Positions 1 through 64,000 of a DNA stretch of 64,000 nucleotides are shown here, piece after piece. Under the pieces are notes generated by a model. The model did not search any database and was not told where the DNA came from. It was given only the letters and a program-made list of their open reading frames with translations. The translations under genes and the position numbers were made by a program. Source of the stretch: Frankiales bacterium. Lineage in GTDB: Bacteria; Actinomycetota; Actinomycetes; Mycobacteriales; SCTD01. How positions within the stretch are numbered: the first letter of the stretch is position 1; every line of letters starts with the position of its first letter. The DNA is taken from assembly GCA_025465145.1 (NCBI GenBank), contig JAODNS010000167.1, forward strand, positions 2,621-66,620, given 5' to 3'.

Positions 1-613
1 TGCCGGGCAGCCCGTCCAGCTGGTCCGCCGTCGCGGCGTTCAGGTCGAGGAGCCCAGCGGCCGTCGCACCGGCCGCAGCCCCCGCGACGCCGACCAGGAC
101 CTGCTCGCCGTCGACCAGCCGGCGCGCGAGGTTGAGGGTGCCGACGCCGACGGTGGCGCCACCCGCCGCCCGGACCGCGTCGTCGACGCGGCTGCCGGCC
201 GGCAGTCGCACGAGCCCGGGTCGTCGCACTCTCCCCGCGACCGACACCACCACCTCGCCTCCCGGCGCCGCGCTGGCTCCGACCGCGACGCCGGCGCGCT
301 CGACGACGGGTGCCGCCACCTCCTGCGGTCGCGAGCGCAGCACGACCGCGCCGGCCGCAACCGCCGCCAGCGCGGCGAGCACCGCAAGTGCGGCCACCCC
401 CCGGCGACCGGGATCCAGCCGAGCCCAGGAGCCAGGGGCGGCAGCACCCACGGCGACATGCGGCGTTGCCGGCTCGACAGCACCCACGGCGACAGGCGGC
501 GTGGCCGGCTCTGGCGGAGCATCCTCCGGCGGCACCCACCCCGCCCGCACCACCGCCGTCAGCCGCGCGAGCGCGCCCTCGACCTGCTCGGGCGGGACGC
601 GGCGGCGGAGCAC
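1..613 (-). CDS. comEA: ComEA-like DNA-binding competence protein, N-terminal part (3' end lies beyond the left window edge)
   Basis: The minus-strand frame is open to the window edge, so it is absent from the ORF track. The translation reads VLRRRVPPEQVEGALARL..., then a TM segment AALAVLAALAAVAAGAVVL, an SLBB-like segment VVVSVAGRVRRPGLVRLPAGSRVDDAVRAAGG, and LLDLNAATADQLDGLPG (start of the helix-hairpin-helix). A GTG start sits at 611-613, right after the stop of the upstream frame. A comEA gene near leuS is a common actinobacterial arrangement. Confidence 0.7.
   Translation of the reverse strand, partial: MLRRRVPPEQVEGALARLTAVVRAGWVPPEDAPPEPATPPVAVGAVEPATPHVAVGAAAPGSWARLDPGRRGVAALAVLAALAAVAAGAVVLRSRPQEVAAPVVERAGVAVGASAAPGGEVVVSVAGRVRRPGLVRLPAGSRVDDAVRAAGGATVGVGTLNLARRLVDGEQVLVGVAGAAAGATAAGLLDLNAATADQLDGLPG
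443..514. repeat. 36-bp tandem duplication (2 units, 31/36 identical) inside the comEA N-terminal region
   Basis: Unit A (443-478) is agcacccacggcgacatgcggcgttgccggctcgac. Unit B (479-514) is agcacccacggcgacaggcggcgtggccggctctgg. On the minus strand they encode EPATPPVAVGAV / EPATPHVAVGAA. Confidence 0.85.
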
Positions 614-690
614 ACGGCGACGCTAGGAACGCCAGCCACACCGAGCCGCAGAAGAACCGCGCCCTGTGGAGCACCGACCCAGCCTGTGGA

Positions 691-3043
691 TCAGCCCGCG
701 ACGTACGCCGCCAGGTGCTCCCCCGTCAGGGTCGACCGCGCTGCCACCAGCTCCGCCGGCGTCCCCTCGAACACGACCCGGCCGCCGTCGTGCCCGGCCC
801 CCGGTCCCCATGTCGATGATCCAGTCCGCATGCGCCATGACGGCCAGGGAGTGCTCGATGACCACCACCGACCGGCCCACCTCGACGAGCCGGTCGAGCA
901 GCCCCAGCAGCTGCTCGACGTCCGCCAGGTGCAGACCGGTCGTCGGTTCGTCCAGCACGAAGACCGAGCCCTTGTCGCCGAGCTGCGTCGCCAGCTTCAG
1001 CCGCTGCCGCTCGCCGCCGGACAGCGTCATCAGGGGCTGGCCGAGGCTGGCGTACCCGAGCCCCACGTCCGCCAGCCGGTCCAGCACCACCACCGCCGCA
1101 GAGACTCCCGCGCCGGTGAAGAACGCGCGGGCCTCCCTCACCGACATGGCCAGCACCTCGCTGATGTCCTTGCCGGCAGCCGGTATCCCAGCACCGACGC
1201 GTCGAACCGCCGCCCCTCGCACTGCTCGCAGGTGGTCGCGACGCCGGCCATCATCCCGAGGTCGGTGTAGACCACGCCCGCGCCGTTGCAGCTGGGGCAG
1301 GCACCCTCCGAGTTCGCGCTGAACAACGCCGGCTTCACCCCGTTCTTCTTGGCGAACGCCTTGCGGATCGGCTCGAGCAGGCCCGTGTACGTGGCCGGGT
1401 TGCTCCGCCGCGAGCCGCGGATCGGGCTCTGGTCGACCGACACCACACCCGCACGACCGGCGACGGAACCCTGGACCAGTCAGCTCTTGCCGGATCCCGC
1501 CACCCCGGTCAGCACCACGAGGACACCGAGCGGGATGTCCACGGTCACGTCGCGAAGGTTGCGCGTCCGCGCCCCGCGCACCTCCAGCACGCCTGTTGCA
1601 GAGCGCACCGCCTCCTTCAGCCGGGCCCGGTCGTCCAGGTGCCTGCCCGTCAGGGTCCCGCTCCGCCGCAGCCCCGCGACGGTTCCCTCGAAGCAGACGG
1701 TGCCACCGTCGGCGCCCGCGCCGGGTCCGAGGTCGACGACGTGGTCGGCGATGGCGATCGCCTCCGGCTCGTGCTCGACCACGAGCACCGTGTTGCCCTT
1801 GTCGCGCAGCCGCAGCAGCAGGTCGTTCATTCGCTGGACGTCGTGCGGGTGCAGGCCCGTCGTCGGCTCGTCGAAGACGTACGTCACGTCGGTCAGCGCC
1901 GAGCCGAGGTGGCGGACCATCTTCGTCCGCTGCGCCTCGCCGCCGGACAGCGTGCCGGTCGGCCGGTCGAGCGACAGGTACCCCCAGCCCGATCTCGGCG
2001 AACGACTCGAGCGTCGCGCCGAGCGCCGCCAGCAACGGTGTCACCGAGGGCTCGTCGAGCTCGCGCACCCACGCGGCCAGGTCGCTGATCTGCAGCGCGC
2101 ACACGTCCGCGATGCTGTTGCCGCGGATCTTCGACGACCGCGCCTGCTCCGTCAGCCGGGTACCGGCGCAGTCCGGGCAGGTCTGGAAGGTCACCGCCCG
2201 CTCCACGAACGCGCGGATGTGCGGCTGCATCGACTCGGCGTCCTTGGACAGCATCGACTTCGTGATCTTTGGGATCAGGCCCTCGTACGTGAGGTTGATG
2301 CCGTCCACCTTGATCTTCGTCGGCTCCTTGTACAGGAGCGCGTCGAGCTCCTTCTTGGTGAACGTCCGGATCGGCTTGTCCGGGTCGAAGAAGCCGCAGC
2401 CGCTGAAGATGCGCCCGAACCAGCCGTCCATCGTGTAGCCGGGGATCGTCAGCGCGCCCTCGTTGAGCGACTTGCTGTCGTCGTACAGCTGCGTCAGGTC
2501 CATGGCCTTGACCGAGCCGCGTCCCTCGCAGCGCGGGCACATGCCGCCGACGATGCTGAAGCTGCGCCGCTCCTTCGTCGTTCGGCCGCCCTTCTCCGTG
2601 GTCACGGCGCCGGCGCCGCTGACGGACGCGACGTTGAACGAGAACGCCTGCGGGCCGGCCACGTGCGGCGTGCCGAGCCGGCTGAACAGGATGCGCAGCA
2701 TCGCGTTCGCGTCCGTGACGGTGCCCACCGTCGACCGCGGGTCACCCCCCAGGCGCTGCTGGTCGACGAGGATCGCGGTCGTCAGCCCGTCGAGGACGTC
2801 GACCTCCGGCCGGGCGAGCGTCGGCATGAAGCCCTGCAGGAAGGCGCTGTACGTCTCGTTGATGAGCCGCTGCGACTCCGCCGCGATGGTCTCGAAGACC
2901 AGGGAGCTCTTGCCCGACCCGGAAACGCCGGTGAACACCGTCAGGCGGCGCTTGGGCAGCTCGACACTGACGTCCTTGAGGTTGTTGACCCGCGCGCCCT
3001 GCACGCGGATCAGGTCGTGGCTGTCGGCCGCGCTCTTCGGCAC
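691..3043 (-). pseudogene. UvrA-family ABC ATPase paralog (short UvrA2/DrrC-like form), disrupted by 3 indels and 1 in-frame stop
   Basis: UvrA-like sequence (VNNLKDV, GVSGSGKSSLVFETI, zinc-finger CPRCEGRG and CPDCAGTR, LSGGEAQR, LSGGERQR, VLDEPTTGLH) is split over two frames. There is a +1 shift at a C5 run near 1968-1975 (EIGLG|YLSLDRP). An in-frame TGA lies at 1480-1482 (AGSGKS*LVQGS). There is a -1 shift near 1190-1200 (GYRL|GKDISEVL) and a +1 shift near 795 (IIDMG|PGAGHDGGRVVFEGTPAELV...AAYVAG, with the stop at 691-693). Confidence 0.85.
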
Positions 3044-3046
3044 GGG

Positions 3047-3445
3047 TCAGGTCTGCGCGATACGCACGAGGTTGCCGGACGGGTCGCGGAAGGCGCAGTC
3101 GCGCACGCCCCAGAACTGGTCGGTCGGCTCCTGCAGCACCTCGGCGCCCGAGGCGCGCAGCCGCTCGAAGGTCGCGTCGAGGTCGTCGGTCCGGAAGATG
3201 GCCGCTTGCAGCGACCCCTGCGTCACCAGGGTCAGCAGCGCGTCGCCCTCTGCCTGCGAGCGGCCGCCGTGTGGCTGCGACAGCACGATGTCGACGTCCT
3301 GACCTGGACCGCCGATGGTGACCCACCGGAAGCCGTCGGCGGAGACGTCGTTGCGCACCTCGAGACCGAGGCCGTCGCGGTAGAAGGCGAGCGCCTCGTC
3401 CGGGTCGTGGACGAGGACGAACATGGAGGACACGGTCACCGTCAT
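3047..3445 (-). CDS. VOC/glyoxalase-family protein
   Basis: A 132-aa ORF. The sequences MFVLVHDPDEALAFYRDGLGLEV ... FWGVRDCAFRDPSGNLVRIAQ are typical of the glyoxalase/bleomycin-resistance fold. Confidence 0.8.
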   Translation of the reverse strand: MTVTVSSMFVLVHDPDEALAFYRDGLGLEVRNDVSADGFRWVTIGGPGQDVDIVLSQPHGGRSQAEGDALLTLVTQGSLQAAIFRTDDLDATFERLRASGAEVLQEPTDQFWGVRDCAFRDPSGNLVRIAQT

Positions 3446-3499
3446 GAGCCGACCGTACGAGGGCCGGCCGCCGGCGCGCTTCTCCGATCCTGCTCGATC

Positions 3500-3910
3500 T
3501 CAGGCGGGGATGCTGTGCCGCCGCGGGCGCGACGCGACCATGCTGACGCACGGCGGCACGTGCTCGGTCCCGCTGTGGTCCCGGGCGGCGTACTGCGACG
3601 GCGTCTCGCCCACGATCTCGGTGAACCGCGAGCTGAACGAGCCGAGGGAGGTGCAGCCGACGGCGAAGCAGGTGTCGGTGACGGACTTCCGCTGTCGCAG
3701 CAGCGCTTTCGCGCGCTCGATGCGACGGGTCATGAGGTACGAGTACGGCGTCTCGCCGTAGGCAGCGCGGAACCGGCGGGAGAAGTGCGCCGGCGACATC
3801 AGCGCCGCCCGCGCCATCGCCGGCACGTCCAGCGGCGACGCGTAGTCCCGGTCCATCAGGTCCCTCGCCCGGCGCAGGTGCGCGAGGTCGGCGAGCTCCT
3901 CCGGCGTCAT
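3500..3910 (-). CDS. AraC-family HTH transcriptional regulator (short, DNA-binding domain only)
   Basis: A 136-aa ORF with LMSPAHFSRRFRAAYGETPYSYLMTRRIERAKALL and VTDTCFAVGCTSLGSFSSRFTEIVGETPSQY, which form a tandem AraC-type HTH. Confidence 0.8.
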   Translation of the reverse strand: MTPEELADLAHLRRARDLMDRDYASPLDVPAMARAALMSPAHFSRRFRAAYGETPYSYLMTRRIERAKALLRQRKSVTDTCFAVGCTSLGSFSSRFTEIVGETPSQYAARDHSGTEHVPPCVSMVASRPRRHSIPA

Positions 3911-3923
3911 CGCCCGACCGTAC

Positions 3924-4472
3924 TCAGCCGCGGGCGAGTCGGCGGACGAAGTTCGCCTGGTGCCGCGCGACCACGACGAGCGCGAGCAGCGCCGCCCAGA
4001 GCACGTCCTCGTGCAGCAGGGCGGCGACGACGAGCACCGACAGCGCCGCGCACACCGAGGCGAGCGCGATCCACCGCGAGCCGGCGAGGACCAGCAGCCA
4101 CACTCCCAGCACGACGAGCGCCCACAGCGGGTGGACGCCGAGGATGGCGCCGAGCGCGGTGGCGACGCCCTTGCCGCCGCGGCCGCGCAGGAACGGCGAC
4201 GTCACGTGCCCGAGCACGGCCGCGACGCCCGCGACCAGCCCGGCACGATGGTCGACGGCGCCGAATGCGGCTGCCGGCACCAGTCCCTTCAGCACGTCCA
4301 GCAGCGCCACGACGACCCCGACGCGACGGCCGAGCGCCCGTCCCGCGTTGGACGCTCCCGGGTTGCCGGAGCCGACGCCGCGCAGATCGACGCCGGCGCG
4401 GCGCGCGGCCAGCGTGGCCGGCGACACCGCGCCGACGAGGTAGCCGACCACCAGGGCGAGCAGGTTGCTCAC
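3924..4472 (-). CDS. plsY: glycerol-3-phosphate acyltransferase PlsY
   Basis: A 182-aa membrane protein with LVGYLVGAVSPA, GSGNPGASNAGRALG and GGKGVATALG motifs typical of PlsY. Its start overlaps the degV stop. Confidence 0.85.
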   Translation of the reverse strand: MSNLLALVVGYLVGAVSPATLAARRAGVDLRGVGSGNPGASNAGRALGRRVGVVVALLDVLKGLVPAAAFGAVDHRAGLVAGVAAVLGHVTSPFLRGRGGKGVATALGAILGVHPLWALVVLGVWLLVLAGSRWIALASVCAALSVLVVAALLHEDVLWAALLALVVVARHQANFVRRLARG

Positions 4473-5305
4473 CGCCGCGACACCACGACCCCGAGCAGCC
4501 CGGGGCCCACGTGCGCACCGACCACGGCGCCGACCTCCGACACGTGCAGCAGGCCGAGCTGCGGCAGCCGGGCGCGCAGCCGCTCCGCCAGCGCGTTCGC
4601 CTTGTCTCCGGCGGCGAGGTGGTGCACGGCCACGTCGACGGGTCCGTCGCCGGCGCGGTCCACGGCGAGCTGCTCGAGCCGGGCGAGCGCCTTCGACGCC
4701 GTGCGCACCTTCTCCAGCGGCGCGATCTTCCCGTCCAGCACGTGCAGCAGCGGCTTCACCGACAACGCCGTGCCGACGAGTGCCGCCGCCGCGCCGATGC
4801 GCCCGCCGCGCCGCAGGTGCTCGAGGGTGTCGACGTAGAACAGCGTCGCCGTGTCGGCGTTCGACGCGGCCGCCTCCACGTCGTCCACCGAGCCGCCGCC
4901 GGAGGCGACCGATGCCGCGGCGATGACCGCGAAGCCCAGCCCCATGGCGATGGTGCGGCTGTCGACGACCCGTACCTCGATGCCGTCCTTCTCCACCTCC
5001 GCGGCGGCAGCGCGGGCAGCGTCGACGGTCCCGGACAGCCCGGCTGACAGGTGCACCGAGACGACGCAGGTCGAGCCCGCGCCGCGGTAGGCCGCCGCGA
5101 GCTCCGCCGGCGTCGGGCGCGACGTGGACACCTGCATCCGCCGCTCCGCGAGGGCGGCCGCCACATCCGCCGGCGACACCTCGATGCCCTCGACGCCGGT
5201 GCGCAGGCCGAGCACGACGTGCAGCGGCACCACGCTGATGCCGTGCTCGTCCGCCACGCCGGGCGGCAGGTACGCCGTGCTGTCGGTGACGACCGCGACG
5301 TCCAT
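4469..5305 (-). CDS. DegV-family fatty-acid-binding protein
   Basis: A 278-aa ORF. The sequence VAVVTDSTAYLPPGVADEHGISVVPLHVVLG ... FYVDTLEHLRRGGRIG is the DegV pattern. Confidence 0.85.
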   Translation of the reverse strand: MDVAVVTDSTAYLPPGVADEHGISVVPLHVVLGLRTGVEGIEVSPADVAAALAERRMQVSTSRPTPAELAAAYRGAGSTCVVSVHLSAGLSGTVDAARAAAAEVEKDGIEVRVVDSRTIAMGLGFAVIAAASVASGGGSVDDVEAAASNADTATLFYVDTLEHLRRGGRIGAAAALVGTALSVKPLLHVLDGKIAPLEKVRTASKALARLEQLAVDRAGDGPVDVAVHHLAAGDKANALAERLRARLPQLGLLHVSEVGAVVGAHVGPGLLGVVVSRR

Positions 5306-5315
5306 GCGGGGGACC

Positions 5316-7781
5316 TTACGCAGGGACGACGTTGACCAGTTTCGGCGCGCGCACGACGACCGTTCGTATGCCGGCGCCGGCCAGTGCGCGGACGACGCCC
5401 TCGGACGCCAGCGCCAGCGCGCGCAGCTCGTCCTCGGCGATGTCCGGCGACACCTCCAGCCGCTCGCGGACCTTGCCGGCCACCTGCACGACGCAGGTCA
5501 CCGTCTCGTCCACCAGCAGCGCCGGAGCGGCACTCGGCCACAGCGACGCGTGCACCGAATCGCCGCTGTCGACGTCGTGGCCCAGCCGCGACCAGACCTC
5601 CTCGGCTGCGTACGGGGCGTAGCAGGACAGCATCGTGGCCAGCGCCTCGACGCCGTCGCGCAGAGACGCCGGTCCCGCAGCTCCGGCGTCGACCGCCTTG
5701 CGCAGGGCCGACGTCAGCTCCATGAAGCGGGCGATGGCGACGTTCAGCCGGTGCCCCTCGACCAGCCGGGTGCACTCGTCGACCGTCTTCGCAACCACCT
5801 TGTCCACGGCGGCGTCCCGAGCAGGTCCGGACAGCTCAGCCACGTCCGTCGCCAGCCGCAGCACGCGGGCCAGGTACTTCACCGAGCCCGTGGGCGACAC
5901 GTCGGCCCAGTCGACGTCGTCCTCCGGCGGCCCGGCGAACAGCATGGTCAGGCGGACCGCGTCGACGCCGTACGACGCCAGCTCGTCGCCCAGCTGGACC
6001 ATGTTGCCCTTCGACTTGCTCATGGCCGAGCCGTCGAGGATCACCTGGCCCTGGTTCAGCAGCGCGGTGAACGGCTCGTCGAAGTCGACCAGCCCCATGT
6101 CCTTCAGCACCTTGGTGAAGAAGCGGCTGTACAGCAGGTGCAGGATCGCGTGCTCGACGCCGCCGACGTACTGCGCCGCGGGCATCCACTGCCGGACCGC
6201 CTCGGGATCGAACGGCCCGTCCTCGTAGTGCGGCGAGCAGTAGCGCAGGAAGTACCAGGAGGAGTCGACGAACGTGTCCATGGTGTCGGTGTCGCGCTCC
6301 GCGGGTCCGCCGCAGGAGGGACAGGGGACCTCGACCCAGGTGCGATTCGAGGCCAGCGGCGACTGGCCCTTCGGCTGCAGCTCCTCGCCTTTCATGTCGG
6401 ACGGCAGCCGCACCGGCAGCTGGTCGTCCGGGACAGCCACCTCGCCGCACGCCGGGCAGTGGACGACCGGGATCGGCGCGCCCCAGAACCGCTGGCGGGA
6501 CAGCAGCCAGTCGCGCAGCCGGTAGTTGATGGCGCCCTTGCCGCCCCCGCGCTGCTCCAGGTCCGCCACGACGCGCTCGATCGCTGCGGTCTTGCGCAAC
6601 CCGTCGTACGGCCCGCTGTTGACCAGCACGCCGTCGCCGGTGGTCGCGACGCCACTGACGGCCGGATCGGGCTCCCCCGTCTCGACGACGACGCGGACCG
6701 GCAGGCCGAACCGCAGCGCGAAGTCCAGGTCGCGCTGGTCGTGCGCGGGCACAGCCATGATGGCGCCCGTGCCGTAGTCGGCCAGCACGTAGTCGGCGGC
6801 GTACACCGGCATCTGCTCACCGGTCAGCGGGTTGGTCGCCGTCACGCCCAGGTCGACACCGGTCTTCTCCCGATCCGTCGACTGCCGGTCGATGTCGGAC
6901 AGCTTGCGGACCTGCTCGCGGTACGTGTCGAAGGCCGCACGCTGCTCCGGTGCGCACAGCTCGTCCGCCAGCGCCGCGTCGGCGGCGACGACGAAGAAGG
7001 TCGCGCCGTACAGCGTGTCCGGCCGGGTCGTGAAGACGGTGACCGTCCGGCCGCTCACGTCGAAGTCGACGTGCGCGCCCTTGGACCGGCCGATCCAGTT
7101 CTTCTGCATCAGCAGGACCTTCGACGGCCAGCTGCCCTCCAGCTGCTGCATGTCGTCCAGCAGGCGGTCCGCGTAGTCGGTGATCTTGAAGTACCACTGG
7201 GTCAGCTCGCGCCTGGTGACCTCCGCACCGCACCGCTCGCACCGGCCGCCGACGACCTGCTCGTTGGCCAGCACCGTCTGGTCCTGGGGGCACCAGTTGA
7301 CCGCCGACTTCTTGCGGTAGGCCAGGCCTCGCTCGCGGAAGCGCAGGAACAGCCACTGGGTCCAGCGGTAGTACTCCGGGTCGGACGTGTGCAGCCGCGA
7401 CGACCAGTCGAAGCTGACGCCGTACCGCTTGAACGCCTCGGCCTGGATGTCGATGTTCGCGTAGGTCCAGGCGGCCGGGTTCTCGCCGCGCTTGATGGCC
7501 GCGTTCTCGGCCGGCAGGCCGAACGAGTCCCAGCCGACCGGGTGCAGCACGTCGTAGCCGCGCCGCATCCAGTACCGGGCGATCACGTCGCCGATGCCGA
7601 ACGCCTCCGCGTGACCCATGTGCAGGTCGCCGCTCGGGTAGCTGAACATGTCGACGACGTACTTCTTCTCGGCGCCGGCGCGGACGCCGGCCCGGTTCAG
7701 GTCGAGCCGGTCCCACACCGGCAGCCAGCGGTCCTGCACTGCGTGCGGGTCGTACACCTCACGGGTGTCTGGCTCGGTCAT
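5316..7781 (-). CDS. leuS: leucine--tRNA ligase
   Basis: An 821-aa ORF with a class I HIGH-type motif ([13 protein letters not shown]), a KMSKS-type motif (SAMSKSKGN), and the editing and anticodon-binding regions typical of LeuS. Confidence 0.95.
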
Positions 7782-7814
7782 CGCTCGCTCTCCTGTGGCT
7801 CAACTGGTCCCGAC

Positions 7815-7843
7815 AGAGAAGAAGCCCCCGTGTTCACGAGGGC
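7815..7843 (-). terminator. Stem-loop followed by a U-rich tract in the leuS leader (possible attenuator)
   Basis: The minus-strand RNA reads GCCCUCGUG-AA-CACGGGGGC, a 9-bp stem with one G-U pair, followed by UUCUUCUCU. It ends about 35 nt upstream of the leuS ATG. No upstream minus-strand gene reads into it. Confidence 0.3.
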
Positions 7844-7937
7844 GCCGCACTGACATGGATCGTCGTCAGCGCGGCTCGGGAAGGAGCAGGAAGGCCATGC
7901 CGGCATCGTACGCCGCAGCCCGCCTAGTCTCGCAACC

Positions 7938-8969
7938 GTGATCGACGCCGCGCCCGTGCGGGACTCCCCCTGGCGCAGCGCGTCGGCCGCCGAGCGCAGC
8001 CGCCGCCGACGTCTGCTGCTGCTCGTCACGGTGCTGTTCGTCGGCGTGACGGCCGTCTTCGGGTTCCCCACCGGACGCGAGGTCATCACCGGCTGGGTGC
8101 TGCTGTTCCTGTACGCCGCCTGCGCCGGGCGGTTCGGCGTCTGGTGGCGCGTCGTCGTCCGCGACTGGGTGCCGCTGATCGCCGTGCTGTTCCTGTACGA
8201 CTTCCTGCGCGGCTCGGCAGAGCACGTCGGTGCCCGGCTCGCCGACCTGCCGACGCTGCAAGCAGATCGGCTCAACACCGCCTTCACCGCCAAGGCGCAC
8301 GTCACGGAGATGATCCGCTTCGACGACTGGCTCTTCGGCGGCCACGTCCCGACTGTCTGGCTGCAGCAGCACTTCTACGACCCGGGCGTCGTGCACTGGT
8401 GGGACGCGGTCGTCGTACCCGTCTACTTCTCGCACTTCGTCGTCTCGCTCGGCGTGGCCATCGCGCTGTGGGCGGTGCGCTACCAGCTGTTCCGGCGGTA
8501 CGTCTGGACGTTCGTCGCGCTGACCGTCATCACCCTCGCGACCTACGCGCTGTTCCCCGCCGCGCCGCCCTGGATGGCCGGGCTGAACGACTACCTTCCG
8601 GAGGTGGCGCGGACCGCGTCGGACACCCTCAAGGCGATGGGCGGGCACACCGTCAACTCCGCGGTGGAGCGGGGCGCGGCGTACTCGAACCGCGTCGCCG
8701 CGATGCCGTCGCTGCACGCCGGCGTTCCCGCGATGCTGCTCGCCTTCGCCTGGCCGCACGTACGCCCGCTCGCGCGGCTCGGCCTTGCCGCGTACGTGCT
8801 GCTCATGGCGGGCTCGCTCGTCTACGGCGGTGAGCACTACGTCGCCGACGTGCTGGCCGGCTGGCTGTACGCCGTCCTCGCGGTGGTGGCAGTGCGCTGG
8901 TGGTTCTCCCGCAGGAACGGCGGAAGCCCCCCACCCGAGGGCGAGGGGCTTCCGGTCAGGACGGGCTAG
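7938..8969 (+). CDS. PAP2-superfamily membrane protein (AUR1/IPC-synthase-like phosphatase fold)
   Basis: A 343-aa polytopic membrane ORF. Its C-terminal part, AAMPSLHAGVPAMLL ... GGEHYVADVLAGWLYA, matches PAP2-type motifs. The start codon is uncertain (GTG at 7938). Confidence 0.7.
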   Translation: MIDAAPVRDSPWRSASAAERSRRRRLLLLVTVLFVGVTAVFGFPTGREVITGWVLLFLYAACAGRFGVWWRVVVRDWVPLIAVLFLYDFLRGSAEHVGARLADLPTLQADRLNTAFTAKAHVTEMIRFDDWLFGGHVPTVWLQQHFYDPGVVHWWDAVVVPVYFSHFVVSLGVAIALWAVRYQLFRRYVWTFVALTVITLATYALFPAAPPWMAGLNDYLPEVARTASDTLKAMGGHTVNSAVERGAAYSNRVAAMPSLHAGVPAMLLAFAWPHVRPLARLGLAAYVLLMAGSLVYGGEHYVADVLAGWLYAVLAVVAVRWWFSRRNGGSPPPEGEGLPVRTG

Positions 8970-9637
8970 GAGCGGGCAGCCTGCCGGTTCTGCTTCTCGG
9001 CGTCGGCGAGAGCGGCGAGCCGCTCGGCCTTGCGCCGCTCGGCGTCGGCCGTCTTCTTCCCGGACACGGCCTCCGTCAGCTGCGCCACGGGAGCGGCGGT
9101 GCGGGCCCGCTCGGTCGCGTCGATGCGCGCCTCCTGCGCGTCCAGCTGCGACGTCACGGACTGCACCTTGGCGCGGGTCCGGTCCTCAACGCGCTTCTTC
9201 TCGGCCTGCGCGCGCGCGTTGGCCGCACGCTCGGCGCGCGCCTTGTCGGCCTGCTCCTCCTGGAGCGCCTGCTGCACGCCCTGGCCCTGCTGCGCCTTGG
9301 CCCGCTCGCGGGTCTTCTGCGCCTTCTTGGTGCCCTCGCGCAGCGTCGCCTCAGCGGCCTGCTTGCGCTGGTCCGCGACCTCCTCGAGCTCCACGGCCTT
9401 GGCAAGCACCTCGGAGCGGCGGCGCAGCACGCGGCCGCGGTCGGTCAGCGCGTCGTTGGCCAGCAGCGAGCCGGCCTTCTCGTCGAGGGTGCCGAGCGCC
9501 TTCTCGAAGCCGAGGCGGAGCTTCGAGTCGTCGTCGAGGAAGCGCACGACCACCTGGGACTGCAGCAGCGTCGCCGGGAGGCGCAGCGCCTTGTACTCGA
9601 GCGCCGCGACGGTGCGCGGCAGGGTGAGGACGTTCAT
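8966..9637 (-). CDS. Lys/Glu/Ala/Arg-rich coiled-coil protein of unknown function
   Basis: There is an internal ATG at 9635-9637 preceded by AAGGAG. The 224-aa product MNVLTLPRTVAALEYKALRLP... continues as a long charged heptad-like region. The longer 442-aa ORF prefix is Arg/Gly-rich and reads as noncoding. Confidence 0.6.
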   Translation of the reverse strand: MNVLTLPRTVAALEYKALRLPATLLQSQVVVRFLDDDSKLRLGFEKALGTLDEKAGSLLANDALTDRGRVLRRRSEVLAKAVELEEVADQRKQAAEATLREGTKKAQKTRERAKAQQGQGVQQALQEEQADKARAERAANARAQAEKKRVEDRTRAKVQSVTSQLDAQEARIDATERARTAAPVAQLTEAVSGKKTADAERRKAERLAALADAEKQNRQAARS

Positions 9638-9678
9638 GGGGATCTCCTTGTTCGACAGGTGGTTGGTGGGAGGCTGGC

Positions 9679-10230
9679 TCAGTCGAGGCTGGCGGTGAGG
9701 CGGTCCGCCTCGGCGCGGGCGCGGGCAGCGGCCTGCTCGGCCACCTCGGCGCGCGCGGCCTCCTGCTCGCGGTCGCGGCGGGCCGCGGCCTCCTGCTGCT
9801 CTGCCTGGCTCAGCTGGGCCTGCGTGCGGGCCTGCGTGCGGCGCAGCTCCTCCTCGGCCTCGAGCTCGGCCTGCCGCTTGGCGACAGCCTCCTCGCGGGC
9901 GGCCTGCGCCTCGGCGGCCTGCTCCTGCAGCTCGGCCGAGCGCACGGTGGCGTCCAGCTGCGCGGCGGCGGACGCCTCGACGGCATCGCGCTGCCGGTCG
10001 GCCGCGGCCTGCTCGGCGGCGAGCGTCGCCGCTGCCTCCTTCGCCTCGACCTCGGCGACGGCCTCGCGTGCGCTGGCGTCCTTGCGGGCCTGCGCCTCGG
10101 CCTGCTGCAGCTGGCCTTCGGCGGCCAGCGAGTCGTTGCCCAGGACGGCGCCGGCGACTTCCTTGGCCTTGCCGCTCAGCGATCCGAGCAGTCCCTTGCG
10201 TGCCTCGTCGGCGGGGCTGACGTCGACCAT
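9679..10230 (-). CDS. CsbD-like stress protein with a long Ala/Glu/Gln coiled-coil extension
   Basis: The N-terminus SGKAKEVAGAVLGNDSLAAEGQ matches the CsbD-family motif. The remaining roughly 140 aa are low-complexity A/E/Q/R coiled coil. Confidence 0.65.
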   Translation of the reverse strand: MVDVSPADEARKGLLGSLSGKAKEVAGAVLGNDSLAAEGQLQQAEAQARKDASAREAVAEVEAKEAAATLAAEQAAADRQRDAVEASAAAQLDATVRSAELQEQAAEAQAAREEAVAKRQAELEAEEELRRTQARTQAQLSQAEQQEAAARRDREQEAARAEVAEQAAARARAEADRLTASLD

Positions 10231-10278
10231 GTGGCTTCACTCCCGATGTCGGTTGGTGTGTCCCCTCTGTTCTGCCCC

Positions 10279-10298
10279 GTGCTTGCTGCAGCAAGCAC
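10279..10298. promoter_or_regulatory. Perfect 20-bp palindrome between the yjbR-like stop and the csbD-like start
   Basis: GTGCTTGCTGCAGCAAGCAC is its own reverse complement. It lies about 50-70 nt upstream of the csbD-like start and 3 nt after the yjbR-like stop. No U-tail follows it. Confidence 0.3.
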
Positions 10299-10300
10299 CT

Positions 10301-10663
10301 TCAGGCGCCGACCACCTGTGACCTGAGTCTCGCCGGCGCCACGGCCAGGTACGCCTCGCGCACCACCTCGTCCACCTCCGACCAGTCCGGGTCGAGGTCG
10401 ATGCGCACGCCGACCCAGCCGCGGGAGCCGACGTACGGCGGGACGAAGAAGCGCACCGGGTCCGCCGCGACGAGCTCCTCCTGTGCGCCCGGCGGGGCTG
10501 CTGCCCACAGCGCCAGCCGGCTGTCACCGTGGTGGTCGTCCATCACCATGACGAAGCACTTCTTGACGAAGAACGACGGCGCCCCGTGGCTGAGCCGCTC
10601 CGTCACCTCGGGCAGCGCGAGGCAGGTGCGCCGCACCCGTACGAGCTCGTCCATGCCGCGCAT
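10301..10663 (-). CDS. MmcQ/YjbR-family protein
   Basis: A 120-aa ORF. The sequence [27 protein letters not shown] ... [18 protein letters not shown] is the YjbR-like pattern. Confidence 0.75.
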
Positions 10664-10684
10664 CCTGCCCGGTTACGGTGCAGC

Positions 10685-11716
10685 ATGAGGGCGCTCCTGT
10701 ACGAGCAGTTCTCCGGCCCGCTCGAGGTGCGCGAGGTGCCGGACCCGACGCCGGCACCGGCGGGCGTGGTCGTGCGCGTCGGCGCGACCGGCGTGTGCCG
10801 CAGCGACTGGCACGGCTGGCAGGGGCACGACCCGGACATCGCACTGCCGCACGTGCCCGGGCACGAGCTCGCCGGCACCGTCGCCGCCGTCGGAGCCGAC
10901 GTCCGCCGGTGGCGGGTCGGCGACCGGGTGACCGTCCCGTTCGTGTGCGCGTGCGGCCGGTGCGCGCAGTGCGCGGCAGGCGAGCACCAGGTCTGCGCGG
11001 CGCAGTCGCAGCCCGGCTTCACGCACTGGGGCTCCTTCGCGGAGCTCGTCGCGCTGGACGCGGCCGACGTCAACCTCGTCGCGCTGCCGGACGAGCTGAC
11101 CTTCGCGACCGCGGCCTCGCTCGGCTGCCGCTACGCCACCGCGTTCCGCGCTGTCGTGCAGCAGGGGCGGGTACGGCCGGGCGAGTGGGTGGCCGTCCAC
11201 GGCTGCGGCGGCGTGGGGCTGTCCGCGGTGCAGGTCGCCGTCGCCGGGGGCGCGCGGGTGGTCGCCGTGGACATCAACGCAGGCGCGCTGAGCCTCGCGC
11301 AGGAGCTGGGGGCGGAGCAGGCGGTGGACGCGTCTCCCGCCGACGTGCCGCGAGCGGTGCGGGAGCTCACCGGCGGCGGGGCGCACCTGTCGCTGGACGC
11401 CCTCGGCAGCCCGGGCACGTGCGTCGGATCCGTGCTGTCGCTGCGCCCGCGCGGGCGGCACGTCCAGGTCGGGCTGCTGCCGCCGGAGCAGGGCCGGCCG
11501 CTGGTGCCGATGGATCGGGTGGTGGCGCTCGAGCTGGAGCTGTACGGCAGCCACGGGATGGCCGCGCACGCGTACCCGGAGCTGCTCGCGCTCGTCGCGC
11601 AGGGCCGGCTCCGCCCGGACCTGCTGCTCACCCGGGAGCTGTCGCTGGACGAGGCGGCGGACGCGCTGCGCGACGTGGGTCGGTCGCCGGGCATCGCCGT
11701 GGTCACGCGGTTCTGA
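10685..11716 (+). CDS. zinc-dependent alcohol dehydrogenase family oxidoreductase
   Basis: The internal ATG at 10685 gives [21 protein letters not shown]..., followed by [30 protein letters not shown] and [10 protein letters not shown] (MDR family with a Rossmann fold). Confidence 0.85.
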
Positions 11717-11806
11717 ACTCCCAGCCAACTGACAGGTTCGGCAGGCTTCGTTCACAGGTACGCGTTGCACTCTGAGCAGGTCCCACCTGTCGCCCTGGAG
11801 GAACCC

Positions 11807-12427
11807 ATGCGCAAGAAGCTCGCCGTCGCTGCTCTCGCCGGAGGCCTCGGCCTGACCGGCGGGATGATCATCGGGCCTGCGGTCGCGACCGCGGAGACGG
11901 GTACGGCCACGGGCGTGGGCGGCCGGCTCGCTGCGATCAAGGACGCGCTCAAGGGCCTCGTCGACGACAAGACCATCACCCAGTCACAGGCGGACGCTGT
12001 CGCGAAGACGCTCGACCAGCGGCTCCCGCAGCGCGGTCCCGGTCGGCCGGGGCACTTCGGCGGGCCGCGCGCTGGCGGTGCGCACCTGCACCCCGAGGAC
12101 GTGGCCAAGGCGCTGGGCGTCTCGGTGGAGGAGCTGCGCACCCAGACCCGCGCGGGCAAGACGCTCGCGCAGATCGCCACGGCGAAGGGCATCAGCAAGG
12201 CGACGCTCGTCGACCGGCTCGTGACCGCCGCGAAGGCCGACATCGCGGAGGACGTCAAGGCGGGCCGGATGACCCAGGTGCAGGCCGATGCCGTGACGGA
12301 GGACCTCGCGACGAGGATCGGCGAGAAGGTCGACCGGGTCGCTCCGCCGCGGCGCGGGCATCACGACGACCAGGAGGCGCCGGCGGCGCCCGGCGACGCG
12401 GCGCCGTCGGGCTACCGGACCGCGTAG
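11807..12427 (+). CDS. secreted protein of unknown function with an internal TQxQADAV repeat
   Basis: GGAGG precedes the ATG at 11807. The signal peptide is MRKKLAVAALAGGLGLTGGMIIGPAVATA. The repeated segments are ITQSQADAVAKTLDQRL and MTQVQADAVTEDLATRI. Confidence 0.55.
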   Translation: MRKKLAVAALAGGLGLTGGMIIGPAVATAETGTATGVGGRLAAIKDALKGLVDDKTITQSQADAVAKTLDQRLPQRGPGRPGHFGGPRAGGAHLHPEDVAKALGVSVEELRTQTRAGKTLAQIATAKGISKATLVDRLVTAAKADIAEDVKAGRMTQVQADAVTEDLATRIGEKVDRVAPPRRGHHDDQEAPAAPGDAAPSGYRTA

Positions 12428-13272
12428 CGGGCCAGCGCCACGAGCAGGTGCGTGCCGCCGTCGAGGGCGCCCGGCTCGCGGCAGCACTCCTCCTCGTTGT
12501 CGAGGAACCTGGCCCACAGCGCCGGGTCCGCCTCCAGCTCCGCCAGCGCCTCGGGATCCGCGAGCGAGCCCCAGTTGCTGGCCAGCGCGTCCAGCACCCG
12601 GCCGCCCTGCGCGTGCACGAGCGCGACCAGCTCGGCGTGCCGGAACATCCTGCACAGGTGCTGCCCGCTCCCCGGCGGCTGCGTCTCCCGCAGGTCGCCC
12701 GTGTGCAGGATCCGGTCTGTGGCGTCGGGTCCGTAGCTCCTCATCAGCCCGACCACGCCGGGCAGGAACTGCCGGTACGCACCCAGCGTCGACATGACGG
12801 ACGCGAGCACCGGGCCGCCCGGCGCGACCACCCGCAGCAGCTCGCCGACGGCGTCGCCGGCGCGGTCGAACGCGTACGAGATCGGTCCTCCGTACGCCAC
12901 CGCGGCGTCGAACTCCGCTGTGCCGTAGGCGTTCAGGTCGCACACGTCGGCCAGCGCCCGCGCCTCCACCGCCTGCTCGGCGCCGGCCTCCGCGACGTGC
13001 GCGGCGTTGAGCTCGAGCTGCACGGGGCTCAGGTCGGTGACGACCACCCGGGCTCCCAATGCGGCCAGCTCGACGGTGAACCGACCGGGGCCGGCGCCCA
13101 CCTCCAGCACGCGCATGCCCGGCCGGACGAAGCGTGCGAGCAGCCGCCGGTGCAGCTCGAAGGACACGCGGCCCGCGGGGCTCTCCGCGAGCCGCTCCCA
13201 CTCGCCCTCGCCGAACGCGTCGAAGTAGCTGCGCACCGCCTCGACGGAGGCCTCGTGGTCGTGGCTGGCCAT
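12412..13272 (-). CDS. class I SAM-dependent methyltransferase
   Basis: The internal start MASHDHEASVEAVRSYFD at 13272 is followed by the SAM-binding motif RVLEVGAGPGRFT. The 784-aa ORF in the track is a read-through composite. Confidence 0.8.
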   Translation of the reverse strand: MASHDHEASVEAVRSYFDAFGEGEWERLAESPAGRVSFELHRRLLARFVRPGMRVLEVGAGPGRFTVELAALGARVVVTDLSPVQLELNAAHVAEAGAEQAVEARALADVCDLNAYGTAEFDAAVAYGGPISYAFDRAGDAVGELLRVVAPGGPVLASVMSTLGAYRQFLPGVVGLMRSYGPDATDRILHTGDLRETQPPGSGQHLCRMFRHAELVALVHAQGGRVLDALASNWGSLADPEALAELEADPALWARFLDNEEECCREPGALDGGTHLLVALARYAVR

Positions 13273-13637
13273 CAGCGGAGGAAGGCGTCGTCGGGCAGGT
13301 CGCACGCGCGGGCTGCGTCGCGGGCGTCGGTCCGCGCCTTTCCGGCGAGGTCTCTCGCGTCCGTCCCCCGCTCGAGCGCCTGGTCGATCGCGTGCAGCCG
13401 CTGGTGCAGCCGAACGACGGACTCGTGCAGCGCGGGTGAGGCGCGCTGCGTCACCCGCGGGTCGAGCCTGGTCCCGACCTGCTGCGCCTGCTCGCGGGTC
13501 GGGACGCCGCTCAGGCCCGTGCCCACCAGGTCCGCCTTCAGCGCGGTGCACAGCTCGGCGCTGCCGACCTCGTCCTCGCCCAGCCCGCAGCCGGAGAGCA
13601 GCACGGCGACGAGCAGGAGACCGGCACGGGACAGCAC
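13272..13637 (-). CDS. putative lipoprotein
   Basis: A 121-aa ORF. The signal peptide ends in a lipobox-like sequence (LLLVAVLLSGC). Confidence 0.6.
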   Translation of the reverse strand: MLSRAGLLLVAVLLSGCGLGEDEVGSAELCTALKADLVGTGLSGVPTREQAQQVGTRLDPRVTQRASPALHESVVRLHQRLHAIDQALERGTDARDLAGKARTDARDAARACDLPDDAFLR

Positions 13638-13661
13638 CGCGCGATCCTCCCGTACCGACCG

Positions 13662-14588
13662 TCAGATGCGCTCGACCCGGTCGGCCTGCGGGCCGCGGTC
13701 GCTGCTGCGCACCTTGTAGCGGACGCGGTCGCCCTTCTGCAGCGGCTCGGCGCCGCCGAGCACGGAGATGTGCACGAACAGGTCGGCGCCGCCGGCGTCG
13801 GGCGTGATGAAGCCGAAGCCGCGCTCCGCGTCGTAGCGGGCGACCACACCCTCTCCCGCGCGGGCAGGGGCGTCCGGCTTCGCCGGTGCCGAGGCCCCGG
13901 TGTCCTCGGGCACCGCGCTGTGCACGAGGTGCAGGTCGCGCGCCTGCGGGCCCTTGTCGGACTGGACCACGTCGAACATCACGCGGTCCCCCTCCGTCAG
14001 CCAGGTGAGGCCTTCCGCGAGAGCGCGCACGTGCACGAACACGTCCTCGCCGCCGGCGTCGGGGGTGACGAAGCCGAAGCCCTTGCTCTCGTCGAACCAC
14101 GAGACCGTGCCGTCGGCGCCGTCGTCCGTGGACGCGGTGGCCTCGGCGGCAGCACCGGGACCGAGCGGGACGAGGTGCTCCGCCTGCGGACCGCGCTCGC
14201 CCTCGCCGATGAGGAAGGCCACCCGCTGTCCGGCCGTCACGACGCCACCGGTGACGATGGCCGAGCTGTGCACGAAAACCTCCGAGCCGCCGCCGTCGGG
14301 CAGCGCGAAGCCGTACCCCTTGGCCGGCTCGTACCAGGAGATGCTGCCGAGAACGCCGACCGGCGTGTCCGCCGCGACCTCGCCGGTTGTGCGGACGCGA
14401 CGCGCCTGGGGGCCGCGGTCGCCCTCGCCGAGCTCGTACTCCACGACCTGGCCCTCGCGCAGCAGCCGCGCGCGGCCGTCGCCGGTGATCTCCGACGCGT
14501 GCACGAACAGGTCGGCGCTGCCGTCCTCCGGCGCGAGGAAGCCGAAGCCCCGCTCTGGGTCGAACCAGCGGACGGTTCCCTGCGGCAC
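13662..14588 (-). CDS. cold-shock-domain protein with four tandem CSDs
   Basis: A GTG at 14586-14588 (GGAG lies 8 nt upstream) gives [17 protein letters not shown]. There are four units of about 65 aa, each with GFGF/GYGF (RNP1-like) and [LV]FVH (RNP2-like): [63 protein letters not shown] and [21 protein letters not shown]. Confidence 0.85.
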
Positions 14589-14697
14589 GGGATGCTCCAA
14601 GTCGGGAGTACGGGTACGGCTCGAGTCTGGCCGATGCTCCGGCAGCAGACGAGGCCCCTCCCGCCGGAGCGGGAAGAGTTCTGTCCTGCGGGCTCCG

Positions 14698-15098
14698 GGT
14701 GGAGCTGAGGGGACTCGAACCCCTGGCCCCCACACTCTGCCAGACAGGCCTGTACAGGCGCACCAACAGTAGTTTTCGTTAGTTCCCAGGCGGTTTGGTT
14801 CGGGCGGGTGGGGTCTATCGAGGCCCAATTGACCGTGGATCGGGCACGCAGCGGGCAGGGCACGTTGGCCCTCACGACCCAGGTGGATCTCCCTGCGACC
14901 ACCACCCTGCCGCCGGCTCGACCTCCTGCGAAGGGCCGTTCGCAGGAGCGAGCGACGGCGTAAGCCCGAACCGGCACCGTGGCGGCGCGCGCTAGCTCTC
15001 GACGTACGAAAGCACGCCCGCCCGAACGGGGGCAGTCCGGACCCGCGGCGAAACGGCGCTGCGGGCGAGAGGGCTTGCGGAGACAGCGCGTCGGCCCC
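14698..15098 (-). ncRNA. tmRNA-like RNA locus (candidate divergent or decayed ssrA)
   Basis: The minus-strand 3' end reads GGGGGCC-AGGGG-UUCGAGU-CCCCU-CAGCUCC-ACC. That is a T-arm plus a tmRNA-type acceptor 3' strand. A possible 5' strand, GGGGCCG, lies about 400 nt upstream with one mismatch. The gene-free interval is tmRNA-sized. I found no canonical tag ORF ending LAA-stop and no UUCGAC element, and smpB is not adjacent. Confidence 0.4.
14825..14865. repeat. Copy 1 of a conserved ~41-nt element (31-nt core, 29/31 identical to 28325-28355)
   Basis: The core gtggatcgggcacgcagcgggcagggcacgt (14835-14865) compares with gtggatcggccacgcagcgggcacggcacgt (28325-28355). Both are in the same orientation and both are preceded by a ccaa(a)tt segment. 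Confidence 0.6.
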
Positions 15099-15117
15099 GC
15101 CAAGGGTAGGAGTCCAG

Positions 15118-15621
15118 CTAGCTGGCCTCGTCGCACGGCGCGGCGCCAGCGGTCTCGCTGTGACCAGCCATCTGCTGCAGCGCAAGAGTGATGGCGCGGA
15201 GGTCCACGCCGTCGAGGTGGTCGAATATGCGCCGCCGCACGCTGGCCAGGTGTGCTGGCCAGGCATCTTGAAGGCGGCGGTGCCCCCGTTCGGTCAGGAC
15301 TGCGTACCAGCCGCGGCCGTCATCGGCTGACCGCTCGCGTGTGACCAGACCGTCGCGGTCGAGGTTGCTGACGATGCGTGTCATGCCAGACAGCGATATG
15401 GCCGCCGCACCGGCGAGTTCGCTCATCCGCAGCCGACAGCCTGGGGCTTCGGACAGGTGCATGAGCACGAAGTACTCGCTCTGGGCCAGCTGCTTCTCTC
15501 GAAGGAGGTCGGCATCAAGAGCACGCGGGACGGCGATGAGAGCTCGCGCGAAAGCGCGAATGAACGCCTCCTCCGTGCGGCTCAACGGGCGGCGCGTCGT
15601 CGCGGTCCGCCTTGTCGCCAT
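15118..15621 (-). CDS. MarR-family transcriptional regulator
   Basis: A 167-aa ORF. The sequence [69 protein letters not shown] is a MarR winged helix. Confidence 0.85.
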
Positions 15622-15630
15622 GAGTCATTT

Positions 15631-15734
15631 TACTTCACAGGTGAAGAACTGGAACCAGTTTTGAAGTCGCTTGTGTACTTGACGCGTGAACTACTTGTGA
15701 TGCAGAGTTACTTCACGCGGGAAGTACCTGTCAC
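15631..15734. promoter_or_regulatory. AT-rich divergent promoter/operator region with palindromes and a TACTTSAC-type direct-repeat array
   Basis: Palindromes: CTTCAC-AG-GTGAAG (15633-15646), AACTGG-AA-CCAGTT (15647-15660) and TACTTC-ACGCGG-GAAGTA (15709-15726). Direct repeats: TACTTCAC (15631), TACTTGAC (15676), TACTTGTG (15692), TACTTCAC (15709) and TACCTGTCAC (15725). The last four are spaced 16-17 bp apart. Confidence 0.45.
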
Positions 15735-15756
15735 CTGACTGGAGCGAGCGACGACC

Positions 15757-16338
15757 ATGCCCAAGATCGCGATCATCCTCGGCAGCACCCGCCCCGGCCG
15801 CAACGGCGAGCAGGTCGCGCGCTGGGTCCTCGACCACGCCACGGCCCGCCACGACGCACAGTTCGAGCTTGTCGACCTGGCTGACTTCCCCCTGCCGCAC
15901 CTGGACGAGGCAATCCCGCCGTCGATGGGGCAGTACCAGAACGAGCACACCCAGAGGTGGGCCGCCAAGATCAGCTCCTACGACGGCTTCGTCATCGTGA
16001 CCCCCGAGTACAACCACGGCACCTCAGGGGTGCTCAAGAACGCCATCGACTACCTGTACGCCGAGTGGAACAACAAGGCGGTGGGTTTCGTCTCCTACGG
16101 CAGTGTCGGCGGGGCCCGTGCCGTCGAGCACTTGCGCCTGGTCGCCGGAGAGCTGCAGATGGCCGACGTCCGCCAGCAGGTCACCCTCTCGCTCGTCACC
16201 GAGTTCGAGAACTACTCAATGTTCAAGCCCGGCGACTACAACATCCCGGCCCTCACGACCCTGCTCGACCAGGTTGTCGCCTGGAGCAACGCCCTCGCGC
16301 CCCTGCGCGCTGCCAGCGCCGCCACCGCGGCTGCCTGA
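15757..16338 (+). CDS. NAD(P)H-dependent FMN reductase (flavodoxin-like fold)
   Basis: A 193-aa ORF. The sequences MPKIAIILGSTRPGRNGEQVARWV ... GFVIVTPEYNHGTSGVLKNAIDYLY are the typical FMN reductase pattern. Confidence 0.85.
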   Translation: MPKIAIILGSTRPGRNGEQVARWVLDHATARHDAQFELVDLADFPLPHLDEAIPPSMGQYQNEHTQRWAAKISSYDGFVIVTPEYNHGTSGVLKNAIDYLYAEWNNKAVGFVSYGSVGGARAVEHLRLVAGELQMADVRQQVTLSLVTEFENYSMFKPGDYNIPALTTLLDQVVAWSNALAPLRAASAATAAA

Positions 16339-16423
16339 ACGACCGGCACGAGGCGGGCAAGTCCCGTTCTCATCGCCGATGACCAGTAGCGGTCTTCGTC
16401 ACCGGCAGGCTGCTGCGGGAACA

Positions 16424-16431
16424 TTGGTCCA
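16424..16431 (+). promoter_or_regulatory. TTGGTCCA motif, site 1 of 4 (upstream of the LLM gene)
   Basis: acaTTGGTCCAcggg lies about 120 nt upstream of the 16549 start. Its orientation relative to the downstream gene is the same as at the other three sites. Confidence 0.35.
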
Positions 16432-16548
16432 CGGGTCTCGGCTCGACGGGTGCGACGCCGTCGACGAGGCCGTGCTGCCTGCTCCGTCTCCCCATGATCA
16501 CGAACGCGCCCTGCTTCGGGGCGATCCAGAACCAGTGAGGACACCCCC

Positions 16549-17589
16549 GTGCTGATCGGCATCGACAGCTTCGTCTCCGTCGTCACCGACCCAGCCACAG
16601 GCGTGGACGTGACCGGCGCGGAGCGGGTGCGACACCTGCTTGAGGAGGTCGAGACCGCTGACCGGGTCGGGCTCGACACCTACGGCATCGGCGAGCAGCA
16701 CCGCGCGGAGTACATGGACTCCGCTTCCGCCGTGCTGCTAGCCGCCGCCGCCGCCCGCACCACGCAGATCCGACTCAACAGCGCCGTCACCGTTTTGTCG
16801 GCCGCCGACCCTGTGCGGGTCTTCCAGGAGTTCGCGACGCTCGACCTGGTGTCGCAGGGGCGCATCGACCTCGTCGTCGGACGCGGCTCGTTCACAGAGT
16901 CGTTCCCGCTGTTCGGGTTGCCGCTGGAGGAGTACGACGCCCTGTTCGCCGAGAAGCTCGAGCTGCTGCTGGCCCTGCGCGAGGCTCCCGAAGTGACCTG
17001 GTCGGGCCGCTTCCGCGCGCCGCTGACGGGCCAGGGGGTCTACCCGCGGCCGCTGCAGAACCCGCTGCCCGTATGGGTCGGGGTCGGGGGGACGCCGCAG
17101 TCGTTCGTCAGAGCCGGCCTTCTCGGGCTGCCGCTCATGGTTGCCATCATCGGCGGACAGCCGGCACGGTTCCGCCAGCTGGTCGACCTCTACCGCCAGG
17201 CCGGGGCCGAGGCCGGCCACCCGCCGGAGCAGCTGCAGGTTGGCGTGCACGCGTTCGGCTACGTCGCCGAGACCGACGCGAAGGCCCGGGACGACTGCTA
17301 CCCGGGCTGGGCGCAGATGATGACCAAGATCGGGCGCGAGCGCGGCTTCGGGCCACCCGTCCGCTCGCAGTTCGACGGGATGTGCGGACCCGACGGTGCC
17401 TTCCTCATCGGCAGCCCCGAGACGGTCGCTGCCAAGGCTGTCCGCATGCACGACGACCTCGGCGGCTTGGCCCGCCTGTCCCTGCAGATGACCAACGTGC
17501 GCCTCGCCCACGTCGACCTGCTGCGCAGCATCGAGCTGCTCGGCAACGAAGCCGCTCCGCGCGCTCGTGCGGCCCTCAGCGCGCGCTGA
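16549..17589 (+). CDS. LLM-class (luciferase-like) flavin-dependent oxidoreductase
   Basis: A 346-aa ORF with GLDTYGIGEQHR, RLNSAVTVLSAADPVRVFQEFATLDLVSQGRIDLVVGRG and PVWVGVGGTPQS, typical of luciferase-like monooxygenases. It is paired with the upstream FMN reductase. Confidence 0.85.
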   Translation: MLIGIDSFVSVVTDPATGVDVTGAERVRHLLEEVETADRVGLDTYGIGEQHRAEYMDSASAVLLAAAAARTTQIRLNSAVTVLSAADPVRVFQEFATLDLVSQGRIDLVVGRGSFTESFPLFGLPLEEYDALFAEKLELLLALREAPEVTWSGRFRAPLTGQGVYPRPLQNPLPVWVGVGGTPQSFVRAGLLGLPLMVAIIGGQPARFRQLVDLYRQAGAEAGHPPEQLQVGVHAFGYVAETDAKARDDCYPGWAQMMTKIGRERGFGPPVRSQFDGMCGPDGAFLIGSPETVAAKAVRMHDDLGGLARLSLQMTNVRLAHVDLLRSIELLGNEAAPRARAALSAR

Positions 17590-17939
17590 CCGGACCTGCC
17601 GCCTCGACGAGGGTGGCGAGCCGGTTCGGGGCAGTACAGCTAGCCGGCCCCGCTCGACTCGCTGGTCGACACCGCAGCCCCTCGACCGTCGTCGACACGC
17701 GAGGAGCCGCCACGCAGTCGATGCACAAGCTCCCACGGCGCCGCCAGCGTGAGCCCTCGCCTTGCTCGTCGCCGCCCAGCGCTCGGCGAGCACCTGGTGG
17801 AGTCCGCCGCTCCCCGACACCTAACCGCCACCACCTGAGAGCCGCGCGCCATGCCTGCCGTCACCGTCGAGAACACCCTCCTCCTGCCCCGCGTCCCACC
17901 ACCTGGCCTCGGCGACGTCGAGCGGCCCGTGCTCTGCAC

Positions 17940-18255
17940 GCCGGCGCCGGCGCCGGCCAGATCAACAACATCGCCGTGCAGGACATCTGCCCCGCCGACA
18001 CCTCCGACCACCCTCGCGATGGGCAGCTACGACAACGTCGGCTACGCCCTCGCGATGGACGCCTTCAAGCACGCCGACCCGGCCCGGGCAGCCCGGATCA
18101 GCGGGTCGGTCTGCACAAGCCCCCTGCAGCCCGGCGTCAACCCCGTAACGTTCCCGCTGGACTACGCCGGCTACGGCCAGCAGGTCGGAACGACGCTACT
18201 CACAGCGCCGCGAGTGACCGCAGAGCCCCCGCTGCCGGCATACGCACGGGGCTGA
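17940..18255 (+). pseudogene. C-terminal remnant of a secreted lipase/esterase gene (truncated and frameshifted)
   Basis: GQINNIAVQDICPADTSDH is in one frame. After an extra C in the run caccctc (about 18007), the sequence continues in the next frame as LAMGSYDNVGYALAMDAFKH.... This resembles the C-terminus of actinobacterial lipases (VQDxCPxDxxxH..YD). No intact N-terminal catalytic part is present upstream. Confidence 0.55.
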
Positions 18256-18600
18256 ACGCCCGCCCTCCAAAGGCGCCATAAGGGTGGTCAAGGCCCCGTT
18301 GCAGCAGCCATCGTGAGCACGCGATCCGCAACAGGGGTTGGGCGGCCGAACCAGCGGCATGAGCGTGCGTAACGGTGCGTCCGCGGCTCACGGTGTGGCG
18401 CAGGACGACGCCGAGCCCCCGCCCGGCCCGGCCCGGCTTGGCGTCACGCGGCCGCGACTATAAGTGGCTGCGACGAACTGCTACAACCGATAGGACGTTA
18501 CCGACAGCACCCCCGAGGTATCGCCTGCGCTCGGAGACGATCCGGCGAGGTCGCGTGCCGTCGCTTACGGCCTCGCGGCGTTGACGACATCGACCAGAAG

Positions 18601-18780
18601 GTGATCGAACACGTACAGGAGTACGACTTCGTCACCAACCGCACCATCCAGCGCCTGTTCGATATCAGCGTGTATGCCGCGCGCAACATGCTGGCCGAGA
18701 TGCGCGGACGGGGGCTACTGGAGAAGATCGGCGAAGCGCGCGGCGGTCCGACGAACCGCACCTCGGCGAACCGGCGCAGA
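18601..18780 (+). pseudogene. possible winged-helix DNA-binding domain remnant
   Basis: VIEHVQEYDFVTNRTIQRLFDISVYAARNMLAEMRGRGLLEKIGEARGG resembles the C-terminal wHTH of AlbA_2/HATPase_c_4-type regulators. There is no upstream domain, and local GC content is lower. Confidence 0.3.
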
Positions 18781-18835
18781 GCCGCCAGTCTGGTGCGAGA
18801 CGTAGCTCCTCAATGCCTGCCCGCCGGTGGATGGG

Positions 18836-20071
18836 CTAGCGCTGCTGCCCCCGACCGAGAACCAGAGCGACCTGCACGTCCGTGGCCCCGCGCGCTGAAG
18901 ACATGTTGCGGCCCGTGACGTCTGCGATGCGCCCGAGGCGATATCGCACCGTGTTGGGGTGCAGGAACAAGCGCCGTGCAGCTGCTTCAACCGCGCTGCC
19001 CACCTCCAGGTAAGCCGCCGCTGTGACGAGCAGGTCTGGGCGCGCCGCCAGGGGCTCGAACACCTCCTGGACGAGCTGGTGACGTGCGAATTCCTCCCCC
19101 AGCACGACGCGCTCGGCGAGCAGCGCGGACGAGGACACCGGACGCGGGGCGTCCGGCCACGCCGCCGCGGCTGGCAAGGCTGCTCTCGCCTCCGCGACCG
19201 CGCCGGGGGCACCAGTTAAATCAGGCACGAGAGGACCGATCACGACAGGGCCGCCCGGTATGCCGTCCACGACCTGCCTGATGCTGGATTCGCTCGGCCC
19301 GTCGCCGCCGATGACGGCGAGCAAGTGATCGCCGTACTCTCCGACCAAGATGCACAGCCCTGTTCGACGAGCGGCTGAGCGTAGTTCGCCCAGCCAGGCC
19401 CCGTCCTGCGTCGGCGGGCTGCCGGCCAGCGCCGCGACCCAGGTGGGGGCACCCCAGCCGAGAGCACTGGCGCGGGTCAGCACGGCAGCACCGGCGTCTC
19501 CGCGGGCGAGGGCGTCCACCACAGCGGCCTCGGTGCGTGCATCCCATGCACCGCGTTCCTCAGCCGCTGCCGCGTAGACCTCAGCGGCGGCGAAGGCGAC
19601 TTCGCGCGAGTAGCGCAGCACAGCGTGCTCCAGCGCGTCGGCATCGGCGTCGGTGGCGGTGATGGTCGGGATCGCCGCTTCCAGCACCTCGACCGTCACC
19701 CGGATGAGCTGGACCGTCTGCTGCAGCGTGACCGCGCGCGCCAGCGCCCGCGGGGCCGCCGCGAAGATGGCGGGATCCGCCTTCGGTGGCCTGCTCGGGT
19801 CGCGCAGCCAGGACGCGAACTCCTCCAGAGCCGCCTGCACGACGAGCCCCACGTAGGACCGCTCCTCCGGAGGCATCGCGTTGAACCACGGGAGTGACGC
19901 CATCGACGTCACGGCCTCGGTCGTCAGCCGCGACGACGCACGCCGTAGCCGCTGCGATGCGCTCGGAGCCGCCACGGATGCAGCATGCCCTACAACAGAG
20001 GGAGCGGCGCGCGCCGTTGCTCCGGCGACTGCATGCCTGTCAGGCTTGAGGTTGTGGCGCACAGCACGCAT
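18836..20071 (-). CDS. PucR-family transcriptional regulator (FasR-like, divergent from the fab operon)
   Basis: The start is MRAVRHNLKPD at 20071. The conserved segment is LPWFNAMPPEERSYVGLVVQAALEEF and the C-terminal PucR HTH is LFLHPNTVRYRLGRIADVTG. A PucR-type FasR next to fabD is known from Streptomyces. Confidence 0.8.
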   Translation of the reverse strand: MRAVRHNLKPDRHAVAGATARAAPSVVGHAASVAAPSASQRLRRASSRLTTEAVTSMASLPWFNAMPPEERSYVGLVVQAALEEFASWLRDPSRPPKADPAIFAAAPRALARAVTLQQTVQLIRVTVEVLEAAIPTITATDADADALEHAVLRYSREVAFAAAEVYAAAAEERGAWDARTEAAVVDALARGDAGAAVLTRASALGWGAPTWVAALAGSPPTQDGAWLGELRSAARRTGLCILVGEYGDHLLAVIGGDGPSESSIRQVVDGIPGGPVVIGPLVPDLTGAPGAVAEARAALPAAAAWPDAPRPVSSSALLAERVVLGEEFARHQLVQEVFEPLAARPDLLVTAAAYLEVGSAVEAAARRLFLHPNTVRYRLGRIADVTGRNMSSARGATDVQVALVLGRGQQR

Positions 20072-20114
20072 CTTCGATGCGTTGCCGTCGGGCGTGCTTT
20101 GGAGGTTACCGACA

Positions 20115-20132
20115 AAGATCAGCGATGATCTT
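20115..20132. promoter_or_regulatory. 18-bp AT-rich perfect palindrome in the fasR-like/fabD intergenic region (operator candidate)
   Basis: AAGATCA-GCGA-TGATCTT has 7-bp perfect arms. It lies 51 nt upstream of the fabD ATG and 44 nt from the regulator start. Confidence 0.45.
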
Positions 20133-20182
20133 CGTGCGGTTCCACCCCCCGGCACGGCCCAGGCCGCGGGCACAGTTCCCGC

Positions 20183-21103
20183 ATGCTCGCCGTTCTCTCG
20201 CCCGGTCAGGGGTCCCAGTCGCCCGGCTTCCTCGCGCCCTGGCTCGACAGCTCGCACGCGAAGGCGCGTATGCCGGGTTGGTCAGAGACGGCCCGTCTCG
20301 ACCTGGTCGCGGCCGGCACGTCGTGGTCGTCGGCACAGATCCGTGACACGGCGGTCGCGCAACCACTTCTGACGGTCGCGGCCCTCCTGTCGGGCCGAGC
20401 GCTGCTCAAGGGCAGCACTCCCGATGTCGTGTGCGGCCACAGCGTCGGTGAGCTGCCGGCCCTCGCCCTGGCGGGTGTCATCACTGACGACGAGGCGGTG
20501 GCGCTGGCCGCGCTGCGCGGCCGGACTATGGCTGCCGCCGCCGGGCGCGCCGCCACGGGAATGGCTGCCGTGCTCGGTGGAGACCCCGAGGCGGTGACCG
20601 CGGCAACCGCGACCCTCGGGCTGGAGCTCGCCACCGTCAACGTCGCCGGCCAGGTGGTGCTGGGCGGTCCGGTGGTGGCACTCAGGGCACTGGCCGCTTC
20701 GCCGCCGGTCGGCGCGCGCATCCGCCTGCTCGACGTCGCCGGCGCCTTCCACACGCAGGCAATGACGCCCGCGATCCCGGCCTTCGCCGAAGGCCTGGGC
20801 GCGCTGACACCAACGGACCCTCGGGTGCGCATCGTCGCCAACGCGGACGGGGTTGTCGTCGGCAGCGGGCGGCAGGCGTTGCACCGCCTGCTGGTGCAGC
20901 TGACCTCACCTGTGCGGTTCGACCTGTGCCTGGCCGCGCTCACGCGCCTCGGCACGACCCGTGTGGTGGAGCTGGCGCCGGGCGGGACCCTCGCTGCGTT
21001 GGCCAAGCGCGCACTTGCGGGCACCCCGGTCGTGGCGCTGAAGACGCCCGACGACCTGCCCGCAGCGCGCGCGCTCATCGCCGAGCTGGCGGTGCCCGCG
21101 TGA
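20183..21103 (+). CDS. fabD: malonyl-CoA:ACP transacylase
   Basis: A 306-aa ORF with SPGQGSQSPGF and the active-site motif GHSVGELPA. Confidence 0.9.
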   Translation: MLAVLSPGQGSQSPGFLAPWLDSSHAKARMPGWSETARLDLVAAGTSWSSAQIRDTAVAQPLLTVAALLSGRALLKGSTPDVVCGHSVGELPALALAGVITDDEAVALAALRGRTMAAAAGRAATGMAAVLGGDPEAVTAATATLGLELATVNVAGQVVLGGPVVALRALAASPPVGARIRLLDVAGAFHTQAMTPAIPAFAEGLGALTPTDPRVRIVANADGVVVGSGRQALHRLLVQLTSPVRFDLCLAALTRLGTTRVVELAPGGTLAALAKRALAGTPVVALKTPDDLPAARALIAELAVPA

Positions 21104-22041
21104 GAGCCGCCGCACTGTCCGGCATCGGCGCGCACCGCCCTGCCACAACGGTCGACAACTGCGACATCGCGCAGCGACTCGACTCAACGGACGGCTGGAT
21201 CCGGGAGCGCAGCGGCATCGTGACCCGTGGCATCGCGGGCACGGAGGAGACCGTCGTGGTGATGGCCGCCTCGGCCGCGGGCAAGGCGATGGCCGCCGCG
21301 GGCGTCGGCCTGGCCGATGTCGGCTTGGTGCTGGTGGCCAGCTGCACCCTCACGCAGGCGGTTCCCGGCGCGGCGGCCCGGGTCGCCTCTGCGCTGGGGC
21401 TCAGCGCGCCGGGCGCCCTGGACCTGGGCGCGGCGTGCGCCGGCTTCACCTACGGGCTCTCGCTGGCTGCGGACACGGTTCGCTGCGGCACCGCCGACCA
21501 CGTGCTCGTCATCGGCTCGGAAAAGTTCTCCGACATCGTCGACCCGTACGACCGCTCGACCGCGTTCTTGTTCGGTGACGGCGCCGGGGCCGCGGTCGTC
21601 AGCCTCAGCGACACGGACGGGATCTCCCCGGCCGTCTGGTGCAGCGACGGCGCCCAGGCTCAGGTGCTGCGGACGCTCGGCAGCCCGCCCGTCCTGCACA
21701 TGGAGGGCCAGGCGGTCTACCGCTGGGCGACAACGCTGCTCCCCCACCTAGCCCGACGTACCTGCGCGCGGGCCGGAGTGGATCTCGCCGACCTCGCGGC
21801 TGTCGTGCCGCACCAAGCCAACCTCCGGATCACCGAAGCCCTCGTACGGGTTCTCCGGCTGCCCCCGCACGTGGTGGTCGCACGCGACGTCGTCGACAGC
21901 GGCAACACCAGCGCTGCCTCCATCCCGCTCGCCCTCGCCCGGCTGCTGGAGCGCGGGGAGGTGCGCTCGGGAGACCGGGTGCTGCTCCTCGGTTTCGGTG
22001 CCGGGCTCACCGCCGCCGGACAAGTCGTCCGGTGCCCCTGA
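21100..22041 (+). CDS. fabH: 3-oxoacyl-ACP synthase III
   Basis: A GTG at 21100 overlaps the fabD stop (GTGA). Motifs are ACAGFTYGL (Cys), VPHQANLRI (His) and SGNTSAASIPLAL (Asn). Confidence 0.9.
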   Translation: MRAAALSGIGAHRPATTVDNCDIAQRLDSTDGWIRERSGIVTRGIAGTEETVVVMAASAAGKAMAAAGVGLADVGLVLVASCTLTQAVPGAAARVASALGLSAPGALDLGAACAGFTYGLSLAADTVRCGTADHVLVIGSEKFSDIVDPYDRSTAFLFGDGAGAAVVSLSDTDGISPAVWCSDGAQAQVLRTLGSPPVLHMEGQAVYRWATTLLPHLARRTCARAGVDLADLAAVVPHQANLRITEALVRVLRLPPHVVVARDVVDSGNTSAASIPLALARLLERGEVRSGDRVLLLGFGAGLTAAGQVVRCP

Positions 22042-22058
22042 CCTACAAGGAGAACCTC

Positions 22059-22316
22059 GTGTCCGCCAGCTATCCCGACCTCGTCACCGGCATCACCGAG
22101 ATCGTCCGCGAGATCTGCGGGAGCCACACGGCTTCGCTCGTCACGTCCGAGGCGACGTTCGAAGGGGCGCTGCAGATCGACTCGCTCACGATGGTCGAGA
22201 TCGTCGTCGCCTGCGAGGAGCGCTTCGGCGTCCACATCCCGGACGAGGCGCTCGAGCAGCTCAAGACGATCGACGACGCCGTCCAGTACATCGCCGCTGC
22301 CGGCGTCGCCGCGTGA
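22059..22316 (+). CDS. acpP: acyl carrier protein
   Basis: A GTG at 22059 is preceded by AAGGAGA. The 85-aa product carries the phosphopantetheine-site motif LQIDSLTMVEIV. Confidence 0.85.
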   Translation: MSASYPDLVTGITEIVREICGSHTASLVTSEATFEGALQIDSLTMVEIVVACEERFGVHIPDEALEQLKTIDDAVQYIAAAGVAA

Positions 22317-23526
22317 CGGCGGCCGCTGCTGCTGCCGTCACCGGCCTGGGCGCCGTCACACCGCTCGGCGCGGATGTGTCCGCGCTATGGGACGGGCTGC
22401 TGACCGGCCGCTCAGGGACGCGCCTCCTCGACGACGACGCATTCGCGGAGTCGCCGGTCAGACTCGCCGCGACCTGTGACATCGAGGGCCGGCTGGACCG
22501 GGTGGAGGCGCGCACTCTCGACCGTGTCCAGCAGCTCGCGCTGCTGGCCTCCCGCGAGGCCTGGGCCCACGCCGGAACGCCGGATGTCGACCCCGAGCGC
22601 ATCGCCGTGGTCATCGGCTCCGGGATCGGCGGCGCCATGACCATTCTCGGACAGCACGAGGTCCTGCAGCGCTCCGGCGCCCGGCGAATCTCGCCGTACC
22701 TCGTGCCGATGCTCATGCCCAACGGTCCAGCCGCGACGGTCGGGCTCGAGCTGCGGGCTCGCGCCGGCGTGCACGCCACCGTGAGCGCGTGCGCGTCCGG
22801 GGCGGAGGCCCTGGCCCTCGCACTGGACCTGCTGCGGGCAGGGCGTGCCGACGTCGTCATCGCGGGCGGCGCGGAATCGTGCGTCCACCCCCTGCCCATC
22901 GCCGGCTTCGCGCAGATGCGCGCTCTGTCGACGCGGCACGACGAACCCGACGCGGCCAGTCGCCCGTACGACAAGGGTCGCGACGGCTTCGTCCTCGGCG
23001 AGGGAGCCGCGCTCATGGTCCTCGAGCGGGAGGCCGACGCCCTGGCCCGAGGCGCTCCGATCCACGCGAGGCTGGCGGGCGCCGGCATCACCTCGGACGC
23101 CCATCACATCACTGCGCCGGACCCGTCCGGTCGCGGCGCCGCGCGCAGCATCACCCTCGCTCTGCGGGACGCAGGCGTCGACGCCATCGACGTGGGCTCC
23201 GTCAACGCACACGCGACCTCCACTCCGCTTGGCGACATCGCCGAAGGTGTCGCCCTCGGCATCGCGCTGGGCGGGCACCGTCCCCCCGTGACCGCGACGA
23301 AGTCGTGCACCGGCCACCTGCTCGGGGCGGCCGGCGCCGTGGAGGCCGTGGTGTCGGTGCTGCAGGTTCGGGAAGGGCTCGTACCCGCCATCCGCAACCT
23401 CGACGACCCCGACGACGCGGTCGACCTCGACCTCGTCCGCGTCGCAGCCCGGCAGCACCCGCACCAGGTGGCGCTGTCCACCTCTTTCGGCTTCGGCGGG
23501 CATGACGTCTCACTCGTGGTGACGGC

Positions 23527-23530
<4 letters not shown>
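22313..23530 (+). CDS. fabF: 3-oxoacyl-ACP synthase I/II (KAS)
   Basis: A GTG at 22313 overlaps the acpP stop. Motifs are VSACASGAEAL (Cys), HITAPDP and NAHATSTPLGD (His-His), and SFGFGGHDVSLVV. Confidence 0.9.
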
Positions 23531-26415
<2,885 letters not shown>

Positions 26416-26419
<4 letters not shown>

Positions 26420-27303
26420 CCGTCCTCGACGTCCGCACAGCCCACCTGACCGAGCACCTGACTGCACGCTTGGCGACGGCCACCGACCGGCACCTGGCCG
26501 TGGCACGGGAGTGGTTCCCACACGAGTACGTGCCCTGGTCCGAAGGCCGCGACTTCGGGGACGTCCCGTACGACGAAGCACGCAACCGGCTAGCCCCGGC
26601 GGTGCGCGCCGCGGTGCAGCTGAACCTGCTCACCGAGGACAACCTGCCCTCGTACCACCGCGAACTGACTCGGGCCTTCGGGGACGACGAGCCGTGGCGG
26701 GTATGGGTGGACCGTTGGACCGCCGAGGAGGGGCGGCACGCGATCGCCCTGCGCGACTACCTCGTGGTCACCCGCTGCGCCGACCCCGTCGTCCTCGAGC
26801 GCGAACGGATGCAGACGATGCAGACCGGGTTCCGCGCGCCGGAGAAGGACCTGCTCCGCACGCTGGCGTATGTGTCGCTCCAGGAGCTCGCCACGCGGAT
26901 CTCGCACCGCAACACGGGTCGGCTGTCCGGCGATCCGGGGCTGGAGTCGCTGCTCAGTCGGATCGCCACCGACGAGAACCTGCACATGGTCTTCTACCGG
27001 GACCTCGTCGCCGCGGCCCTCGAGGCCGACCCGGCGGCGATGCTCACGGCGATCGCGGCCGAGATGGAGTCGTTCGCGATGCCCGGGGCGAACGGGCCGC
27101 AGTTCCGCCGCCGCGCCGCCGCGATCGCGCGCGCCGGCATCTACGACATCCGCGTGCACCGCGAGGACGTCATCGAGCCGCTGCTGCGTTACTGGGAAGT
27201 TGACGCACTCCTCGACCTCGATCCCCAAGCCGAGCAGGCGTTGCAACGGATCAGCGCGAACTGCGCGGCGCTCGACGAGCGGGTCACCAGGAGCGCCCGA
27301 TGA
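26416..27303 (+). CDS. soluble acyl-ACP desaturase family protein (DesA-like di-iron enzyme)
   Basis: A 295-aa ORF with NLLTEDNLPSYH, WTAEEGRHA, LQELATRISH and ATDENLHMVFY, which are di-iron ExxH motifs of stearoyl-ACP desaturase type. An ATGA overlap couples it to the gene before it. Confidence 0.85.
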
Positions 27304-28070
27304 CCGGCCTGCTCGACGGCAAGCGCCTGCTCGTCACTGGGGTCCTCACCGAGGCGTCCATCGCGTACTCGGTGGCGCGGCTCGCCCAGGAGCAGGGCGG
27401 GACCGTCGTGCTTTCCGGTTTCGGCCGCGGCCTGTCCATCACCGAGCGCATCGCCCGGCGGCTGCCGGAGCCCGCACCCGTCGTCGAGCTGGACGTGTCG
27501 TCCGAGGAGCACCTGAGCGCGCTGCACGGCCGCCTGGCGACGCACGTCGACGCCCTCGATGGCGTGCTGCACGCGATCGGGTTCGCACCCGCCACCGCCC
27601 TCGGATCCGGCGTCCTCGACACCTCGTGGGCGGACGTCGGCACCGCACTGCAAGTCTCGACCTGGTCCTACGTCGCCCTCGCCCGAGCCTGCAGCAAGCT
27701 GCTCACACCCGGCGCGTCCTACGTCGGACTCGACTTCGACGCCCGCGTCGCCTGGCCCTCCTACGACTGGATGGGCGTCGCCAAGGCAGGGCTCGAGTCC
27801 GCCAACCGCTACCTCGCCCGCGACCTCGGTCCGCTCGGCGTGCGCAGCAACCTCGTCGCCGCCGGTCCGCTCAAGACCATGGCCGCGAAGAGCATCCCCG
27901 GCTTCGAGCGGTTCGAGGACGCCTGGTCCCAACGCGCACCGCTGGGCTGGGACGTCAAGAACGCCCAACCCGTCGCACAAGCCTGCGTCGCACTGCTGTC
28001 GGACTGGTTCCCCATGACCACGGGACAGATCGTCTACGTCGACGGAGGCTTCAGCGCCATCGGGGTTTGA
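27300..28070 (+). CDS. fabI: enoyl-ACP reductase (FabI/InhA-like)
   Basis: A 256-aa ORF with LLDGKRLLVTGV..SIAYSVA, YDWMGVAKAGLES (Y..K) and GQIVYVDGGF. Confidence 0.9.
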   Translation: MTGLLDGKRLLVTGVLTEASIAYSVARLAQEQGGTVVLSGFGRGLSITERIARRLPEPAPVVELDVSSEEHLSALHGRLATHVDALDGVLHAIGFAPATALGSGVLDTSWADVGTALQVSTWSYVALARACSKLLTPGASYVGLDFDARVAWPSYDWMGVAKAGLESANRYLARDLGPLGVRSNLVAAGPLKTMAAKSIPGFERFEDAWSQRAPLGWDVKNAQPVAQACVALLSDWFPMTTGQIVYVDGGFSAIGV

Positions 28071-28312
28071 GGCCCGGGCGGCGCTGGCTCCTTCTTGATA
28101 GTGCGGAAGTCACCGCGCTTGCAGCCACCGCTGCTCAGCGCGACCCACTCCGCCGCGTGCCCGCTACGACCGCTCGACGGCCGTGACGCGGCCAGGCCGT
28201 GCTGTGGTCGACCGGCAACAGCGGCCGTTGTGAGTCCCCTGACCGCCACTTACCTGGTGTGGTCCCGGAGGACGGGCAAGCGGCTGGCGCGGCTGCATGG
28301 AGCCAGCTGACG

Positions 28313-28355
28313 CCAAAATTCGCTGTGGATCGGCCACGCAGCGGGCACGGCACGT
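28313..28355. repeat. Copy 2 of the conserved ~41-nt element
   Basis: See copy 1 (14825-14865). This copy lies 19 nt downstream of the stop of the small minus-strand ORF (28374-28763). It contains the palindrome GGCACGTGCC and, on the minus strand, a short hairpin followed by GAAUUUU. Confidence 0.6.
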
Positions 28356-28373
28356 GCCGCAAGAAGCCGCCGT

Positions 28374-28763
28374 CTACTCGGTGCGAGATCGGCGTGCCTG
28401 CGAGGTCTCCGCCCGCAGTCGCCGCTTCGAGATTTCAACCTGCTGGTCGTCCGCGAGCAGGAGTGCGCGCGACGCTGCATCCTCGCCGCGCAGTTGGTTT
28501 CCCCAGAAGCCTCCGTTGGCGGCCGCCAGCTGAACTCTGCTCATAAGGGAAAGGCCGCTGACCCGGTACCGGGCTAGACGCCCTAGACGACGTTCTTCCC
28601 GGCCCCAAGCAAGTGCCACTTCCAGGCAGTCCGGACAACTGCCTGCAACCTCCATAACGGCGAACGCCGAGCCGAACCAGCTCTCGCGTGCGTCGCGGAT
28701 CGTCGCCCAGATGGCCGGGCGTGTAACTGGCTTCCCGTGCGGACATGCCGGAGGCACGATCAT
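28374..28763 (-). CDS. small hypothetical protein (129 aa), translationally coupled to the upstream ACAD
   Basis: The ATG at 28761-28763 overlaps the ACAD stop (ATGA). The product MIVPPACPHGKPVTRPAIWATIRDARESWFG...CPDCLEVALAW matches no family I recognise. It uses codons rare in this window (CTA, GTT, ACA, CTT). Confidence 0.45.
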   Translation of the reverse strand: MIVPPACPHGKPVTRPAIWATIRDARESWFGSAFAVMEVAGSCPDCLEVALAWGREERRLGRLARYRVSGLSLMSRVQLAAANGGFWGNQLRGEDAASRALLLADDQQVEISKRRLRAETSQARRSRTE

Positions 28764-30007
28764 GTGACCAAGTTCAGACGCGGCGGTCGCCGGAGCTCCG
28801 CGCGGCCGAGGGACCGCAGGTGTACCTCGTCCGGACCGTCGAACAGCCTCATGGCACGATGCCACCCCCACATCGCGGCCAATGGGGTGTCGTCGCTGAC
28901 TCCCGCGCCTCCGTGCATCTGGATCGCTCGGTCCAGCACACTCGTGACCGCCCGCGGCACCGCGATCTTGGCCATAGCGACGAGGTTCCGGGCGGCCTTG
29001 TTGCCCTCCACGTCAATGACCCGACAGGCCTCGTGGCAGATCAGGCGCGCCTGCTCGATCTCGACGCGTGACTCAGCCAGCTGCTGCTGCACCACCCCCT
29101 GATCGGCCAGCAGGCTGCCGAAGGCCGTGCGACTACGTACCCGCTCGACGGCGAGCGCGAGCCCCCGTTCGGCGGCGCCCAGCGCCCGCATGCAGTGGTG
29201 GATGCGCCCAGGGCCGAGCCTGGCCTGGGCCGCCGCGAAGCCACCACCCTGCTCGCCGACGATGTTCGTCTTGGGCACGCGCACGTCCTTGAAGACGATC
29301 TCGTTGTGCCCGTGCTGGTCCTGGCGCCCGAAGACGGGCAGGGAGCGGAGGTTGTGGACACCTGGCGCGTCCATCGGGACCAGGACCATGGACTGCTGAC
29401 GGTGGGTCTCCGCGGTGGGGTCGGTCTTGCCCATCACGATGAGCAGCCGGCAGCGAGGGTCGGCGGCGCCGCTCGTCCACCACTTTCGGCCACTGATCAC
29501 GTAGTCGTCTCCGTCCGAGACGATCTGAGTCATGATGTTGGTCGCGTCGCTGCTGGCCACGTCGGGCTCGGTCATCGCGAACGCCGACCGGATCGTGCCG
29601 TCGAGCAGGGGCTGCAGCCAGTCGCGCTTCTGCTCCGGCGTGCCGAGCAGGTGCAGCAGCTCCATGTTGCCGGTGTCAGGCGCCTGGCAGTTCATCGCCT
29701 CCGGGGCGATGTCGTTGCTCCACCCGGACAGCTCGGCAAGCGGCGCGTACTCGCGCTGGGTGAGCCCGGACTCCGACGGGAGGAACAGGTTCCACAGACC
29801 CAGGGCGCGGGCCTCTCGCTTGAGCTCCTCGACCACGGGAGGCACGGTGTGGTCAGCGGGCCCCTGCTGCGCGCGGTAGGCGGCATATGCGGCTTCGCTA
29901 GGGAGGACGCGCTCTTGCATGAACTGCACCATCGTGTCGTACAGCTGGGCCGCACGGGCGGAGGTAGCCGGACCAGCCCCCGCGTAAGGGGTCTGTGACG
30001 CGGACAA
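28760..30007 (-). CDS. acyl-CoA dehydrogenase
   Basis: A 415-aa ORF with FAMTEPDVASSDATN, ISGRKWWTSGA, FGSLLADQGVVQQQLAESRVEIEQARL and MHGGAGVSDDTPLA. Confidence 0.9.
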   Translation of the reverse strand: MSASQTPYAGAGPATSARAAQLYDTMVQFMQERVLPSEAAYAAYRAQQGPADHTVPPVVEELKREARALGLWNLFLPSESGLTQREYAPLAELSGWSNDIAPEAMNCQAPDTGNMELLHLLGTPEQKRDWLQPLLDGTIRSAFAMTEPDVASSDATNIMTQIVSDGDDYVISGRKWWTSGAADPRCRLLIVMGKTDPTAETHRQQSMVLVPMDAPGVHNLRSLPVFGRQDQHGHNEIVFKDVRVPKTNIVGEQGGGFAAAQARLGPGRIHHCMRALGAAERGLALAVERVRSRTAFGSLLADQGVVQQQLAESRVEIEQARLICHEACRVIDVEGNKAARNLVAMAKIAVPRAVTSVLDRAIQMHGGAGVSDDTPLAAMWGWHRAMRLFDGPDEVHLRSLGRAELRRPPRLNLVT

Positions 30008-30016
30008 CAGTTCTCC

Positions 30017-30775
30017 TCAGAGCGAGATCTCGTCGGGCACGTCGAGCACCTCGACCATCTCGCGGTAGACGTGCACGTGCTTGGACATGGCCGAGGCGGC
30101 CCGGTCCGGGTTGCGGGATCTGATCGCGGACAAGATGCGGTCGTGCGCCTTGAGGGTGTCCGCCATGGTGGTCTCGGACGTGAAGTCGTCGATCTCGGTG
30201 CTGCGCAGGATGACCCGGGACAGCGAATTGACAACAGCCTCCACGATATCGTTGTGGGTGGCTGCGCCGATGGCGACGTGCCAGTCGACGTTGCGCTGCA
30301 GGAAAGTGGCTACGTCACCGACAGACGCGGCAAGTGCTCGCGCGTGCTCCTCGAGGGCCTCCAGATCCGCGTCGGTCCGGTGTAGCGCCGCGAGCCGAGC
30401 GGCGACCGGCTCCAGGCCCTCCCTGGCCTCAAGCACGGCGTGGAACCGCAGCGCCCGCCCGCTGACCAGGCTCTGCAGGCTCCGCTCAAACGTTGCGGCG
30501 TCCGGTCGGCGGACGAACGAGCCGCCTGCCCGCCCCGGCTTCGTGACGATGAGCCCTTCGATCTCCAGCACGCGGAGGGCGTCTCGAACCGTCTGGCGGC
30601 CCAGACCCACCGAGGCGGCGAGCGTCCGCTCGACGGGCAGGGCGCTTCCTTCGGCCAGGCGGCCCGCCAGTATCTCCTGCCGGAGGTGATCGGCGAGCAC
30701 GTCCGACGCCTTCGGCACGGACACCCGACGCAAGCTGCCGCTGCCCGGGGCTGCAGCATTCCCATCGACGGTCAC
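30017..30775 (-). CDS. GntR-family regulator, FadR subfamily (FCD domain)
   Basis: A GTG start is likely at 30775. The HTH is LPVERTLAASVGLGRQTVRDALRVLEIEGLIVTKPGRAGGSFV. The C-terminal helical FCD-like domain contains EHARALAA...HDRILSAIRSRN. Confidence 0.8.
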   Translation of the reverse strand: MTVDGNAAAPGSGSLRRVSVPKASDVLADHLRQEILAGRLAEGSALPVERTLAASVGLGRQTVRDALRVLEIEGLIVTKPGRAGGSFVRRPDAATFERSLQSLVSGRALRFHAVLEAREGLEPVAARLAALHRTDADLEALEEHARALAASVGDVATFLQRNVDWHVAIGAATHNDIVEAVVNSLSRVILRSTEIDDFTSETTMADTLKAHDRILSAIRSRNPDRAASAMSKHVHVYREMVEVLDVPDEISL

Positions 30776-30794
30776 GCTAGGTATGGTACTAAGT

Positions 30795-30802
30795 TTGGTC
30801 CA
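30795..30802 (+). promoter_or_regulatory. TTGGTCCA motif, site 2 of 4 (GntR/SDR divergent intergenic region)
   Basis: ggtactaagtTTGGTCCAcaag lies 36 nt upstream of the SDR start (30838). A possible -10 box TAAGTT immediately precedes and overlaps it. Confidence 0.4.
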
Positions 30803-30837
30803 CAAGAGCCAGAGCAGGTCGAGGACAAGGGGCGGGC

Positions 30838-31623
30838 GTGGGCGATCCAACTCCAGTCGCGGTGATCACCGGCAGTGCCTCGGGTATCGGTCTAGAGCTC
30901 GCCCGGCTGGCCTGCCACCGCGGGATGCGGGTGGTCGTCACCAGCCGCAGCACGGACAAGGCAGCAGCCGCAGTCGCCTCGCTCGGTGCCGACACCGGCT
31001 CGGTGCTGGGCCTCGGTGCAGACCTGCGGCGCGAGGAGGAGGTGGAGAGCCTCGTCGAGCAGGTGGTCCAGCGTTTCGGTCGGATCGACCTGTGGGTCAA
31101 CAACGCGGCGGGGCTCTTCTTCGCTCCCGCACAGGACATCACGCCGAACGGCTGGCGTGCGATCGTGGACGTGAACCTCAACGCCGTCTTCCTGTGCTGC
31201 CGGGCTGTCTTCCCGGTCATGCAGCGTCAGTCCTCTGGCTGCATCGTCAACATCAGCTCCATCGCGGCCTACCGCCCGCACCCCGGGGCTGTCCACTACG
31301 CCGCCGCGAAGGCCGCCGTGAACAGCCTCACGCAGACGCTCGGCGTCGAGTGGGCACCCTACGGAATACGCGTCAACGGAGTGGCGCTGGGGCCCGTGCT
31401 GACCGCGGCATCACGCTTCAACGACCCCGACATCCGGGCCGCTATGGAGGCCGAGCAGCCGACCGGACGGATCGCTACCGCCGACGAGGTCGCCGACATT
31501 GTCCTGTCGCTGGCCGCCATCGAGAGCACCTACTTCACCGGCGAGACCGTCCAGGTCGACGGCGGGTACCGCTCGGTGCTGCGGAGCCCGCTGCCTGCGC
31601 ACCAGCAGACTGCGGGCGGCTGA
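30838..31623 (+). CDS. SDR-family oxidoreductase
   Basis: A 261-aa ORF with VAVITGSASGIGLE, NNAG and YAAAKAAV (YxxxK). Confidence 0.85.
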   Translation: MGDPTPVAVITGSASGIGLELARLACHRGMRVVVTSRSTDKAAAAVASLGADTGSVLGLGADLRREEEVESLVEQVVQRFGRIDLWVNNAAGLFFAPAQDITPNGWRAIVDVNLNAVFLCCRAVFPVMQRQSSGCIVNISSIAAYRPHPGAVHYAAAKAAVNSLTQTLGVEWAPYGIRVNGVALGPVLTAASRFNDPDIRAAMEAEQPTGRIATADEVADIVLSLAAIESTYFTGETVQVDGGYRSVLRSPLPAHQQTAGG

Positions 31624-31627
31624 GGAC

Positions 31628-32497
31628 GTGAGCGCACCTTCGAGCACGGCCGGCCTGTTCTTCGAGGACTTCCGCGTGGGGCAGACCTTCATCAGCGGGC
31701 TTCGGTCCGTCACGCAGGAGGACCTCGACGACTTCATCAGACTGAGCGGTGACGGCGGAGCCATTCATCAGGACGCCGACTACGCGCGTTCCATGGGCTT
31801 CGAAGGGCCCGTCGTGCACGGGCCGTTCGGCGTCGCCATCGTCTTCGGGCTGCTGTTCGAGCAGCGGCTCGTGGAGCCGACCGCCATCGCGATGCTGGAT
31901 CTGCAGTGGCGCTTCGTCGGCGCGGTCGTCGTCGGCGACCGACTCCGGTCGACCATGACGATCACGCGGCGCCGGCGGAGCACCAGCCGGCAGGCCGGCG
32001 TGCTCGGGCGGCACTTCATCCTTGCCAAGGAGGACGGAACCGTGGTGCAAGAGGGGTCGAGCGCCCTGCTCGTGCAGGCGCGCGACGCCGCTCCCTCGGT
32101 CGACACGGCGATCTGCACGGACTTCTGCACCGTCCCATGGGCCAGAGCCCTCGAGCCGCTGCTGCTGGCCGACGCGCGCTTCACCGCCGCCACCTCGTCG
32201 TACGACGGCACCATCGGGCTGAGCTGCGGACGCGAGACCGTTCAGCTGCGCATCTACCGCGGGCGCATCCTCGAGGTCGGCCGGTCAACGCCCTCGGGCC
32301 CGTCGTTCACGCTGCACGGCAGCGAGCTCGCCTGGACCGAGCTGGCCAGGGCTGACCGCAACGACTTCATCGCCAGGACGTCAAAGGGGGCCTTCAGCAT
32401 GAGCGGCAGTGCCTACGAGTACCTGCGCATGAACAAGGCGCTCGTCGTCCTCTGGGACGCTGTCCGCGCCCTCGCCGCGCAGGAGCCGGTCATATGA
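31628..32497 (+). CDS. MaoC-like hotdog dehydratase fused to a C-terminal SCP2-like domain
   Basis: A GTG at 31628 begins the ORF. The N-terminus is FEDFRVGQTF..VTQEDLDDFIRLSGDGGAIHQDADYARSMGFEGPVVHG (MaoC motif). The roughly 120 aa at the C-terminus (FTLHGSELAWTELARADRNDFIARTSKGAFSMSGSAYEYLRMNKAL) look SCP2-like. Confidence 0.75.
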   Translation: MSAPSSTAGLFFEDFRVGQTFISGLRSVTQEDLDDFIRLSGDGGAIHQDADYARSMGFEGPVVHGPFGVAIVFGLLFEQRLVEPTAIAMLDLQWRFVGAVVVGDRLRSTMTITRRRRSTSRQAGVLGRHFILAKEDGTVVQEGSSALLVQARDAAPSVDTAICTDFCTVPWARALEPLLLADARFTAATSSYDGTIGLSCGRETVQLRIYRGRILEVGRSTPSGPSFTLHGSELAWTELARADRNDFIARTSKGAFSMSGSAYEYLRMNKALVVLWDAVRALAAQEPVI

Positions 32498-33306
32498 TCC
32501 AGAGCCACTACCTCGAGGTCGACGGGGCGATCGGCTTCGTGGAGACCTGCGGCAGCGGGATCCCGCTGCTGTGCATCCACACCGCCGGTCAGAGCGGCGT
32601 CCAGTGGCGACAGGTCCTTCGCGAGCTGCCCGACTTGGGGTATCACGTGGTGGTCCCCGACCTGCCAGGGCACGGTCGCTCCGACAACGCCGCCGCCGGC
32701 CCTGTCGTCGACCTCTCCGAATACGCCGACTGGCTGGCCCAGCTGACCGCGGAGCTCGGCCTCGATCGTCCCCTGGTGGTCGGCTGCTCCATCGGCGGCA
32801 AGATCGCCCTGGACATCGCCGCGCGCGGGCCGATCCGCCCGCGTGCGGTGGTGGCGATGGCAGCGGACGCCTACAACCCGCAGCTCTCCGTCACCGGCCT
32901 CCAGCGCTCGCTGGAGGACGCGGCGGCGCCGAGCCGCGCGGATCGGACGTTCTTCGGAACCCTGTCCTCCGTGGGCAGGCACCTCCCCCAGGAGCAGGCC
33001 GCCGTCGTCGCCGCGATGCATCGTCGGGAGGACCCTGTCATCTCTACTTCCGACCTCATCGGATGGCGCACACACGACCTCCGGGAGCAGCTCGCCGACA
33101 TCAACTGCCCGGTCCGGCTCGTCGCCGGGGGGGACGACTTCTGGCTCGACCCGACCGCTGTGGCTTGGGCCGCGAGCCAGATCCGCGGTGCCGAGTTCGA
33201 GCTGATGGACGGCGTCGGGCACTACCCCATGGAAGAGATTCCGGAGTTCCCCCAACAGCTCCACAGGTGGTTCGGCAAGCTGCTGGCCAAGGAGAGGACG
33301 GCGTGA
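32494..33306 (+). CDS. alpha/beta-fold hydrolase
   Basis: A 270-aa ORF with LLCIHTAGQSG, PDLPGHGRS, the nucleophile elbow VVGCSIGG and a C-terminal GHYPMEE. Confidence 0.8.
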   Translation: MIQSHYLEVDGAIGFVETCGSGIPLLCIHTAGQSGVQWRQVLRELPDLGYHVVVPDLPGHGRSDNAAAGPVVDLSEYADWLAQLTAELGLDRPLVVGCSIGGKIALDIAARGPIRPRAVVAMAADAYNPQLSVTGLQRSLEDAAAPSRADRTFFGTLSSVGRHLPQEQAAVVAAMHRREDPVISTSDLIGWRTHDLREQLADINCPVRLVAGGDDFWLDPTAVAWAASQIRGAEFELMDGVGHYPMEEIPEFPQQLHRWFGKLLAKERTA

Positions 33307-33707
33307 TGACCGACGACACTGCAGGTGACACCGCCGCGCGGCTGGCCATCCACGAGTTGGTCGCCCGCTACAACATGTCGTGGGACAGCGACGACGTCGA
33401 CGGCGTCCTGTCCTGCTTCTCTGCGGACGGGGTGTTCATCGACGCCGCGGGGGGCCAGCACCGAGGGCATAGCGCCATCCGAGCCTTCGTGTCGGCCTCC
33501 CCGGCGGCCTTCGGGAAGATGCGGCACATCACCAGCAGCCACTTGGTCGAGCTGCAGGCCGGTGGTCGCGCCCGACACCGCTGCTACGTCGTCTTCGTCT
33601 CGCACCCCGAGGGTCAGCGCGTGCTCGACACCGGCGAGTACGAGGACGCCGTCGAGCTCGCCGCCGGGTCGTGGCGCTTCACGTCCAGGACCGTGACCTT
33701 CGACTGA
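33306..33707 (+). CDS. NTF2/SnoaL-like protein
   Basis: A 133-aa ORF. The sequence ARLAIHELVARYNMSWDSDDVDGVLSCFSADGVF ... SWRFTSRTVTFD is the SnoaL_4-like pattern. The ATG overlaps the upstream stop. Confidence 0.7.
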   Translation: MTDDTAGDTAARLAIHELVARYNMSWDSDDVDGVLSCFSADGVFIDAAGGQHRGHSAIRAFVSASPAAFGKMRHITSSHLVELQAGGRARHRCYVVFVSHPEGQRVLDTGEYEDAVELAAGSWRFTSRTVTFD

Positions 33708-35359
33708 TGACCGCCCCCGACACCCTCCCGGCTCTGCTCGACGACCTCGCCCAGCGTCACGGCTCAGCTCCGGCGCTCATCGAGCGATCGGGTCCTGGAA
33801 CGCGGACCTGCACCTACGCCGAGCTGCTCGCAGACAGTCTGGCCACCGCTGAGTTGCTGGCCGCCCGCGGCGTCCGTCAGGGCGACATGGTCGGCGTGTG
33901 GCTGCCGAACTGGATCGAGTCCGTCGTCCTCCAGTTCGCAGCCGCTGAACTCGGCGCCGCTGTGGTCGGCATCAACACTCGCTACGGGGTGCACGAGCTC
34001 GCGCACCTGCTGCTCGCAGCACAACCGGTCGGGATCGTCGTCCCAGCGGGCTTCCACGGCCTCGACTTCGCCGGCCGACTGCGGGAGGCGAGCGCGCAAG
34101 CGCTGTCCGCGAACGCGGGGCTCGCCCTGCCCTGGGTTGCGACGCTGCGCCGCGACAGCGAGCCGTCGGAGCTGCTCGACATCGGCGGGGGCAGTTGGCT
34201 GCTGCGGTCGGATGCGTCCACGCGGACCCCGGCGGTCAGACCGGGGCACGCACGGCCGTCCGACCTCGTCAGCTACTTCACGACCTCGGGCTCAACCGGC
34301 CAGCCCAAGCTCGCCGGCCACGACCAGGCCTCCGTGGTGACCCACTCCCTCAACGTCGCCGCCGCGTTGGACATGCGTCCCGGCGACGTCTTCCTCTCGG
34401 CTCTCCCGCTGTCCGGCGTGTTCGGCTTCAACCCGACCATGGGGATGCTGTCGGCCGGGGGGTGCTGCCTGCTGGTGCCCGTCTTCGCCGCCGACCAGGT
34501 AGCTGCCGACCTCAGCGCCTTCGGGGTCACCCACGTCGTGGGCGGCGACGACCTGCTCGGCCGGCTGATGGATGCCGCCAAGGAGCAGCCGGGCGATCTG
34601 TCCGCGCTGCGCAGGGGGGGCATCGCTGACTTCGGCGGTCGCATGCCAGACGTGATCGAGTGGGCCCAGGAGACTGCCGACGCCGAGATCAGCGGCCTCT
34701 ACGGCTCCTCCGAGCTGTTCGCGCTGACCGCGGTGTGGCAGCCAGGGCGGACGCTGTCCGAGCGCTCCCGGGGTGGCGGTCGGCTCGTCTCCCCGGATAT
34801 CTCCGTGCGAGTGGTCGCGCCTGACGGCGGCGAGCTCCCCTCGGGCCAGACCGGCGAGCTCCAGTTCCGCGGCTACAACGTGCTGGCGCGGTACCTCGGG
34901 GACCTAGGCGATCGCTCGATCCTGACGCCCGACGGCTGGTTTCGGTCCGGGGACCTCGGCCACCTGACGGACACACCCGGCGAGTTCGTGTTCACCTGCC
35001 GTGCCGGTGATGCACTGAGGCTGCGGGGTTTTCTCGTCGAGCCAGCCGAGATCGAGCGCTTTCTCGCCGGCCACCCGTCCGTCAGCCAGGCCAAGGTCGT
35101 CGGCGTCACCGACGCTTCCGGTCGCGACCACGCGGTCGCCTATGTGACGTCCAGGGACACGCCACCCGCCGAGAGCGTGACGCTGCTCGACTACTGCCGG
35201 GCCCACCTCGCTCCGTTCAAAGTGCCGAGTCGGCTGCGGGTCGTGGCCGAGTTCCCGACCACGACAGGAACCAACGGCGAGAAGATCCGCACGGCCGAGC
35301 TGCGCGCCTGGGCAGCCGAGGACCTGGGTACCCCCGCCTCCGAAGGAGCAGCACCGTGA
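33707..35359 (+). CDS. AMP-dependent acyl-CoA synthetase/ligase
   Basis: The ATG at 33707 overlaps the upstream stop. Motifs are YFTTSGSTGQPKLAGH (AMP-binding motif I), GWFRSGDLG and GEKIRTAELR. Confidence 0.85.
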   Translation: MTAPDTLPALLDDLAQRHGSAPALIERSGPGTRTCTYAELLADSLATAELLAARGVRQGDMVGVWLPNWIESVVLQFAAAELGAAVVGINTRYGVHELAHLLLAAQPVGIVVPAGFHGLDFAGRLREASAQALSANAGLALPWVATLRRDSEPSELLDIGGGSWLLRSDASTRTPAVRPGHARPSDLVSYFTTSGSTGQPKLAGHDQASVVTHSLNVAAALDMRPGDVFLSALPLSGVFGFNPTMGMLSAGGCCLLVPVFAADQVAADLSAFGVTHVVGGDDLLGRLMDAAKEQPGDLSALRRGGIADFGGRMPDVIEWAQETADAEISGLYGSSELFALTAVWQPGRTLSERSRGGGRLVSPDISVRVVAPDGGELPSGQTGELQFRGYNVLARYLGDLGDRSILTPDGWFRSGDLGHLTDTPGEFVFTCRAGDALRLRGFLVEPAEIERFLAGHPSVSQAKVVGVTDASGRDHAVAYVTSRDTPPAESVTLLDYCRAHLAPFKVPSRLRVVAEFPTTTGTNGEKIRTAELRAWAAEDLGTPASEGAAP

Positions 35360-36576
35360 CCGAGCTTCGCGACGCCGTGATCTGCACACCCCTGCGCACG
35401 CCGGTCGGGCGCTACGGAGGGGTGTTCAAAGACCTGCCCGCCCAGTTCCTCGCGGCGACCGTCCTCCGCGGCCTCATGAACAGGACCGGTCTCGATCCCC
35501 AACAGGTCGACGACGTCATCTTCGGCCAGTGCTACCCGAACGGGGAGGCTCCGGCCCTCGGTCGGGTCGCCGCACTGGACGCCGGGCTCGGCGTAGAGGT
35601 GGGCGGCTACCAGCTGGACCGTCGTTGCGGGTCCAGTCTTCAGGCCGTAGCGCTGGCGACCATGGCCGTGCAGACGGGCGCGAGCGACGTCGTCATCGCC
35701 GGAGGTGCAGAGAGCATGAGCCAAGTGGAGCTGTACTCCACCCAGGCTCGCTGGGGCGCACGCGGGGACGGCCTCATGCTGCACGACCGGCTGTCGCGGG
35801 CACGGTCGACCGCCGGCGGCGTCCACTACCCGGTCCCGGGCGGCATGCTGGAAACCGCGGAGAACCTACGGGCCGAGTACGGCATCTCCCGCGAGGAGCA
35901 GGACGAGTACGCCCTGCGCTCGCACCAGCGCGCCGTTGCGGCGCAGCAGGCAGGGGCCTTCAACGACGAGATCGTGCCGGTCGAGGTGACCGGCCGGGCT
36001 GGGACCGTCACCGTGGACACCGACGAGCATCCCCGGGCCGACACCACCCTGGCGGGCCTGGCCAAGCTGCGACCTGTGCGGGCAGCGCAGGACCCCTTGT
36101 CCACGGTCACCGCGGGCAACTCCAGCGGGCAGAACGACGCAGCCTCCGCGTGCCTGGTCACGACGCGCGAGGTGGCCCACGACCTGGGCCTGCGCCCGCT
36201 GGGCCGGATGCTCGCGTGGAGCGTCGCCGGCGTACCGCCGCGCACCATGGGCATCGGCCCGGTGCCGAGCACGGCGAAGGTACTAGGCAGGCTCGGCCTG
36301 ACGATGGCCGACATCGGCCTCATCGAGCTGAACGAGGCGTTCGCCGCACAGGTGCTGGCCTGCGCACGCGCCTGGCAGCTCGGGGAGGGGGATCAGGAGC
36401 GCCTCAACGTCAACGGCTCCGGCATCTCCCTCGGCCATCCCGTCGGCGCAACCGGCACGCGCATCCTGGCCACGCTGCTGCACGAGATGGACCGTCGCGA
36501 GGTCGAGTTCGGCCTGGAGACCATGTGCATCGGTGGCGGGCAGGGGCTGGCGGCGGTCTTCCAGCGCGTGGCCTGA
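35356..36576 (+). CDS. acetyl-CoA C-acyltransferase (degradative thiolase)
   Basis: A 406-aa ORF with QLDRRCGSSLQAV (Cys nucleophile), NLRAEYGISREEQD, NGSGISLGHPVGATG and CIGGGQGLA. Confidence 0.9.
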   Translation: MTELRDAVICTPLRTPVGRYGGVFKDLPAQFLAATVLRGLMNRTGLDPQQVDDVIFGQCYPNGEAPALGRVAALDAGLGVEVGGYQLDRRCGSSLQAVALATMAVQTGASDVVIAGGAESMSQVELYSTQARWGARGDGLMLHDRLSRARSTAGGVHYPVPGGMLETAENLRAEYGISREEQDEYALRSHQRAVAAQQAGAFNDEIVPVEVTGRAGTVTVDTDEHPRADTTLAGLAKLRPVRAAQDPLSTVTAGNSSGQNDAASACLVTTREVAHDLGLRPLGRMLAWSVAGVPPRTMGIGPVPSTAKVLGRLGLTMADIGLIELNEAFAAQVLACARAWQLGEGDQERLNVNGSGISLGHPVGATGTRILATLLHEMDRREVEFGLETMCIGGGQGLAAVFQRVA

Positions 36577-36584
36577 CCATCGCC

Positions 36585-37016
36585 CTACCCGTCCACCTTC
36601 AGCCTGCGCGAGGCGAACTTCCACTGGCCGTCGACCCGGACGAGCTCGTCGGCGTACACGCCGAAGATGGCGATCGAGTAGCCGGCGTCCGCGTCGAGGT
36701 AGGTGAGGTACGCAGATTGGGTCGCGGTGTCGCCATTGACCTCGATGATGAAGTCCGTGACCACGTGCCGGCCGTTGACACCGAAGGTGCGCAGCAGCTC
36801 CGCGAGCTCTGCGTGCCCCGAGTAGCTCCGCCCGGCGTTCGATCGCTCGAAGAAGCCGTCCTCGGTCCAGACCGCCAGGTATCCCTGCTCGTCCAGGTAG
36901 TCGAACGCGCGGTTGTACCGAGCGCTCAGCTGCTTGATCGCCTCGATGTCATCCACGGTGGTCAGATCCCCGCCGTCAGGCCGCCGTCGACAGCGAGCGA
37001 GGCTCCGGTGATCCAC
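36585..37016 (-). CDS. NTF2/SnoaL-like protein
   Basis: The sequence DDIEAIKQLSARYNRAFDYLDEQGYLAVWTEDGFF ... VDGQWKFASRRLKVDG identifies the fold. The true start may be the GTG at 36956, because the ATG at 37016 overlaps the upstream SDR by 55 nt. Confidence 0.65.
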   Translation of the reverse strand: MDHRSLARCRRRPDGGDLTTVDDIEAIKQLSARYNRAFDYLDEQGYLAVWTEDGFFERSNAGRSYSGHAELAELLRTFGVNGRHVVTDFIIEVNGDTATQSAYLTYLDADAGYSIAIFGVYADELVRVDGQWKFASRRLKVDG

Positions 37017-37729
37017 TCCGCCTCGTCGGAGGCGAAGAACACGAACGCGTTGGCGATGTCGAGCGGCGCGCCGAGGCGGCCCAGCGGATGCGCAGCAGCG
37101 GCCTCGATCCGCGCGGCGGCCGGGTCCGGCTGCTCTTGGAAGACGACCTCGGCCATCTGCGTGTCGATGTAGCCGGGCATGACGCAGTTTACCCGGATGC
37201 CGTCCTTGGCTCCGTCAAGCGCGGCGCCCATGGTCATCATGAGCACGGCGCCCTTGGTCCCGTTGTAGCCGACGTTGTTCGGCATACCGCGGTGTGACGC
37301 GACCGAGGCCTGGTTGATGATGACACCGCCGTCGCTGCTGACCAGCAGGGGCCACGCATCGCGCATCATCCGCCACACCCCCTTCACGTTGATGTCGAAG
37401 GCGACGTCCCAGGCCTGCTCCGTCACCGAGGTGGCGCTGCCCCGCATCGTCACCCCGGCGTTGTTGGCGAGGACGTCCAACCGGCCGTGCCGTCCCTCCA
37501 CGTCAGCCATGGCGGCCGCCACCGACGCGTCATCCGTGACGTCGAGGTGCACGCTCCACGCCGAGTCCGAGCACTCGGCCGCGACCCGCTTCGCGCTCTC
37601 CTCGTCGACGTCCGTCACGGCGACCAGCGCTCCTTCCCGGTCGAACCGCCGCGCGATCTCCCGTCCGATACCCGAGCCCGCTCCGGTCACGATCGCGACC
37701 TTGCCGGCGAGACGCCCCGTCATGTGCAT
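36962..37729 (-). CDS. SDR-family oxidoreductase
   Basis: A 255-aa ORF with KVAIVTGAGSGIGRE, NNAG and YNGTKGAV (YxxxK). Confidence 0.85.
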   Translation of the reverse strand: MHMTGRLAGKVAIVTGAGSGIGREIARRFDREGALVAVTDVDEESAKRVAAECSDSAWSVHLDVTDDASVAAAMADVEGRHGRLDVLANNAGVTMRGSATSVTEQAWDVAFDINVKGVWRMMRDAWPLLVSSDGGVIINQASVASHRGMPNNVGYNGTKGAVLMMTMGAALDGAKDGIRVNCVMPGYIDTQMAEVVFQEQPDPAAARIEAAAAHPLGRLGAPLDIANAFVFFASDEAEWITGASLAVDGGLTAGI

Positions 37730-37808
37730 TCCTCTCGTCTGTCAGTGCAGATGGTTCTGCGCAGGCGCGCCGGCGCGCCGGCGGCGCCGACGGCCCGAGG
37801 TGCCGAAG

Positions 37809-38480
37809 TCATGCGGTGGTTCGCGGCGCTGAGTTGCGGATGTGCGCCGCGACGAGCTGCTGAGCGCGCGCGGCATGACCTTTGGCGATGGCCTCGACGA
37901 TGCGCTGATGCTCCTCGAACGCCGCAGCGGCGCGCTGCTCCGACGCAGCGGAGCGGTACCTGGCCAACGCGAGCTGCTGCTGCGTCTCGCGGGCCCGCTG
38001 CTCGAGCAGGGGGTTGCGGGCAATGGCGAGGACGACGCCGTGCAGATCCGCCGCGGCGCCCTGCGGATACCCCGCGCCGTGGAGCGCCACCGCCGGCCGA
38101 GCGGCTTTGAGGACCTCGCGCAGCCGCTCCACGTCCTCGGGCGTACGACGTTGTGCAGCCAGCCGGCCGGCCATCCCCTCACAGGCTTCCCGGAGCTCGT
38201 ACAGCGCCTCGATCTCCGCCCGGGTGAGCTTCGGCACGTGCCATCCTTTGTTGGTGGCATGCCTGACCAGGCCCATGCTGCTGAGCTGACCGAGGGCCTC
38301 CCGGATCGGGCCCCGGCTGATCTCGAGCTCCTCCGCGATGGCCGCCTCGGACAGTCGCTGCCCTGGCACGTAGAAGCCCTGGACCAGCCTGGCCTGCAGG
38401 AGCTCCGCGGCCTGGGCGCGCAGGGAGAGGGCAGCCAGCCCGAGGCCGCCACTGCGCTCCTGCCCGGGACCGGAGGGCAT
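37809..38480 (-). CDS. GntR-family regulator, FadR subfamily
   Basis: A 223-aa ORF. The HTH is RLSEAAIAEELEISRGPIREALGQLSSMGLVRH, and the C-terminal domain is FCD-like. Confidence 0.8.
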   Translation of the reverse strand: MPSGPGQERSGGLGLAALSLRAQAAELLQARLVQGFYVPGQRLSEAAIAEELEISRGPIREALGQLSSMGLVRHATNKGWHVPKLTRAEIEALYELREACEGMAGRLAAQRRTPEDVERLREVLKAARPAVALHGAGYPQGAAADLHGVVLAIARNPLLEQRARETQQQLALARYRSAASEQRAAAAFEEHQRIVEAIAKGHAARAQQLVAAHIRNSAPRTTA

Positions 38481-38486
38481 ATCGGG

Positions 38487-39884
38487 TCAGCTGGCCGAGT
38501 CAGTCGCGGACGACAGGCGACGGAGGAGCGCACGCAGGTCCTCGGTGCCGGCGGCCGTCGGGTCGCCCAACAGCGTGTCGGCCAGGGCAGCCACGTCCTC
38601 GGTCCTGCGATCAGGCGAGACGATGCCCAGGAAGGTCTCACGCGCCGCCGCCAGGTCGCGGAACAGCAGGGTGCGGGGCAGGTCCCACGACGCGGCGGAG
38701 ATCTCTCCCCCGGCGTGCCGGACGTGCACCCGACCGTCCACGTAGTCGTAGTCGGGCTCCGGCTGCACCCGCAGGCAGTCGACCAGCCGCAGCATCGCCG
38801 GATCGTCGAGCGCCTCGTCGTAGACCTCGGCGGTGATCTCCCCGCGGAGCAAGGAGGTCGCGACGGCGAAGGCGGTGCTCGCCATCGCCTGCGCCCGCCG
38901 CTCAAACGGCCCTCGGTAAGAGGTGCCCGGGTACGAGGAGAACTCCGCGTTCTGGTGCACCACGATCTCGGTGATCGACGACGGATCATCGATCCTGCTG
39001 GAGAGCTCGCAGGCCGCCAAGGACACGGCGATGTTGTCGCCGAGGGTGGGGAAGGCCTTCTCCCACACCGTGAGGATTGTCGCCTCCTCCGGCGCGGTTG
39101 CCCAGCCGGGCGGGGGCTCCGTCCCTGCGAACGCGCGGGCGAACCCCTTGTCCCCCTCGAGGGCGGTGGGGCTTCCGACCACGCCCCCCCGGGCCAGGAG
39201 GGCAGCCACTGCGCCCCGCCATGCCGCCGAGCCGTTCTGGACCCGCCAGTCGTCCGCTCCGGTGCGTACCGGCTCGAGCGTGCCACCGGCCATGTCGGAT
39301 GCGATGCCGATGGCGCTGGCCGTCTGCTGCACGTCCAGGCCCAGGACCACGGCGCCCGCGACGGCGGCGCCCACAGGGCCCAGCGTCGGGCTGGCCCGCA
39401 GTCCGCGTGCGACGACGGCACGGCCGATCTGCTCCTCGGCGCCCAGCCAGTTCAGTGCCGCGTAGCCGGCCACGAGCCCGCGCAGCGCCGTGTCCAGTGA
39501 TGCTCCGTGCGCCTCGGCGAGACCGAGGGCGACTGGCGAGATCATTGACCCGGGATGACTCCAGGAGGTCATGTCGCAGTCGTCCTGGAAGTGCGCATGG
39601 GCGGCCACCCCGTTGCACAGGATGGCGTCGAGCATCGACAGCGCCGCGCCGTCGGCCCAGACGGTCGCAGTGTTCGCCTGCGCGTTTTCGCTGAACAGCG
39701 CCCTGGTGGCAGCCGCGGTGTTCTCCGTGCCGCCCTTGACGGCCAGCCCGAGCGCGTCCAGCAGGCACACGGCCGCCTTCGTCTGCACCTCGGGCGCCAG
39801 TCTCTTGGTCTGCATGCGCACCGCGAACTCGGCGAGGATCCGTGTCGCAGGCGCCGTCACTGGTTCACCCTCCGCTCCCGGCAA
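38487..39884 (-). CDS. MmgE/PrpD-family protein (2-methylcitrate dehydratase-like)
   Basis: A 465-aa ORF with LLDALGLAVKG, GVAAHAHFQDDCD, SWSHPGS and other PrpD-family sequence throughout. Confidence 0.85.
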   Translation of the reverse strand: MPGAEGEPVTAPATRILAEFAVRMQTKRLAPEVQTKAAVCLLDALGLAVKGGTENTAAATRALFSENAQANTATVWADGAALSMLDAILCNGVAAHAHFQDDCDMTSWSHPGSMISPVALGLAEAHGASLDTALRGLVAGYAALNWLGAEEQIGRAVVARGLRASPTLGPVGAAVAGAVVLGLDVQQTASAIGIASDMAGGTLEPVRTGADDWRVQNGSAAWRGAVAALLARGGVVGSPTALEGDKGFARAFAGTEPPPGWATAPEEATILTVWEKAFPTLGDNIAVSLAACELSSRIDDPSSITEIVVHQNAEFSSYPGTSYRGPFERRAQAMASTAFAVATSLLRGEITAEVYDEALDDPAMLRLVDCLRVQPEPDYDYVDGRVHVRHAGGEISAASWDLPRTLLFRDLAAARETFLGIVSPDRRTEDVAALADTLLGDPTAAGTEDLRALLRRLSSATDSAS

Positions 39885-39897
39885 ACCTCGACCGGCG

Positions 39898-41346
39898 TCA
39901 CCTCTTCGCCGCCACGATGTCGCTGCCGGACAGCCGTCCCAGGATGGCGCCCTTGAGCACGGACGTGGAGCCGACGTACGTGCCGAAGTACGTCCCGACG
40001 ATCTCCCCGGCGGCGTAGAGCCCGGGGATGACGCTGCCGCCGGTGTCGATGACCGAGCCGCACTCGTTGACCTTGAGGCCTCCGAAGGTGAAGACGTTGG
40101 CGCACGCGATAGGGTACGCCTTGAACGGCCCCGTGCCGATCTGCCTGCTCCAGTTGGACTTCGGCACCTCGAGATCCGATGTCCGCAACCCGTCGAGTGT
40201 CAGCGGTGAGAACCCTGCGGGGTCGGGGCAGGAGGCATTGAACTCGTCGACCGTTGCGAGGAGCGCTGCCTTGGGCACCTGCAGCAGCCCGGCGAGCTGC
40301 TCGAGGGTCTGCGCCACGATGGCGGGCTGGTCGGTGCGGATGCCCAGCTTGTGGTTGGGGACGTCCTCGACCCCGGCGTCCAGGATGATCCAGGCCTGAC
40401 CCCCTGGCTGCTCGAGGACGCGACGCGTGATCGCCTCGTACGTCGCGTCGACCCGCCCGGGTGCCTCGTCGGTGAACCTCTTGCCGTCTGCGTTGACCAG
40501 GATCCCGTACGGGAAGATGAACAGCGCCGGCTCGGCCACCCCTGACCGCGGATCGATCGGCTCGGCGTGGAAGAGGTTGAAGTCACCGCTGGTCGTGGCG
40601 CCAGCGCGCAGCGCCATCTCGATGCCCTCACCCCGGTTGTAGTAGCCGCCGCGCGCGATCGGCCTGGCGAAGTTGGCGCGGTCGACGTAGCGGGACAGCA
40701 TCTCAGGGTTGCCTTCGAAGCCGCCGCAGGCGAGTACCACCTGATCCGCCACGATCGTCGTGGCTCGGCCGGCACTCCGGCACCGCAGCCCGGCCACCCG
40801 GCCGTCCTCGTCGAGGACCAAGTCCACCGCCTGCGTCTCGTAGTGGATGTCGATCGCGTGCTGGAGCGCTTTGGCCGTCAGGGCCTCGACCAGCGCGGCG
40901 CCGCCTCCGACCGGCGCGAGCCGCGTCGTCGACACCGTGATGAACGGCGGGGACGCCTCGCTAAAAGCCACCCCCTGGGTCTGCAGCCACTTCAGGGTGG
41001 GTCCCGCGGCAGCCGCCCAGGCAGAGATGACAGCGGGGTCGACGATGTTGAGCGTCTTCGACACCGCCGTGCGGCGCGACGCGCCGTACAGCAGCTCACC
41101 CGCGATGGCCGGGTCCACGTTGTAACCCATGGCCCCGTGGAAGCGCTCCTCGAAGTCGTCCGACACCTCGTCGACGGACTTCATGCGCAGAAAGGCTTCG
41201 GTGTACCTCGTGTTGCCCCCCGCCTCCGGGGCCGTGGCGCGGTCGATGAGCGCGACCGAGAGGCCGGCCTCGGCGATGGTGACGGCGGCCGTGAGCCCCG
41301 CGACACCCATGCCGACCACCGCGGCGTCGTACGTCTTCCCTGGCAC
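39898..41346 (-). CDS. FAD-dependent oxidoreductase, tricarballylate dehydrogenase TcuA-like
   Basis: A 482-aa ORF with YDAAVVGMGVAGLTAA (GxGxxG), GGNTRYTEAFLRM, LACGGFEGNPEML, the C-terminal FTFGGLKVNECGSVI and GLYAAGE. This is the fumarate-reductase/TcuA-type flavoprotein layout. Confidence 0.8.
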   Translation of the reverse strand: MPGKTYDAAVVGMGVAGLTAAVTIAEAGLSVALIDRATAPEAGGNTRYTEAFLRMKSVDEVSDDFEERFHGAMGYNVDPAIAGELLYGASRRTAVSKTLNIVDPAVISAWAAAAGPTLKWLQTQGVAFSEASPPFITVSTTRLAPVGGGAALVEALTAKALQHAIDIHYETQAVDLVLDEDGRVAGLRCRSAGRATTIVADQVVLACGGFEGNPEMLSRYVDRANFARPIARGGYYNRGEGIEMALRAGATTSGDFNLFHAEPIDPRSGVAEPALFIFPYGILVNADGKRFTDEAPGRVDATYEAITRRVLEQPGGQAWIILDAGVEDVPNHKLGIRTDQPAIVAQTLEQLAGLLQVPKAALLATVDEFNASCPDPAGFSPLTLDGLRTSDLEVPKSNWSRQIGTGPFKAYPIACANVFTFGGLKVNECGSVIDTGGSVIPGLYAAGEIVGTYFGTYVGSTSVLKGAILGRLSGSDIVAAKR

Positions 41347-41376
41347 AGCTCATCTCCTCGCGGTCGGGTCGACCGG

Positions 41377-41994
41377 TCAGGCCCGGTCAGCCAGCAGGCT
41401 CACGAAGTCCTGCGTCGAGATCACATGCGCGAACGCCGGCAGCGTCGACTGGATGGAATGGGTGTGCAGGGGCTCCGGGGCGGCGCAGGCGTCCGCGATC
41501 ACTGTGGTCTGGAAGCCCCGGTCGGCCGCCTCCCGCACGCCTGACTCCACCGCGAGGTGGGTCGCGACGCCCGCGATGTACAGCTGCGTCAGACCCCGCG
41601 AGGTGAGCACGGCGTGCAGGGCGGTCGACGCGAACGGGCTCACCGACCCCTTGCTGACCACGAGCTCGTCGTCCGCGGGCGTGACCTCCTCGCAGAACTC
41701 GGCGGACGCCGACCCGAGGAGGAAGCGCCGGTTCTTCTCGTGGTCGTCGAACCGGGCTGTGCGGTTGGTGCGTGCGGCGTAGGCCGGGTCGAACCCGAGT
41801 CGGACGTGGATGACCTCGACTCCGGCCTTGCGGGCAGCTGCCAGGCAGACCCCCGCGTTCGCAAGGACGTTGCCTTCGTCGACCGCGGTGGACAGCGGCG
41901 TGGGATCCGGCGACCCCTTGCACAGGCCGTTCTGCAGGTCGACGAGCAGCAGCACCTGTCGACCGCCCGCTCCTGGACTCACCATGCGCTCCAA
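41377..41994 (-). CDS. isochorismatase-family cysteine hydrolase
   Basis: A 205-aa ORF with VLLLVDLQNG and LYIAGVATHLAVESGVREAADRGFQTTVIADAC. Confidence 0.8.
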   Translation of the reverse strand: MERMVSPGAGGRQVLLLVDLQNGLCKGSPDPTPLSTAVDEGNVLANAGVCLAAARKAGVEVIHVRLGFDPAYAARTNRTARFDDHEKNRRFLLGSASAEFCEEVTPADDELVVSKGSVSPFASTALHAVLTSRGLTQLYIAGVATHLAVESGVREAADRGFQTTVIADACAAPEPLHTHSIQSTLPAFAHVISTQDFVSLLADRA

Positions 41995-42773
41995 CCTCCG
42001 TCTGCATACAGGACCTGGCCTGTGACGTAACGAGACGCCGACGACGCCAGAAAGGCAACCACCCCGGCCAGATCAGCCTCGGGGTCCCCGAGCCGCCCAA
42101 CCATGGTGCGCGCGCTCCTCTGCGCGAGCCGCTCCGGTGACGCTGCGAGCGGTGCCGTCATCTCCGTCGGGTAGAAGACTCCCGGGGCTAGGCAGTTGAC
42201 CCGCACTCCCTGTGGACCCCACTCCATCGCCAGACCCCTACTGAGGTTGGCGACCCCTGCCTTTGAGGCGTAGTACGCCGACTCGGGGATCGGCCCGACG
42301 ATCTGCGCGTACAGGGTGGACGTGTTGACGATGCTGCCGCGACCGGCGGCCAGCATGCCGACGGCCACGGCCCGGTTGAGCAGCCACGTGCCGGTCAGGT
42401 TGATGTCAATGACGCGCTGCCAATCCGACAGCTCCGTGCCGATGGCCGGACCACGGAGCATGACGCCGGCATGGTGCACCAGCACCGACACCGAGCCCAT
42501 GCGCTCGGAGGCCTGCTGCACGAGGGCGTCTACGTCCGACGAGTTGCTGACGTCGCACGCCACCGCGCTTATTTGGGTGTCGTGACAGCGCTCCTCCACC
42601 GCCTTCACCGTTGCCGCCAGATCCTCCGCCCTCGACGCGATGTCGCTCACGACGAGGGTCGCGCCGAGATCAGCAAGCGCGAGAGCGGTGAAGTGACCGA
42701 GGCCGCCGCGACTCGCCCCCGTGAGCAGGACCGTCTCCCCGGACAGGTCGAACATGCTGCGGTAGTCATCCAT
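41979..42773 (-). CDS. SDR-family oxidoreductase
   Basis: The start MDDYRSMFDLSGETVLLTGASRGGLG is at 42773. The catalytic motif is YYASKAG (YxxxK). The ORF overlaps the upstream gene by 8 nt. Confidence 0.8.
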   Translation of the reverse strand: MDDYRSMFDLSGETVLLTGASRGGLGHFTALALADLGATLVVSDIASRAEDLAATVKAVEERCHDTQISAVACDVSNSSDVDALVQQASERMGSVSVLVHHAGVMLRGPAIGTELSDWQRVIDINLTGTWLLNRAVAVGMLAAGRGSIVNTSTLYAQIVGPIPESAYYASKAGVANLSRGLAMEWGPQGVRVNCLAPGVFYPTEMTAPLAASPERLAQRSARTMVGRLGDPEADLAGVVAFLASSASRYVTGQVLYADGGWSAW

Positions 42774-43704
42774 GGGCGCCGCTGCTCCTCTCCCACTGCT
42801 GCGTGATGGCGTCCTCAACCGCGTCGAAGTCCTCCAGCCTGACAAGCCGCTGTCGCTCGTCCCAGGCGACGAAGTGCTGGTCGCGGCTCGCCGACTCCCC
42901 GGTCTGGTGCAGGTGCCGCAGGATGTCCCCCGCGGTCTTCATCACCGACCGCAGCACGAGATTGGCGTGCAGGATCAGCCGGTAGCCCATGGCGGCGACG
43001 TCCTCTACCGAGAGGTCCGGCGTCACGCCGCCGGGAACGATGTTGATGAGCAGCGGGATCCCGGGCAGCTCGGCCGGGATGCGCCGGACATCCTCCTCGG
43101 TGGGTGGCGCCTCTACGAAGAGCACGTCGGCACCTGCCTCCGCGTAGGCACGTGCGCGCCGCAAGGCCTCGTCGAGTCCGTGCACCGCGACCGCGTCGGT
43201 ACGCGCGATGATGAGGAAGCCCACATCGGAGCGAGCACGGACCGCAGCATCAATCTTGGCCTGCATGGCGCCGGTCTCGATGACGTTCTTGCCGCTGAAG
43301 TGCCCGCACCGCTTGGGCATCGTCTGGTCTTCGATCTGGATGCCGGCGACGCCGACCGTCTCGAGCGTCCGCACTGCGTGCATCACCGTCGTCGGCCCAC
43401 CGAAGCCCGTGTCGATGTCGACGATCAGGGGGACTGTCGTCGCGGCGCAGATGCGCAGCGCCTGCGTCGCGACCATGTCGAAGGACAGAAGACCGACGTC
43501 AGGAGCGCCGAGCTGGGAATTGGACAGGCCGGCCCCCGTGAGGTACAGGGCGCCGAAACCGGCATTCTCGGCGAGAACCGCTGTCAATGCGTCGTAGATG
43601 CCTGGCAGCACGACCGACTCGCCCGCTGCCAATCGGCTGCGCAGGCTAGAGCGCCGCGCCGAGGGGCTGACACCGCTGTGCAGCACTGGCGGCAGCGTCG
43701 TCAC
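42766..43704 (-). CDS. isocitrate lyase/PEP mutase family enzyme (methylisocitrate lyase PrpB-like)
   Basis: A 312-aa ORF with LPGIYDALTA, YLTGAG, IVDIDTGFGG, GIQIEDQTMPKRCGH and IIARTDA, all signature segments of the ICL/PEPM family. Confidence 0.85.
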   Translation of the reverse strand: MTTLPPVLHSGVSPSARRSSLRSRLAAGESVVLPGIYDALTAVLAENAGFGALYLTGAGLSNSQLGAPDVGLLSFDMVATQALRICAATTVPLIVDIDTGFGGPTTVMHAVRTLETVGVAGIQIEDQTMPKRCGHFSGKNVIETGAMQAKIDAAVRARSDVGFLIIARTDAVAVHGLDEALRRARAYAEAGADVLFVEAPPTEEDVRRIPAELPGIPLLINIVPGGVTPDLSVEDVAAMGYRLILHANLVLRSVMKTAGDILRHLHQTGESASRDQHFVAWDERQRLVRLEDFDAVEDAITQQWERSSGAHG

Positions 43705-43761
43705 GGGCGTAGTGCCGCGGCGGGCAGCACCGACGACCGCGTTGCTGAAAGCGACGTCACG

Positions 43762-44826
43762 TCACACATTCCGCGTCCGTGTTGCCGCGAGACGCGACAG
43801 GCCGACCGCCAGCACGAGGACGCCGCCCTGGAAGACGGGCTGGACCCAGAACGGGGCACCGTTCAGCTGGAGTCCGTTGAGGCCCACGCCCACGAACAGG
43901 ATCGCAACAACGGCGCCGATGACGTTGAATCGCCCAGGGGTGTGCACCGTTGCACCCAGGAAGGCTGCGGCGAGCGACGGCAGCAAGAAGTCGGGGCCGA
44001 GCTGCGGTGAGGCAGAGCCGACGCGACCTACCACCAGCACACCGGCGATGGACGCGCTCAGGCCCGAGACCACGAAAGAGGACATGATCAGGGCTCGGGT
44101 CTTGACCCCCGTGAGGCGGGCTGGTTCGCGCCCCAGCCCCGTTGCGTACAGCCGACGACCGAGCAGCGTCTTCGACAGCGCGAACCACATTCCGACCGCG
44201 AGCAGGACCGCAAGGACGGTGATGGCCGGCAGCGGACCGTAGTAGCCCTGACCGAACTGCGTCAGCGCCTTAGGGATGTTGGAGAACAGGACCTCTCCGT
44301 TGCTCAGCAGCAGCGAGATGCCGGAGGCAATCGTTCCCGTGGCGAGCGTGACGATAAAGGAGTTGATGCCGGCGTAGCCGATGAGGATGCCGTTGATCAG
44401 GCCGACACCCAGTCCAACACTAAGGGCGATCAGCAGCGCAGGAAGGAACGGCATGCCCTCGCGACCCGCCAGCACGGCGATCGTAACGGCGGACAGACCG
44501 GTGAGGAATCCCAGCGACAGATCGAACTCACCCACCACCAGCGGGACCAGCGCACCCAGAGTGAGGATCATCAGGATTGCGTTTTCACCTGCGATGTTCT
44601 GGAAGTTGATCGCCGTTGGGAACGTGTCGGTGTTCGTGATCGTGAAGACGATCGCCAACAGGACGAGCGTGACCAGAACCGCGTAACGGCTCAGCAGCGT
44701 TTCCAGAACGTGGGCAGCTCGTCCGCGCCGCGGCGGGGACTGGGGCTCCCCTGACAACTGGGAGAGTGGCCTGCCGGGGTCGGCCGCGACGAGGCTGCCA
44801 CCAGGTTCAGTCATGTGTGTCCTCAT
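43762..44826 (-). CDS. ABC transporter permease (monosaccharide/CUT2-type)
   Basis: A 354-aa polytopic membrane protein resembling RbsC/XylH-type permeases. Confidence 0.85.
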   Translation of the reverse strand: MRTHMTEPGGSLVAADPGRPLSQLSGEPQSPPRRGRAAHVLETLLSRYAVLVTLVLLAIVFTITNTDTFPTAINFQNIAGENAILMILTLGALVPLVVGEFDLSLGFLTGLSAVTIAVLAGREGMPFLPALLIALSVGLGVGLINGILIGYAGINSFIVTLATGTIASGISLLLSNGEVLFSNIPKALTQFGQGYYGPLPAITVLAVLLAVGMWFALSKTLLGRRLYATGLGREPARLTGVKTRALIMSSFVVSGLSASIAGVLVVGRVGSASPQLGPDFLLPSLAAAFLGATVHTPGRFNVIGAVVAILFVGVGLNGLQLNGAPFWVQPVFQGGVLVLAVGLSRLAATRTRNV

Positions 44827-46423
44827 CTCGGGGGGATCCCGCCGCGATCAGCGCTTCGAGCTCTGATACGGACAGGCTTGCAGCGTCGAGCCATCCGCCG
44901 AGACGGCCGTCGCTCACGATGGCGACGGAGTCTGCGACGTCGAGCACCTCCTCCACCTCGGAGGAGATGACCAGCACGGCGGCGCCGGCCGCCGCACGGG
45001 CGCGTAGCATTCCGTGCAGGTGAGCGCGCGCGACGATGTCGACTCCAATGGTGGGCTCGTCGACGATCAGCACCGGCGGGTTCGTGGACACGGCCCGCAG
45101 GAAGACCACCTTCTGCTGATTCCCGCCGCTGAGCATCTTGATCAGCGTCCGCGGCCGCGGGGGCACCACCAAGTGCTCGCGCAGCAGCTGCTCATCAGCC
45201 TTGTGCAGCCGACGCTCGTGCCACAGGCGGGAAAGTTTGTCCGAGCTGTCCGCGGCCACCCGCGCCTGACCCAGGTGCAGGTTCTCCGACAGGCTCATCT
45301 CGTGCACGACGCCCTGCCGTTCGCGGTCCTGCGGCACGTAGCCGATGGCTGCGGAAACGGTGGAGCTTCCGATGTCGCCGAGGCGCTGCCCGTCGTACTG
45401 GATCGTTCCGGAAGTCGGACGCTGCTGACCCGCCATCAGGCGTCCGACTTCGCTCTTACCTGAGCCGACCCGACCCGTGATTCCGAGGATCCGTCCCGCC
45501 ACCAGAGCGAGATCGAGGTCTCGAACGGTGTAACCGGCAACGTTCTCCGCAACAACCCGGACGGCGCCTCGGGGCTCGTCCGCTGCGACCACGGCCGGCG
45601 GCGTCGCCGGAGAACCCTCGGTCAACGTCCCCGCGGAGAAGCCGGCGGCGCCGAAGACGAGGTCGGTCAGTGCGGCCATGGACAAGTCTGCTGTGGGCTC
45701 ATGCGCGACGACGGTGCCGTCCCGCAGCACGACCACCGAGTCTGCTGTCGAGAACACCTCCTCGAAGTGATGCGTGACGAACACGACCGCTACTCCGGAG
45801 GCGGCGATATCGCGGACGTGGCCGAGGAGGACAGCGATCTCCTCACCCGGTAGGGCGGCGGTCACCTCGTCGAGGATGAGCACGGACATCGGGGGAACTC
45901 CGGGCGGCCCGTACGACGCTCTGGCGACGCCGGCGATGACACGTTCGTAGGGACGCAGCTCCCGGACGGGTACGTGGACGTCGAAGGCACCGCTGAAGGA
46001 CTCGACGGCCTTCTGGACCTCGCGACCCCAGGCGCTGCGACGGACACGAGTGCCGTTGCGAAGGTCGTTCTGGCCGAGCATGACGTTGTCGAGGGTGGAG
46101 AAGTCATCGACGAGACCCAGGTCCTGGTGCACCACGCGGAGTCCCGCGTGGTGCACCAGGCGAGGGTCGCACGGCAGTGCGATCTCCTGGCCGTTGACGC
46201 TGAACGCCTTGGCGCGTGCCCCTCGGTGGTACCCCGAGAGGCTCTTGATGACGGAGGACTTCCCGGCGCCGTTCGGCCCGACCAGCGCCGTGACCTCACC
46301 GCCGCCGACAGCCAGGCTGATCCCGCGCAGGACAGGGTTTCCCTGGATCTCCAGCTCGAGGTCGTCGACCTGGAGAAAGACGTCTGCCACTGGTTCCCCT
46401 GCTGGCTGCGCGGGCCTTGTCAT
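44807..46423 (-). CDS. ABC transporter ATP-binding protein with duplicated ATPase domains (RbsA-like)
   Basis: A 538-aa ORF. The first domain has the Walker A motif GPNGAGKSS. The second has GRVGSGKSE, the signature LSGGNQQK and ILDEPT/VDEPT Walker B motifs. Confidence 0.9.
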   Translation of the reverse strand: MTRPAQPAGEPVADVFLQVDDLELEIQGNPVLRGISLAVGGGEVTALVGPNGAGKSSVIKSLSGYHRGARAKAFSVNGQEIALPCDPRLVHHAGLRVVHQDLGLVDDFSTLDNVMLGQNDLRNGTRVRRSAWGREVQKAVESFSGAFDVHVPVRELRPYERVIAGVARASYGPPGVPPMSVLILDEVTAALPGEEIAVLLGHVRDIAASGVAVVFVTHHFEEVFSTADSVVVLRDGTVVAHEPTADLSMAALTDLVFGAAGFSAGTLTEGSPATPPAVVAADEPRGAVRVVAENVAGYTVRDLDLALVAGRILGITGRVGSGKSEVGRLMAGQQRPTSGTIQYDGQRLGDIGSSTVSAAIGYVPQDRERQGVVHEMSLSENLHLGQARVAADSSDKLSRLWHERRLHKADEQLLREHLVVPPRPRTLIKMLSGGNQQKVVFLRAVSTNPPVLIVDEPTIGVDIVARAHLHGMLRARAAAGAAVLVISSEVEEVLDVADSVAIVSDGRLGGWLDAASLSVSELEALIAAGSPRDEDTHD

Positions 46424-47563
46424 TTACCCGATGCCCCAGAGGGCCAGGTACTTGCTCTGGTAGTCGGCGCCATCACCGGCGCCGGTGAACGCCTCGCCCT
46501 TGGCGGGAAGCGTTACCTTGTCGAGCAGCTTGATGGGGAGGTTCTCGGCGGCGAGCGGCTGCTTGTTGAGCAGTCGGATGGCCTGGTCGACGCCGGCCCA
46601 GCCGAGCCATGCCTCAGGGGTGGCGGCATCGGCAACCAGCAGCTTGCCCTCTCGGATGTAGTTCAAGGCGTCGCTGGTCCCGAGCTGGGAGTACATGCGC
46701 TGGGTGAGGCGAGCGTTGATCATGTTGGGAGCGACCACGGTAACGATCGGGTCGAACGGCAGGTACACCGTGTTGATCTCCGGGTTGGACTGCAGCGCCG
46801 TCACCACGCTCTTGGAGACCGACGTGCCGATCTCGGCTGCGGTGAACTTGATGTCCTTGACCACCTTGCACTTGGTGCACTTGGCCACGGTGGCGAGCAT
46901 CGATGCGGTGATGGCCTTGGCGTAGCCAAACTCCTGGTTGTTCATGTTCAGGAGCTTGAGATCGCCCCCGGCGTCGACGACCATCCTGGCGCCAAGCGCC
47001 TCACCCACAGCCTTCGCATCGGGCGTGACGTCGGCGTCGTAGCCGTTAGTCGGGTCCACCGGGTTGTTCTCGATCAGGCTGATCAGCAGAGTGCCCTGCG
47101 CCTTCGCCGCCTTGATGGCGTCGCCGACCAGGCTTGCGTTGATGCCGGTAGCCAGGATGGCGTCCGGCTTGTCGACCAGGAGCGACTTCATGCCGCCGTT
47201 GTACTTGCTGGGCTCGTCAACCACGACGGTCTTCTGCGTCCAGCCGAGCTTCTTCACTGCAGCCTGAATCGCCTCCGTGGGCAGGCGGCAGCCCTCGAGC
47301 GCAAAGCTGCAGCTGAGGATGCCGACCTTCTTCCCGGTCGGGGCCTTGGCCGCCTCCGTAGGGCCGTTCCAAGCCACCGGGGCGGTGTACTTCTGGACGA
47401 GATCCTGGAACTCCGCCAGGTCGCCGCCGGCAGCCGCCGAGGCGCCTGCCGACGCGGCGTCGGTCGAGGGCGCGGCGGTGTCCCCGGCGTCCTTGCTGGA
47501 GGCACACGCGCTGGTGGCGAGCGCCAGGAACGCCAGAGGGGCGGCCCACTTGAGACGGTTCAT
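46424..47563 (-). CDS. ABC transporter substrate-binding lipoprotein (periplasmic-binding-protein type I, RbsB-like)
   Basis: A 379-aa ORF with a strong SD (AGGAGGAAGC) before the ATG. The signal peptide MNRLKWAAPLAFLALATSAC carries a lipobox-like Cys. Confidence 0.85.
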   Translation of the reverse strand: MNRLKWAAPLAFLALATSACASSKDAGDTAAPSTDAASAGASAAAGGDLAEFQDLVQKYTAPVAWNGPTEAAKAPTGKKVGILSCSFALEGCRLPTEAIQAAVKKLGWTQKTVVVDEPSKYNGGMKSLLVDKPDAILATGINASLVGDAIKAAKAQGTLLISLIENNPVDPTNGYDADVTPDAKAVGEALGARMVVDAGGDLKLLNMNNQEFGYAKAITASMLATVAKCTKCKVVKDIKFTAAEIGTSVSKSVVTALQSNPEINTVYLPFDPIVTVVAPNMINARLTQRMYSQLGTSDALNYIREGKLLVADAATPEAWLGWAGVDQAIRLLNKQPLAAENLPIKLLDKVTLPAKGEAFTGAGDGADYQSKYLALWGIG

Positions 47564-47668
47564 GCTTCCTCCTGATCGTGACCAAGTCGGTCCGTCACGG
47601 GATGCTGGAACCGAAACATCTCCGCGTCGGGCGCAACTGTCTAGAGAAACATGTCATCTGTCAACAGT

Positions 47669-47676
47669 CGGACCAA
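47669..47676 (-). promoter_or_regulatory. TTGGTCCG motif, site 3 of 4, next to a TTGACA -35-like box upstream of the ABC operon
   Basis: The minus strand reads AATTTTGGTCCGACTGTTGACAGATGACATG. The motif ends 4 nt before TTGACA, about 100 nt upstream of the SBP ATG. Confidence 0.4.
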
Positions 47677-47680
47677 AATT

Positions 47681-47716
<36 letters not shown>

Positions 47717-48667
47717 ACCGCGCCGGAGTCGAGTCAGCCGGCGGCGCTTGAGGACGTCCGGCGGGAAGAGCCCCGCCATCAAGCGGAGGTCGCTCCACGC
47801 GTTCAGGGGCGCACACGGCGTCGAGGTCCGGCCCGAGGGCCGCGACGATGTCGCGCTCCTGGTCATCGGTATGCGTCTCGATGACGTCACGCGCCGCCGC
47901 GCCGCCGCGCCGGCTGCGGTCAGGCTGCCCCCGGCTCCCAGCCGCAGTCCTCGAGAGACCGGACTGCCCTGTACAGCACAGCCGGCTGCCAGGAACGGGT
48001 GGTGGAGTAGCTCGGGAGCGGGTGACCGAGCCACAGCTCGGTCACGACGTTCATCGCCGACGGGGTCGACGCCGGCGTCGCAGCCCGCGATGACATGACT
48101 GTCCCCCCGGTGCTCCTGTACCAGGTCGCACGCCCACCAGGGCCGATGAACGGCGTCCGCCGGCCGCGCCCGCCCCCGCAGCCGCGCGAACAGCGGCCGG
48201 CCGGTGGCATCGGCCCGCGCCGTCGCCTCGCAGAGGAGCTCAGCGACAGGGCCAAAGTCCTCGCCCTCCAGCACCAGGCCAGGCTGTGCCGCGTCGCCTC
48301 GTCGCGCGTGCGCACGACCAGGTCACGGGACGCCGCAGCGCGTGCCGCTTCGTACACCGACGCCAGCACCTCCGGGTCGAACCACGCGAAGGTGGCCGCC
48401 ACCACGGCGGGCGAGGGGTCGCCGAGGTAGGCAGCCCGCCCGGCGAGTAGGCGCCGAAGAAGTCGAGGCGCAGCCCGGCCCGCGCCGTACTGGTGTGCCG
48501 ACTCCAGACGGCGTGCACAGCGATGGGCTCGCACGCGTCGCGGAGCCGGCGCGCCGGGCTGGCCAGCCGGACCGCCTCAGGCGCCACCGCACGTCGGGAT
48601 CAGAGCCGTAGAAGGTGGCGATCGCCTCGTCGTAATCCATCTGCACTCCTTCGCGCTGCAGTGGCAG

Positions 48668-49543
48668 TCAGGCGAGCCGGGAGCGCTCCTCGTCTCTCAA
48701 GGAGATCTCGGCGACGTGCAGCCCGTCGTCGAACTGCCGCGACGGGTAGCGCTCCCACAGCTTGTTCTCGTGGAACGGGATGATCCTGGGGATGTCTCCG
48801 CCGACAAGCTGGAACATCTCCTCCATGGTGAGCAGGCACTTGGTGATGCTGCCTGAAGCCAGGCCGATGGGGATGAACTGGCCGTTCCCGTCGTGGCCCT
48901 CGAGGTTCTCGTAGGTGGTCACGTTGTCACCCGACAGCACGAAGCGCTCTGAGGTGGGCTGGTCGACGACGACGTACTGAGAGCCCAGGGTGTGGGTGTC
49001 GTGCGAGGGGTTGACCCGGATCCCGGGCAGGATCTGCGCGTCGCCGTCCAGCAACGTGAGCCGGCCCTCCCTCCAGCAGTCCAGCATCGTCAGGAGGTCG
49101 TCGGGGTCGCACGCGACCATCAGCCACTGCAGCCGCTGGGGCAGCGACCTGGTCCAGAGGAACTTGCGGACCTCGATCTCCTGGATGTACACGTGCGCGT
49201 TGGGAAAGGCGTCAACGTTGCCGGCGTGGTCGAAGTGGTTGTGCGTGAGGATGACCGTGTCGACGTCGGCCGGATCAACCCCGAGACGTCCGAGGACCAC
49301 CTCGGGAGGTTGCCATCCGGAGACGCCGTACTCGTCGGCCAGCACGCGGCCGAACTCCGCGTAGTTGTAGCCGGTGTCGACCATGACCGTGTGCTCGTCG
49401 TTCTTCAGCAACGCGTAGCAGAAGGGGAGGATCATCGTCCCCGAGTTGTGTCGGCCGTACAGCGCCCCGCTCACGGGGAACTCCAGCACGCGGGCGTACT
49501 CCGCGATCCAGATCGAGTAGCCGGCCCCAAGGGTGGAGGTCAC
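48668..49543 (-). CDS. MBL-fold metallo-hydrolase (N-acyl-homoserine-lactonase-like)
   Basis: A 291-aa ORF with the HxHxDH motif ILTHNHFDHAGN. A GTG start overlaps the upstream stop (GTGA). Confidence 0.8.
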   Translation of the reverse strand: MTSTLGAGYSIWIAEYARVLEFPVSGALYGRHNSGTMILPFCYALLKNDEHTVMVDTGYNYAEFGRVLADEYGVSGWQPPEVVLGRLGVDPADVDTVILTHNHFDHAGNVDAFPNAHVYIQEIEVRKFLWTRSLPQRLQWLMVACDPDDLLTMLDCWREGRLTLLDGDAQILPGIRVNPSHDTHTLGSQYVVVDQPTSERFVLSGDNVTTYENLEGHDGNGQFIPIGLASGSITKCLLTMEEMFQLVGGDIPRIIPFHENKLWERYPSRQFDDGLHVAEISLRDEERSRLA

Positions 49544-49986
49544 GCCTCACTTCTCCTCTGCGTCTCGAACGATGGGTGCGCATGCCTCTCCGAACGGCCG
49601 TGCGAGTGCTCGCCTCCGCACGAGGGGTACTCGAACGGCAGCACGCGCCACACCTGGCGCCGCAGCGAGCGATGTCGCTCCCGCACCCGGTCTAGCGCCT
49701 CGTCGGCGTCACCCCGACCCCGACGGACCAGGTCCACCGCCTGCACCAGCTCCTCCGCTGCGAGCGCCACCGAAGCAGTCGCCCGGCGGACCTCGTCACC
49801 GGGAGTTGCAGCCGCCACCGCGCAGGCGCTCCTGTCCCGGAGCAGCACGGCATCCTGGCCCAGCCCGTCGAGGTCGTCCTTGAAGATCAGGCCTGCCGCG
49901 AGGCCGAGAACGAGCTGCTTGTACGACGCGTACAACTCGGCCAGCTCTGCCTCGTGCCAAGGCCGGACGTGTGGCTGAACGGTCAC
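49540..49986 (-). CDS. hypothetical protein with a Cys/His-rich C-terminal tail
   Basis: A 148-aa ORF with a GTG start preceded by GAGGGGAA. It is translationally coupled to the MBL gene. The tail is PSCGGEHSHGRSERHAHP. I recognise no family. Confidence 0.5.
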   Translation of the reverse strand: MTVQPHVRPWHEAELAELYASYKQLVLGLAAGLIFKDDLDGLGQDAVLLRDRSACAVAAATPGDEVRRATASVALAAEELVQAVDLVRRGRGDADEALDRVRERHRSLRRQVWRVLPFEYPSCGGEHSHGRSERHAHPSFETQRRSEA

Positions 49987-50001
49987 GCGGCTTCCCCTCG
50001 C

Positions 50002-50811
50002 TCAGTGCATGGTGATGCCGACGCTGACATTGAGGTCTTCGCCGGTCACCGCAGCAGATCCTGCACCAGCGAGGAACACGATGGCATCAGCGACGTCATC
50101 CGGTTGGACGATTCGCCGCAGCGGCGACTCTTCGACGTACTCCGCCCGCCGCTCCTCGACGGTGCGACCTCCCTGCCTTGCCTGGCCGGCGAGCACCGCG
50201 TCGAGACGGGGCCCGTCGACGGGTCCGGGTGAGACCAGGTTGACGCGCAGGCCGTAGGGCCCGACCTCGGCGGCCAGCGTGCGGACGAGCCCGACGAGGG
50301 CCATCTTGCTCGTCGTGTACGGCGAGCGGTGGACGAGCGGACGCTTCCCGCTCATGGACCCGACCACCACAATGCTGCCGCTCCCCCGGTCGAGCATGTG
50401 CGGCACGAGCGCGCGGCAGGACAGGAAGACGCCCCGGACGTTAACGGCCTGGGTCTGCTCCCAGTCCTCGACGGCGACCTCCCACAGCGGCGCGGTCGGG
50501 CCTGCCACCCCGCTGTTGGCGACGAGCACGTCCACCTGCCCGAACGCGTCCAGAGCACGTACGGCCAGGCTCCGCGTGCTGTCGGCGTCGGTGACGTCGG
50601 TGCGGGCGACGCACGCCTCGCCCCCGCCGGCAGCGATCTCCGCCGCCACAGCGGCCAGCTCGCCCTCCGACCGGCCGGCGAGCACAAGCCGCGCTCCTTC
50701 GGCGGCGCAGCGCAGAGCCGTTGCGCGACCGATCCCCCGACCTGCACCGGTGACGACGACGACCCGGTCTGCGAGCGCGGCCCGGCGGACCGGCGCCGCG
50801 CTCACACTCAC
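50002..50811 (-). CDS. SDR-family oxidoreductase
   Basis: A GTG at 50811 overlaps the MaoC stop. Motifs are VVVVTGAGRGIGRA, NSG and YTTSKMAL (YxxxK). Confidence 0.85.
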   Translation of the reverse strand: MSVSAAPVRRAALADRVVVVTGAGRGIGRATALRCAAEGARLVLAGRSEGELAAVAAEIAAGGGEACVARTDVTDADSTRSLAVRALDAFGQVDVLVANSGVAGPTAPLWEVAVEDWEQTQAVNVRGVFLSCRALVPHMLDRGSGSIVVVGSMSGKRPLVHRSPYTTSKMALVGLVRTLAAEVGPYGLRVNLVSPGPVDGPRLDAVLAGQARQGGRTVEERRAEYVEESPLRRIVQPDDVADAIVFLAGAGSAAVTGEDLNVSVGITMH

Positions 50812-51269
50812 GCGCCGTAGGTCAGGTAGATGGCCTCGGCGACCAGCGCCGGCCGGTCGTGGTCGCGAACCTCCATCTGCACGGCCACCTTGTACTGCAG
50901 TCCGCCGTCCGGTCGCGGAGCGACGTGCATCAGCCTTCCGCTCAAGCGCACCTTCGAGCCGACGGGGACCGGGCTGGTGAACCGGGCCCGGTCGATCCCA
51001 TAGTTGGTCCCCCTGACCTGGTCGGTCACGATGAGGAGCTCGTCGAGCAGCCTCGGCAACAGCGACAGCGTGAGGTAGCCGTGCGCGATGGTGGTGCCGA
51101 AGGGCCCCTCCGCGGCCCGCGCGGGGTCGACGTGGATCCACTGGTGGTCCTCGGTCGCCTCGGCGAAGCCGTTGATGCGCTCCTGGTCGACCAGCAGCCA
51201 GTCGCTCGTGCCGAGCTCCGTCTCGCCGAGTTCCCGCAGCTGGTCGACCGTCACCTCTAGCCCGGGCAT
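50808..51269 (-). CDS. MaoC-family (R)-specific enoyl-CoA hydratase
   Basis: A 153-aa ORF. The sequence FAEATEDHQWIHVDPARAAEGPFGTTIAHG is the hydratase 2 motif. Confidence 0.85.
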   Translation of the reverse strand: MPGLEVTVDQLRELGETELGTSDWLLVDQERINGFAEATEDHQWIHVDPARAAEGPFGTTIAHGYLTLSLLPRLLDELLIVTDQVRGTNYGIDRARFTSPVPVGSKVRLSGRLMHVAPRPDGGLQYKVAVQMEVRDHDRPALVAEAIYLTYGA

Positions 51270-51314
51270 GCCCGTCTCCGTCCTGTCGTGGGGAAGCGCG
51301 TCCGTCTCGCCTGG

Positions 51315-51710
51315 TCAGAGCAAGCGGAACCTCGGCACCGAGAAGCCCGCCTCCTGCTCGATCTGCAGAACGACCGGCCGCTCGATGGCCAGCTCCTCGA
51401 GCGGCCCCAGCACGTTGGTGATCAGCCGCGCGCCCTCGTCCAGCTCGACGACGGCCACGTTGTAGGGCACCCGGTCGGCGAACGCTGGATGCGAGGCCTG
51501 GTGGTACACGACCCAGCTGATGAGCCGCCCCCGGCCCGAGGACGCTTGCCACGCGACGTCCTCCGACAGGCAGCGCGGGCACTCCTCCCGCGCCGGGAGC
51601 CAGACGTTCGAGCAGGCGCCGCACACCTGGTGCCGAAGCTCGCCCTCGGTCAGACCGGCCCAGTACGGCTCCGTCAGCGGGGTAACGGTGGGCAGCGGGA
51701 CCTCGCTCAT
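51315..51710 (-). CDS. DUF35-type Zn-ribbon/OB-fold protein (thiolase partner)
   Basis: A 131-aa ORF with a CxxC-x10-CxxC ribbon (CGACSNVWLPAREECPRC) followed by an OB-fold segment. An ATGA overlap couples it to the upstream thiolase. Confidence 0.8.
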   Translation of the reverse strand: MSEVPLPTVTPLTEPYWAGLTEGELRHQVCGACSNVWLPAREECPRCLSEDVAWQASSGRGRLISWVVYHQASHPAFADRVPYNVAVVELDEGARLITNVLGPLEELAIERPVVLQIEQEAGFSVPRFRLL

Positions 51711-52834
51711 GACGAGCCCAAGATCAGCGTCGAGTGCGTGTGCATGATCCCTCCTTGGTTCGACACGAGTGAGGTCGTCGCCCCTACCACCTGGTTGGAC
51801 GACGTGCCACGGATCTGCCGCACGCCCTCGGTCACGAGCTGCATGCCGGGCATGCCGCTCTCCGAGAGCAGACCGCCGCTGGTGTTGACAGGCAGGGCAC
51901 CGCCGATCTCGATGCGTCCGTCCTCGACGAACGGGCCGCCTTCGCCCTTCTTGCAGAAGCCGTAGTCCTCGAGGGTCATCAACACGGTGATGGTGAAGCA
52001 GTCGTAGAGCTGCGCGACCTGGATGTCCTTGGGCCCGACGCCCGCCATGGCGAAGGCCGTTGCCGCCGAGACGGCAGCTGCCGTGTCGGTGAGCCGGGGG
52101 CGCTGAGCGACCTCCCAGGACGTCTGCCCCTGACCGTAGCCGAGGATCGGCACGGGGGCGGGCACGCCGACGGCACGGGCGCGCACGGCGCTCATCAGCA
52201 CGACCGCCGCACCGCCGTCGGAGATCAGGCAGCAGTCGTCGCGGCGCAACGGGTCGACGACCTGTCGCGAGGCGGCGTAGTCCTGTGCGGAGAGCGGCTT
52301 GCGGAGCTGGGCGCCGGGGTTGTTGGCACCGTGCCTCCGGCACGCCTGCGCGACAGCCCCGAGGTGCTCCTGCTTCGTGCCGAACTCCTCCATGTGCCGT
52401 CGCGCGATCATCGCGTAGCTGGCGGGGGTACCGAACCAGCCGAACACCGCGTCGTCTCCCCACCCGCGTTCATAGGCCTGCCGGGTGCCGGTCCGCGGGT
52501 TGTCAGCGATGGTCACGAGCGCGACCTCGCACTGCCCCTGCTCGATGGCGGAGGCCGCGAACCCGATCATCGAAGCGCTCGCCGCCCCGCCCTGGTCCCA
52601 GACACCGCCGATGCGCGGCTGCAGCCCCATGGCCTCGGCCATCGTCTGCCCGTACATCGGCAGGTGACCCGACGTCGGGTACTTGACGAAGAGGGCGTCC
52701 ACCGCGTCCTTGTCGACGTTGGCGTCCTGTAGCGCCTTACAGCAGGCCTCCACGTTCAAGGAGGTCGGCGAGCGGTCCGGGTGCTTGCCCTGCGCTGTCT
52801 GGCCGATCCCGGCGATCACGACCTTGCCGCGCAT
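51707..52834 (-). CDS. SCP-x/nsLTP-type thiolase-fold protein
   Basis: The start MRGKVVIAGIGQTAQGK is at 52834. The ORF has a thiolase-like fold with the C-terminal NTSGGLLS. It is paired with a DUF35 gene, as in BbsAB- or DitF-type systems. Confidence 0.85.
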   Translation of the reverse strand: MRGKVVIAGIGQTAQGKHPDRSPTSLNVEACCKALQDANVDKDAVDALFVKYPTSGHLPMYGQTMAEAMGLQPRIGGVWDQGGAASASMIGFAASAIEQGQCEVALVTIADNPRTGTRQAYERGWGDDAVFGWFGTPASYAMIARRHMEEFGTKQEHLGAVAQACRRHGANNPGAQLRKPLSAQDYAASRQVVDPLRRDDCCLISDGGAAVVLMSAVRARAVGVPAPVPILGYGQGQTSWEVAQRPRLTDTAAAVSAATAFAMAGVGPKDIQVAQLYDCFTITVLMTLEDYGFCKKGEGGPFVEDGRIEIGGALPVNTSGGLLSESGMPGMQLVTEGVRQIRGTSSNQVVGATTSLVSNQGGIMHTHSTLILGSS

Positions 52835-54024
52835 CAGATCACTCCCTTGACGTGCAACTCGGCGATGGTGCCGGCGTCCAGTCCGAGCCACTCGCCGTAG
52901 ACCTGCTCGTTGTGCTGGCCGAGGGTGGGGCTCGGCACGAGCTGCGCGTAGTGGTCCCCGACGCGGATCGGGCTGTGCGGCATAACCAGCGGACCCTCCT
53001 GCGGATGGTCCATCTCGACGAGCATGCCGCGCTGCCGCAGGTGCGGATCGGCCACCACCTCGGCGATCTGTCGCACCGGGGCGCTCGGGACCCCGACCGT
53101 CTGGAGCTTCTGCACCAGCTCGGCCTTGGTGAACTGTCGCGTCCAGCTGCCGACCTGCGCATCGACCTCGTCGATGATGCGCACACGTGCCACCCGGTCC
53201 ACGTAGTCCGGGTGTTCGATGAGCTCCGGGCGGCCCATCAGGCCGGCCAGGGCGCGCCAGTGCCCCTCGCTCACGCAGATCAGAGCGATGTGGCCATCGC
53301 TCGCCGGGTAGACGTTGTACGGCGCCTCGGCCATCCCGGAGTGCCGGTTGCCGGTCCGCGTCGGGGCCTCGCCGGTGCTGCCGAAGTACAGACCTAGACT
53401 GGACATCAGGCTCGGGTAAACCGAGTCCAGCATGGCGGCCTCGACCGCGGTCCCCTTGCCTGTGCGCTCGCGCTGGTAGAGGCCGGCGGCAATGGCGCCG
53501 TACAGGTGGATGCCCCCCATGAAGTCGCTGACGGCCGGTCCGGCCTTGACCGGATCGCGGTCGGGGAAGCCCGTGACGGACATGATCCCGGACATCGCCT
53601 GGATGGTGATGTCCATGGCAGGCAGGTCGCGATAGGGCCCTGTGGACCCGTAGCCGGAGCCGGACGCGTAGACGAGTCGCGGGTTGATCTCGCTCAGGCG
53701 CTCGAAGCCGATTCCCAGCCGGTCCGTGACCCCGGGGCGGAAGTTCTCGACGAAGACGTCGGCCTTCTCAACCATCTTCTCCAGCAGGGCCACGCCCTCG
53801 GGCGCTTTGAGGTTCAGGGTCACCGCGCGCTTGTTGCTGTTGAGCATGGCGAACGGAGCACCCGCCCCCGCGACGCGTCCCCGGCCTCGCAGGTTCTCGC
53901 CCGTGAGGGGCTCGACCTTGATGACGTCGGCGCCGCCGAGCGCCAGCAGGAAGGTCGCGTACGACGCGTTGTAGATCTGGCCGAGGTCGACGACCGTCAC
54001 ACCTGCGAAAGGAGCCTCGTCCAT
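52834..54024 (-). CDS. family III CoA-transferase (CaiB/BaiF/Mcr family)
   Basis: A 396-aa ORF with GVTVVDLGQIYNASYATFLLALGGADVIKVEP, NKRAVTLNLK and AVSDFMGG (candidate catalytic Asp region). Confidence 0.85.
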   Translation of the reverse strand: MDEAPFAGVTVVDLGQIYNASYATFLLALGGADVIKVEPLTGENLRGRGRVAGAGAPFAMLNSNKRAVTLNLKAPEGVALLEKMVEKADVFVENFRPGVTDRLGIGFERLSEINPRLVYASGSGYGSTGPYRDLPAMDITIQAMSGIMSVTGFPDRDPVKAGPAVSDFMGGIHLYGAIAAGLYQRERTGKGTAVEAAMLDSVYPSLMSSLGLYFGSTGEAPTRTGNRHSGMAEAPYNVYPASDGHIALICVSEGHWRALAGLMGRPELIEHPDYVDRVARVRIIDEVDAQVGSWTRQFTKAELVQKLQTVGVPSAPVRQIAEVVADPHLRQRGMLVEMDHPQEGPLVMPHSPIRVGDHYAQLVPSPTLGQHNEQVYGEWLGLDAGTIAELHVKGVI

Positions 54025-54027
54025 CGG

Positions 54028-54804
54028 TCAGCTGCCCGTAAAGTTCGCGGAGCGGCGCTCCGCGAACGCGGCCGGCCCCTCTTTGGCGTCGTCGGTGAAG
54101 CTCAGCAGCCGGTTCAGCGCCTGCTCCAGCCGCAGCCCAGTGTTCCGGTCGACGTCGCGCGAACGCAGAGCCAGCTCCTTCGTCGCCTGGACGGCCAGCG
54201 GGGCGTTGGCGGAGATCTCCCTGGCCAGCTCGAAAGCAGCCGCCAGCAGCTCCTCCTTCGGCACCACCCGGTTGACAAGTCCCCACCGCGCGGCGGTCTC
54301 GGCGTCAATCCGCTTGCCGGTGAGGAGCATCTCCATCGCGATGGCGTGTGGAAGCTGCTCGAGGATGCGCTGCGTGCCCCCGTTACCCGGCACGACGCCA
54401 CGGGCCACCTCGCTGAGCCCGAACGTGGCGGTCGGGGTGGCGAGCCGGAGGTCAGTCGCGAGCAGCAGCGTCATGCCCCCACCCAGGCAGTAGCCGTTCA
54501 CAGCGGCGATGACCGGCTTCCAGACCTCCAGGCCGCGATTGAGAAGCTGGTCCTGCTGGGTGAGCCAGAACTGCGACATCTCCGGCGGCGCGTTGACGAA
54601 GCTCTTCAGATCGGCGCCGGTGCTGAAGGCACGGTCGCCGGCCCCGGTGATGACCGCGACCCGGATGTCGGCGTCATCGCGAACACGGCTCCACGCCGCG
54701 GACAGCTGCTGGTAGGCCTCGGCGTCCATGGCATTCATCCGCTCAGGGCGGTTCATCGTGATCAGGGCGACGCCCGTGTCGTCGACCTCCAGCTCGACGG
54801 TCAA
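54028..54804 (-). CDS. enoyl-CoA hydratase/isomerase (crotonase)
   Basis: A 258-aa ORF with VALITMNRPERMNAM, VITGAGDRAFSTGADL and AAVNGYCLGGG. Confidence 0.9.
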   Translation of the reverse strand: MTVELEVDDTGVALITMNRPERMNAMDAEAYQQLSAAWSRVRDDADIRVAVITGAGDRAFSTGADLKSFVNAPPEMSQFWLTQQDQLLNRGLEVWKPVIAAVNGYCLGGGMTLLLATDLRLATPTATFGLSEVARGVVPGNGGTQRILEQLPHAIAMEMLLTGKRIDAETAARWGLVNRVVPKEELLAAAFELAREISANAPLAVQATKELALRSRDVDRNTGLRLEQALNRLLSFTDDAKEGPAAFAERRSANFTGS

Positions 54805-55976
54805 CGCGAACTGCCCTTGCCGGACAACAGCTGGCGGGCGACCACCATGCGGTGCACCTCGGAGGGACCTTCACCGATCCGCTTGATCCGCATCTCGCGG
54901 TACCAGCGCTCCAGCGGGAGCTCCTTGGCGACACCCATGCCGCCGAGCACCTGGATGCAGCGATCCACGACCCGGCCCGCCGTCTCCGTGGCGGACACCT
55001 TTGCGATGGACGCTTCGAGCTTGAAGTCCTGGCCCATGTCAGCTTTCCACGCCGCGTTGTAGACCAGCCCCCGCGATGCGCGGATCTCGATCTCGGAGTC
55101 CGCGACCATCCACTGGATGGCTTGCTTGTCAGCGAGCTTGCTGCCGAAGACCTCGCGGTTCTTGGCGTAGTCGATGGCCAGCTCCAGTGCGGCGCTGGCG
55201 ATGCCGAGCGTTGCCGCGGCGTACGGCACCCGGCCGTGGACGAGCCACTGCTGGGCCAGGGCGAAACCCCTGCCCTCGTCCCCTATGAGGTTCTCGACCG
55301 GCACACGGCAGTCCTCGAAGGAGAGCTCGCAGGGGTACCAGGAGCGGATGACCGGGATGAGCTTCATGCTCAGCCCGGGGGTGTCCTTCTCGACGATGAA
55401 GCAGCTGACCCCGTTGCGGCCCGCGCTGGTCCGTGCGAACACGACCCCCCAGTCGGAGTAGTTGGCAGCAGAGATCCAGACCTTCGTCCCGTTCAGCACG
55501 TAGTGGTCGCCGTCCCGCACCGCGGTCGTCTGGATGCTGCGCGCCGGGTCCGATCCACCAGACGGCTCACTGATCGCGACGAACGTCTTGCCCCCCGAAG
55601 CGATGGTCGGTACGGCGTACTTCTGGATCTGCTCCTCGGTGCCGCGGTAGACCACGTTGGGCGGGTCCCAGCCGAAGGCGCCTCCCGCGGGGACGTAGGC
55701 CCCCATCCGGCATTGCGACGCCTCCTCCGCGACGATCACCTGCTCGAGCAGGCTCATCTCGCTGCCGCCGTACTGCGCGGGCGACGCGATGCACCAGATC
55801 CCGGCTTGGCGGGCCTTCTTGCTGGCAGCTGCCAGGACGTCCGGCGGCAGCTTGAACGCGTCGAACGGAAGCGTCTCCTCGACTGGGCGGATCTCCTTCT
55901 GCACGAAGTCCCGTGCCACCCGCTGCAAGCCCTTGAGCTCGTCGGACATCTCCCAGCCACCGCGGTCGGTCATCAT
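54801..55976 (-). CDS. acyl-CoA dehydrogenase
   Basis: A 391-aa ORF with FVAISEPSGGSDPA, LNGTKVWISAA, FGSKLADKQAIQWMVADSEIEI and RIGEGPSEVHR. Confidence 0.9.
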   Translation of the reverse strand: MMTDRGGWEMSDELKGLQRVARDFVQKEIRPVEETLPFDAFKLPPDVLAAASKKARQAGIWCIASPAQYGGSEMSLLEQVIVAEEASQCRMGAYVPAGGAFGWDPPNVVYRGTEEQIQKYAVPTIASGGKTFVAISEPSGGSDPARSIQTTAVRDGDHYVLNGTKVWISAANYSDWGVVFARTSAGRNGVSCFIVEKDTPGLSMKLIPVIRSWYPCELSFEDCRVPVENLIGDEGRGFALAQQWLVHGRVPYAAATLGIASAALELAIDYAKNREVFGSKLADKQAIQWMVADSEIEIRASRGLVYNAAWKADMGQDFKLEASIAKVSATETAGRVVDRCIQVLGGMGVAKELPLERWYREMRIKRIGEGPSEVHRMVVARQLLSGKGSSR

Positions 55977-56047
55977 GGCGCCTCCTCATAGGCCCGGCCG
56001 GCACCTGGGCAGGGCATCGGGCGGTCCTCAGGCCGCCCGGTGCCGGG

Positions 56048-56076
56048 ACACTAAGGCCCACCGCCCCGAGAGTCAA
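56048..56076 (-). promoter_or_regulatory. sigma-70/HrdB-like promoter candidate TTGACT-17 nt-TAGTGT for the ACAD-led operon
   Basis: On the minus strand the -35 box TTGACT occupies 56071-56076 and the -10 box TAGTGT occupies 56048-56053, with a 17-nt spacer. The promoter lies about 70 nt upstream of the ATG at 55976. Confidence 0.45.
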
Positions 56077-56080
56077 TAAT

Positions 56081-56088
56081 TGGACCAA
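56081..56088 (-). promoter_or_regulatory. TTGGTCCA motif, site 4 of 4, directly upstream of the -35 box
   Basis: The minus strand reads CTTCTTTGGTCCAATTATTGACT. The motif ends 4 nt before TTGACT. Confidence 0.4.
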
Positions 56089-56125
56089 AGAAGGCTGACG
56101 TCGACGGCTGTCAGGCTGCTTCTTG

Positions 56126-56635
56126 TCAGAACGGCGCGTCGTAGCCGCCCAGGAGCCGGCTGAAGCGCCACACGCCGTCCGGGTCCTTGACCAGCTCGAG
56201 CCGGTAGGGGCCGACCGTCTCCGTCGACACGGACGCGGCGGCAGCTGCTGTGAGCATGAGGTAGGCGTGCGCGGTGGCGATACTCGCGCCGAGATCGTCA
56301 ATCACTACGTTGGTAAAGATGTGCCGGCGCTGGTCGGCCTGCTGTGACCAGAAGCCCATGAGCCACTCGACGATGGTGGCGCGGCCCACGAAGGGACCCA
56401 CCTGATCGCGACCCATGATCAGCCCCTCCCAGCTGCCGTCCTCGGTGAAGCAGTCCTCGAGTCCCTGCTGGTCGCGCTCGTCGTAGGACCAGCCGTAGCG
56501 GTAGATGCGCTCCGCGATGAGCAGGCGGTCGATGGCGGCGCCGGCCTGTGCCTCGGCAGCCAGTCGCTGAACACGGGTGTGGCCGGTCTGGCGAGCCCAG
56601 GCAGGCACCGGTCGTAGGTCGCTGGCATCGCTCAT
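56126..56635 (-). CDS. NTF2/SnoaL-like protein
   Basis: The ATG at 56635 is preceded by GAGGAGA. The product has IDRLLIAERIYRYGWSYDERDQQGLEDCFTEDGSW ... GVWRFSRLLGGYDAPF. Confidence 0.7.
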   Translation of the reverse strand: MSDASDLRPVPAWARQTGHTRVQRLAAEAQAGAAIDRLLIAERIYRYGWSYDERDQQGLEDCFTEDGSWEGLIMGRDQVGPFVGRATIVEWLMGFWSQQADQRRHIFTNVVIDDLGASIATAHAYLMLTAAAAASVSTETVGPYRLELVKDPDGVWRFSRLLGGYDAPF

Positions 56636-56684
56636 ATCTGTCTCCTCGTCCGGGGTTGGCAGAACATACGGCGGCTGCCGCGAT

Positions 56685-57479
56685 TCACGTCCCGAGAAAC
56701 GTCGGTCGTGACCGCTGCGCGAAAGCGGCTCTCGCCGCCAAGTGGTCGTCGGTGGAGTAGCAGACTGCCTGGCCAAGCGCCTCCAGGGTTGCCATCTCCG
56801 ACCAGGTCGACTGCAACGACTGGTCCAGCAGTCGCTTCGCCAGCCCCAGCGCGACCGTGGGTCCGGCTGCCAGTTGCGTGGCCAGCTGCTGCGACTCCGC
56901 CCGCACATCGTCCGCAGGCACCACCCGGTTGATCAGACGCATCTCCAGTCCCTCCTTGGCCGTGAAGGTGCGGCCGGTCAGCACCAGGTCCTTCACGAGG
57001 CTGCTGGGAAGGCGTCGGGGCAGGAAGTAGAGCGCGCCGCAGTCCGGCAGCAGGCCGATGCGCATGAAGGCGCACGACATCACGGCGGTATCGGCCGCCA
57101 CGATCAGGTCGCAGGCGAGAGCGAGGCTGAGCCCGGCCCCGTGGGCGTGCCCGTTGACGGCGGCAACCGTCGGCTTCTCCATCTCGGCCAGCGGTTGGAA
57201 GACGTCGCGCAGGAGGACCTGCAGCCTTGCCCGGCTGTGCGTCGGCGTGTCGTTGAGCTCCATCTCGACGACGTCGCCACCGGCGCAGAAGGCTGCTCCA
57301 GCCCCGGTGACGACGACGCACCTCACGGTGGGGTCGTCGGCGAGCGAGGCGAACGTCTCGGCGAGCGACCGCTTGAGATCCATGTTCAGCGCGTTACGCG
57401 CGTCCGGGCGGTTGAGTGTGACCGTGGCAACGCCAGAGTCGCGCTGCACGAGCAGGTGCGCGTACTCCTGGTCGGTCAC
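56685..57479 (-). CDS. enoyl-CoA hydratase/isomerase (crotonase)
   Basis: A GTG at 57479 overlaps the upstream stop. Motifs are VATVTLNRPDARNAL, VVTGAGAAFCAGGDV and AAVNGHAHGAG. Confidence 0.85.
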   Translation of the reverse strand: MTDQEYAHLLVQRDSGVATVTLNRPDARNALNMDLKRSLAETFASLADDPTVRCVVVTGAGAAFCAGGDVVEMELNDTPTHSRARLQVLLRDVFQPLAEMEKPTVAAVNGHAHGAGLSLALACDLIVAADTAVMSCAFMRIGLLPDCGALYFLPRRLPSSLVKDLVLTGRTFTAKEGLEMRLINRVVPADDVRAESQQLATQLAAGPTVALGLAKRLLDQSLQSTWSEMATLEALGQAVCYSTDDHLAARAAFAQRSRPTFLGT

Positions 57480-58420
57480 TGCTGGTCCGGCGACGGCACC
57501 GGCTCGAAGTAGTCGATGTCGTTGAGGGTCCCCCGGCAGTCGGCCGGGTCCTTCCACACCGCCCGCACCGGCATGCCGATGGACAGCCGCTCAGCTGCTG
57601 TGGCCACATCGAAGCCGGCGACCGTGTGGATGAGCCTCGTCGCCGAACCGTCCAGCACGATCTCGGCGTAGATGTACGGCGGCGTGCGGGTCTGCCCGAC
57701 GAACTCCAGGTGAATCACCGAGAACGCCTGCAGCACGCCGTGGTCACTGACGTCCACGTGCTGTCCGGTGCGGACGAAGCACGCGTCGCAGAACTCGCGA
57801 GGCGGGACCAGCACGTTTCGGCATGTGGGGCACAGCGAACCGAGGATGCGACGGCTTGACGCCAGCTCGTCGAAGAGTCGCCCGTAGTGCGGGCCGTAGG
57901 AGTGCTGGTACTCCAGCTCGAGCTGGTGCGGCACCTGCGCGATCAAGCCGACCTCGCCCGCAGGGTGCGCTGTGCCCGGAGGCTGGTCGTCCTCGTCCAG
58001 GACGAAGCAGTCGAGGTCGAGCACCGACTGCGTGGCGGTGGCCGCCCACACGGCACGGACCCGCGTCCCCACGGTGACAGCGCCCTTCGCGAGGTCCAGG
58101 CGGTGGAGCAGGTCGGCATCCGCTCCGTCGAGCCGGATCAGCGCAAGCACGCCTCTGTCCGTGCGTGTCAGCGCGGTCACGGTGCCGGTCTCCGGGAGCT
58201 GCACGAACTCGTCAGGCGCCTCGCCGCAACGCGAGCAGTAGTCGCTAGGCGGTACGACGGTCCGCGAGCAGACTTCGCACCGGGAGCCCAGGATGCGGTG
58301 GTTGCCGAGCTCGAACAGGAACGACCCGGCAGCCGGGCCCGTGGTCAAGGTGTAGGGCATGGAGAGCGTCGTCGTGAGGACCTGTGCTTCGTCGATGCTG
58401 GTCACCAACCCGTCCGTCAT
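57476..58420 (-). CDS. tandem double DUF35 (two Zn-ribbon/OB-fold units) protein
   Basis: The start MTDGLVTSI is at 58420. There are two ribbons, CEVCSRTVVPPSDYCSRC and CPTCRNVLVPPREFCDAC, each followed by an OB-fold-like segment. Confidence 0.8.
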   Translation of the reverse strand: MTDGLVTSIDEAQVLTTTLSMPYTLTTGPAAGSFLFELGNHRILGSRCEVCSRTVVPPSDYCSRCGEAPDEFVQLPETGTVTALTRTDRGVLALIRLDGADADLLHRLDLAKGAVTVGTRVRAVWAATATQSVLDLDCFVLDEDDQPPGTAHPAGEVGLIAQVPHQLELEYQHSYGPHYGRLFDELASSRRILGSLCPTCRNVLVPPREFCDACFVRTGQHVDVSDHGVLQAFSVIHLEFVGQTRTPPYIYAEIVLDGSATRLIHTVAGFDVATAAERLSIGMPVRAVWKDPADCRGTLNDIDYFEPVPSPDQQ

Positions 58421-58427
58421 CTTCGGC

Positions 58428-59582
58428 TCAGCCCTTCTCGCTGGAGACCACGGCAACGCCGCGGAGGTTGGCCCAGCCGCCACCGGCCTGCATGAGGCCC
58501 ACGCGCGCGTCAGGGACCTGGTGGGCACCCGCCCGTCCGCGCACCTGCTGGGCGATCTCGGCCAGTCGGATCAATGCGGTGGCACCGATGGGGTTCGCTC
58601 CCATGCAGCCGCCCGAGGGGTTGACCGGGATATCGCCGGTGAGCTCCGTAGCGCCAGACGCAACCAGCTCAGCGGCGCCGCCGGGAGGGCAGAGCCCCAA
58701 CCCCTCGTAGTAGCTGAGCTCGAAGCAGGTGAACGGCTCCTGCACCTCGACCACGTCGCACTGACGACGCGGGTTCGTGATTCCGGCCTGCTGGTAGACC
58801 CGGCTCGCAGCCAGGGTGAGCGGCTCGGACTGGATCATCGACCGGTACGCGGCGTTCTCGGCCTCGCAGTAGTAGGCCATGCCGCGGATCCAGGCCGGGT
58901 CGAGGCATGCTTTGGCGGCGCTCTCGCTTGCCAGGATTACGGCGCACGCACCGTCCGAGATCGGCGGGACGTCGAGCAACTTGATCGGCCAGCACAGCGG
59001 GCGGGAGGACAGGACGTCCTCGACGCTGACCTCCTTGCGCACATGCGCGTAGGGATTGAGCATCGCGTTCTTGTGGTTCTTGACGCTGACCAGCGCAGCG
59101 GCCTCCTCGGTGTGCCCGAGGACGTCCATGCGGGCCCGCCAGTACGCCGCCGAGAAGCCCATGATGCCGACGGCGAACTCCCGGCCCCAGAACGGGTCGT
59201 ACAAGGTGGAGATGGAGTACTGGAGCGCGCCCTCCGAGAGCTTGTCGTAGGCGACGACGAGGACCCGGTCGGCGAACCCGGCGCGCACCTGGTTGACGGC
59301 CGCGAGGGCCCCCGCTAGCCCGGTGCCACCGCCGCTGGTGACCCGCACGACCGGTTTCAGCCGCGCGCCAATCGCGTCGACCAGCCACTTCTCGGGCTGG
59401 TTCACCGCAGCGAACAGGACCGGGCCGGTGCACACGACGACGCTGTCGATGTCGGCCATGGTCAGCCCGGCGTCCTCCAGAGCGCGGGTGACGGCCTCGC
59501 GAGCCAACCCCACCTGGCTCACGTCCTTGCGGCGGCGCGAGTGATGGGTCTGCCCGACGCCGACGATGGCCACAGCGGGCAC
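58428..59582 (-). CDS. thiolase-fold protein (nsLTP/Ltp-like), apparently lacking the nucleophile Cys
   Basis: The GTG at 59582 is preceded by GGAGG. The product begins VAIVGVGQTHHSRRR. The segment expected to carry the nucleophile reads RVTSGGGTGLAGALAAV where NACASG would be expected. The C-terminus has NPSGGCMGANPIGATA. Confidence 0.8.
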   Translation of the reverse strand: MPAVAIVGVGQTHHSRRRKDVSQVGLAREAVTRALEDAGLTMADIDSVVVCTGPVLFAAVNQPEKWLVDAIGARLKPVVRVTSGGGTGLAGALAAVNQVRAGFADRVLVVAYDKLSEGALQYSISTLYDPFWGREFAVGIMGFSAAYWRARMDVLGHTEEAAALVSVKNHKNAMLNPYAHVRKEVSVEDVLSSRPLCWPIKLLDVPPISDGACAVILASESAAKACLDPAWIRGMAYYCEAENAAYRSMIQSEPLTLAASRVYQQAGITNPRRQCDVVEVQEPFTCFELSYYEGLGLCPPGGAAELVASGATELTGDIPVNPSGGCMGANPIGATALIRLAEIAQQVRGRAGAHQVPDARVGLMQAGGGWANLRGVAVVSSEKG

Positions 59583-59583
59583 G

Positions 59584-60726
59584 TCATACCTCCAAAGTGA
59601 ACACGCAGTGGTTCTGCATTCCGAGGCCGCCCGCTCCGTGCGCAAGAGCACGCGTCGGCTGTCCCTCGCCGATACGTCCAGCCAGGCGGGCACTCGCCTC
59701 GTGCAGTCGGACCAATCCGGTGGCCATGATCGGGTCTGCCGGCACGGCGCCTCCGGACGGGTTGACATCGACCTGCGCGCCGTCGGCGTAGCAGTCCACG
59801 CCGTGCCCGACAGCTGCCAGGCCGAGCGCCTCCACGACCATCGCCTCAGTGGCCGACGACGACGCGGTGACCTCCACCAGGTCGACGTCGGATGCATCCT
59901 TCAGCCCCGCGCGAGACATAGCCATGTGAGCGGCTACCTGGCACGCCTCGAGCTGCCCGGGTAGGCGCTCGCTGAGCAGGTGACTGTCCATCGCCGAGCC
60001 CATGCCGGTCACCCAAACGGGCCGATCGGACAGTCTTCTTGCCACCGGCTCGGAAGCCAGCAGGACCGCGACGGCGCCGTCGCGAGGGCGCGCGATCTGC
60101 AAGCTGCGCAGCGGGTCCGCGACGAGGGCGGACCTGGCCACGTCCTCTGGACCGAGGTCAGGGGACTGCTCGATCCAGGGGTTGCCGGCTGCCCTGCTCC
60201 ACGCCCGCTCGGCGATGCGCAGCAGCGCCTCCTCGTCGGCATCGGTACGCGTGAGGTACTGGTTTGCCATCAGGCCGGCGGTACTCACTTGATCGAGTCC
60301 CAGGGCCCGCTGGTAGAACGGCTCGGTCAGAGTGGAGTAGTAGGCAGAGACGTCGGACTCAGACGGCTTGGAGTAGGCCAGCACGAGCGCCACGGATGCC
60401 GACCCGCAGGCCACCTTCGTCGTCGCGTACACGGCGCCGAACAGGCCGTCTTCCTCGACCCGTGACTCCTCCTTGTGGTGCGCGCCCATTGCACCGAGGA
60501 AGCCGCAGTTAGAGATGCTGCGGCCGTCGAGGACGTCGCTGCCGCAGTCGATGACGACGTCGACGTCGGCGATGTTGAGGCCGCTTCCTCGAAGGACGTC
60601 ACTGACGACGCCGCCGATGAGATCGACCTGCTGCAGCCGGGACCACGCGTCACGAAGGACGGTCTGCGCACTCGCCACCACGGCGACTCGACTGCTGCTA
60701 CCGGAAGCCATGCGGGACGCTAACAT
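59584..60726 (-). CDS. thiolase-fold protein (second Ltp-like subunit)
   Basis: A 380-aa ORF with a thiolase-like layout (VAVVASAQT..., NPSGGAVPADPIMATG). Its stop lies 1 nt before the next gene start. By eye there is no obvious Cys at the nucleophile position (SRVEEDGLFGAV). Confidence 0.8.
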   Translation of the reverse strand: MLASRMASGSSSRVAVVASAQTVLRDAWSRLQQVDLIGGVVSDVLRGSGLNIADVDVVIDCGSDVLDGRSISNCGFLGAMGAHHKEESRVEEDGLFGAVYATTKVACGSASVALVLAYSKPSESDVSAYYSTLTEPFYQRALGLDQVSTAGLMANQYLTRTDADEEALLRIAERAWSRAAGNPWIEQSPDLGPEDVARSALVADPLRSLQIARPRDGAVAVLLASEPVARRLSDRPVWVTGMGSAMDSHLLSERLPGQLEACQVAAHMAMSRAGLKDASDVDLVEVTASSSATEAMVVEALGLAAVGHGVDCYADGAQVDVNPSGGAVPADPIMATGLVRLHEASARLAGRIGEGQPTRALAHGAGGLGMQNHCVFTLEV

Positions 60727-60749
60727 GCCAAACGGTTGGTTGGGAAGAG

Positions 60750-61772
60750 CTATCTCCCAGGCGCCTGCTCAGGGCCGAGCGTGTCGACGATCGCCTCCAG
60801 ATTGGCGGTCGTCTCGTCGGCGCCGGAGCCGACGGTCTGGAAGACCACCTCCGTCACCCCGCGGGCGGCGTACTCAGCGGAGAGGCTGGCCCAGCCGGCT
60901 CTCACCTCAGCGGCCGTGCCGGCGAGGCAGAACTCGGCGACCATCTCGTCCGGGATCAACGCGGCGATCGCATCCCAGTCGCCACCGCGCTCGAGATACA
61001 GGTCCCGGACCAGCTGGGCCGTGTCGCCCCATCCGGTCTCGTCGGCCGCGATGGCGTAGCTGGGAGTTGTGAAGTAGAAGCCGAGACTCTTGCGAGCGCG
61101 GTCGCGGGCGGCGCCGCCGTCGGAGGCGATGGACGTCATGCGCCAGAGCGCGAGCTCGGGAGAATGACCAGCGCTCGCACCGCCTTCGGCGATGGCAGGC
61201 AGGACGACCTGGTCCAGGTAGCGCACGCTGCCGCCGAGCGGGTGGACCGCTACCCCGTCGCAGGAACGTGCGGCGATCCGCAGCATCGTGGCGTTGATGC
61301 CGGAGCCCCAAATGGGAACCGGCGCCCGCGCACCATCGAGCTCGTTGTAGCTGCCAGAGAAGAAGCGGCCGTCGTGGCGGAACGATCGCTCGGCACTCCA
61401 GGCGGAGCGGAGTAGGCCGGCGTACTCCTCCAGCCTGCTGGCCGCGTGATCGAAGTCCGGGATGCCGTACCAACGAGACCGCATACCTTGCGTGCCGGCG
61501 CCGAGTCCCAGGCTGAATCGCCCGCCGCTGGCTACCTGAACATCGGCCGCCGCGGCCGCCATGGCGAGCGGCGCGCGTGTGAACGCGTAGGCGATCCCCG
61601 TGGCCACGCCGATGGTCTCGGAGTGTAGGGCGAACGTCAGCGCTCGCACCAAGGCGTCTCGACCGGGGTTCTCCGTGGTCCAGATGCGATCGAAGCCGGC
61701 CGCCTCGGCCCGCTTCGTCACCTCGATCAGGGGCAGGAACTCCGGTGAAGCGAAGACGACGGATCTCTTCAT
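60750..61772 (-). CDS. LLM-class oxidoreductase (possibly F420-dependent)
   Basis: The start is likely MKRSVVFA at 61772. The product has AEAAGFDRIWTTENPGRDA, GGRFSLGLGAG and PIWGSGIN, typical of luciferase-like enzymes. Confidence 0.8.
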   Translation of the reverse strand: MKRSVVFASPEFLPLIEVTKRAEAAGFDRIWTTENPGRDALVRALTFALHSETIGVATGIAYAFTRAPLAMAAAAADVQVASGGRFSLGLGAGTQGMRSRWYGIPDFDHAASRLEEYAGLLRSAWSAERSFRHDGRFFSGSYNELDGARAPVPIWGSGINATMLRIAARSCDGVAVHPLGGSVRYLDQVVLPAIAEGGASAGHSPELALWRMTSIASDGGAARDRARKSLGFYFTTPSYAIAADETGWGDTAQLVRDLYLERGGDWDAIAALIPDEMVAEFCLAGTAAEVRAGWASLSAEYAARGVTEVVFQTVGSGADETTANLEAIVDTLGPEQAPGR

Positions 61773-61785
61773 CGGGGTTGACCTC

Positions 61786-62754
61786 TCAACGGACGGCGAC
61801 GGCATTGGCCGGTGACCCCACCCCGCCGGCCAGGTTCAACGGCACGGCCAGGAAGAGGAACGTCCAGCGCCGGTCGGCAGCGCAGCGACTCGCGAGCTCC
61901 TCGAGGTCGAACAGCTCGCCCACCGCCAGTCCCAGACCGGGCTGCAGGCGACGGTGAAGGCTGCCCACGGCCGGGTCTCCGGGCGATACCTCCGCGGCTG
62001 GGTTGTCACAGGCGATGGCCGCGACCTGCCAGTCCCAAAGAGCGGCTGCCAGCTCGGAGTCTGCGGCCAGACCGGCGTATGGCGGCGACCCCGGGATGGC
62101 GGCGTAGGCGCGCCGCTCGGCGGGATCAAGCGCCCGGTAGCCGGCAACCCAGCCGAAGCGCAGGCAGAGCACGTCTCCGCGGCGGATCTCTACATGCTGC
62201 GACGCTGCGACGCTGCGAAGCAGGTCGGCGCCGACGGACACGTCGGTCATGGCGTCGTAGTCGCCGCCGCTCTCCCGCAGGAAGCGGTCGATGTCGAGCA
62301 GCACGCCGCGGCCGACGATGCCCCGGTCGGCCCAATGGTCGATGCCGAGTCGCGAACCCTGCTCGGGGGGAGAGTCCAGCACTCCCCCGTAGAAGCCGAG
62401 CTCGCGGCACCGCACGTGGCGCAACCCGTCCCACTGCGACGAGGCCTGCGGATAGAACGCGTCCAGCCGGTCGTCCCAGGTGTTGCGGTCCATCGGCAGC
62501 AGCGTGTGGCGCAACGGCTCGCGGCCGTACAGCGGCGGGTCGATCTCGGAAGTGGTGAGAGTCAGGCCGACCCGCTCTCCGGTCACGGCGGCCTGCAGCG
62601 CGGCGAGCACCGTGGCGTCGTCGAGCAGGTTCAGGGTGCCGAGCTCGTCATCCGGTCCGAAGACATCCCAGGAGTGTGCGATCTGCAAGCCGGGAAGAAG
62701 CGGGAGCTCGGCGTAGGGCGGGAGCTCCAAGCCCTCCAGAACGGGCCGCGTCAC
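61786..62754 (-). CDS. cyclase-family protein (kynurenine-formamidase-like fold)
   Basis: A GTG at 62754 overlaps the upstream stop. The product has SSQWDGLRHV, GVLLDI and CLRFGW, which resemble the putative-cyclase family. Confidence 0.75.
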   Translation of the reverse strand: MTRPVLEGLELPPYAELPLLPGLQIAHSWDVFGPDDELGTLNLLDDATVLAALQAAVTGERVGLTLTTSEIDPPLYGREPLRHTLLPMDRNTWDDRLDAFYPQASSQWDGLRHVRCRELGFYGGVLDSPPEQGSRLGIDHWADRGIVGRGVLLDIDRFLRESGGDYDAMTDVSVGADLLRSVAASQHVEIRRGDVLCLRFGWVAGYRALDPAERRAYAAIPGSPPYAGLAADSELAAALWDWQVAAIACDNPAAEVSPGDPAVGSLHRRLQPGLGLAVGELFDLEELASRCAADRRWTFLFLAVPLNLAGGVGSPANAVAVR

Positions 62755-63650
62755 GTCGGCAACCCGGCGGCCAGCTCGCGCAGCGACGTCACGTGCCTGA
62801 GGTAGTGGTGCAGGCCCATCTCCCACGTGAAGCCCAGGCCTCCATGCACCTGCACCGCGGTCTCGACGATCCGAAGCGAGGCGTCGAACGCGAACTGCGA
62901 CGCCGCTTCCGACCGGCCAGGTTCAAGGCTGGCCAGGATCACCGCGGTCTCGGCCTGCTCGGCGAGCAGGTGGGCGTCTGCGAGCTGGTGCTTCACCGCC
63001 TGGAAGCGGCCGATCGGTTGCCCGAACTGCTCGCGCTGCTGGGCATAGGCAACGGCATCATGGAGCATCCGGGCACCGCAGCCAGTTGCTTCAGCGGCCC
63101 AGACCACCCTCATCTCCGTTGCCGCCACGTTCGACCACGACGTGACAGTCGCCCACTCGGCCAGGCGCAAGGACGGGGCGTAAGGATCCAGGACGACGTC
63201 TGCCGAAGGCTCCAGGAGCTCATGGGAGTGACTCCCGTCGTCCGCGACAGTGAGGACGCGGACGTCCTCGTCTGCACCGAACGGCGCTACACCGCGGTCC
63301 CCCGAGGTACGCGTCTGAACAGACAACGTTACGGGGCCCACGTGCTCACGCCCCGCGGCAGACCAGCGCTTCGCCATGATGGTGGGGATGAGCGGTGACG
63401 GCGCGATGGTCCAGCCCCAGGTCCGCGCCACCTCGACCAGGTCACGCAGCGACGCGCCGGCACCGCCCGTGGCCTCCGTGGCGCCGAGAAGGTCCCAACC
63501 GCCGCTGGTGATCGCCTTCCAGGTCAGCGGTTCCGCCTCGACGTAAGCGACCACAGGATGACCGCTTACCGCCCGAGACAGCATCTGCCGCAACGCGGCG
63601 GCGGCTTCGGCACCGACCTCAGTCAAGCCGAGATCCCCGACTGCAGTCAC
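62751..63650 (-). CDS. acyl-CoA dehydrogenase, small beta-type subunit of a heteromeric ACAD
   Basis: A GTG at 63650 overlaps the upstream stop. The roughly 299-aa product has an ACAD C-terminal domain (REQFGQPIGRFQAVKHQLADAHL, VHGGLGFTWE) but a shortened, divergent N-terminal part. Confidence 0.8.
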   Translation of the reverse strand: MTAVGDLGLTEVGAEAAAALRQMLSRAVSGHPVVAYVEAEPLTWKAITSGGWDLLGATEATGGAGASLRDLVEVARTWGWTIAPSPLIPTIMAKRWSAAGREHVGPVTLSVQTRTSGDRGVAPFGADEDVRVLTVADDGSHSHELLEPSADVVLDPYAPSLRLAEWATVTSWSNVAATEMRVVWAAEATGCGARMLHDAVAYAQQREQFGQPIGRFQAVKHQLADAHLLAEQAETAVILASLEPGRSEAASQFAFDASLRIVETAVQVHGGLGFTWEMGLHHYLRHVTSLRELAAGLPT

Positions 63651-64000
63651 TTGGGCAGCCCGAGCACGCGCTCGCCGATGATGTTGCGCTGGATCTCGGA
63701 GGTCCCGGAGTAGATGGTGGCCGCCCGGCTCTCGAGGTACTGGTGGCGCCAGTGCGCTCGGTGCTCGGGGCACGACAGCGGTACGGCGACGGCGGTTAGC
63801 TCCTGCCAGAGCTCGCTCCACATGACCTTGAGCACCATGGATGCCCGCAGGAATCCACCCGGGTGGTCTTGCCGGGCGACCGCCTTGCTGACCTGGCAGC
63901 GCACCAGCTCCACGCGGATGTCCAGTGCGCGCAGCTGGTCGACAGCCTCACCCGGCCGGGCGCAGCAGCCGAGCAGCAGGTCCATGTCGGAGCGCAGCTC
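63647..64000 (-). CDS. acyl-CoA dehydrogenase, alpha-type subunit (C-terminal part only; 5' end beyond the right edge)
   Basis: The C-terminus ...YLESRAATIYSGTSEIQRNIIGERVLGLPK is a canonical ACAD C-terminal motif. The ORF continues past 64000. Confidence 0.8.
   Translation of the reverse strand, partial: ELRSDMDLLLGCCARPGEAVDQLRALDIRVELVRCQVSKAVARQDHPGGFLRASMVLKVMWSELWQELTAVAVPLSCPEHRAHWRHQYLESRAATIYSGTSEIQRNIIGERVLGLPK

Follow-up and report, generated by a model that had tools for sequence, protein, structure and literature searches.

A bacterial gene for four linked cold-shock domains, conserved across actinomycetes, and the probable multivalent binding of single-stranded nucleic acid by its product

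Cold-shock proteins of bacteria are "as a rule" single-domain proteins, in the words of a review (PMC7825780). The locus analysed here, part of a 64-kb stretch of DNA (the whole of which is called the window), raises the question of whether one bacterial gene really encodes four cold-shock domains (CSDs) in a row and, if so, what its product might do. The first-pass annotation had read one uninterrupted ORF with four complete CSDs at this place, and it was right on this point: the ORF comprises 308 codons and a stop without interruption (Table 1), the four unit sequences that the annotation quoted are all present, letter for letter, in the translation, and Pfam PF00313 (CSD), with 266 bits (cut-off 27) and E = 8.6e-81, matched it in four places. 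The domain limits in Table 1 are those of a custom-built CSD HMM (per-domain E = 3e-28 to 2.4e-32). The NCBIfam CspE, CspA, CspC and CspD models each matched four stretches as well, and weak matches to Pfam S1 and OB_RNB were also obtained. A tblastn search of the whole 64 kb with a single-domain Csp returned the same four segments and no further CSD. As references for the domain comparisons, the tree, the tblastn search and the residue table, sequences of E. coli CspA, M. tuberculosis CspA and B. subtilis CspB were used.

This is a real gene for four linked CSDs. Its GC3 of 94%, in surrounding DNA of 70.6% GC, is what would be expected of a real gene and supports this assignment. The GTG start is supported by a stop codon 0–3 codons 5' of the homologous V/M-P-Q-G in three orthologues (L007, L011 and L012), together with a GGAG at the equivalent position, 6–9 nt 5' of the start, in 17 out of 17 orthologous loci. 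The product (308 aa) has a computed mass of ~32.3 kDa and a pI of ~4.7; its net charge of ~-19 makes it strongly acidic.

Table 1. Features of the four-CSD locus (positions are those of the window)
Feature	Residues	Position	Strand	Description	Basis
Four-CSD protein gene		13662..14588	minus	start GTG 14588-14586, stop TGA 13664-13662	translation, Pfam
CSD 1	3-68	14385..14582	minus	RGFGF, LFVH-A; most CspA-like	custom HMM, residue table
Linker 1	69-79	14352..14384	minus	11 aa	
CSD 2	80-142	14163..14351	minus	W-Y-E-P-x-K-G-Y-G-F, FVH-S	
Linker 2	143-158	14115..14162	minus	16 aa; Ala/Gly/Pro-rich	
CSD 3	159-222	13923..14114	minus	KGFGF, VFVH-V	
Linker 3	223-245	13854..13922	minus	23 aa; Ala/Pro-rich	
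CSD 4	246-308	13665..13853	minus	V-A-R-Y-D, RGFGFI, LFVH	
Shine-Dalgarno-like GGAG		14595..14598	minus	~6-7 nt 5' of GTG	read from sequence
Degenerate upstream motif copy		14622..14635	minus	ATCGGCCAGACTCG; 3 mismatches to the 14-nt family motif GTCRGNGASACTGG	
tmRNA-like 3' fragment		14698-14737		~40 nt; 110 nt upstream of the four-CSD gene	permissive tmRNA model

An RNP1-like and an RNP2-like motif had been described in each unit, and the core of both is indeed kept in all four domains. RNP1 reads RGFGFL, KGYGFA, KGFGFV and RGFGFI in domains 1–4, respectively; these motifs are invariant across 15 orthologues and fit [KR]-G-[FY]-G-F-[ILVA]. In RNP2 (V-F-V-H-[FY]), F-V-H is present in 4/4 domains, but the fifth position, aromatic in the motif, holds Ala, Ser, Val and Val/Ile in domains 1–4, consistently throughout the family. 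Every barrel has basic residues at positions 13 and 56 as well as Gln59, and core binding residues are conserved in the four domains across 15 genomes. The units have diverged from one another, as the annotation stated (inter-domain identity 36–52%), and each position has its own signature. Domain 1 retains Trp8, Phe15, Phe17, Phe27 and His29 (BsCspB numbering) and matched Corynebacterium pseudotuberculosis CspA (5o6f) with E = 7.9e-23 in a PDB sequence search. In domain 2, Phe15 is replaced by Tyr, the loop preceding strand 4 is shorter by 3 residues and an invariant H-x-x-P-L follows the domain. Domain 3 is the most acidic (charge ~-7). Domain 4, the sole near-neutral one, has an invariant Arg at the canonical Csp Trp8 position and shares with domain 2 the highest conservation (79% mean identity). 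Since the signature of each position is fixed, the four positions are not interchangeable, and this suggests that nucleotide preferences or roles may differ from one position to the next.

The linkers, which had been characterized as rich in Ala, Pro and Asp, are rich in Ala, Pro, Asp and Gly. Linker 1 is fixed at 11 aa in 15/15 orthologues and is partly conserved (T-G-x-x-A-A-x-x-x-x-G-V-L-G); linker 2 is variable (9–18 aa among orthologues), with a conserved D-G-A-D-G end that leads into CSD 3. Linker 3 is the most variable segment (23–34 aa and 33% mean identity across orthologues); it is Arg/Gly-rich in Micrococcales orthologues and has the conserved end P-x-R-x-G-E-G. AlphaFold2 predicted four 5-stranded beta-barrels (pLDDT ~80–94; pTM 0.33), and each domain in the model matches a five-stranded antiparallel OB-fold barrel. 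In the linkers pLDDT falls below 50, at residues 145-155 (linker 2) and 227-242 (linker 3) and, in linker 1, at residues 72-76 only. The model suggests four confident barrels joined by flexible linkers, like beads on a string; since the linkers measure 11–34 aa and are predicted to be disordered, they would hide no extra domains. In Foldseek comparisons, the predicted barrels superimposed on bacterial Csps, including RNA-bound BsCspB (3pf4), with a TM of ~0.9 and an rmsd of ~1 A; for domain 1 and 5o6f the rmsd was 1.6 A. The multi-OB protein 3go5 was a weak match.

Each of the four units is thus comparable to single-domain Csps (CspA, CspB and CspE, and the actinobacterial CspA 5o6f), being a full CSD with RNP1 and RNP2, and domain 1 shares 59% identity with 5o6f and, like it, begins with M-P-Q-G-T-V. 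Whereas single-domain Csps have ~67 aa and one CSD, the 308-aa protein is well outside the classical CspA size (65–70 aa). Unlike them, it lacks 2 of the 7 canonical aromatic contacts (the Phe30 and Phe38 equivalents) in all four domains, it has Asp or Glu in place of Asn10 and its domain 4 is devoid of Trp8. Because of the loss of Phe30 and Phe38, the Asn10 replacement and the high net negative charge, nucleic-acid affinity per domain may be lower than that of classical Csps.

The architecture had been implied to be rare. In fact, it is common in Actinomycetes and already present in public databases, where such proteins go by the generic label "CspA family cold shock protein" or are called "hypothetical protein"; the latter, for a Frankiales bacterium, was the only public name obtained from a look-up of sequence clusters. 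Exactly four CSDs are found in 120/120 best database matches (74–99% identical) and, among the matches listed in the genome scan, full-length orthologues occur in cultured genera such as Cellulomonas, Terrabacter, Amycolatopsis, Actinomycetospora and Dactylosporangium; the actinomycete orders represented number at least three. In a domain tree, each domain of the window protein clustered with the same-position domains of 14 other four-CSD orthologues, which indicates that the four-domain array predates these lineages. The tree follows taxonomy, as predicted by vertical inheritance, and the family is probably old and vertically inherited in actinomycetes. It is under purifying selection (dN/dS 0.17–0.35). 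Given positional orthologues across three orders and this selection, the array is neither a recent duplication nor an assembly artefact, in agreement with the first-pass annotation. The signatures of the family are all found in the window protein: the 11-aa linker 1, WYEPxKGYGF in domain 2, DGADG before domain 3 and VARYD in domain 4. The annotation had also envisaged that the architecture might be common and already characterised; the former holds, whereas full-text literature searches revealed no work on bacterial proteins that have at least three CSDs and no experimental data for any four-CSD family member, and neither a solved structure nor a dedicated family model was found in literature or databases. 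The family is widespread and conserved among actinomycetes, and apparently nobody has studied it.

The genomic surroundings of the gene were also analysed. An all-against-all ORF comparison of 17 loci revealed no conserved operon or partner gene, the four-CSD gene itself being the only one shared. In the window, its neighbours code for a MarR regulator, an FMN reductase, a lipoprotein and a methyltransferase; in two close relatives for which genes were called, the neighbours are unrelated. Upstream of the gene lie a ribosome-binding site of its own and a motif that is specific to the family. Exact copies of this motif, GTCRGNGASACTGG, are found once each in 8 orthologous loci, always ~40–50 nt 5' of the start, and the motif is absent elsewhere in the 82 loci compared, including >60 single-domain csp loci. 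It seems to be confined to the four-CSD family and could function as a -10 promoter region or as an operator. The degenerate copy in the window is not significant alone: matches with 3 mismatches occur there at a frequency not above chance, so that this copy taken by itself proves nothing. The upstream leader appears short, the conserved motif being just ~40–50 nt before the start, and Rfam yielded neither a cspA thermoregulator nor any other RNA family upstream of the gene. Scans with sigma-70 and intrinsic-terminator consensus sequences gave no match; these consensus sequences are uninformative for high-GC actinomycetes.

Further upstream, the first-pass annotation had noted a tmRNA-like locus. 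A tmRNA 3' fragment does exist near the gene (Table 1), with 18.9 bits in the permissive model against a gathering score of 47 and restricted to the T-arm and acceptor 3' end, but an intact tmRNA beside the four-CSD gene is ruled out: ARAGORN found no tmRNA or tRNA anywhere in the 64-kb window and Rfam, at the gathering score, no tmRNA in it. The fragment, of which the window contains no second copy, seems to resemble a prophage att core. A link to the tRNA-Leu located upstream of the Actinomycetospora orthologue was rejected, as no alignment was obtained between the two upstream regions; in the remaining orthologues, the 6 kb around the gene contain neither tRNA nor tmRNA.

How does the four-CSD protein relate to known tandem-CSD systems? 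The only characterised bacterial precedent is provided by the two-CSD proteins CspC and CspD of Caulobacter crescentus, which are induced in stationary phase and needed for survival in that phase (PMC4830024 and its reference 12). Like the four-CSD protein, these and the 'fusion' Csps of Rhizobiaceae (195 of 979 genomes were noted to have CSD fusions; PMC11512079) are bacterial and consist of tandem CSDs only; CspC and CspD, however, have two domains and belong to another phylum, and the four-CSD protein is not their orthologue. Alphaproteobacterial two-CSD loci (L021 and L022) are 31–35% identical to it and have a Gly-rich N-terminal region. The likeness to eukaryotic UNR/CSDE1, which the annotation had put forward, holds for the architecture: the best Foldseek matches spanning several domains are from Drosophila Unr (7zhh, CSD789; 6y6e, CSD456; 6y6m, CSD12). 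It does not extend to orthology: identity to Unr in the Foldseek alignments is 18–21% and each domain is closer to bacterial Csps. UNR/CSDE1, a protein of ~800 aa, has five canonical and four gap-filling non-canonical CSDs (PMC7383231 and PMC7825780), whereas the four-CSD protein has, instead of interleaved non-canonical CSDs, linkers predicted to be disordered. The UNR/CSDE1 and actinomycete arrays arose independently. Ribosomal protein S1 and multi-S1 proteins offer an analogy only, in that they carry on one chain repeated OB-fold barrels, which belong to the nucleic-acid-binding superfamily that also includes CSDs, and hold mRNA single-stranded; S1 is made of S1 domains and has a ribosome-binding N-terminal domain, whereas the four-CSD protein is made of CSDs and lacks that N-terminal domain. 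Public data contain other multi-CSD proteins (a 5-CSD protein of Klenkia marina, L015; the four-CSD proteins P0125, P0133 and P0134; a 659-aa protein of Halarchaeum; proteins with 5–10 CSDs), the domains of which do not map one-to-one to positions 1–4. Those of the Klenkia protein and P0134 cluster with each other, which points to separate internal duplications, and the existence of such other arrays indicates that the tandem-CSD design has arisen repeatedly.

CSDs are known to bind single-stranded RNA and DNA via their RNP surface, with poor discrimination between the two, and the multi-CSD protein CSDE1 has been described as a multivalent binder (PMC7825780). From sequence and predicted fold, we infer nucleic-acid binding for the four-CSD protein, RNA over DNA as its ligand, cooperativity between its domains and a physiological role. 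Since each barrel keeps RNP1, the F-V-H of RNP2, the basic residues at 13 and 56 and Gln59, multivalent binding of single-stranded RNA by the four barrels is the most likely activity. The mechanism could be as follows: (i) a soluble, acidic 32-kDa protein would present four canonical CSD barrels on flexible linkers, (ii) each domain would hold a short stretch, perhaps 4–7 nt, (iii) the linkage of four domains would provide higher affinity and longer residence time through avidity, (iv) one molecule would prevent some tens of nucleotides from folding, or connect single-stranded segments that lie apart and (v) the outcome would be RNA-chaperone, antitermination, mRNA-stability or translation effects, as with single-domain Csps. 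The cooperative remodelling of long RNAs suggested in the annotation is plausible. Overall, we consider it probable that the protein, which represents at this locus an old actinomycete family passed on vertically, binds single-stranded RNA (or DNA) in a multivalent manner and acts as its chaperone.

Other readings of the same data were weighed. Instead of RNA, the protein could act mainly on single-stranded DNA, as a CspD-like factor for replication, the nucleoid or stationary phase; four CSDs on one chain would then stand in for the oligomers that single-domain CspD forms. NCBIfam CspD models match the four domains (TIGR02381, 190 bits), CSDs do not discriminate reliably between ssDNA and ssRNA (PMC7825780), in Caulobacter it is stationary phase and not cold that induces the characterised two-CSD proteins (PMC4830024), and the leader is apparently short, with no cspA-type thermosensor RNA found upstream by Rfam. 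We nevertheless regard this as unlikely: the CspE, CspA and CspC models outscore the CspD models and the genomic context does not connect the gene with replication or repair. The sequence does not separate a DNA from an RNA ligand. Quite unlikely, too, is a division of labour in which only some barrels bind nucleic acid and the others, especially domain 4, are 'pseudo' RNA-binding domains, serving to place the active barrels correctly or to attract a partner protein, in the manner of the non-canonical CSDs of Unr (a precedent; PMC7383231). Such a role would fit the invariant Trp-to-Arg change in domain 4 and the aromatics lost at positions 30 and 38, and the strong conservation of domain 4, shared with domain 2, would agree with constraint on an interface to protein or RNA. 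Yet domain 4 retains a perfect RNP1 (RGFGFI) and RNP2 (LFVH), Arg13, Arg56 and Gln59, it scores as a full CSD with the custom HMM (E = 7.7e-30), and the linkers, short and predicted to be disordered, leave no room for hidden domains.

Matches to models of defence proteins (NCBIfam retron_eff_Se72, 141.9 bits against a cut-off of 82; PADLOC CSD_V, E = 6e-43; Pfam S1CSD-TOTE-2, 30.4 bits) and the prophage att-like fragment upstream might be taken to indicate that the protein serves an anti-phage or conflict system as its CSD-type effector or sensor, like the CSDs associated with retron Se72/type V, TOTE or CoCoNuT. This is highly improbable, however, as these scores are generic CSD matches summed over four domains, none of the neighbouring genes is conserved in the 17 loci, no reverse transcriptase, NTPase or McrBC lies near the gene, the domain tree tracks taxonomy and no four-CSD copies were found in phage or actinobacterial plasmid collections. 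Membership of a defence system was rejected, PADLOC yielding just the generic CSD_V and no system components adjoining the gene. It could also be imagined that four adjacent csp genes were fused by a sequencing or assembly error, or that the ORF is a decaying pseudogene. Nothing positive supports this; among the distant tblastn matches that looked multi-domain, some from other phyla (L018-L020 and L024; Phycisphaerae, Holophagaceae and Mesorhizobium) proved to be neighbouring but separate csp genes and not fusions. An uninterrupted four-domain ORF in all 120 best matches and in 15 independent assemblies, the conserved linker ends and the purifying selection leave the artefact reading effectively refuted.

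Multivalent binding of single-stranded RNA (or DNA) is the reading that we retain. A bolder version of it, for which we see only a slim chance, is that the four non-equivalent CSDs jointly read a composite single-stranded element; across actinomycetes, the protein would in that case regulate genes post-transcriptionally and with sequence selectivity, as UNR's or S1's counterpart in bacteria, and would not be a general chaperone. It might possibly regulate itself via GTCRGNGASACTGG, as RNA leader or melted promoter DNA, and the Arg-for-Trp change in domain 4 would represent a new recognition mode.

The four-CSD family is a fixed four-domain array which has been kept for very long across several actinomycete orders, including cultivable and tractable genera. 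It merits its own family model and name in place of the generic labels under which its members are now filed. It adds a candidate global RNA-binding protein to Actinomycetes, and it would offer a simple bacterial system for the cooperation of tandem CSDs on RNA, a question that has been studied almost only in eukaryotic UNR/CSDE1.

The four-CSD gene is an unbroken frame on the minus strand, and the first-pass annotation, which had recognized four CSD units in a single ORF, was borne out: exactly those units appear in the translation. The domain count it had proposed to check with Pfam PF00313 (CSD) likewise came to four segments (E 8.6e-81; score 266 bits, cut-off 27), and tblastn with a single-domain Csp as query returned the same four segments and no further CSDs elsewhere in the 64-kb window. 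Domain borders were set with a CSD HMM built for this analysis; the domains are 36–52% identical to each other and are joined by linkers of 11, 16 and 23 aa. GC3 of the gene is 94% (surrounding DNA, 70.6% GC). The start was assigned to a GTG because three orthologues have a stop codon 0–3 codons upstream of the homologous V/M-P-Q-G-T-V and because all orthologues carry a GGAG 6–9 nt upstream of the homologous start codon; for the same reasons a longer, mechanically listed ORF (13662–15266) was rejected as the gene.

Features in and around the four-CSD gene (window coordinates) and motif copies in orthologous loci (locus coordinates)
Feature	Position	Strand	Remark
Four-CSD gene	13662–14588	minus	308 codons plus TGA
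CSDs 1–4	aa 3–68, 80–142, 159–222, 246–308	minus	CSD HMM
Start codon GTG	14588	minus	orthologue comparison
GGAG before start	14595–14598	minus	position kept in all orthologues
Degenerate motif copy ATCGGCCAGACTCG	14622–14635	minus	three mismatches to GTCRGNGASACTGG
tmRNA 3'-end-like fragment	14697–14826 (best-conserved 14698–14737)	minus	about 110 nt upstream of four-CSD gene
MarR regulator	15118–15621	minus	upstream neighbour
FMN reductase			upstream neighbour
121-aa lipoprotein-like ORF	13272–13637	minus	downstream; starts 24 nt after four-CSD stop
SAM methyltransferase			downstream, after the 121-aa ORF
ASdes (RF01781)	26728–26795	minus	65.6 bits
GTCRGNGASACTGG copies	L003 440–453, L004 5958–5971, L005 86–99, L007 5952–5965		orthologous loci
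GTCRGNGASACTGG copies	L008 1653–1666, L014 5958–5971, L016 5995–6008, L081 4953–4966		orthologous loci

The four-CSD architecture is old and widespread, and public databases already list it under a generic name. In a search space of 5.8 billion proteins, the 8000 candidates scored included at least 1364 clusters at E ≤ 1e-20. The best 120 of these 1364 clusters are 296–375 aa long (mostly 300–330), 72–99% identical over the full length, and all 120 have exactly four CSDs; those that bear a name are called 'CspA family cold shock protein', 'cold shock protein' or 'hypothetical protein [Frankiales bacterium]'. How widely such proteins occur in Actinomycetota, a question raised by the first-pass annotation, was surveyed with one genome per species (GTDB); the groups listed are a lower bound. 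Full-length orthologues (62–74% identity) come from at least three orders; among the matches listed are Pseudonocardiales (Actinomycetospora, Amycolatopsis, Actinokineospora, Pseudonocardia), Micromonosporales (Dactylosporangium), Micrococcales (Ornithinibacter, Terrabacter, Promicromonospora, Isoptericola, Luteimicrobium, Cellulomonas fimi, Myceligenerans), one strain that carries the label Streptomyces, and several MAGs. None of the GTDB genomes listed with orthologues is that of the window's own organism, whose protein clusters in the tree with an uncultured Actinomycetota MAG and the Pseudonocardiales/Micromonosporales branch. The annotation had allowed that the architecture might prove both common and already characterized; common it is, but characterized it does not appear to be. 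Full-text searches turned up no paper on a bacterial protein with more than two CSDs, NCBIfam lacks a model of its own for four-CSD proteins (its CspE, CspA, CspC and CspD models each match four times), and the PDB offers no bacterial multi-CSD structure, its sequence matches all being single-domain chains.

In a neighbour-joining tree of every individual domain from 15 genomes, domains group by position (d1 with d1, d2 with d2 and so on) and the branching inside each cluster matches taxonomy, so the array predates the divergence of these orders and was inherited largely vertically. Comparison of the window gene with its orthologues gave dN/dS of 0.17–0.35; averaged over pairs, domains 1–4 are 75, 79, 68 and 79% identical, and linkers 1–3 are 51, 45 and 33% identical. 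A 451-aa protein of Klenkia marina (locus L015, 6001–7359) has five CSDs that cluster with each other, the pattern of an independent, more recent tandem expansion, and a 361-aa protein from the 50%-identity library with four nearly identical CSDs (P0134) is a similar case. Several four-CSD proteins in that library, which holds proteins with 2–10 CSDs (those with up to 10 of unknown origin), are also separate expansions. A 659-aa 'cold shock domain-containing protein' on plasmid pCBA1220-02 of Halarchaeum sp. CBA1220 (L084, 1975–3954) aligns at 31% identity over 99% of the query, so haloarchaea have multi-CSD arrays too. Tandem CSD arrays thus arose on many occasions. Such architectures should be counted with caution from tblastn alone, as adjacent csp genes mimic fusions: apparent multi-CSD matches in Phycisphaerae, Holophagaceae and Mesorhizobium (L018, L019, L020 and L024) were rejected as separate adjacent genes with a stop after 67–91 aa.

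When the ORFs of 17 loci were all compared with one another, no neighbour proved conserved and the four-CSD gene itself was the sole common ORF; even two relatives (about 77–80% identity) have unlike neighbours, guaA in one and melibiase with a BRCT protein in the other. PADLOC returned only a generic CSD_V match, and no four-CSD copies were found in the phage collection or on actinobacterial plasmids. For these reasons the four-CSD gene looks like a stand-alone chromosomal gene, outside defence or mobile modules. A lipoprotein-type signal (LLSGC) marks the downstream 121-aa ORF, which also has a GGGAGGA ribosome-binding site of its own. Pfam gave no match for it, it was not found beside any orthologue, and in the window it may be co-transcribed with the four-CSD gene. 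At gathering score, Rfam finds a single match across the window: ASdes, an M. tuberculosis antisense sRNA directed at desaturase genes, which fits an actinobacterial origin of the window.

The 'tmRNA-like locus' reported beside the gene survives as a 3' fragment upstream of it, not as an intact tmRNA: ARAGORN, and Rfam at gathering score, detected neither tRNA nor tmRNA across the whole window. Run permissively, the tmRNA model reaches 18.9 bits, below its gathering score of 47, and aligns well only over the T-arm and the 3' end of the acceptor. The best-conserved part (~40 nt) is 90–99% identical to 269 actinophage records. In Mycobacterium prophage prophiGD12-2 it occurs in two copies, with a match at the very end of the record beside a tyrosine integrase gene, and many Mycobacterium and Gordonia prophages have the same att core at their termini, beside the integrases. 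Because of this pattern, the fragment is probably a relic att-type copy of a tmRNA 3' end left by site-specific integration; the window contains no second copy and no integrase. No tmRNA was found near the orthologues. In Actinomycetospora soli, a tRNA-Leu(GAG) (L002, 5826–5910) precedes the orthologue by about 90 nt; its position resembles that of the window fragment, but a link was rejected because the sequences fail to align.

About 40–50 nt before the start codon, orthologues of three orders share a 14-nt motif, GTCRGNGASACTGG. Eight orthologous loci each have a single exact copy, and there is none elsewhere among 82 loci, which include more than 60 single-domain csp loci; the degenerate window copy is not significant by itself. 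The actinobacterial -10 hexamer is TAnnnT, and since the GA[GC]ACT core has its A2 and T6, the motif may be a promoter (-10 region), or else an operator. If it is a promoter, the leader would be short, about 30 nt.

The full alignment and residue table reveal strict position-specific signatures across orthologues. Domain 1 is like actinobacterial CspA, with 59% identity to PDB 5o6f, and the linker after it has a constant length of 11 aa; domain 2 is marked by WYEPxKGYGF and by a loop with three residues fewer; linker 2 closes with a conserved DGADG; and domain 4 starts with VARYD. All four domains keep Phe/Tyr15, Phe17, Phe27, His29 and Gln59 (B. subtilis CspB numbering) and a basic residue at positions 13 and 56. 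Trp8 is present in domains 1–3, and domain 4 invariably has Arg there. Position 30 has lost its aromatic residue (Ala, Ser, Val and Val in domains 1–4), the loop aromatic at 38 is missing throughout, and at position 10 the Asn of CspB gives way to Asp, Glu, Asp and Asp. With a pI of 4.7 and a net charge of about -19 the protein is acidic, domain 3 most so, with domain 4 near neutral. The full-length structure prediction advised by the annotation (AlphaFold2, 31-sequence alignment) gave four five-stranded barrels (pLDDT about 80–94) and linkers with pLDDT below 50 at residues 72–76, 145–155 and 227–242 (pTM 0.33), modelling beads on a string with no confident inter-domain arrangement. The first multi-domain Foldseek matches in the PDB are Drosophila Unr CSD789, CSD456 and CSD12 (18–21% identity), followed by single bacterial Csps (TM about 0.9 to the predicted barrels).

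Through its RNP1/RNP2 face a CSD binds 6–7 nt of ssRNA or ssDNA, largely irrespective of sequence or sugar, and the multi-CSD protein CSDE1 is a multivalent binder (PMC7825780). The only characterized bacterial tandem-CSD proteins, Caulobacter CspC and CspD, have two CSDs, in contrast to four here, are induced in stationary phase and are required for survival there (PMC4830024). From this literature and the domain anatomy we infer that the four-CSD protein binds single-stranded RNA multivalently. The avidity of four tethered sites would prevent tens of nucleotides from folding or connect separate segments, and the fixed positional differences would give the domains non-equivalent roles. Weighed against this reading were a mainly ssDNA-directed, CspD-like role, and one in which one or more domains would act as a scaffold, like the 'pseudo' RNA-binding domains of Unr. 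A defence-system effector is contradicted by the genomic context and the conservation, and so is an assembly or annotation artefact, which the annotation had dismissed together with a recent duplication; clustering of the domains by position across genomes agrees with it on the latter.

The family is an apparently unstudied form among known tandem-CSD proteins, of moderate interest as a tractable bacterial model for CSD cooperation, and its members are candidate global RNA-binding proteins of Actinomycetes.

Follow-up and report, generated by a model that had tools for sequence, protein, structure and literature searches.

The minus-strand gene array at 38487-47563 is the distal half of a larger, so far undescribed catabolic island of at least ~18 kb (~30.0-47.7 kb of the window, the whole 64,000-nucleotide stretch analysed), which may reach to 56 kb. 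The island consists of two modules, each of which also occurs separately elsewhere: an acid module (A), with a core of a PEP-mutase/ICL-family lyase (PEPM), an SDR, a TcuA-like flavoprotein and a PrpD-like protein, to which an isochorismatase-like protein is often added, and a module of CoA-dependent genes (C). The sugar-type ABC transporter goes with the neighbouring CoA genes, not with the acid enzymes.

Layout and conservation of the island

All nine gene families that the earlier note had listed were found by Pfam and NCBIfam scans, on the minus strand and in the places given, and the co-directional array is also seen in gene calls made independently on identical public contigs. The inventory was right. 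Genes within the array overlap by 7-8 nt (8 nt for permease and ATPase) or are at most 85 nt apart. The array runs past 38487-47563, adding a second SDR and a SnoaL_4 protein:

46424-47563, minus: CUT2-type solute-binding protein (SBP; Peripla_BP_4, 53 bits)
44807-46423, minus: fused double ABC ATPase, CUT2 type (two ABC_tran domains)
43762-44814, minus: ABC permease (BPD_transp_2)
42766-43704, minus: putative ICL/PEP-mutase-family C-C lyase, petal-death-protein/dimethylmalate-lyase type (PEP_mutase, 180 bits; ICL)
41979-42773, minus: classical SDR oxidoreductase, SDR1 (adh_short; adh_short_C2, 197 bits)
41377-41985, minus: isochorismatase-fold protein, no nucleophilic Cys (Isochorismatase, 129 bits)
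39898-41346, minus: soluble flavoprotein, TcuA-related but of a distinct clade (FAD_binding_2)
38487-39860, minus: MmgE/PrpD-superfamily protein, uncharacterised clade (MmgE_PrpD_N and MmgE_PrpD_C)
37809-38480, minus: GntR/FCD-family regulator inside the operon (GntR and FCD domains)
36962-37723, minus: second SDR, SDR2, at the end of the array (Pfam scan, public-contig gene calls)
36585-36956, minus: SnoaL_4 (NTF2-like) protein, SnoaLb (Pfam assignment)

The regulator at 37809-38480 falls just outside the start given earlier for the array (38487). The isochorismatase-family gene was read in frame 41377..41994, and ORF 41387..42100 was set aside. Convergent with the array is a CoA operon (30838-36576, plus strand), in which adjacent genes share 4 nt or lie no more than 4 nt apart:

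30838-31623, plus: SDR0
31628-32497, plus: MaoC hydratase
32494-33306, plus: alpha/beta hydrolase
33303-33707, plus: SnoaL
33707-35359, plus: AMP-forming acyl-CoA ligase
35356-36576, plus: thiolase

It is confirmed that the array is real and conserved and not due to chance. Actinomycetota, Thermoleophilia and one alphaproteobacterium carry the core set as a block, at 40-90% identity. Conservation of the neighbourhood is borne out by independent loci of several classes, where four or five module A genes lie together, with proteins 40-72% identical: Actinomycetota MAGs (L006/L069, L074, L075, L080, L086), Acidimicrobiaceae (L007), Tessaracoccus sp. OS52 (L038), Baekduia soli (L067), Propylenella binzhouense (L068) and L072. 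The whole island is co-located in a Mycobacteriales MAG (66-93% identity), and a minimal PrpD-PEPM-SDR-FAD operon exists. General genomic context could lie behind part of the gene adjacency, a reading favoured by the density of beta-oxidation-type genes across the window. The earlier note did not recognise the cluster as a described pathway, and our literature search likewise found no description of this gene set.

The transporter, the CoA genes and their probable control

The importer had been read as part of a self-contained acid route. Neither point is supported: elsewhere the acid module lacks a transporter or has binding proteins of HAAT or TTT type, and the SBP family, which is rare (17 homologues found in all), travels with MaoC, alpha/beta-hydrolase, SnoaL, AMP-ligase and thiolase genes of the kind adjacent here. 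Specifically, the acid module is joined by CoA-operon orthologues in L080, where these are divergent from the transporter/acid operon, and in L007 and L072, which have a binding protein of another type or none that was detected. In L082, where the acid module is absent, the CoA genes accompany the same ABC transporter and are interleaved with it in a single operon. Orthologues of SnoaLb (52-66%), for which the nearest structure in the PDB is that of Rv3472 (function unknown), lie beside CoA genes and transporter in L007, L072, L080 and L082.

The N-terminal signal peptide of the SBP ends in Cys, as in lipoproteins, and the AF2 model of the protein (pLDDT 87) has the ribose-binding-protein fold; sugar and polyol SBPs are only 13-22% identical to this SBP. 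The best NCBIfam matches of the double ATPase (YtfR, AraG, XylG, RbsA) all score far under their cut-offs. The regulatory and flanking features are:

30017-30775, minus: second GntR/FCD regulator, divergent from the CoA operon
47660..47676, minus: candidate operator/promoter element TTGGTCCGACTGTTGAC, upstream of the SBP gene (GTC-N8-GAC core)
48668-49543, minus: metallo-beta-lactamase-fold (MBL) hydrolase (Lactamase_B; weak 4-pyridoxolactonase and AiiA model matches)
56072..56088, minus: second copy of the candidate operator, TTGGTCCAATTATTGAC

TTGGTCCGACTGTTGAC overlaps a TTGACA -35-like hexamer and lies within a 27-nt block that perfectly matches an 81%-identity relative (L073, in which SDR2 is 91% identical), the flanking intergenic DNA having diverged. 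The window has two copies of this 17-nt motif (0.07 expected), each in a promoter region; TTGGTCCAATTATTGAC precedes an acyl-CoA dehydrogenase/enoyl-CoA hydratase/CoA-transferase/thiolase-like operon (51707-55976). TTTGGTCC is present between the second GntR/FCD regulator and the CoA operon. TTGGTCCGACTGTTGAC is a candidate operator or promoter element, the two copies may mark a shared regulon, and the two FCD-type GntR regulators probably control the operons. The MBL gene is the last of the upstream minus-strand operon. In L072 an MBL gene neighbours the PrpD-like gene, and in L080 one is part of the transporter/acid operon; we tentatively assign the one here to the island.

Signatures of the acid enzymes

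The labels TcuA-, PrpD- and PrpB-like hold at the superfamily level and not below it: as judged from sequence, neither the flavoprotein, the PrpD-like protein, the lyase nor the isochorismatase-like protein is orthologous to its namesake. The flavoprotein belongs to the fumarate-reductase/TcuA family and has at least 488 relatives in metagenomes. Its best NCBIfam model, NF006130 (TcuA), gives 325 bits, under the 369 cut-off, and its identity to annotated tcuA is 33-37%, compared with 47-59% inside its own clade. No clear conservation of the substrate-binding residues of fumarate reductase is seen, and their mapping is ambiguous. As noted earlier, TcuB and TcuC are lacking: the ORFs scanned in the window include neither a TcuB-type (CCG/Fe-S) nor an MFS TcuC-type one. 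There is no evident partner to accept electrons.

The lyase scores 269 against the prpB model TIGR02317 (cut-off 354). It keeps each E. coli PrpB catalytic and Mg-ligand residue checked, including K-R-C-G-H, and has Val for T212 and Trp for R270, residues which we take to bind the distal carboxylate in PrpB. At these two separating positions methylisocitrate lyases (MICL) have Thr/Arg, petal death protein (PDP) has Ile/Phe and dimethylmalate lyase (DMML) has Val, whereas in all nine module lyases the first is Val or Phe and the second Trp or Phe. On this test, which is confined to the MICL-versus-PDP/DMML residue pattern, the pocket looks like that of PDP/DMML and not of methylisocitrate lyase, and the tricarboxylate substrate proposed earlier is therefore disfavoured. 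The motif NIVPGGVTP also resembles NMIEGGKTP of PDP.

The isochorismatase-fold protein has Asp16, Lys112 and Ala145, the last aligning to the nucleophilic Cys of TrtA, BiuH and RutB. The Cys position is A, V or G in 30/30 homologues beside the flavoprotein clade, with D and K invariant, which argues against the earlier idea of a hydrolase acting on lactones, esters or amides. For SDR1, whose orthologues (49-67% identity) are present in module loci, a preference for NAD is suggested by the Asp with which beta-2 ends.

The PrpD-like protein matches no NCBIfam model, and no alignment to E. coli PrpD could be obtained. Its clade comprises ~105 homologues at ≥40% identity, followed by a gap down to ≤37%, and is invariant at H88, F91, D93, D94, H102, R155, R206 and K268; His88 and His102 are thus kept throughout. 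Relative to IDS epimerase, D88 is replaced by F, Y145 by V, H150 by R and K198 by W/R. The characterised MmgE/PrpD enzymes all use a C4 1,4-dicarboxylate backbone, with protonation or deprotonation at C2 (PMC12290011). Because the active site (F91, V150, R155, W205/R206) is unlike that of any characterised member, the protein could be an isomerase or decarboxylase and not a hydratase.

A proposed route and its known counterparts

FAD-dependent desaturation, PrpD-type water addition and C-C cleavage, the logic proposed earlier, is still the best hypothesis. It is favoured by the 760-aa PrpD-like/PEPM fusion protein of Baekduia soli (L067), by the minimal operon, and by flavoprotein-clade members that elsewhere adjoin aconitase and citryl-CoA lyase and a CaiB-type CoA-transferase; in L074 the PrpD-like and PEPM genes overlap by 4 nt. 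The earlier interpretation thus survives in its inventory, its lack of TcuB/TcuC, its conservation and this logic, and not in its self-containment, importer, tricarboxylate or hydrolase.

Across metagenomes the flavoprotein is most often accompanied by an SDR, a racemase-like protein and the Cys-less isochorismatase. Among 21 metagenomic flavoprotein loci flanked by at least 3 kb on each side, partners within 5 kb were an SDR (18/21), an Asp/Glu-racemase-family gene (13/21), carboxylate-type TTT binding proteins (13/21) and a Cys-less isochorismatase (10/21), a pattern consistent with recurrent redox and water-addition reactions of free carboxylic acids. Since PEPM was near in 2/21 loci and a PrpD-family gene in 1/21, the core logic may not need the hydratase/lyase pair.

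The best explanation, which we hold tentatively and at somewhat less than even confidence, is a CoA-independent desaturate/hydrate/oxidise/cleave route for a hydrophobically substituted succinate made by the CoA module. Module C (CUT2-type importer, MaoC, alpha/beta hydrolase, two SnoaL/NTF2-like proteins, AMP-forming CoA ligase, thiolase and SDRs) would take up a compound, probably neutral or cyclic, and partly break it down via CoA thioesters. Module A would dispose of the free-acid product, a succinate (1,4-dicarboxylate) backbone with a non-polar substituent. Gene content, conservation, the fusion and the active-site signatures are observed; we infer the order of steps, the substrate class and the direction of flow between modules, and the activities, substrates and products of these clades are predicted. 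The TcuB-independent flavoprotein would put a C=C next to a carboxylate; the PrpD-like enzyme, or where present perhaps the Cys-less isochorismatase-fold protein, would add water or isomerise the product; an SDR would carry out an NAD-linked oxidation; and the PDP/DMML-like enzyme would split the 2-hydroxy (or 2-oxo) acid, giving a 2-oxo acid plus a monocarboxylic acid, which could re-enter the CoA module. An acid substrate is an odd match for a sugar-type importer, which counts against the proposed pathway.

The predicted module A sequence would resemble beta-oxidation or the TCA cycle with no need for CoA. A PrpD-like gene of the same clade in Delftia lies beside genes for an acyl-CoA dehydrogenase, a MaoC hydratase, a family III CoA-transferase and an HpcH lyase, the gene families of the itaconate/methylsuccinate degradation cluster.

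Gene array, surroundings and regulators

The window has a G+C content of approximately 70%, and codon-position G+C leaves a single clear coding frame in each region. Pfam and NCBIfam scans, together with independent gene calls on identical public contigs, reproduce the minus-strand gene array described in the earlier note. The array continues past its regulator with a second SDR gene and the gene of a SnoaL_4 protein, and it is faced by a convergent operon of largely CoA-linked functions.

Genes of the array and of the convergent operon. The first nine entries rest on Pfam/NCBIfam scans and gene calls.
46424-47563, minus strand: solute-binding protein (SBP)
44807-46423, minus strand: fused double ABC ATPase
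43762-44814, minus strand: BPD_transp_2 permease
42766-43704, minus strand: PEP-mutase/ICL-family protein (PEPM; the lyase)
41979-42773, minus strand: SDR1
41377-41985, minus strand: isochorismatase-family protein
39898-41346, minus strand: FAD_binding_2 protein (the flavoprotein)
38487-39860, minus strand: MmgE/PrpD protein (the PrpD-like protein)
37809-38480, minus strand: GntR/FCD regulator
36962-37723, minus strand: second SDR (SDR2), where the array continues past the regulator
36585-36956, minus strand: SnoaL_4 protein (SnoaLb), last gene of the array
30838-36576, plus strand: convergent operon of SDR, MaoC hydratase, alpha/beta hydrolase, SnoaL, AMP-forming CoA ligase and thiolase
30017-30775, divergently oriented: GntR/FCD regulator of the convergent CoA operon

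Genes within the array overlap by 7-8 nt or are spaced by at most 85 nt. The convergent stop codons of the thiolase and SnoaL_4 genes (36576/36585) are 8 nt apart; a scan of 36000-49000 detected no terminator-like structure, and a scan for consensus promoters and terminators gave nothing above background. Among the ORFs scanned across the window there is no TcuB-like or MFS (TcuC) gene, and TcuB/TcuC-type Pfam domains are also absent from the homologous loci examined, which bears out the absence of both partners claimed from the sequence alone.

The SBP gene is preceded on its 5' side by a decayed HTH_67 gene, the gene of an MBL-fold hydrolase and then another minus-strand CoA operon. The HTH_67-family regulator gene (47654-48640, minus strand, between the MBL and SBP genes) switches at least four times between two reading frames when compared with the intact 301-aa orthologue in L073, an 81%-identity relative from a Mycobacteriales MAG: the match runs in frame -3 at 48426-48280 and 48063-47938 and in frame -2 elsewhere. 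Either the gene is a pseudogene or the assembly is locally poor. At its 3' end, directly upstream of the conserved promoter block described below, is a (GACGGC)n hexanucleotide repeat (Asp-Gly repeats; approximately 47690-47735, minus strand) that is missing from the orthologous L073 region. At least 13 kb from the island, the window also holds an FMN reductase and a luciferase-like monooxygenase (15757-17589), and a second luciferase-like monooxygenase with a PF04199 cyclase-family protein (60750-62826); a PF04199 gene is found near the module in metagenomic contig L072 too.

Both regulators, at 37809-38480 and 30017-30775, combine an N-terminal GntR wHTH with a C-terminal FCD domain and belong to the FadR/FCD subfamily. 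A 27-nt block 5' of the SBP gene is identical in L073, where the flanking spacer has diverged. The core of this block, TTGGTCCGACTGTTGAC at 47660-47676, has the form GTC-N8-GAC, overlaps a TTGACA hexamer, and recurs as TTGGTCCAATTATTGAC at 56072-56088, upstream of an ACAD/ECH/CoA-transferase III/thiolase-like operon (51707-55976); this candidate operator motif, TTGGTCC-N-A-Y-T-N-TTGAC, has two sites in the window, with 0.07 expected. The octamer TTTGGTCC is also present at 30794-30801, in the divergent promoter between the regulator gene 30017-30775 and the first SDR gene of the CoA operon, giving three window sites (0.36 expected). These shared candidate sites suggest a common FCD-GntR regulon spanning positions of about 30 to 56 kb (∼26 kb).

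Recurrence of the acid module and of the transporter

We refer to the lyase, SDR1, the isochorismatase-fold protein, the flavoprotein and the PrpD-like protein as module A, the acid module, and to the importer with the MaoC, alpha/beta hydrolase, SnoaL, CoA-ligase, thiolase and SDR proteins as module C. The PrpD-like clade is sharply bounded, with ∼105 database clusters at 40% identity or more and next matches at no more than 37%, and a scan of one genome per species found it at 61 loci in ∼185,000 species-representative genomes. Most proteobacterial members of the clade have other gene contexts. In the loci listed here the lyase, SDR1 and the flavoprotein all have orthologues, at 40-72% identity, encoded together with the PrpD-like protein, and the isochorismatase-like protein usually accompanies them. 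The neighbourhood highlighted in the earlier note is therefore conserved as an enzyme block in several lineages, and module A is conserved across phyla.

Loci in which PrpD-like, lyase, SDR1 and flavoprotein genes occur together.
L006/L069, L074, L075, L080, L086: Actinomycetota
L038: Tessaracoccus sp. OS52
L067: Baekduia soli
L007: Acidimicrobiaceae MAG
L072: metagenomic contig
L068: Propylenella binzhouense (alphaproteobacterium)

The smallest version is a tight PrpD-PEPM-SDR-FAD operon (L074). In Baekduia soli (CP042430.1; L067 10001-12283) a single ORF of 760 aa fuses the PrpD-like and PEPM-lyase domains; it is followed by SDR, Cys-less isochorismatase, flavoprotein and Asp/Glu-racemase-like genes, with a Baeyer-Villiger-type FMO-like monooxygenase gene on the opposite strand. 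Domain fusion is a classic sign of two proteins acting together, so this ORF is an indication that the PrpD-like protein and the lyase do so.

Two loci have peculiarities of their own. In L075 an otherwise minimal operon is interrupted between the PrpD-like and lyase genes by a gene for a 1013-aa TIR-domain/WD40-beta-propeller protein (11416-14457), which resembles a defence-type gene inserted by chance into a metabolic operon. In the Propylenella locus the SDR is present only as a 57-aa fragment (L068 4760-4933), so the SDR step may have been lost or pseudogenised there, and two additional FAD_binding_2 genes are found.

The transporter has the CUT2 architecture: a cluster-B SBP with a ribose-binding-protein fold, a fused double ATPase and a BPD_transp_2 permease. 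The SBP model (AF2, pLDDT 87) adopts the ribose-binding-protein-type fold, and its Foldseek matches are sugar and polyol binders at identities of only 13-22%. The SBP family is very small (17 homologues), and in its alignment two pairs of Cys (C85/C92, C229/C232) and three Trp (W108, W319, W322) never vary; they may form disulfides and an aromatic ligand pocket. No useful NCBIfam match was obtained for the SBP, the SnoaL proteins or the Asp/Glu-racemase-like partners from other loci; the sole meaningful solved relative of SnoaLb is Rv3472, whose function is not known. A pyridoxine catabolic role was considered and rejected, the matches to B6-transporter, pyridoxal-dehydrogenase and pyridoxolactonase models being weak and all far below their cut-offs.

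Three contexts of SBP homologues were examined. L080 has the layout of the window, with transporter, MBL and acid-enzyme genes in one operon, and its hydrolase/SnoaL/CoA-ligase/thiolase genes are divergent from that operon. In L082 the three transporter genes lie amid a MaoC/hydrolase/SnoaL ... SnoaL/CoA-ligase/thiolase operon whose proteins are 52-69% identical to those of the window, and no acid module is found within 10 kb. The L081 homologue is accompanied by two SnoaL proteins together with a PTE-type lactonase, a Zn-ADH and an HpcH lyase. Conversely, module A occurs without a transporter (L067, L074, L075), with HAAT-type systems (L068, L072) or, in Proteobacteria, with TTT binding proteins, and orthologues of the hydrolase, SnoaL, CoA-ligase and thiolase are also found beside it in L072 and L007. 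The island is thus a recurring pair of two separable modules, and the joining of a sugar-type ABC system to acid enzymes is a lineage-specific operon layout within that pairing. The self-contained route from import to cleavage that had been proposed does not hold up, because the transporter lies outside the conserved acid module.

Active sites of the acid-module enzymes

In E. coli PrpB numbering, the window lyase and all 8 orthologues keep Y43, D58, D85, D87, E115, K121-R-C123-G-H125, R158, E188 and N210; R241 is kept in all module lyases except that of Propylenella, which has Gln there and Lys at R122. The window enzyme has the ICL-type K-[KR]-C-G-H loop, the Mg ligands and the catalytic Arg and Glu, and the retention of every PrpB catalytic and Mg residue compared, including K-R-C-G-H, predicts a C-C lyase and not a P-C mutase. 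Against the prpB equivalog model (TIGR02317) it scores 268.8 bits, below the cut-off of 354.4, although this is still its best NCBIfam model. At PrpB positions 212 and 270 it has Val and Trp, and the nine module orthologues have V/F and W/F; solved methylisocitrate lyases (MICLs) have Thr/Arg, the petal death protein (PDP) has Ile/Phe, and dimethylmalate lyase (DMML) has Val at 212. The surrounding motif N-x-(I/V)-x-G-G-x-T-P reads NIVPGGVTP in the window, with Trp at position 270, NMIEGGKTP with Phe in PDP, and NMVEHGATP in DMML. The combination of a non-polar residue at 212 with an aromatic one at 270 suggests a PDP/DMML-type activity, an interpretation drawn purely from the sequence pattern across the solved enzymes compared. 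PDP is the top solved-structure match; since the E-values against PDP, DMML and MICLs are similar, the assignment depends on the signature residues. Positions 212 and 270 are, we take it, those that bind the distal carboxylate of succinate in the PrpB product complex, and if this is right the leaving group would be a monocarboxylate with a non-polar side. The distal-carboxylate ligands are not listed in the Coxiella PrpB preprint. The missed cut-off and Val/Trp in place of Thr/Arg speak against both the PrpB-like identity and the tricarboxylate substrate suggested earlier.

The flavoprotein likewise falls short of its nearest curated models, with 324.9 bits against NF006130 (TcuA; cut-off 369), its best NCBIfam model nonetheless, and 183 bits against TIGR02485 (cut-off 372). 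It is 33-37% identical to annotated plasmid tcuA products and 47-59% identical to members of its own clade, which has at least 488 metagenomic relatives; orthology to TcuA is not sustained. Mapping of the catalytic residues of fumarate reductase onto the flavoprotein is ambiguous: the template decides whether Fcc3 R402 falls on R298 or on Y303, and the clade does not conserve R298.

Genes within 5 kb of the flavoprotein gene, for 21 loci with flanks on both sides.
SDR: 18/21 loci, directly adjacent in 12
Asp/Glu-racemase-family gene: 13/21 loci
TTT binding proteins: 13/21 loci
further FAD_binding_2 paralogues: 11/21 loci
isochorismatase-family gene: 10/21 loci
PEPM gene: only 2/21 loci
PrpD-family gene: only 1/21 loci

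On Cupriavidus and Agrobacterium plasmids the flavoprotein gene stands beside genes for an aconitase and a CaiB-type transferase, and in Agrobacterium a citryl-CoA lyase as well; the aconitase/citryl-CoA-lyase set follows the same logic of desaturation, hydration and cleavage with different enzymes. A betaproteobacterial cluster (Variovorax sp. SRS16 plasmid 4, L077, and metagenome loci L091, L094, L118 and L161) contains 2-3 FAD_binding_2 paralogues, one of them named tcuA by PGAP, along with genes for an SDR, TTT binding proteins, a 'cysteine hydrolase' that lacks the Cys, and an Asp/Glu-racemase-like protein, of which Variovorax has two. An argininosuccinate-lyase-like gene is likewise present on the Variovorax plasmid, as is the gene of an MmgE/PrpD protein from another clade. 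A correspondence to 'Fox' of Variovorax thiodipropionate catabolism was rejected: the Fox paper describes a 2-hydroxy-acid dehydrogenase that is not directly in the pathway, and mentions no isochorismatase or racemase.

Among solved structures, the isochorismatase-fold protein is closest to three cysteine hydrolases, TrtA, BiuH and RutB. Their nucleophilic Cys aligns to Ala145, and Asp16 and Lys112 of the triad are present. In 30/30 homologues beside the flavoprotein clade the Cys position is occupied by A (8), V (18) or G (4), while Asp and Lys are invariant, so that the Asp-Lys-Cys triad is incomplete throughout. With the Cys absent, the known thiol-amidase/esterase mechanism is excluded, and the hydrolase for a lactone, ester or amide that had been envisaged is not supported. 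Nicotinate-type maleamate chemistry was ruled out for the same reason. Asp and Lys without Cys is the pattern of true, vinyl-ether-hydrolysing isochorismatases.

The PrpD-like protein matches Pfam superfamily domains only, with no NCBIfam model, and BLASTP against E. coli PrpD gives no collinear alignment; neither a full-length alignment nor a curated model supports orthology to PrpD. Its nearest solved relative is IDS epimerase. His88 and His102 match the conserved histidines that serve the isomerases in carboxylate binding and catalysis, with residue roles taken from PMC12290011. Relative to IDS epimerase, Asp88 is replaced by Phe91, Tyr145 by Val150, His150 by Arg155, and Lys198 by Trp205/Arg206; Phe91, Arg155 and Arg206 are invariant in the clade and Trp205 is at least 90% conserved. 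The epimerase signature, a catalytic His with a second-base Tyr and the ligands His, Asp/Glu, His, Lys and Lys, is therefore not retained. Characterised MmgE/PrpD members all act on a C4 1,4-dicarboxylate backbone via C2 proton transfer (PMC12290011). As far as sequence can tell, the active-site signatures of three enzyme clades exclude the functions that their names imply.

Proposed mechanism, alternatives and known systems

We tentatively propose a model in which module C feeds a free acid to module A. Module C would import a compound, probably neutral or cyclic, and partly degrade it as CoA thioesters; module A would receive a free acid whose succinate backbone carries a non-polar substituent. 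The flavoprotein would then carry out an FAD-dependent desaturation, the PrpD-like and/or the Cys-less isochorismatase-fold enzyme would add water or isomerise, the SDR would perform an NAD-linked oxidation, and the PDP/DMML-type lyase would cleave the product to a 2-oxo acid and a monocarboxylic acid, the latter activatable by the CoA ligase. The order of the steps, the class of substrate and the direction of flow between the modules are what we infer; the gene content, its conservation, the fusion and the residue signatures are as observed. The reaction logic of the earlier reading remains plausible. Its labels TcuA-like, PrpD-like and PrpB-like apply only to the superfamilies, the cut-offs being missed and PrpD unalignable; its substrate class, hydrolase role, self-containment and placing of the transporter need revision.

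The main rival, which we regard as doubtful, is that module A cleaves a heteroatom-substituted succinate, i.e. an O- or N-(1,2-dicarboxyethyl) compound such as a malate ether or an N-substituted aspartate (for example iminodisuccinate/EDDS-like or opine-like), via an enol ether or enamine. The PrpD-like protein (elsewhere the Asp/Glu-racemase-like one) would epimerise the substrate, the flavoprotein would oxidise it to the enol ether or enamine, the Cys-less isochorismatase-fold protein would hydrolyse this by EntB/PhzD chemistry to oxaloacetate and an alcohol or amine, and finally the SDR would oxidise the freed alcohol and the PEPM enzyme would handle the keto acid. Such a scheme accounts better than the main model for the Cys-less fold, with its Asp and Lys in 30/30 homologues, for the racemase-like partners in 13/21 flavoprotein loci, and for the fact that, of the solved proteins, IDS epimerase is nearest to the PrpD-like one. 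The superfamily of the flavoprotein includes L-aspartate oxidase, the Variovorax version is flanked by the argininosuccinate-lyase-like gene and an amino-acid ABC system, the SDR/isochorismatase pair mirrors EntA/EntB, and a released sugar-like alcohol would suit a CUT2 importer. However, the isochorismatase gene is missing from the minimal operon (L074, L075, L086), the PrpD-like clade lacks the second base Tyr145 and has Arg for His150, and the scheme leaves unexplained both the coupled consecutive steps suggested by the PrpD-PEPM fusion and the hydrophobic pocket signature of the lyase. We also know of no fitting natural O-/N-(1,2-dicarboxyethyl) substrate for these organisms.

It is unlikely that the acid genes merely adjoin the transporter/CoA genes, with no functional link, in a catabolic-gene-dense region. 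Many other beta-oxidation-type genes are indeed present in the window, and each module occurs alone elsewhere (the acid module in L074, L075 and L067, the other in L082), but chance juxtaposition is difficult to reconcile with co-location in at least five lineages with differing gene orders and transporters (window/L073, L080, L072, L007 and partly L067), with transporter genes heading the acid-enzyme operon in both the window and L080, or with SnoaLb and SDR2, which elsewhere accompany CoA genes, ending the acid operon in the window. The self-contained pathway for tricarballylate or a methyl-tricarballylate-like acid, with ABC import, conversion by TcuA to an aconitate analogue, PrpD hydration and PrpB-type cleavage to succinate and a 2-oxo acid, is decidedly unlikely. 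TcuA and prpB are the best NCBIfam models for the flavoprotein and the lyase, and the flavoprotein clade is often found beside tripartite tricarboxylate transporter binding proteins and sometimes aconitase; yet both scores (325 vs 369 and 269 vs 354) lie below the curated cut-offs, identity to annotated tcuA is only 33-37%, PGAP-named tcuA and the flavoprotein clade are distinct side-by-side genes in Variovorax, the lyase has Val/Trp against the Thr/Arg of MICL, the PrpD-like protein does not align with that of E. coli, and the conserved acid module does not include the transporter. A variant methylcitrate cycle for propionate detoxification, with PrpD-like and PrpB-like enzymes, is very unlikely indeed, even though both superfamilies belong to that cycle and many window genes could yield propionyl-CoA: the window ORFs scanned include neither a methylcitrate synthase nor an aconitase within the cluster or close to it, the lyase scores below the prpB cut-off and does not carry the MICL signature, the PrpD-like protein has no NCBIfam match and a different active site, and no role would be left for the flavoprotein, the isochorismatase-fold protein or the importer.

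Returning to the model of two modules, a bolder version of it, to which we give only modest credence, is that module A represents a new, widespread CoA-independent 'free-acid beta-oxidation' of alkyl- or otherwise substituted succinates. Its substrates could be, e.g., methyl- or alkyl-succinates from itaconate reduction or anaerobic fumarate addition, or paraconic or butenolide lactones of lichens or fungi that module C supplies in ring-opened form; to name strigolactone/butenolide D-rings, paraconic acids, anhydro-sugar acids or monoterpene-derived acids as substrates is speculation. Three new enzyme functions would be involved. The first would be a dehydrogenase of substituted succinates that works independently of TcuB; the second, a hydratase or enol(ether) hydrolase with the Cys-less isochorismatase fold and/or a hydratase of the Arg-rich PrpD clade; and the third, an alkylmalate lyase of the petal-death-protein type in bacteria.

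The families are all known and the type of cluster, a catabolic island with an importer and GntR regulators, is ordinary; no description of this gene combination was found in the literature searched. If the proposal is true, it would provide functions for three sizeable uncharacterised enzyme clades: the TcuA-related flavoproteins with their at least 488 metagenomic relatives, the Cys-less isochorismatase-fold subfamily that is auto-annotated today as 'cysteine hydrolase', and the distinct MmgE/PrpD clade of 61 among ∼185,000 species-representative genomes. The proposal would further establish a route without CoA for C4-dicarboxylates that are branched or substituted, extending the recently recognised methylsuccinate/itaconate metabolism of soil bacteria, give petal-death-protein-type lyases a physiological role in bacteria, and mean that a 'sugar-type' CUT2 importer works with the CoA-dependent breakdown of a compound other than a sugar. 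The module has carriers in culture, namely Baekduia soli, Tessaracoccus sp. OS52 and Propylenella binzhouense, which make the system experimentally tractable and a good target for pathway discovery.

Compared with TcuABC of Salmonella enterica, the flavoprotein belongs to the same FAD_binding_2 family, has TcuA as its best curated model and presumably shares the chemistry, a desaturation next to the carboxylate of a succinate-type moiety; it differs in its sub-cut-off score and 33-37% identity, in having no TcuB partner or TcuC that we could find, and in the neighbours of its clade, namely an SDR, a Cys-less isochorismatase and an Asp/Glu-racemase-like protein. With the methylcitrate cycle the island shares the two superfamilies, placed in one operon, and a lyase with the complete ICL/MICL catalytic apparatus. 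Unlike that system, the window cluster has no PrpC, the PrpD-like protein has Arg155 and Arg206 for the family His and Lys and is unalignable with E. coli PrpD, and the pocket of the lyase follows the PDP/DMML pattern and not that of MICL. CUT2 importers such as RbsABC and the polyol systems of Mycobacterium smegmatis have the same set of SBP, fused double ATPase and BPD_transp_2 permease, whereas the window SBP is 13-22% identical to solved sugar binders, comes from a family of 17, and its family adjoins SnoaL, hydrolase and CoA-ligase genes instead of sugar kinases and isomerases.

As in IDS epimerase and (S)-(R)-methylsuccinate isomerase (PMC12290011), both histidines are kept in the PrpD-like protein, and a Delftia member of its clade stands beside genes from the families of the itaconate/methylsuccinate degradation cluster. 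In contrast to these two enzymes, it has neither the second base (Tyr145/148) nor the Asp/Glu that follows the first His, and it carries Arg for His150/152 and Trp-Arg for Lys198/202. The isochorismatase-fold protein shares the fold and the Asp and Lys of the triad with RutB, BiuH, TrtA, NicF, EntB and PhzD; unlike the cysteine hydrolases, it and all clade-linked homologues lack the nucleophilic Cys, and its chemistry may resemble that of EntB/PhzD. 2,3-Dimethylmalate lyase also catalyses the final step of nicotinate fermentation in Eubacterium barkeri. With the Dianthus petal death protein and the 2,3-dimethylmalate lyase of Aspergillus niger, the module lyase shares the motif and an aromatic residue at the position of PrpB R270, and the expected reaction would be the same, from a 2-alkyl- or 2,3-dialkyl-malate to a 2-oxo acid and a monocarboxylate; unlike them, it is encoded in a bacterial operon, together with an SDR, a flavoprotein and a protein of the PrpD-like clade.

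What the first reader, a model, noticed from the sequence alone, without database searches (positions are those of the whole stretch)
50002..55976. Complete bbs-like beta-oxidation module with a family III CoA-transferase and a DUF35-thiolase pair
Downstream of a good promoter candidate, the genes run ACAD, crotonase, family III CoA-transferase, SCP-x-type thiolase, DUF35 Zn-ribbon/OB protein, MaoC hydratase and SDR. Most are joined by start/stop overlaps.

This is the same enzyme set as the benzylsuccinate beta-oxidation (bbs) operon:
- CoA-transferase BbsEF;
- ACAD BbsG;
- hydratase BbsH;
- SDR BbsCD;
- thiolase BbsB with the DUF35 protein BbsA.

The bbs logic activates a dicarboxylic or bulky acid by CoA transfer rather than by ligation. 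The presence of both a crotonase and a MaoC hydratase suggests that both stereochemistries are handled, or a branched substrate. An MBL hydrolase and a Cys/His-tailed unknown protein are coupled at the 3' end.
Basis: partly seen in the sequence, partly recalled or inferred. Interest (0 to 1): 0.55.

Follow-up and report, generated by a model that had tools for sequence, protein, structure and literature searches.

The report
Aldolase-type acid-shortening cassette, not thiolase
The nine genes are real and conserved, but the "thiolase" lacks its catalytic cysteine and has the active site of steroid side-chain aldolases. The operon therefore probably shortens an unknown, lactone-derived acid by aldol cleavage, not by bbs-type beta-oxidation.

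Summary
Nine minus-strand genes (48668-55976) run ACAD, crotonase, family III CoA-transferase, SCP2-type thiolase-fold protein, DUF35, MaoC, SDR, a 148-aa unknown and an MBL hydrolase. Five junctions overlap. A conserved TTGACT-N17-TAGTGT promoter candidate lies upstream.

The bbs reading is only partly supported:
- **No thiolase nucleophile.** The thiolase-fold protein has Ala at that position (78 of 80 homologues; never Cys). It has Y-D-C-F where thiolases have H-D-C-F. That is the Tyr/Cys dyad of the bile-acid aldolase CtSal (PMC12329534).
- **Bbs models fail.** The BbsA and BbsB equivalog models score far below their cut-offs.
- **Single genes.** There is one CoA-transferase gene and one SDR gene.
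- **No glycyl-radical enzyme** was found in the MAG.

ACAD-crotonase-CoA-transferase-aldolase-DUF35 is a cassette found in Actinomycetota, Proteobacteria and Chloroflexi. It usually sits beside a ring-opening hydrolase (MBL, PTE, hydantoinase A/B, cyclase) or a Baeyer-Villiger-type monooxygenase.

My best reading has five steps: lactone or lactam opening, CoA transfer, desaturation, hydration and retro-aldol cleavage. The substrate is unknown.

The 148-aa protein is a four-helix bundle predicted to bind the MBL. An 18-nt box links this promoter to the neighbouring ABC operon.

This scan has noted similar Cys-less thiolase/DUF35 cassettes on other DNA.

The parts
56048..56089 (-). Promoter candidate (TTGACT 56076-56071, 17-nt spacer, TAGTGT 56053-56048) inside an 18-nt box TTTGGTC-NN-A-N-T-N-TTGAC (56089-56072).
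   Evidence: Read from the sequence. Both hexamers are invariant in L090 although the spacer diverges. The 18-nt box occurs only twice in the 64 kb, against 0.00 expected. The second copy lies upstream of the ABC operon at 47660-47677. Both copies are conserved in L090. The strict sigma-70 scan did not call it.
54801..55976 (-). Acyl-CoA dehydrogenase, 391 aa, of homomeric short/medium-chain type.
   Evidence: Pfam Acyl-CoA_dh_N/M/1. The best solved relatives are 1ukw, the Bcd 5ol2 and SCAD. The catalytic Glu in GEGPSE is kept in 20 of 20 cassette orthologues. An AGGAGG motif lies 4 nt before the ATG.
54028..54804 (-). Crotonase-fold enzyme, 258 aa, with one catalytic Glu only.
   Evidence: ECH_1 at 218 bits. 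The nearest solved structure is EchA19. The first catalytic Glu (rat ECH E144; GGTE in EchA19) is Thr here (GGGMT), and Thr in 21 of 24 cassette orthologues. The second Glu is kept in 24 of 24.
52834..54024 (-). Family III CoA-transferase, 396 aa.
   Evidence: CoA_transf_3 at 389 bits. PDB ranking: YfdE > 4ed9 > SUGCT > Frc > BbsF > Rv3272 > MCR. The Asp in the S-D-F motif is kept in 15 of 15 orthologues.
51707..52834 (-). Cys-less SCP2-type thiolase-fold protein, 375 aa; a predicted 3-hydroxyacyl-CoA retro-aldolase ('Ald').
   Evidence: Thiolase_C_1. Residue-by-residue alignments to BbsB, 7yvy, Ltp2, Sal and 4u4e. The nucleophile position is Ala in 78 of 80 homologues. In the YDC[FY] motif, Tyr is kept in 80 of 80, Asp in 80 of 80 and Cys in 78 of 80. 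The catalytic roles of that Tyr and Cys in CtSal are taken from PMC12329534.
51315..51710 (-). Stand-alone DUF35 protein (Cys4 zinc ribbon plus OB fold), 131 aa; presumed partner of Ald.
   Evidence: Pfam zf-ChsH2 + OB_ChsH2_C. The best PDB matches are the DUF35 chains of 9myr and 6ok1. The four Cys are kept in 68 of 68 homologues. It is paired with Ald in at least 57 of 73 loci and overlaps Ald by ATGA.
50808..51269 (-). Single hot-dog MaoC hydratase, 153 aa, Rv0130-like.
   Evidence: MaoC_dehydratas. Rv0130 (2c2i) scores 142 bits. It is present in the actinobacterial versions of the cassette (L090, L094, L098; rearranged in L095). It was not found in the proteobacterial loci with this query.
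50002..50811 (-). Classical SDR, 267-269 aa.
   Evidence: adh_short and adh_short_C2. The PDB matches are generic and include a (3R)-hydroxyacyl-CoA dehydrogenase, 2et6, at 145 bits.
49540..49986 (-). 148-aa protein of no known family: a four-helix bundle with a disordered Cys/His tail, predicted to bind the MBL.
   Evidence: No Pfam or NCBIfam hit. Only 6 homologues were found. They share the invariant motif VLPFEYPSC-x3-HSHG-x4(or x2)-H. The model has pLDDT 82.5 and four helices. Foldseek gave no PDB match. The complex score with the MBL is 0.85 against a best control of 0.00.
48668..49543 (-). MBL-fold hydrolase of the lactonase family, 291 aa.
   Evidence: Lactamase_B. The metal ligands of HxHxDH, plus a further His, Asp and His, are invariant in 19 sequences. 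The nearest solved structures are 8x78, 4-pyridoxolactonase and AiiA. Source databases name its homologues 'N-acyl homoserine lactonase family'.

Best explanation
This is a catabolic operon that removes a two-carbon (acetyl-CoA) unit from an imported organic acid by aldol cleavage, not by thiolysis.

**Proposed order**
1. The MBL hydrolase, with its 148-aa four-helix partner, opens a lactone to a hydroxy-acid (inferred).
2. The family III CoA-transferase makes the CoA thioester from succinyl- or acetyl-CoA (inferred; the catalytic Asp is present).
3. The short-chain-type ACAD makes the 2-enoyl-CoA (catalytic Glu present).
4. The one-Glu crotonase hydrates it to a 3-hydroxyacyl-CoA. In the actinobacterial version the Rv0130-like MaoC may do this as well.
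5. The Cys-less thiolase-fold protein, bound to the DUF35 protein, cleaves the C2-C3 bond by retro-aldol chemistry. The Tyr of its Y-D-C-F motif acts as base and the Cys as acid. The products are acetyl-CoA and an aldehyde or ketone.
6. The SDR handles a hydroxyl or carbonyl of the substrate or product.

**Shown and inferred**
- Shown: the gene set, the residues and the conservation.
- Inferred: the chemistry of every step.
- Unknown: the substrate. A branched, or otherwise non-oxidisable, beta-hydroxy intermediate derived from a lactone is the favoured class.

The five-gene core ACAD-crotonase-CoA-transferase-aldolase-DUF35 is a patchily distributed cassette that is plugged into different ring-opening front ends in different phyla.
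For: **The thiolase-fold protein has an aldolase-type active site**
- It has Ala where BbsB and 7yvy have the nucleophile Cys.
- It has Tyr where they have the HDxF His, and it has no GHP His.
- Across 80 homologues of 41-71% identity, the nucleophile position is Ala in 78 and Ser in 2. The YDC[FY] motif keeps Tyr in 80 of 80, Asp in 80 of 80 and Cys in 78 of 80.
- In CtSal, Tyr302 and Cys304 of YDCY are the catalytic pair, and Sal has Gly at the nucleophile (PMC12329534).
- The best solved relatives are 4u4e (217 bits), Ltp2 6ok1 (194) and Sal 9myr (162), ahead of BbsB (136). The DUF35 protein best matches the Sal and Ltp2 partner chains.

**The core is conserved across phyla**
- ACAD, crotonase, CoA-transferase, Ald and DUF35 lie together, mostly in the window's order, at 48-71% identity in Burkholderiales, Alphaproteobacteria and other MAGs (L001-L017, apart from L009, L010 and L015). 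Chloroflexi loci carry them in a different arrangement.
- The seven-gene version is found in Nocardioides psychrotolerans and in a JGI contig.
- The nine-gene version is found in a Mycobacteriales MAG and in ENA assemblies.

**No true thiolase lies inside the island**
- The genome's only three Thiolase_C_1 proteins are in this window.
- The other two lack even the YDCF motif.

**Ring-opening or lactone-forming enzymes recur beside the cassette**

| Neighbouring enzyme | Where |
|---|---|
| MBL | window, L090 |
| PTE | L094, L095, L098 |
| Hydantoinase A/B | L001-L008, L017, L099 (L005 shows HydB only) |
| FMO-like BVMO plus cyclase | L096, L097 |
| Alpha/beta hydrolase | L018 |

**The catalytic residues of the other enzymes are conserved**.
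Against: - No enzyme of this clade has been assayed.
- TbSLP, which has the same YDCF motif, has no established function (PMC12329534).
- CtSal's Gln347 and Gln352, proposed to stabilise the thiolate, are Leu and Glu here.
- Ltp2's second catalytic Tyr344 is Gly here.
- The cassette crotonase lacks one of the two hydratase glutamates. It could therefore be an isomerase, or a hydratase-lyase in its own right.
- An SDR is adjacent in many loci, and five canonical thiolases exist elsewhere in the genome. A keto intermediate cleaved in trans is therefore not excluded.
- The lactone/lactam idea rests on guilt by association across about 20 loci, several of them closely related. Hydantoinase-family proteins also include ketone carboxylases.
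- Co-transcription rests only on gene overlaps and on a few contigs from an RNA library.
Confidence: 0.55

Rival explanations
1. A bbs-like thiolytic beta-oxidation. CoA transfer, ACAD, hydratase and SDR make a 3-ketoacyl-CoA, which the thiolase/DUF35 pair cleaves with CoA.
For: All enzyme families of the bbs operon are represented. BbsB and BbsF are detectable homologues. The CoA-transferase is not a racemase-type enzyme. Chloroflexi relatives of the cassette have two adjacent CoA-transferase genes, as in BbsEF.
Against: The nucleophile Cys is absent here and in all 80 homologues. The BbsA and BbsB equivalog scores are far below their cut-offs. There is one CoA-transferase gene and one SDR gene. 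No PFL-like glycyl-radical enzyme was found in the MAG. This SDR and the MaoC are not part of the conserved core.
Confidence: 0.07
2. A sterol or bile-acid side-chain module: an orthologue of the Sal-Shy or Ltp2-ChsH1/H2 systems acting on a steroid acyl-CoA.
For: The Ald, DUF35 and MaoC genes together reproduce all three domains of Sal-Shy as separate genes. The crotonase's nearest solved relative is EchA19. An Ltp3/Ltp4-like cluster and an ACAD pair lie directly upstream.
Against: No KshA_C domain, and no IpdE2 above its cut-off, was found in the 90%-complete MAG. The ACAD is of homomeric short-chain type, not a ChsE-like pair. Activation is by a dicarboxylate-type CoA-transferase rather than a steroid-CoA ligase. 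The same cassette lies beside hydantoinases, Liv-type ABC transporters and TctC receptors in Polaromonas- and Comamonadaceae-type MAGs. Ald is shorter than Sal and Ltp2, and scores higher against 4u4e.
Confidence: 0.08
3. Ald-DUF35 is not a lyase on a hydrated enoyl-CoA. Either it is a scaffold or non-catalytic subunit, or it catalyses another thiolase-superfamily reaction. Examples are decarboxylation of a malonyl-type CoA, as weakly seen in TbSLP, or C-acyl transfer, as in PhlABC. In that case the crotonase (Thr/Glu, an HCHL-like pattern) or a thiolase acting in trans performs the C-C cleavage.
For: TbSLP, with the same YDCF motif, shows only feeble malonyl-CoA decarboxylase activity. The cassette crotonase has the one-Glu pattern. 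DUF35 proteins act as scaffolds in the archaeal thiolase/HMG-CoA synthase complex and in PhlABC (PDB names). Canonical thiolases exist elsewhere in the genome.
Against: Strict conservation of Tyr and Cys over 80 sequences of 41-71% identity argues for catalysis at that site. The fixed linkage to ACAD and crotonase fits a 3-hydroxyacyl-CoA substrate.
Confidence: 0.2

Closest known systems
CtSal-CtShy(DUF35), bile-acid C5 side-chain aldolase of Comamonas testosteroni (PDB 9myr; PMC12329534)
   Same: It has a thiolase fold without the nucleophile Cys. It has a Y-D-C-[YF] motif with the catalytic Tyr and Cys. It has a DUF35 zinc-ribbon/OB partner. A MaoC hydratase is present in the same gene set.
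   Different: - Here DUF35 is a stand-alone protein with a Cys4 ribbon. In Shy it has a Cys3His ribbon and is fused to MaoC.
- Sal's Gln347 and Gln352 are Leu and Glu here.
- This protein is about 50 residues shorter.
- The context is not steroid catabolism: it is linked to a family III CoA-transferase, a short-chain-type ACAD and a crotonase.
- The sequence score to Sal (162 bits) is lower than to 4u4e (217) or Ltp2 (194).
TcLtp2-ChsH2(DUF35), steroid C3 side-chain aldolase of Thermomonospora curvata (PDB 6ok1)
   Same: It is a Cys-less thiolase-fold aldolase with a DUF35 partner. The Tyr294 equivalent is conserved here. It is actinobacterial.
   Different: Ltp2 has YDHF and a second catalytic Tyr344. 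Here the motif is YDCF, and Gly stands at the Tyr344 position.
Benzylsuccinate beta-oxidation BbsA-H (structures 7pxp and 9fn0)
   Same: It uses the same enzyme families: family III CoA-transferase, ACAD, crotonase, SDR and an SCP2-type thiolase fold with DUF35. It also activates its substrate by CoA transfer.
   Different: BbsB is a true thiolase with the catalytic Cys and His residues. BbsEF and BbsCD are each two-gene heteromers. The equivalog models are not met. No fumarate-adding enzyme was found in this genome. The MaoC, the MBL and the 148-aa protein have no Bbs counterpart.
PDB 4u4e, a structural-genomics 'thiolase' of unknown function
   Same: It is the best solved match (217 bits) and is also not Cys at the nucleophile position (Ser).
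   Different: It has no assigned function, so it gives no functional information.
Leucine/HMG-CoA branch: methylglutaconyl-CoA hydratase plus HMG-CoA lyase, and SUGCT
   Same: The logic is the same: CoA transfer onto a dicarboxylate (SUGCT-like), a crotonase-fold hydration giving a beta-hydroxyacyl-CoA, and a lyase releasing acetyl-CoA plus a carbonyl compound.
   Different: The lyase here has a thiolase fold, not a TIM-barrel HMGL fold. This is an analogy of mechanism only. No membership is claimed.

Membership tests
Bbs benzylsuccinate beta-oxidation operon | BbsB thiolase with a nucleophilic Cys and catalytic His residues | tested here: not met
   Ala stands at the Cys position, Tyr at the HDxF His, and there is no GHP His. 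NCBIfam BbsB scores 141.5 bits against a cut-off of 750.
Bbs benzylsuccinate beta-oxidation operon | BbsA DUF35 subunit at equivalog level | tested here: not met
   NF053627 scores 22.8 bits against a cut-off of 250.
Bbs benzylsuccinate beta-oxidation operon | Two-gene heteromeric CoA-transferase (BbsE and BbsF) and two-gene SDR (BbsC and BbsD) | tested here: not met
   There is one CoA_transf_3 gene and one SDR gene in the operon. BbsF scores 167 bits and BbsE 107, against 249 for YfdE.
Bbs benzylsuccinate beta-oxidation operon | Genomic association with a fumarate-adding glycyl-radical enzyme | tested here: not met
   PF02901 was not found in G000 (89.9% complete, so absence is not proven).
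Sal/SLP-type thiolase-fold retro-aldolases | SCP2-type thiolase fold lacking the nucleophilic Cys | tested here: met
   Thiolase_C_1 at 173 bits. The position is Ala in 78 and Ser in 2 of 80 homologues.
Sal/SLP-type thiolase-fold retro-aldolases | Y-D-C-[YF] motif with catalytic Tyr and Cys | tested here: met
   The window protein has L-Y-D-C-F. Tyr is kept in 80 of 80, Asp in 80 of 80 and Cys in 78 of 80; the last position is Phe in 52 and Tyr in 28. The catalytic roles are taken from PMC12329534.
Sal/SLP-type thiolase-fold retro-aldolases | Gln347 and Gln352, proposed to stabilise the Cys thiolate | tested here: not met
   Leu and Glu stand at the aligned positions. Across the family these positions are Leu, Gln or Met, and Glu, Ser or Gln.
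Sal/SLP-type thiolase-fold retro-aldolases | Complex with a DUF35 domain | tested here: inconclusive
   The adjacent DUF35 gene overlaps by ATGA and is paired with Ald in at least 57 of 73 loci. It best matches the DUF35 chains of 9myr and 6ok1. Binding was not modelled or measured.
Sal/SLP-type thiolase-fold retro-aldolases | Retro-aldol cleavage of a 3-hydroxyacyl-CoA | not testable with these tools
   This needs an enzyme assay.
Ltp2-type steroid aldolases | YDHF motif plus a second catalytic Tyr (Tyr344) | tested here: not met
   The motif is YDCF, and Gly stands at the Tyr344 position.
Steroid side-chain catabolism (context) | Steroid nucleus degradation genes in the same genome | tested here: not met
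   No KshA_C domain was found, and no IpdE2 match rose above its cut-off. The MAG is about 90% complete.
Alpha-methylacyl-CoA racemase branch of family III | Closest similarity to MCR or Far | tested here: not met
   MCR scores 127 bits and Far 110. YfdE scores 249, SUGCT 214 and Frc 200.

The most novel reading that the evidence does not exclude
The cassette may define a general, non-steroid 'aldolytic beta-oxidation'. In this route, lactones or lactams from alicyclic or terpenoid ketones are opened and CoA-activated by transfer. They are then shortened by a Sal-type thiolase-fold aldolase instead of a dehydrogenase/thiolase pair.

In this actinobacterial lineage the front end would be a heteromeric lactonase: an MBL enzyme carrying a previously unknown four-helix, Cys/His-tailed subunit at its active-site entrance. 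The whole unit would be co-regulated with a sugar-type importer and a TcuA/PrpD/PrpB-like module through a shared 18-nt promoter box.
Probability: 0.3. Interest if true: 0.72.

Novelty: new variant of a known kind. Interest (0 to 1): 0.55.

Why it matters
Thiolase-fold aldolases with DUF35 partners have been characterised only in steroid side-chain breakdown (Ltp2 and Sal).

This operon belongs to a large clade, routinely annotated as 'acetyl-CoA acetyltransferase'. At least 2,612 clusters match at E<=1e-80. The clade keeps the Sal-type Tyr/Cys dyad and is hard-wired to a CoA-transferase, an ACAD and a crotonase in soil and freshwater bacteria of several phyla.

If the reading is right, several things follow:
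- A common annotation is wrong.
- A widespread way of removing acetyl-CoA without a keto intermediate exists. It would suit branched or tertiary beta-hydroxy acids that cannot be oxidised.
- New C-C bond-forming or C-C bond-breaking biocatalysts become available for small CoA esters.

Culturable carriers make this testable: Nocardioides psychrotolerans, Rhodococcus sp. NCIMB 12038, Pseudonocardia halophobica and a Nocardia strain.

Tried and rejected
- **Promoter scan.** The strict sigma-70 scan found no promoter in 47500-57000. The candidate rests on reading the sequence and on its conservation.
- **148-aa protein.** Pfam and NCBIfam gave nothing. The protein atlas scored at most 0.77. Foldseek against the PDB found no match at E<=0.001, only generic helical bundles.
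- **PDB 8x78.** A paper search for this entry, the MBL's best solved relative, returned nothing.
- **Literature.** Searches combining DUF35, CoA-transferase, ACAD, hydratase and aldolase, or thiolase-like and retro-aldol, returned only steroid, Bbs, Phl and archaeal systems.
- **Close relatives.**
  - In the 40 nearest species genomes, the best Ald match is only 42-43% identical, and the MBL has no match at E<=1e-20.
  - I first read this as transfer from Proteobacteria. I dropped that reading when homologues of 73-92% identity turned up in other Actinomycetota.
  - Only a patchy distribution is claimed.
- **RNA.**
  - Only five short contigs from one soil RNA library lie on the region.
  - The stretches without cover, and runs X5 and X6 with small shares of words, say nothing about expression, operon ends or habitat.
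- **Phylogeny.** Placement rests on bit scores and motifs.
- **Ald-DUF35 complex.** Not sent for complex prediction.
- **Acetone-carboxylase reading.** I considered this for the proteobacterial hydantoinase A/B genes. I consider it less likely, because no third small gene lies between hydantoinase B and the ACAD in L001 or L099, and because, from memory, the subunits are shorter than those of acetone carboxylases. It is not excluded.

Full report
**1. What is there**

The window is about 70% G+C. It lies on a contig of at least 66 kb in a soil MAG of 3.04 Mb in 332 contigs, 89.9% complete.

Nine genes lie head to tail on the minus strand between 48668 and 55976:

| Gene | Coordinates |
|---|---|
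| ACAD | 54801-55976 |
| crotonase | 54028-54804 |
| family III CoA-transferase | 52834-54024 |
| SCP2-type thiolase-fold protein | 51707-52834 |
| DUF35 | 51315-51710 |
| MaoC | 50808-51269 |
| SDR | 50002-50811 |
| 148-aa protein with no family | 49540-49986 |
| MBL hydrolase | 48668-49543 |

Five of the eight junctions are start/stop overlaps. The other three are gaps of 3, 45 and 15 nt.

An independent gene caller on other soil assemblies that carry the identical protein gives the same gene set and lengths. The array is therefore not an assembly artefact.

**2. Promoter and transcription**

The 149-nt spacer upstream of the ACAD contains TTGACT-N17-TAGTGT, and AGGAGG lies 4 nt before the ATG.
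- The strict consensus scan does not call this promoter.
- Both hexamers are nevertheless invariant in the orthologous spacer of a Mycobacteriales MAG (L090). The sequence around them has diverged and carries a 35-nt indel.

The -35 hexamer is embedded in an 18-nt box, TTTGGTC-NN-A-N-T-N-TTGAC.
- The box occurs exactly twice in the 64 kb, against 0.00 expected.
- The second copy is at 47660-47677. It lies in front of the sugar-type ABC importer and the TcuA/PrpD/PrpB-like operon downstream.
- Both copies are conserved at the homologous sites in L090.
- The two operons therefore very probably share a regulator or a sigma factor.

One soil RNA library holds five short contigs, at least 99% identical to the window. 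Three of them are informative:
- one covers the ACAD/crotonase junction;
- one lies within the ACAD gene;
- one spans the whole SnoaL-ACAD spacer.

This is only a weak hint of expression and of read-through from upstream, because DNA carry-over cannot be excluded.

**3. The 'thiolase' is not a thiolase**

Residue-by-residue alignments to solved structures give three results:
- Where BbsB (7pxp) and the acetyl-CoA acetyltransferase 7yvy have the nucleophilic Cys, this protein has Ala.
- Where they have the His of H-D-x-F, it has Tyr, giving L-Y-D-C-F.
- The G-H-P histidine is missing.

I aligned 80 homologues of 41-71% identity from many phyla:
- The nucleophile position is Ala in 78 and Ser in 2. 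It is never Cys.
- Tyr and Asp of the motif are invariant. Cys is present in 78 of 80. The fourth residue is Phe in 52 and Tyr in 28.

Rolfe et al. 2025 (PMC12329534) showed the following:
- In the bile-acid aldolase CtSal, the Tyr and Cys of Y-D-C-Y are the catalytic base and acid for retro-aldol cleavage.
- Sal has Gly at the thiolase nucleophile position.
- The trypanosomal SLP has Y-D-C-F.
- SCP2 thiolases have H-D-C-F.
- Ltp2 has Y-D-H-F plus a second Tyr.

The window protein therefore carries the Sal/SLP catalytic set. It does not have the Ltp2 set, because Tyr344 is Gly here. It does not have the thiolase set either. Two secondary Sal residues, Gln347 and Gln352, are not kept.

Its best solved relatives are 4u4e (function unknown), Ltp2 and Sal, ahead of BbsB. 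The DUF35 protein best matches the DUF35 chains that bind Sal and Ltp2.

The two other thiolase-fold genes just upstream lack even the YDCF motif. These three are the only Thiolase_C_1 proteins in the genome.

**4. The other enzymes**

- **CoA-transferase.** It keeps the catalytic Asp. It scores higher against dicarboxylate-type enzymes (YfdE, SUGCT, Frc) than against BbsF or the racemases.
- **ACAD.** It keeps the catalytic Glu. It resembles homomeric short/medium-chain enzymes.
- **Crotonase.**
  - Its nearest solved relative is EchA19.
  - It has Thr where EchA19 and other hydratases have the first catalytic Glu.
  - The Thr is kept in 21 of 24 cassette orthologues, and the second Glu is invariant.
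  - From my own knowledge of the family, a single Glu is the pattern of enoyl-CoA isomerases and of hydroxycinnamoyl-CoA hydratase-lyase. The hydration step is therefore inferred, not secure.
- **MaoC.** It resembles Rv0130.
- **SDR.** It is generic.
- **MBL.** It has all the metal ligands. It belongs to the lactonase branch, with 4-pyridoxolactonase and AiiA among its nearest solved structures. Source databases call its homologues AHL lactonases.

**5. Conservation and context**

- **Core.**
  - ACAD, crotonase, CoA-transferase, Ald and DUF35 lie together, mostly in the window's order, at 48-71% identity in Burkholderiales, Comamonadaceae and Polaromonas MAGs.
  - The same holds for Acetobacteraceae, Stellaceae and other alphaproteobacterial MAGs.
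  - Chloroflexi loci carry them in a different arrangement, with two CoA-transferase genes.
- **Seven-gene version.** The core plus MaoC and SDR occurs in Nocardioides psychrotolerans, next to a TrwC relaxase, and in a JGI contig.
- **Rearranged versions.** These occur in Rhodococcus sp. NCIMB 12038, Pseudonocardia halophobica and a Nocardia strain.
- **Whole island.**
  - The nine-gene operon is conserved in a Mycobacteriales MAG and in two ENA assemblies.
  - The flanking Ltp3/4-like module and the ABC/TcuA-like module are conserved with it.
  - In L090, protein identity to the window is 62-98%.
- **Near relatives.** In the 40 nearest species genomes searched, no orthologue was found. The best Ald match is 43% identical, and the MBL has no match. 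The distribution is patchy.
- **Family size.** At least 2,612 clusters match at E<=1e-80. Most are named 'acetyl-CoA acetyltransferase' or 'thiolase family protein'.

The cassette's neighbours recur by function rather than by homology:

| Neighbour | Loci |
|---|---|
| MBL lactonase | window, L090 |
| Phosphotriesterase-family (PTE) gene | three actinobacterial loci |
| Hydantoinase A+B with a GntR regulator | about ten proteobacterial loci |
| FMO-like Baeyer-Villiger-type monooxygenase plus a cyclase-family hydrolase | Pseudonocardia, Nocardia |
| Alpha/beta hydrolase | Oceanicola |
| Luciferase-like monooxygenase and cyclase-family gene | upstream in the window |

This is the basis for proposing that the substrate enters as a lactone, or as a lactam in the proteobacterial versions. 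It is guilt by association, and many of these loci are related to one another.

**6. Mechanism proposed**

1. Ring opening (inferred).
2. CoA transfer (inferred).
3. Alpha,beta-desaturation (inferred).
4. Hydration (inferred).
5. Retro-aldol cleavage by Ald-DUF35 to acetyl-CoA plus an aldehyde or ketone. This is inferred from the residue pattern.
6. An SDR step on a hydroxyl or carbonyl.

Aldol cleavage is the expected solution when the beta-hydroxy group cannot be oxidised, for example at a tertiary carbon. The route does not need a dehydrogenase/thiolase pair.

I put about 0.9 on 'not a thiolase', about 0.55-0.6 on 'retro-aldolase acting after ACAD and hydratase', and about 0.4 on 'lactone or lactam-derived substrate'.

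**7. Rivals**

- **bbs-like thiolysis.** It fails on the nucleophile, on the equivalog cut-offs, on the single-gene CoA-transferase and SDR, and on the lack of any PFL-like enzyme.
- **Steroid side-chain role.** This is unlikely. No KshA or IpdE2 was found. The ACAD is of short-chain type. Activation is by a CoA-transferase rather than a ligase. The proteobacterial contexts are not steroid-related.
- **Scaffold or different chemistry for Ald-DUF35.** Cleavage would then be done by the unusual crotonase, or by one of the five canonical thiolases elsewhere in the genome. This remains a real alternative, at about 0.2.

**8. The 3' pair**

The 148-aa protein is a real, fast-evolving gene. It is 62% identical in L090, where its neighbours are 78-98% identical.
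- Only six homologues were found. They share an invariant C-terminal motif containing Cys and three His.
- It models as a four-helix bundle with a disordered tail (pLDDT 82.5).
- It has no structural or sequence relative of known function.

A complex prediction with the MBL gave these figures:
- Score 0.85, against a best control of 0.00.
- That mark was reached by 58 of 80 solved complexes and by 2 of 110 mismatched pairs. The counts hold only roughly, because I used my own alignments.
- The three runs agree in at least 62% of their contacts.
- The partner's pLDDT is at least 73.
- The interface uses helices 1 and 4 of the small protein. On the MBL it uses residues 63-72, 104 and 125-164. Residue 104 lies inside the HxHxDH motif.

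The model supports binding but does not show it. It suggests an accessory subunit at the active-site entrance.

**9. Known or new**

The families are all known, and the aldolase principle is known from steroid catabolism. In the papers searched I found no described pathway that uses this cassette.

Earlier AI notes of this scan describe similar Cys-less thiolase/DUF35 cassettes on other DNA, and both flanking modules of this island. They are not independent evidence.

I class this as a new variant of a known kind.

Noticed in passing
window 47660-47677 (-) and 56072-56089 (-); L090 3837-3854 and 12373-12390: An 18-nt box, TTTGGTC-NN-A-N-T-N-TTGAC, which includes the -35 hexamer, occurs only twice in the window (0.00 expected). 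One copy lies in front of this operon and one in front of the sugar-type ABC/TcuA-like operon. Both are conserved in a related MAG, which suggests common regulation of the two operons.
   Followed up: yes
window 47654-48534 (-): The HTH_67 regulator gene between the two operons is split into two frames. Consecutive parts of PF21863 fall on two overlapping ORFs. In L090 and in the ENA assemblies it is intact (301 aa), in either orientation. The window copy is either a pseudogene or carries an assembly frameshift.
   Followed up: partly
window 56685-60726 (-): The two upstream thiolase-fold genes lack both the thiolase residues and the YDCF dyad (VQEPFT and VTASSS at the motif). They are followed by a tandem-DUF35 protein, a crotonase and a SnoaL_4 protein. 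This Ltp3/Ltp4-like set travels with the operon in L090 and in the ENA contigs.
   Followed up: partly
L099 16170-19128; L001, L003, L006, L007: In several proteobacterial loci the cassette and a Liv-type ABC transporter are followed by AtuA. In L099, AtuA_ferredoxin, a crotonase and an APH-like kinase gene follow as well. AtuA belongs to acyclic terpene utilisation, which hints at a terpenoid or branched-chain substrate there.
   Followed up: no
L094 830-3463: In Nocardioides psychrotolerans, the same seven-gene cassette lies about 3.4 kb from a TrwC-type relaxase gene. This fits with the cassette being carried on a mobile element.
   Followed up: no
L020, L022, L023 (Chloroflexi/Dehalococcoidia MAGs): These relatives of the cassette carry two adjacent family III CoA-transferase paralogues (31-34% identical to the window enzyme). 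The arrangement is formally closer to BbsEF than the window's single gene is.
   Followed up: no
window 41982-42845 (-) versus L003-L008, L011, L015, L099: The SDR that follows the cassette in many proteobacterial loci resembles the SDR of the neighbouring TcuA/PrpB-like operon (36-38% identity) more than the operon's own SDR (29-32%). L011 also has a PEP_mutase/ICL-family gene 3.5 kb downstream. These are further links between the two modules.
   Followed up: partly
window 35356-36576 (+): A canonical thiolase (Thiolase_N, 233 bits) lies about 14 kb from the operon on the opposite strand. It is one of five in the MAG.
   Followed up: no
window 47681-47716: A (GTCGCC)n hexamer repeat directly abuts the 18-nt box of the ABC operon promoter. 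It reads GGCGAC repeats on the minus strand.
   Followed up: no
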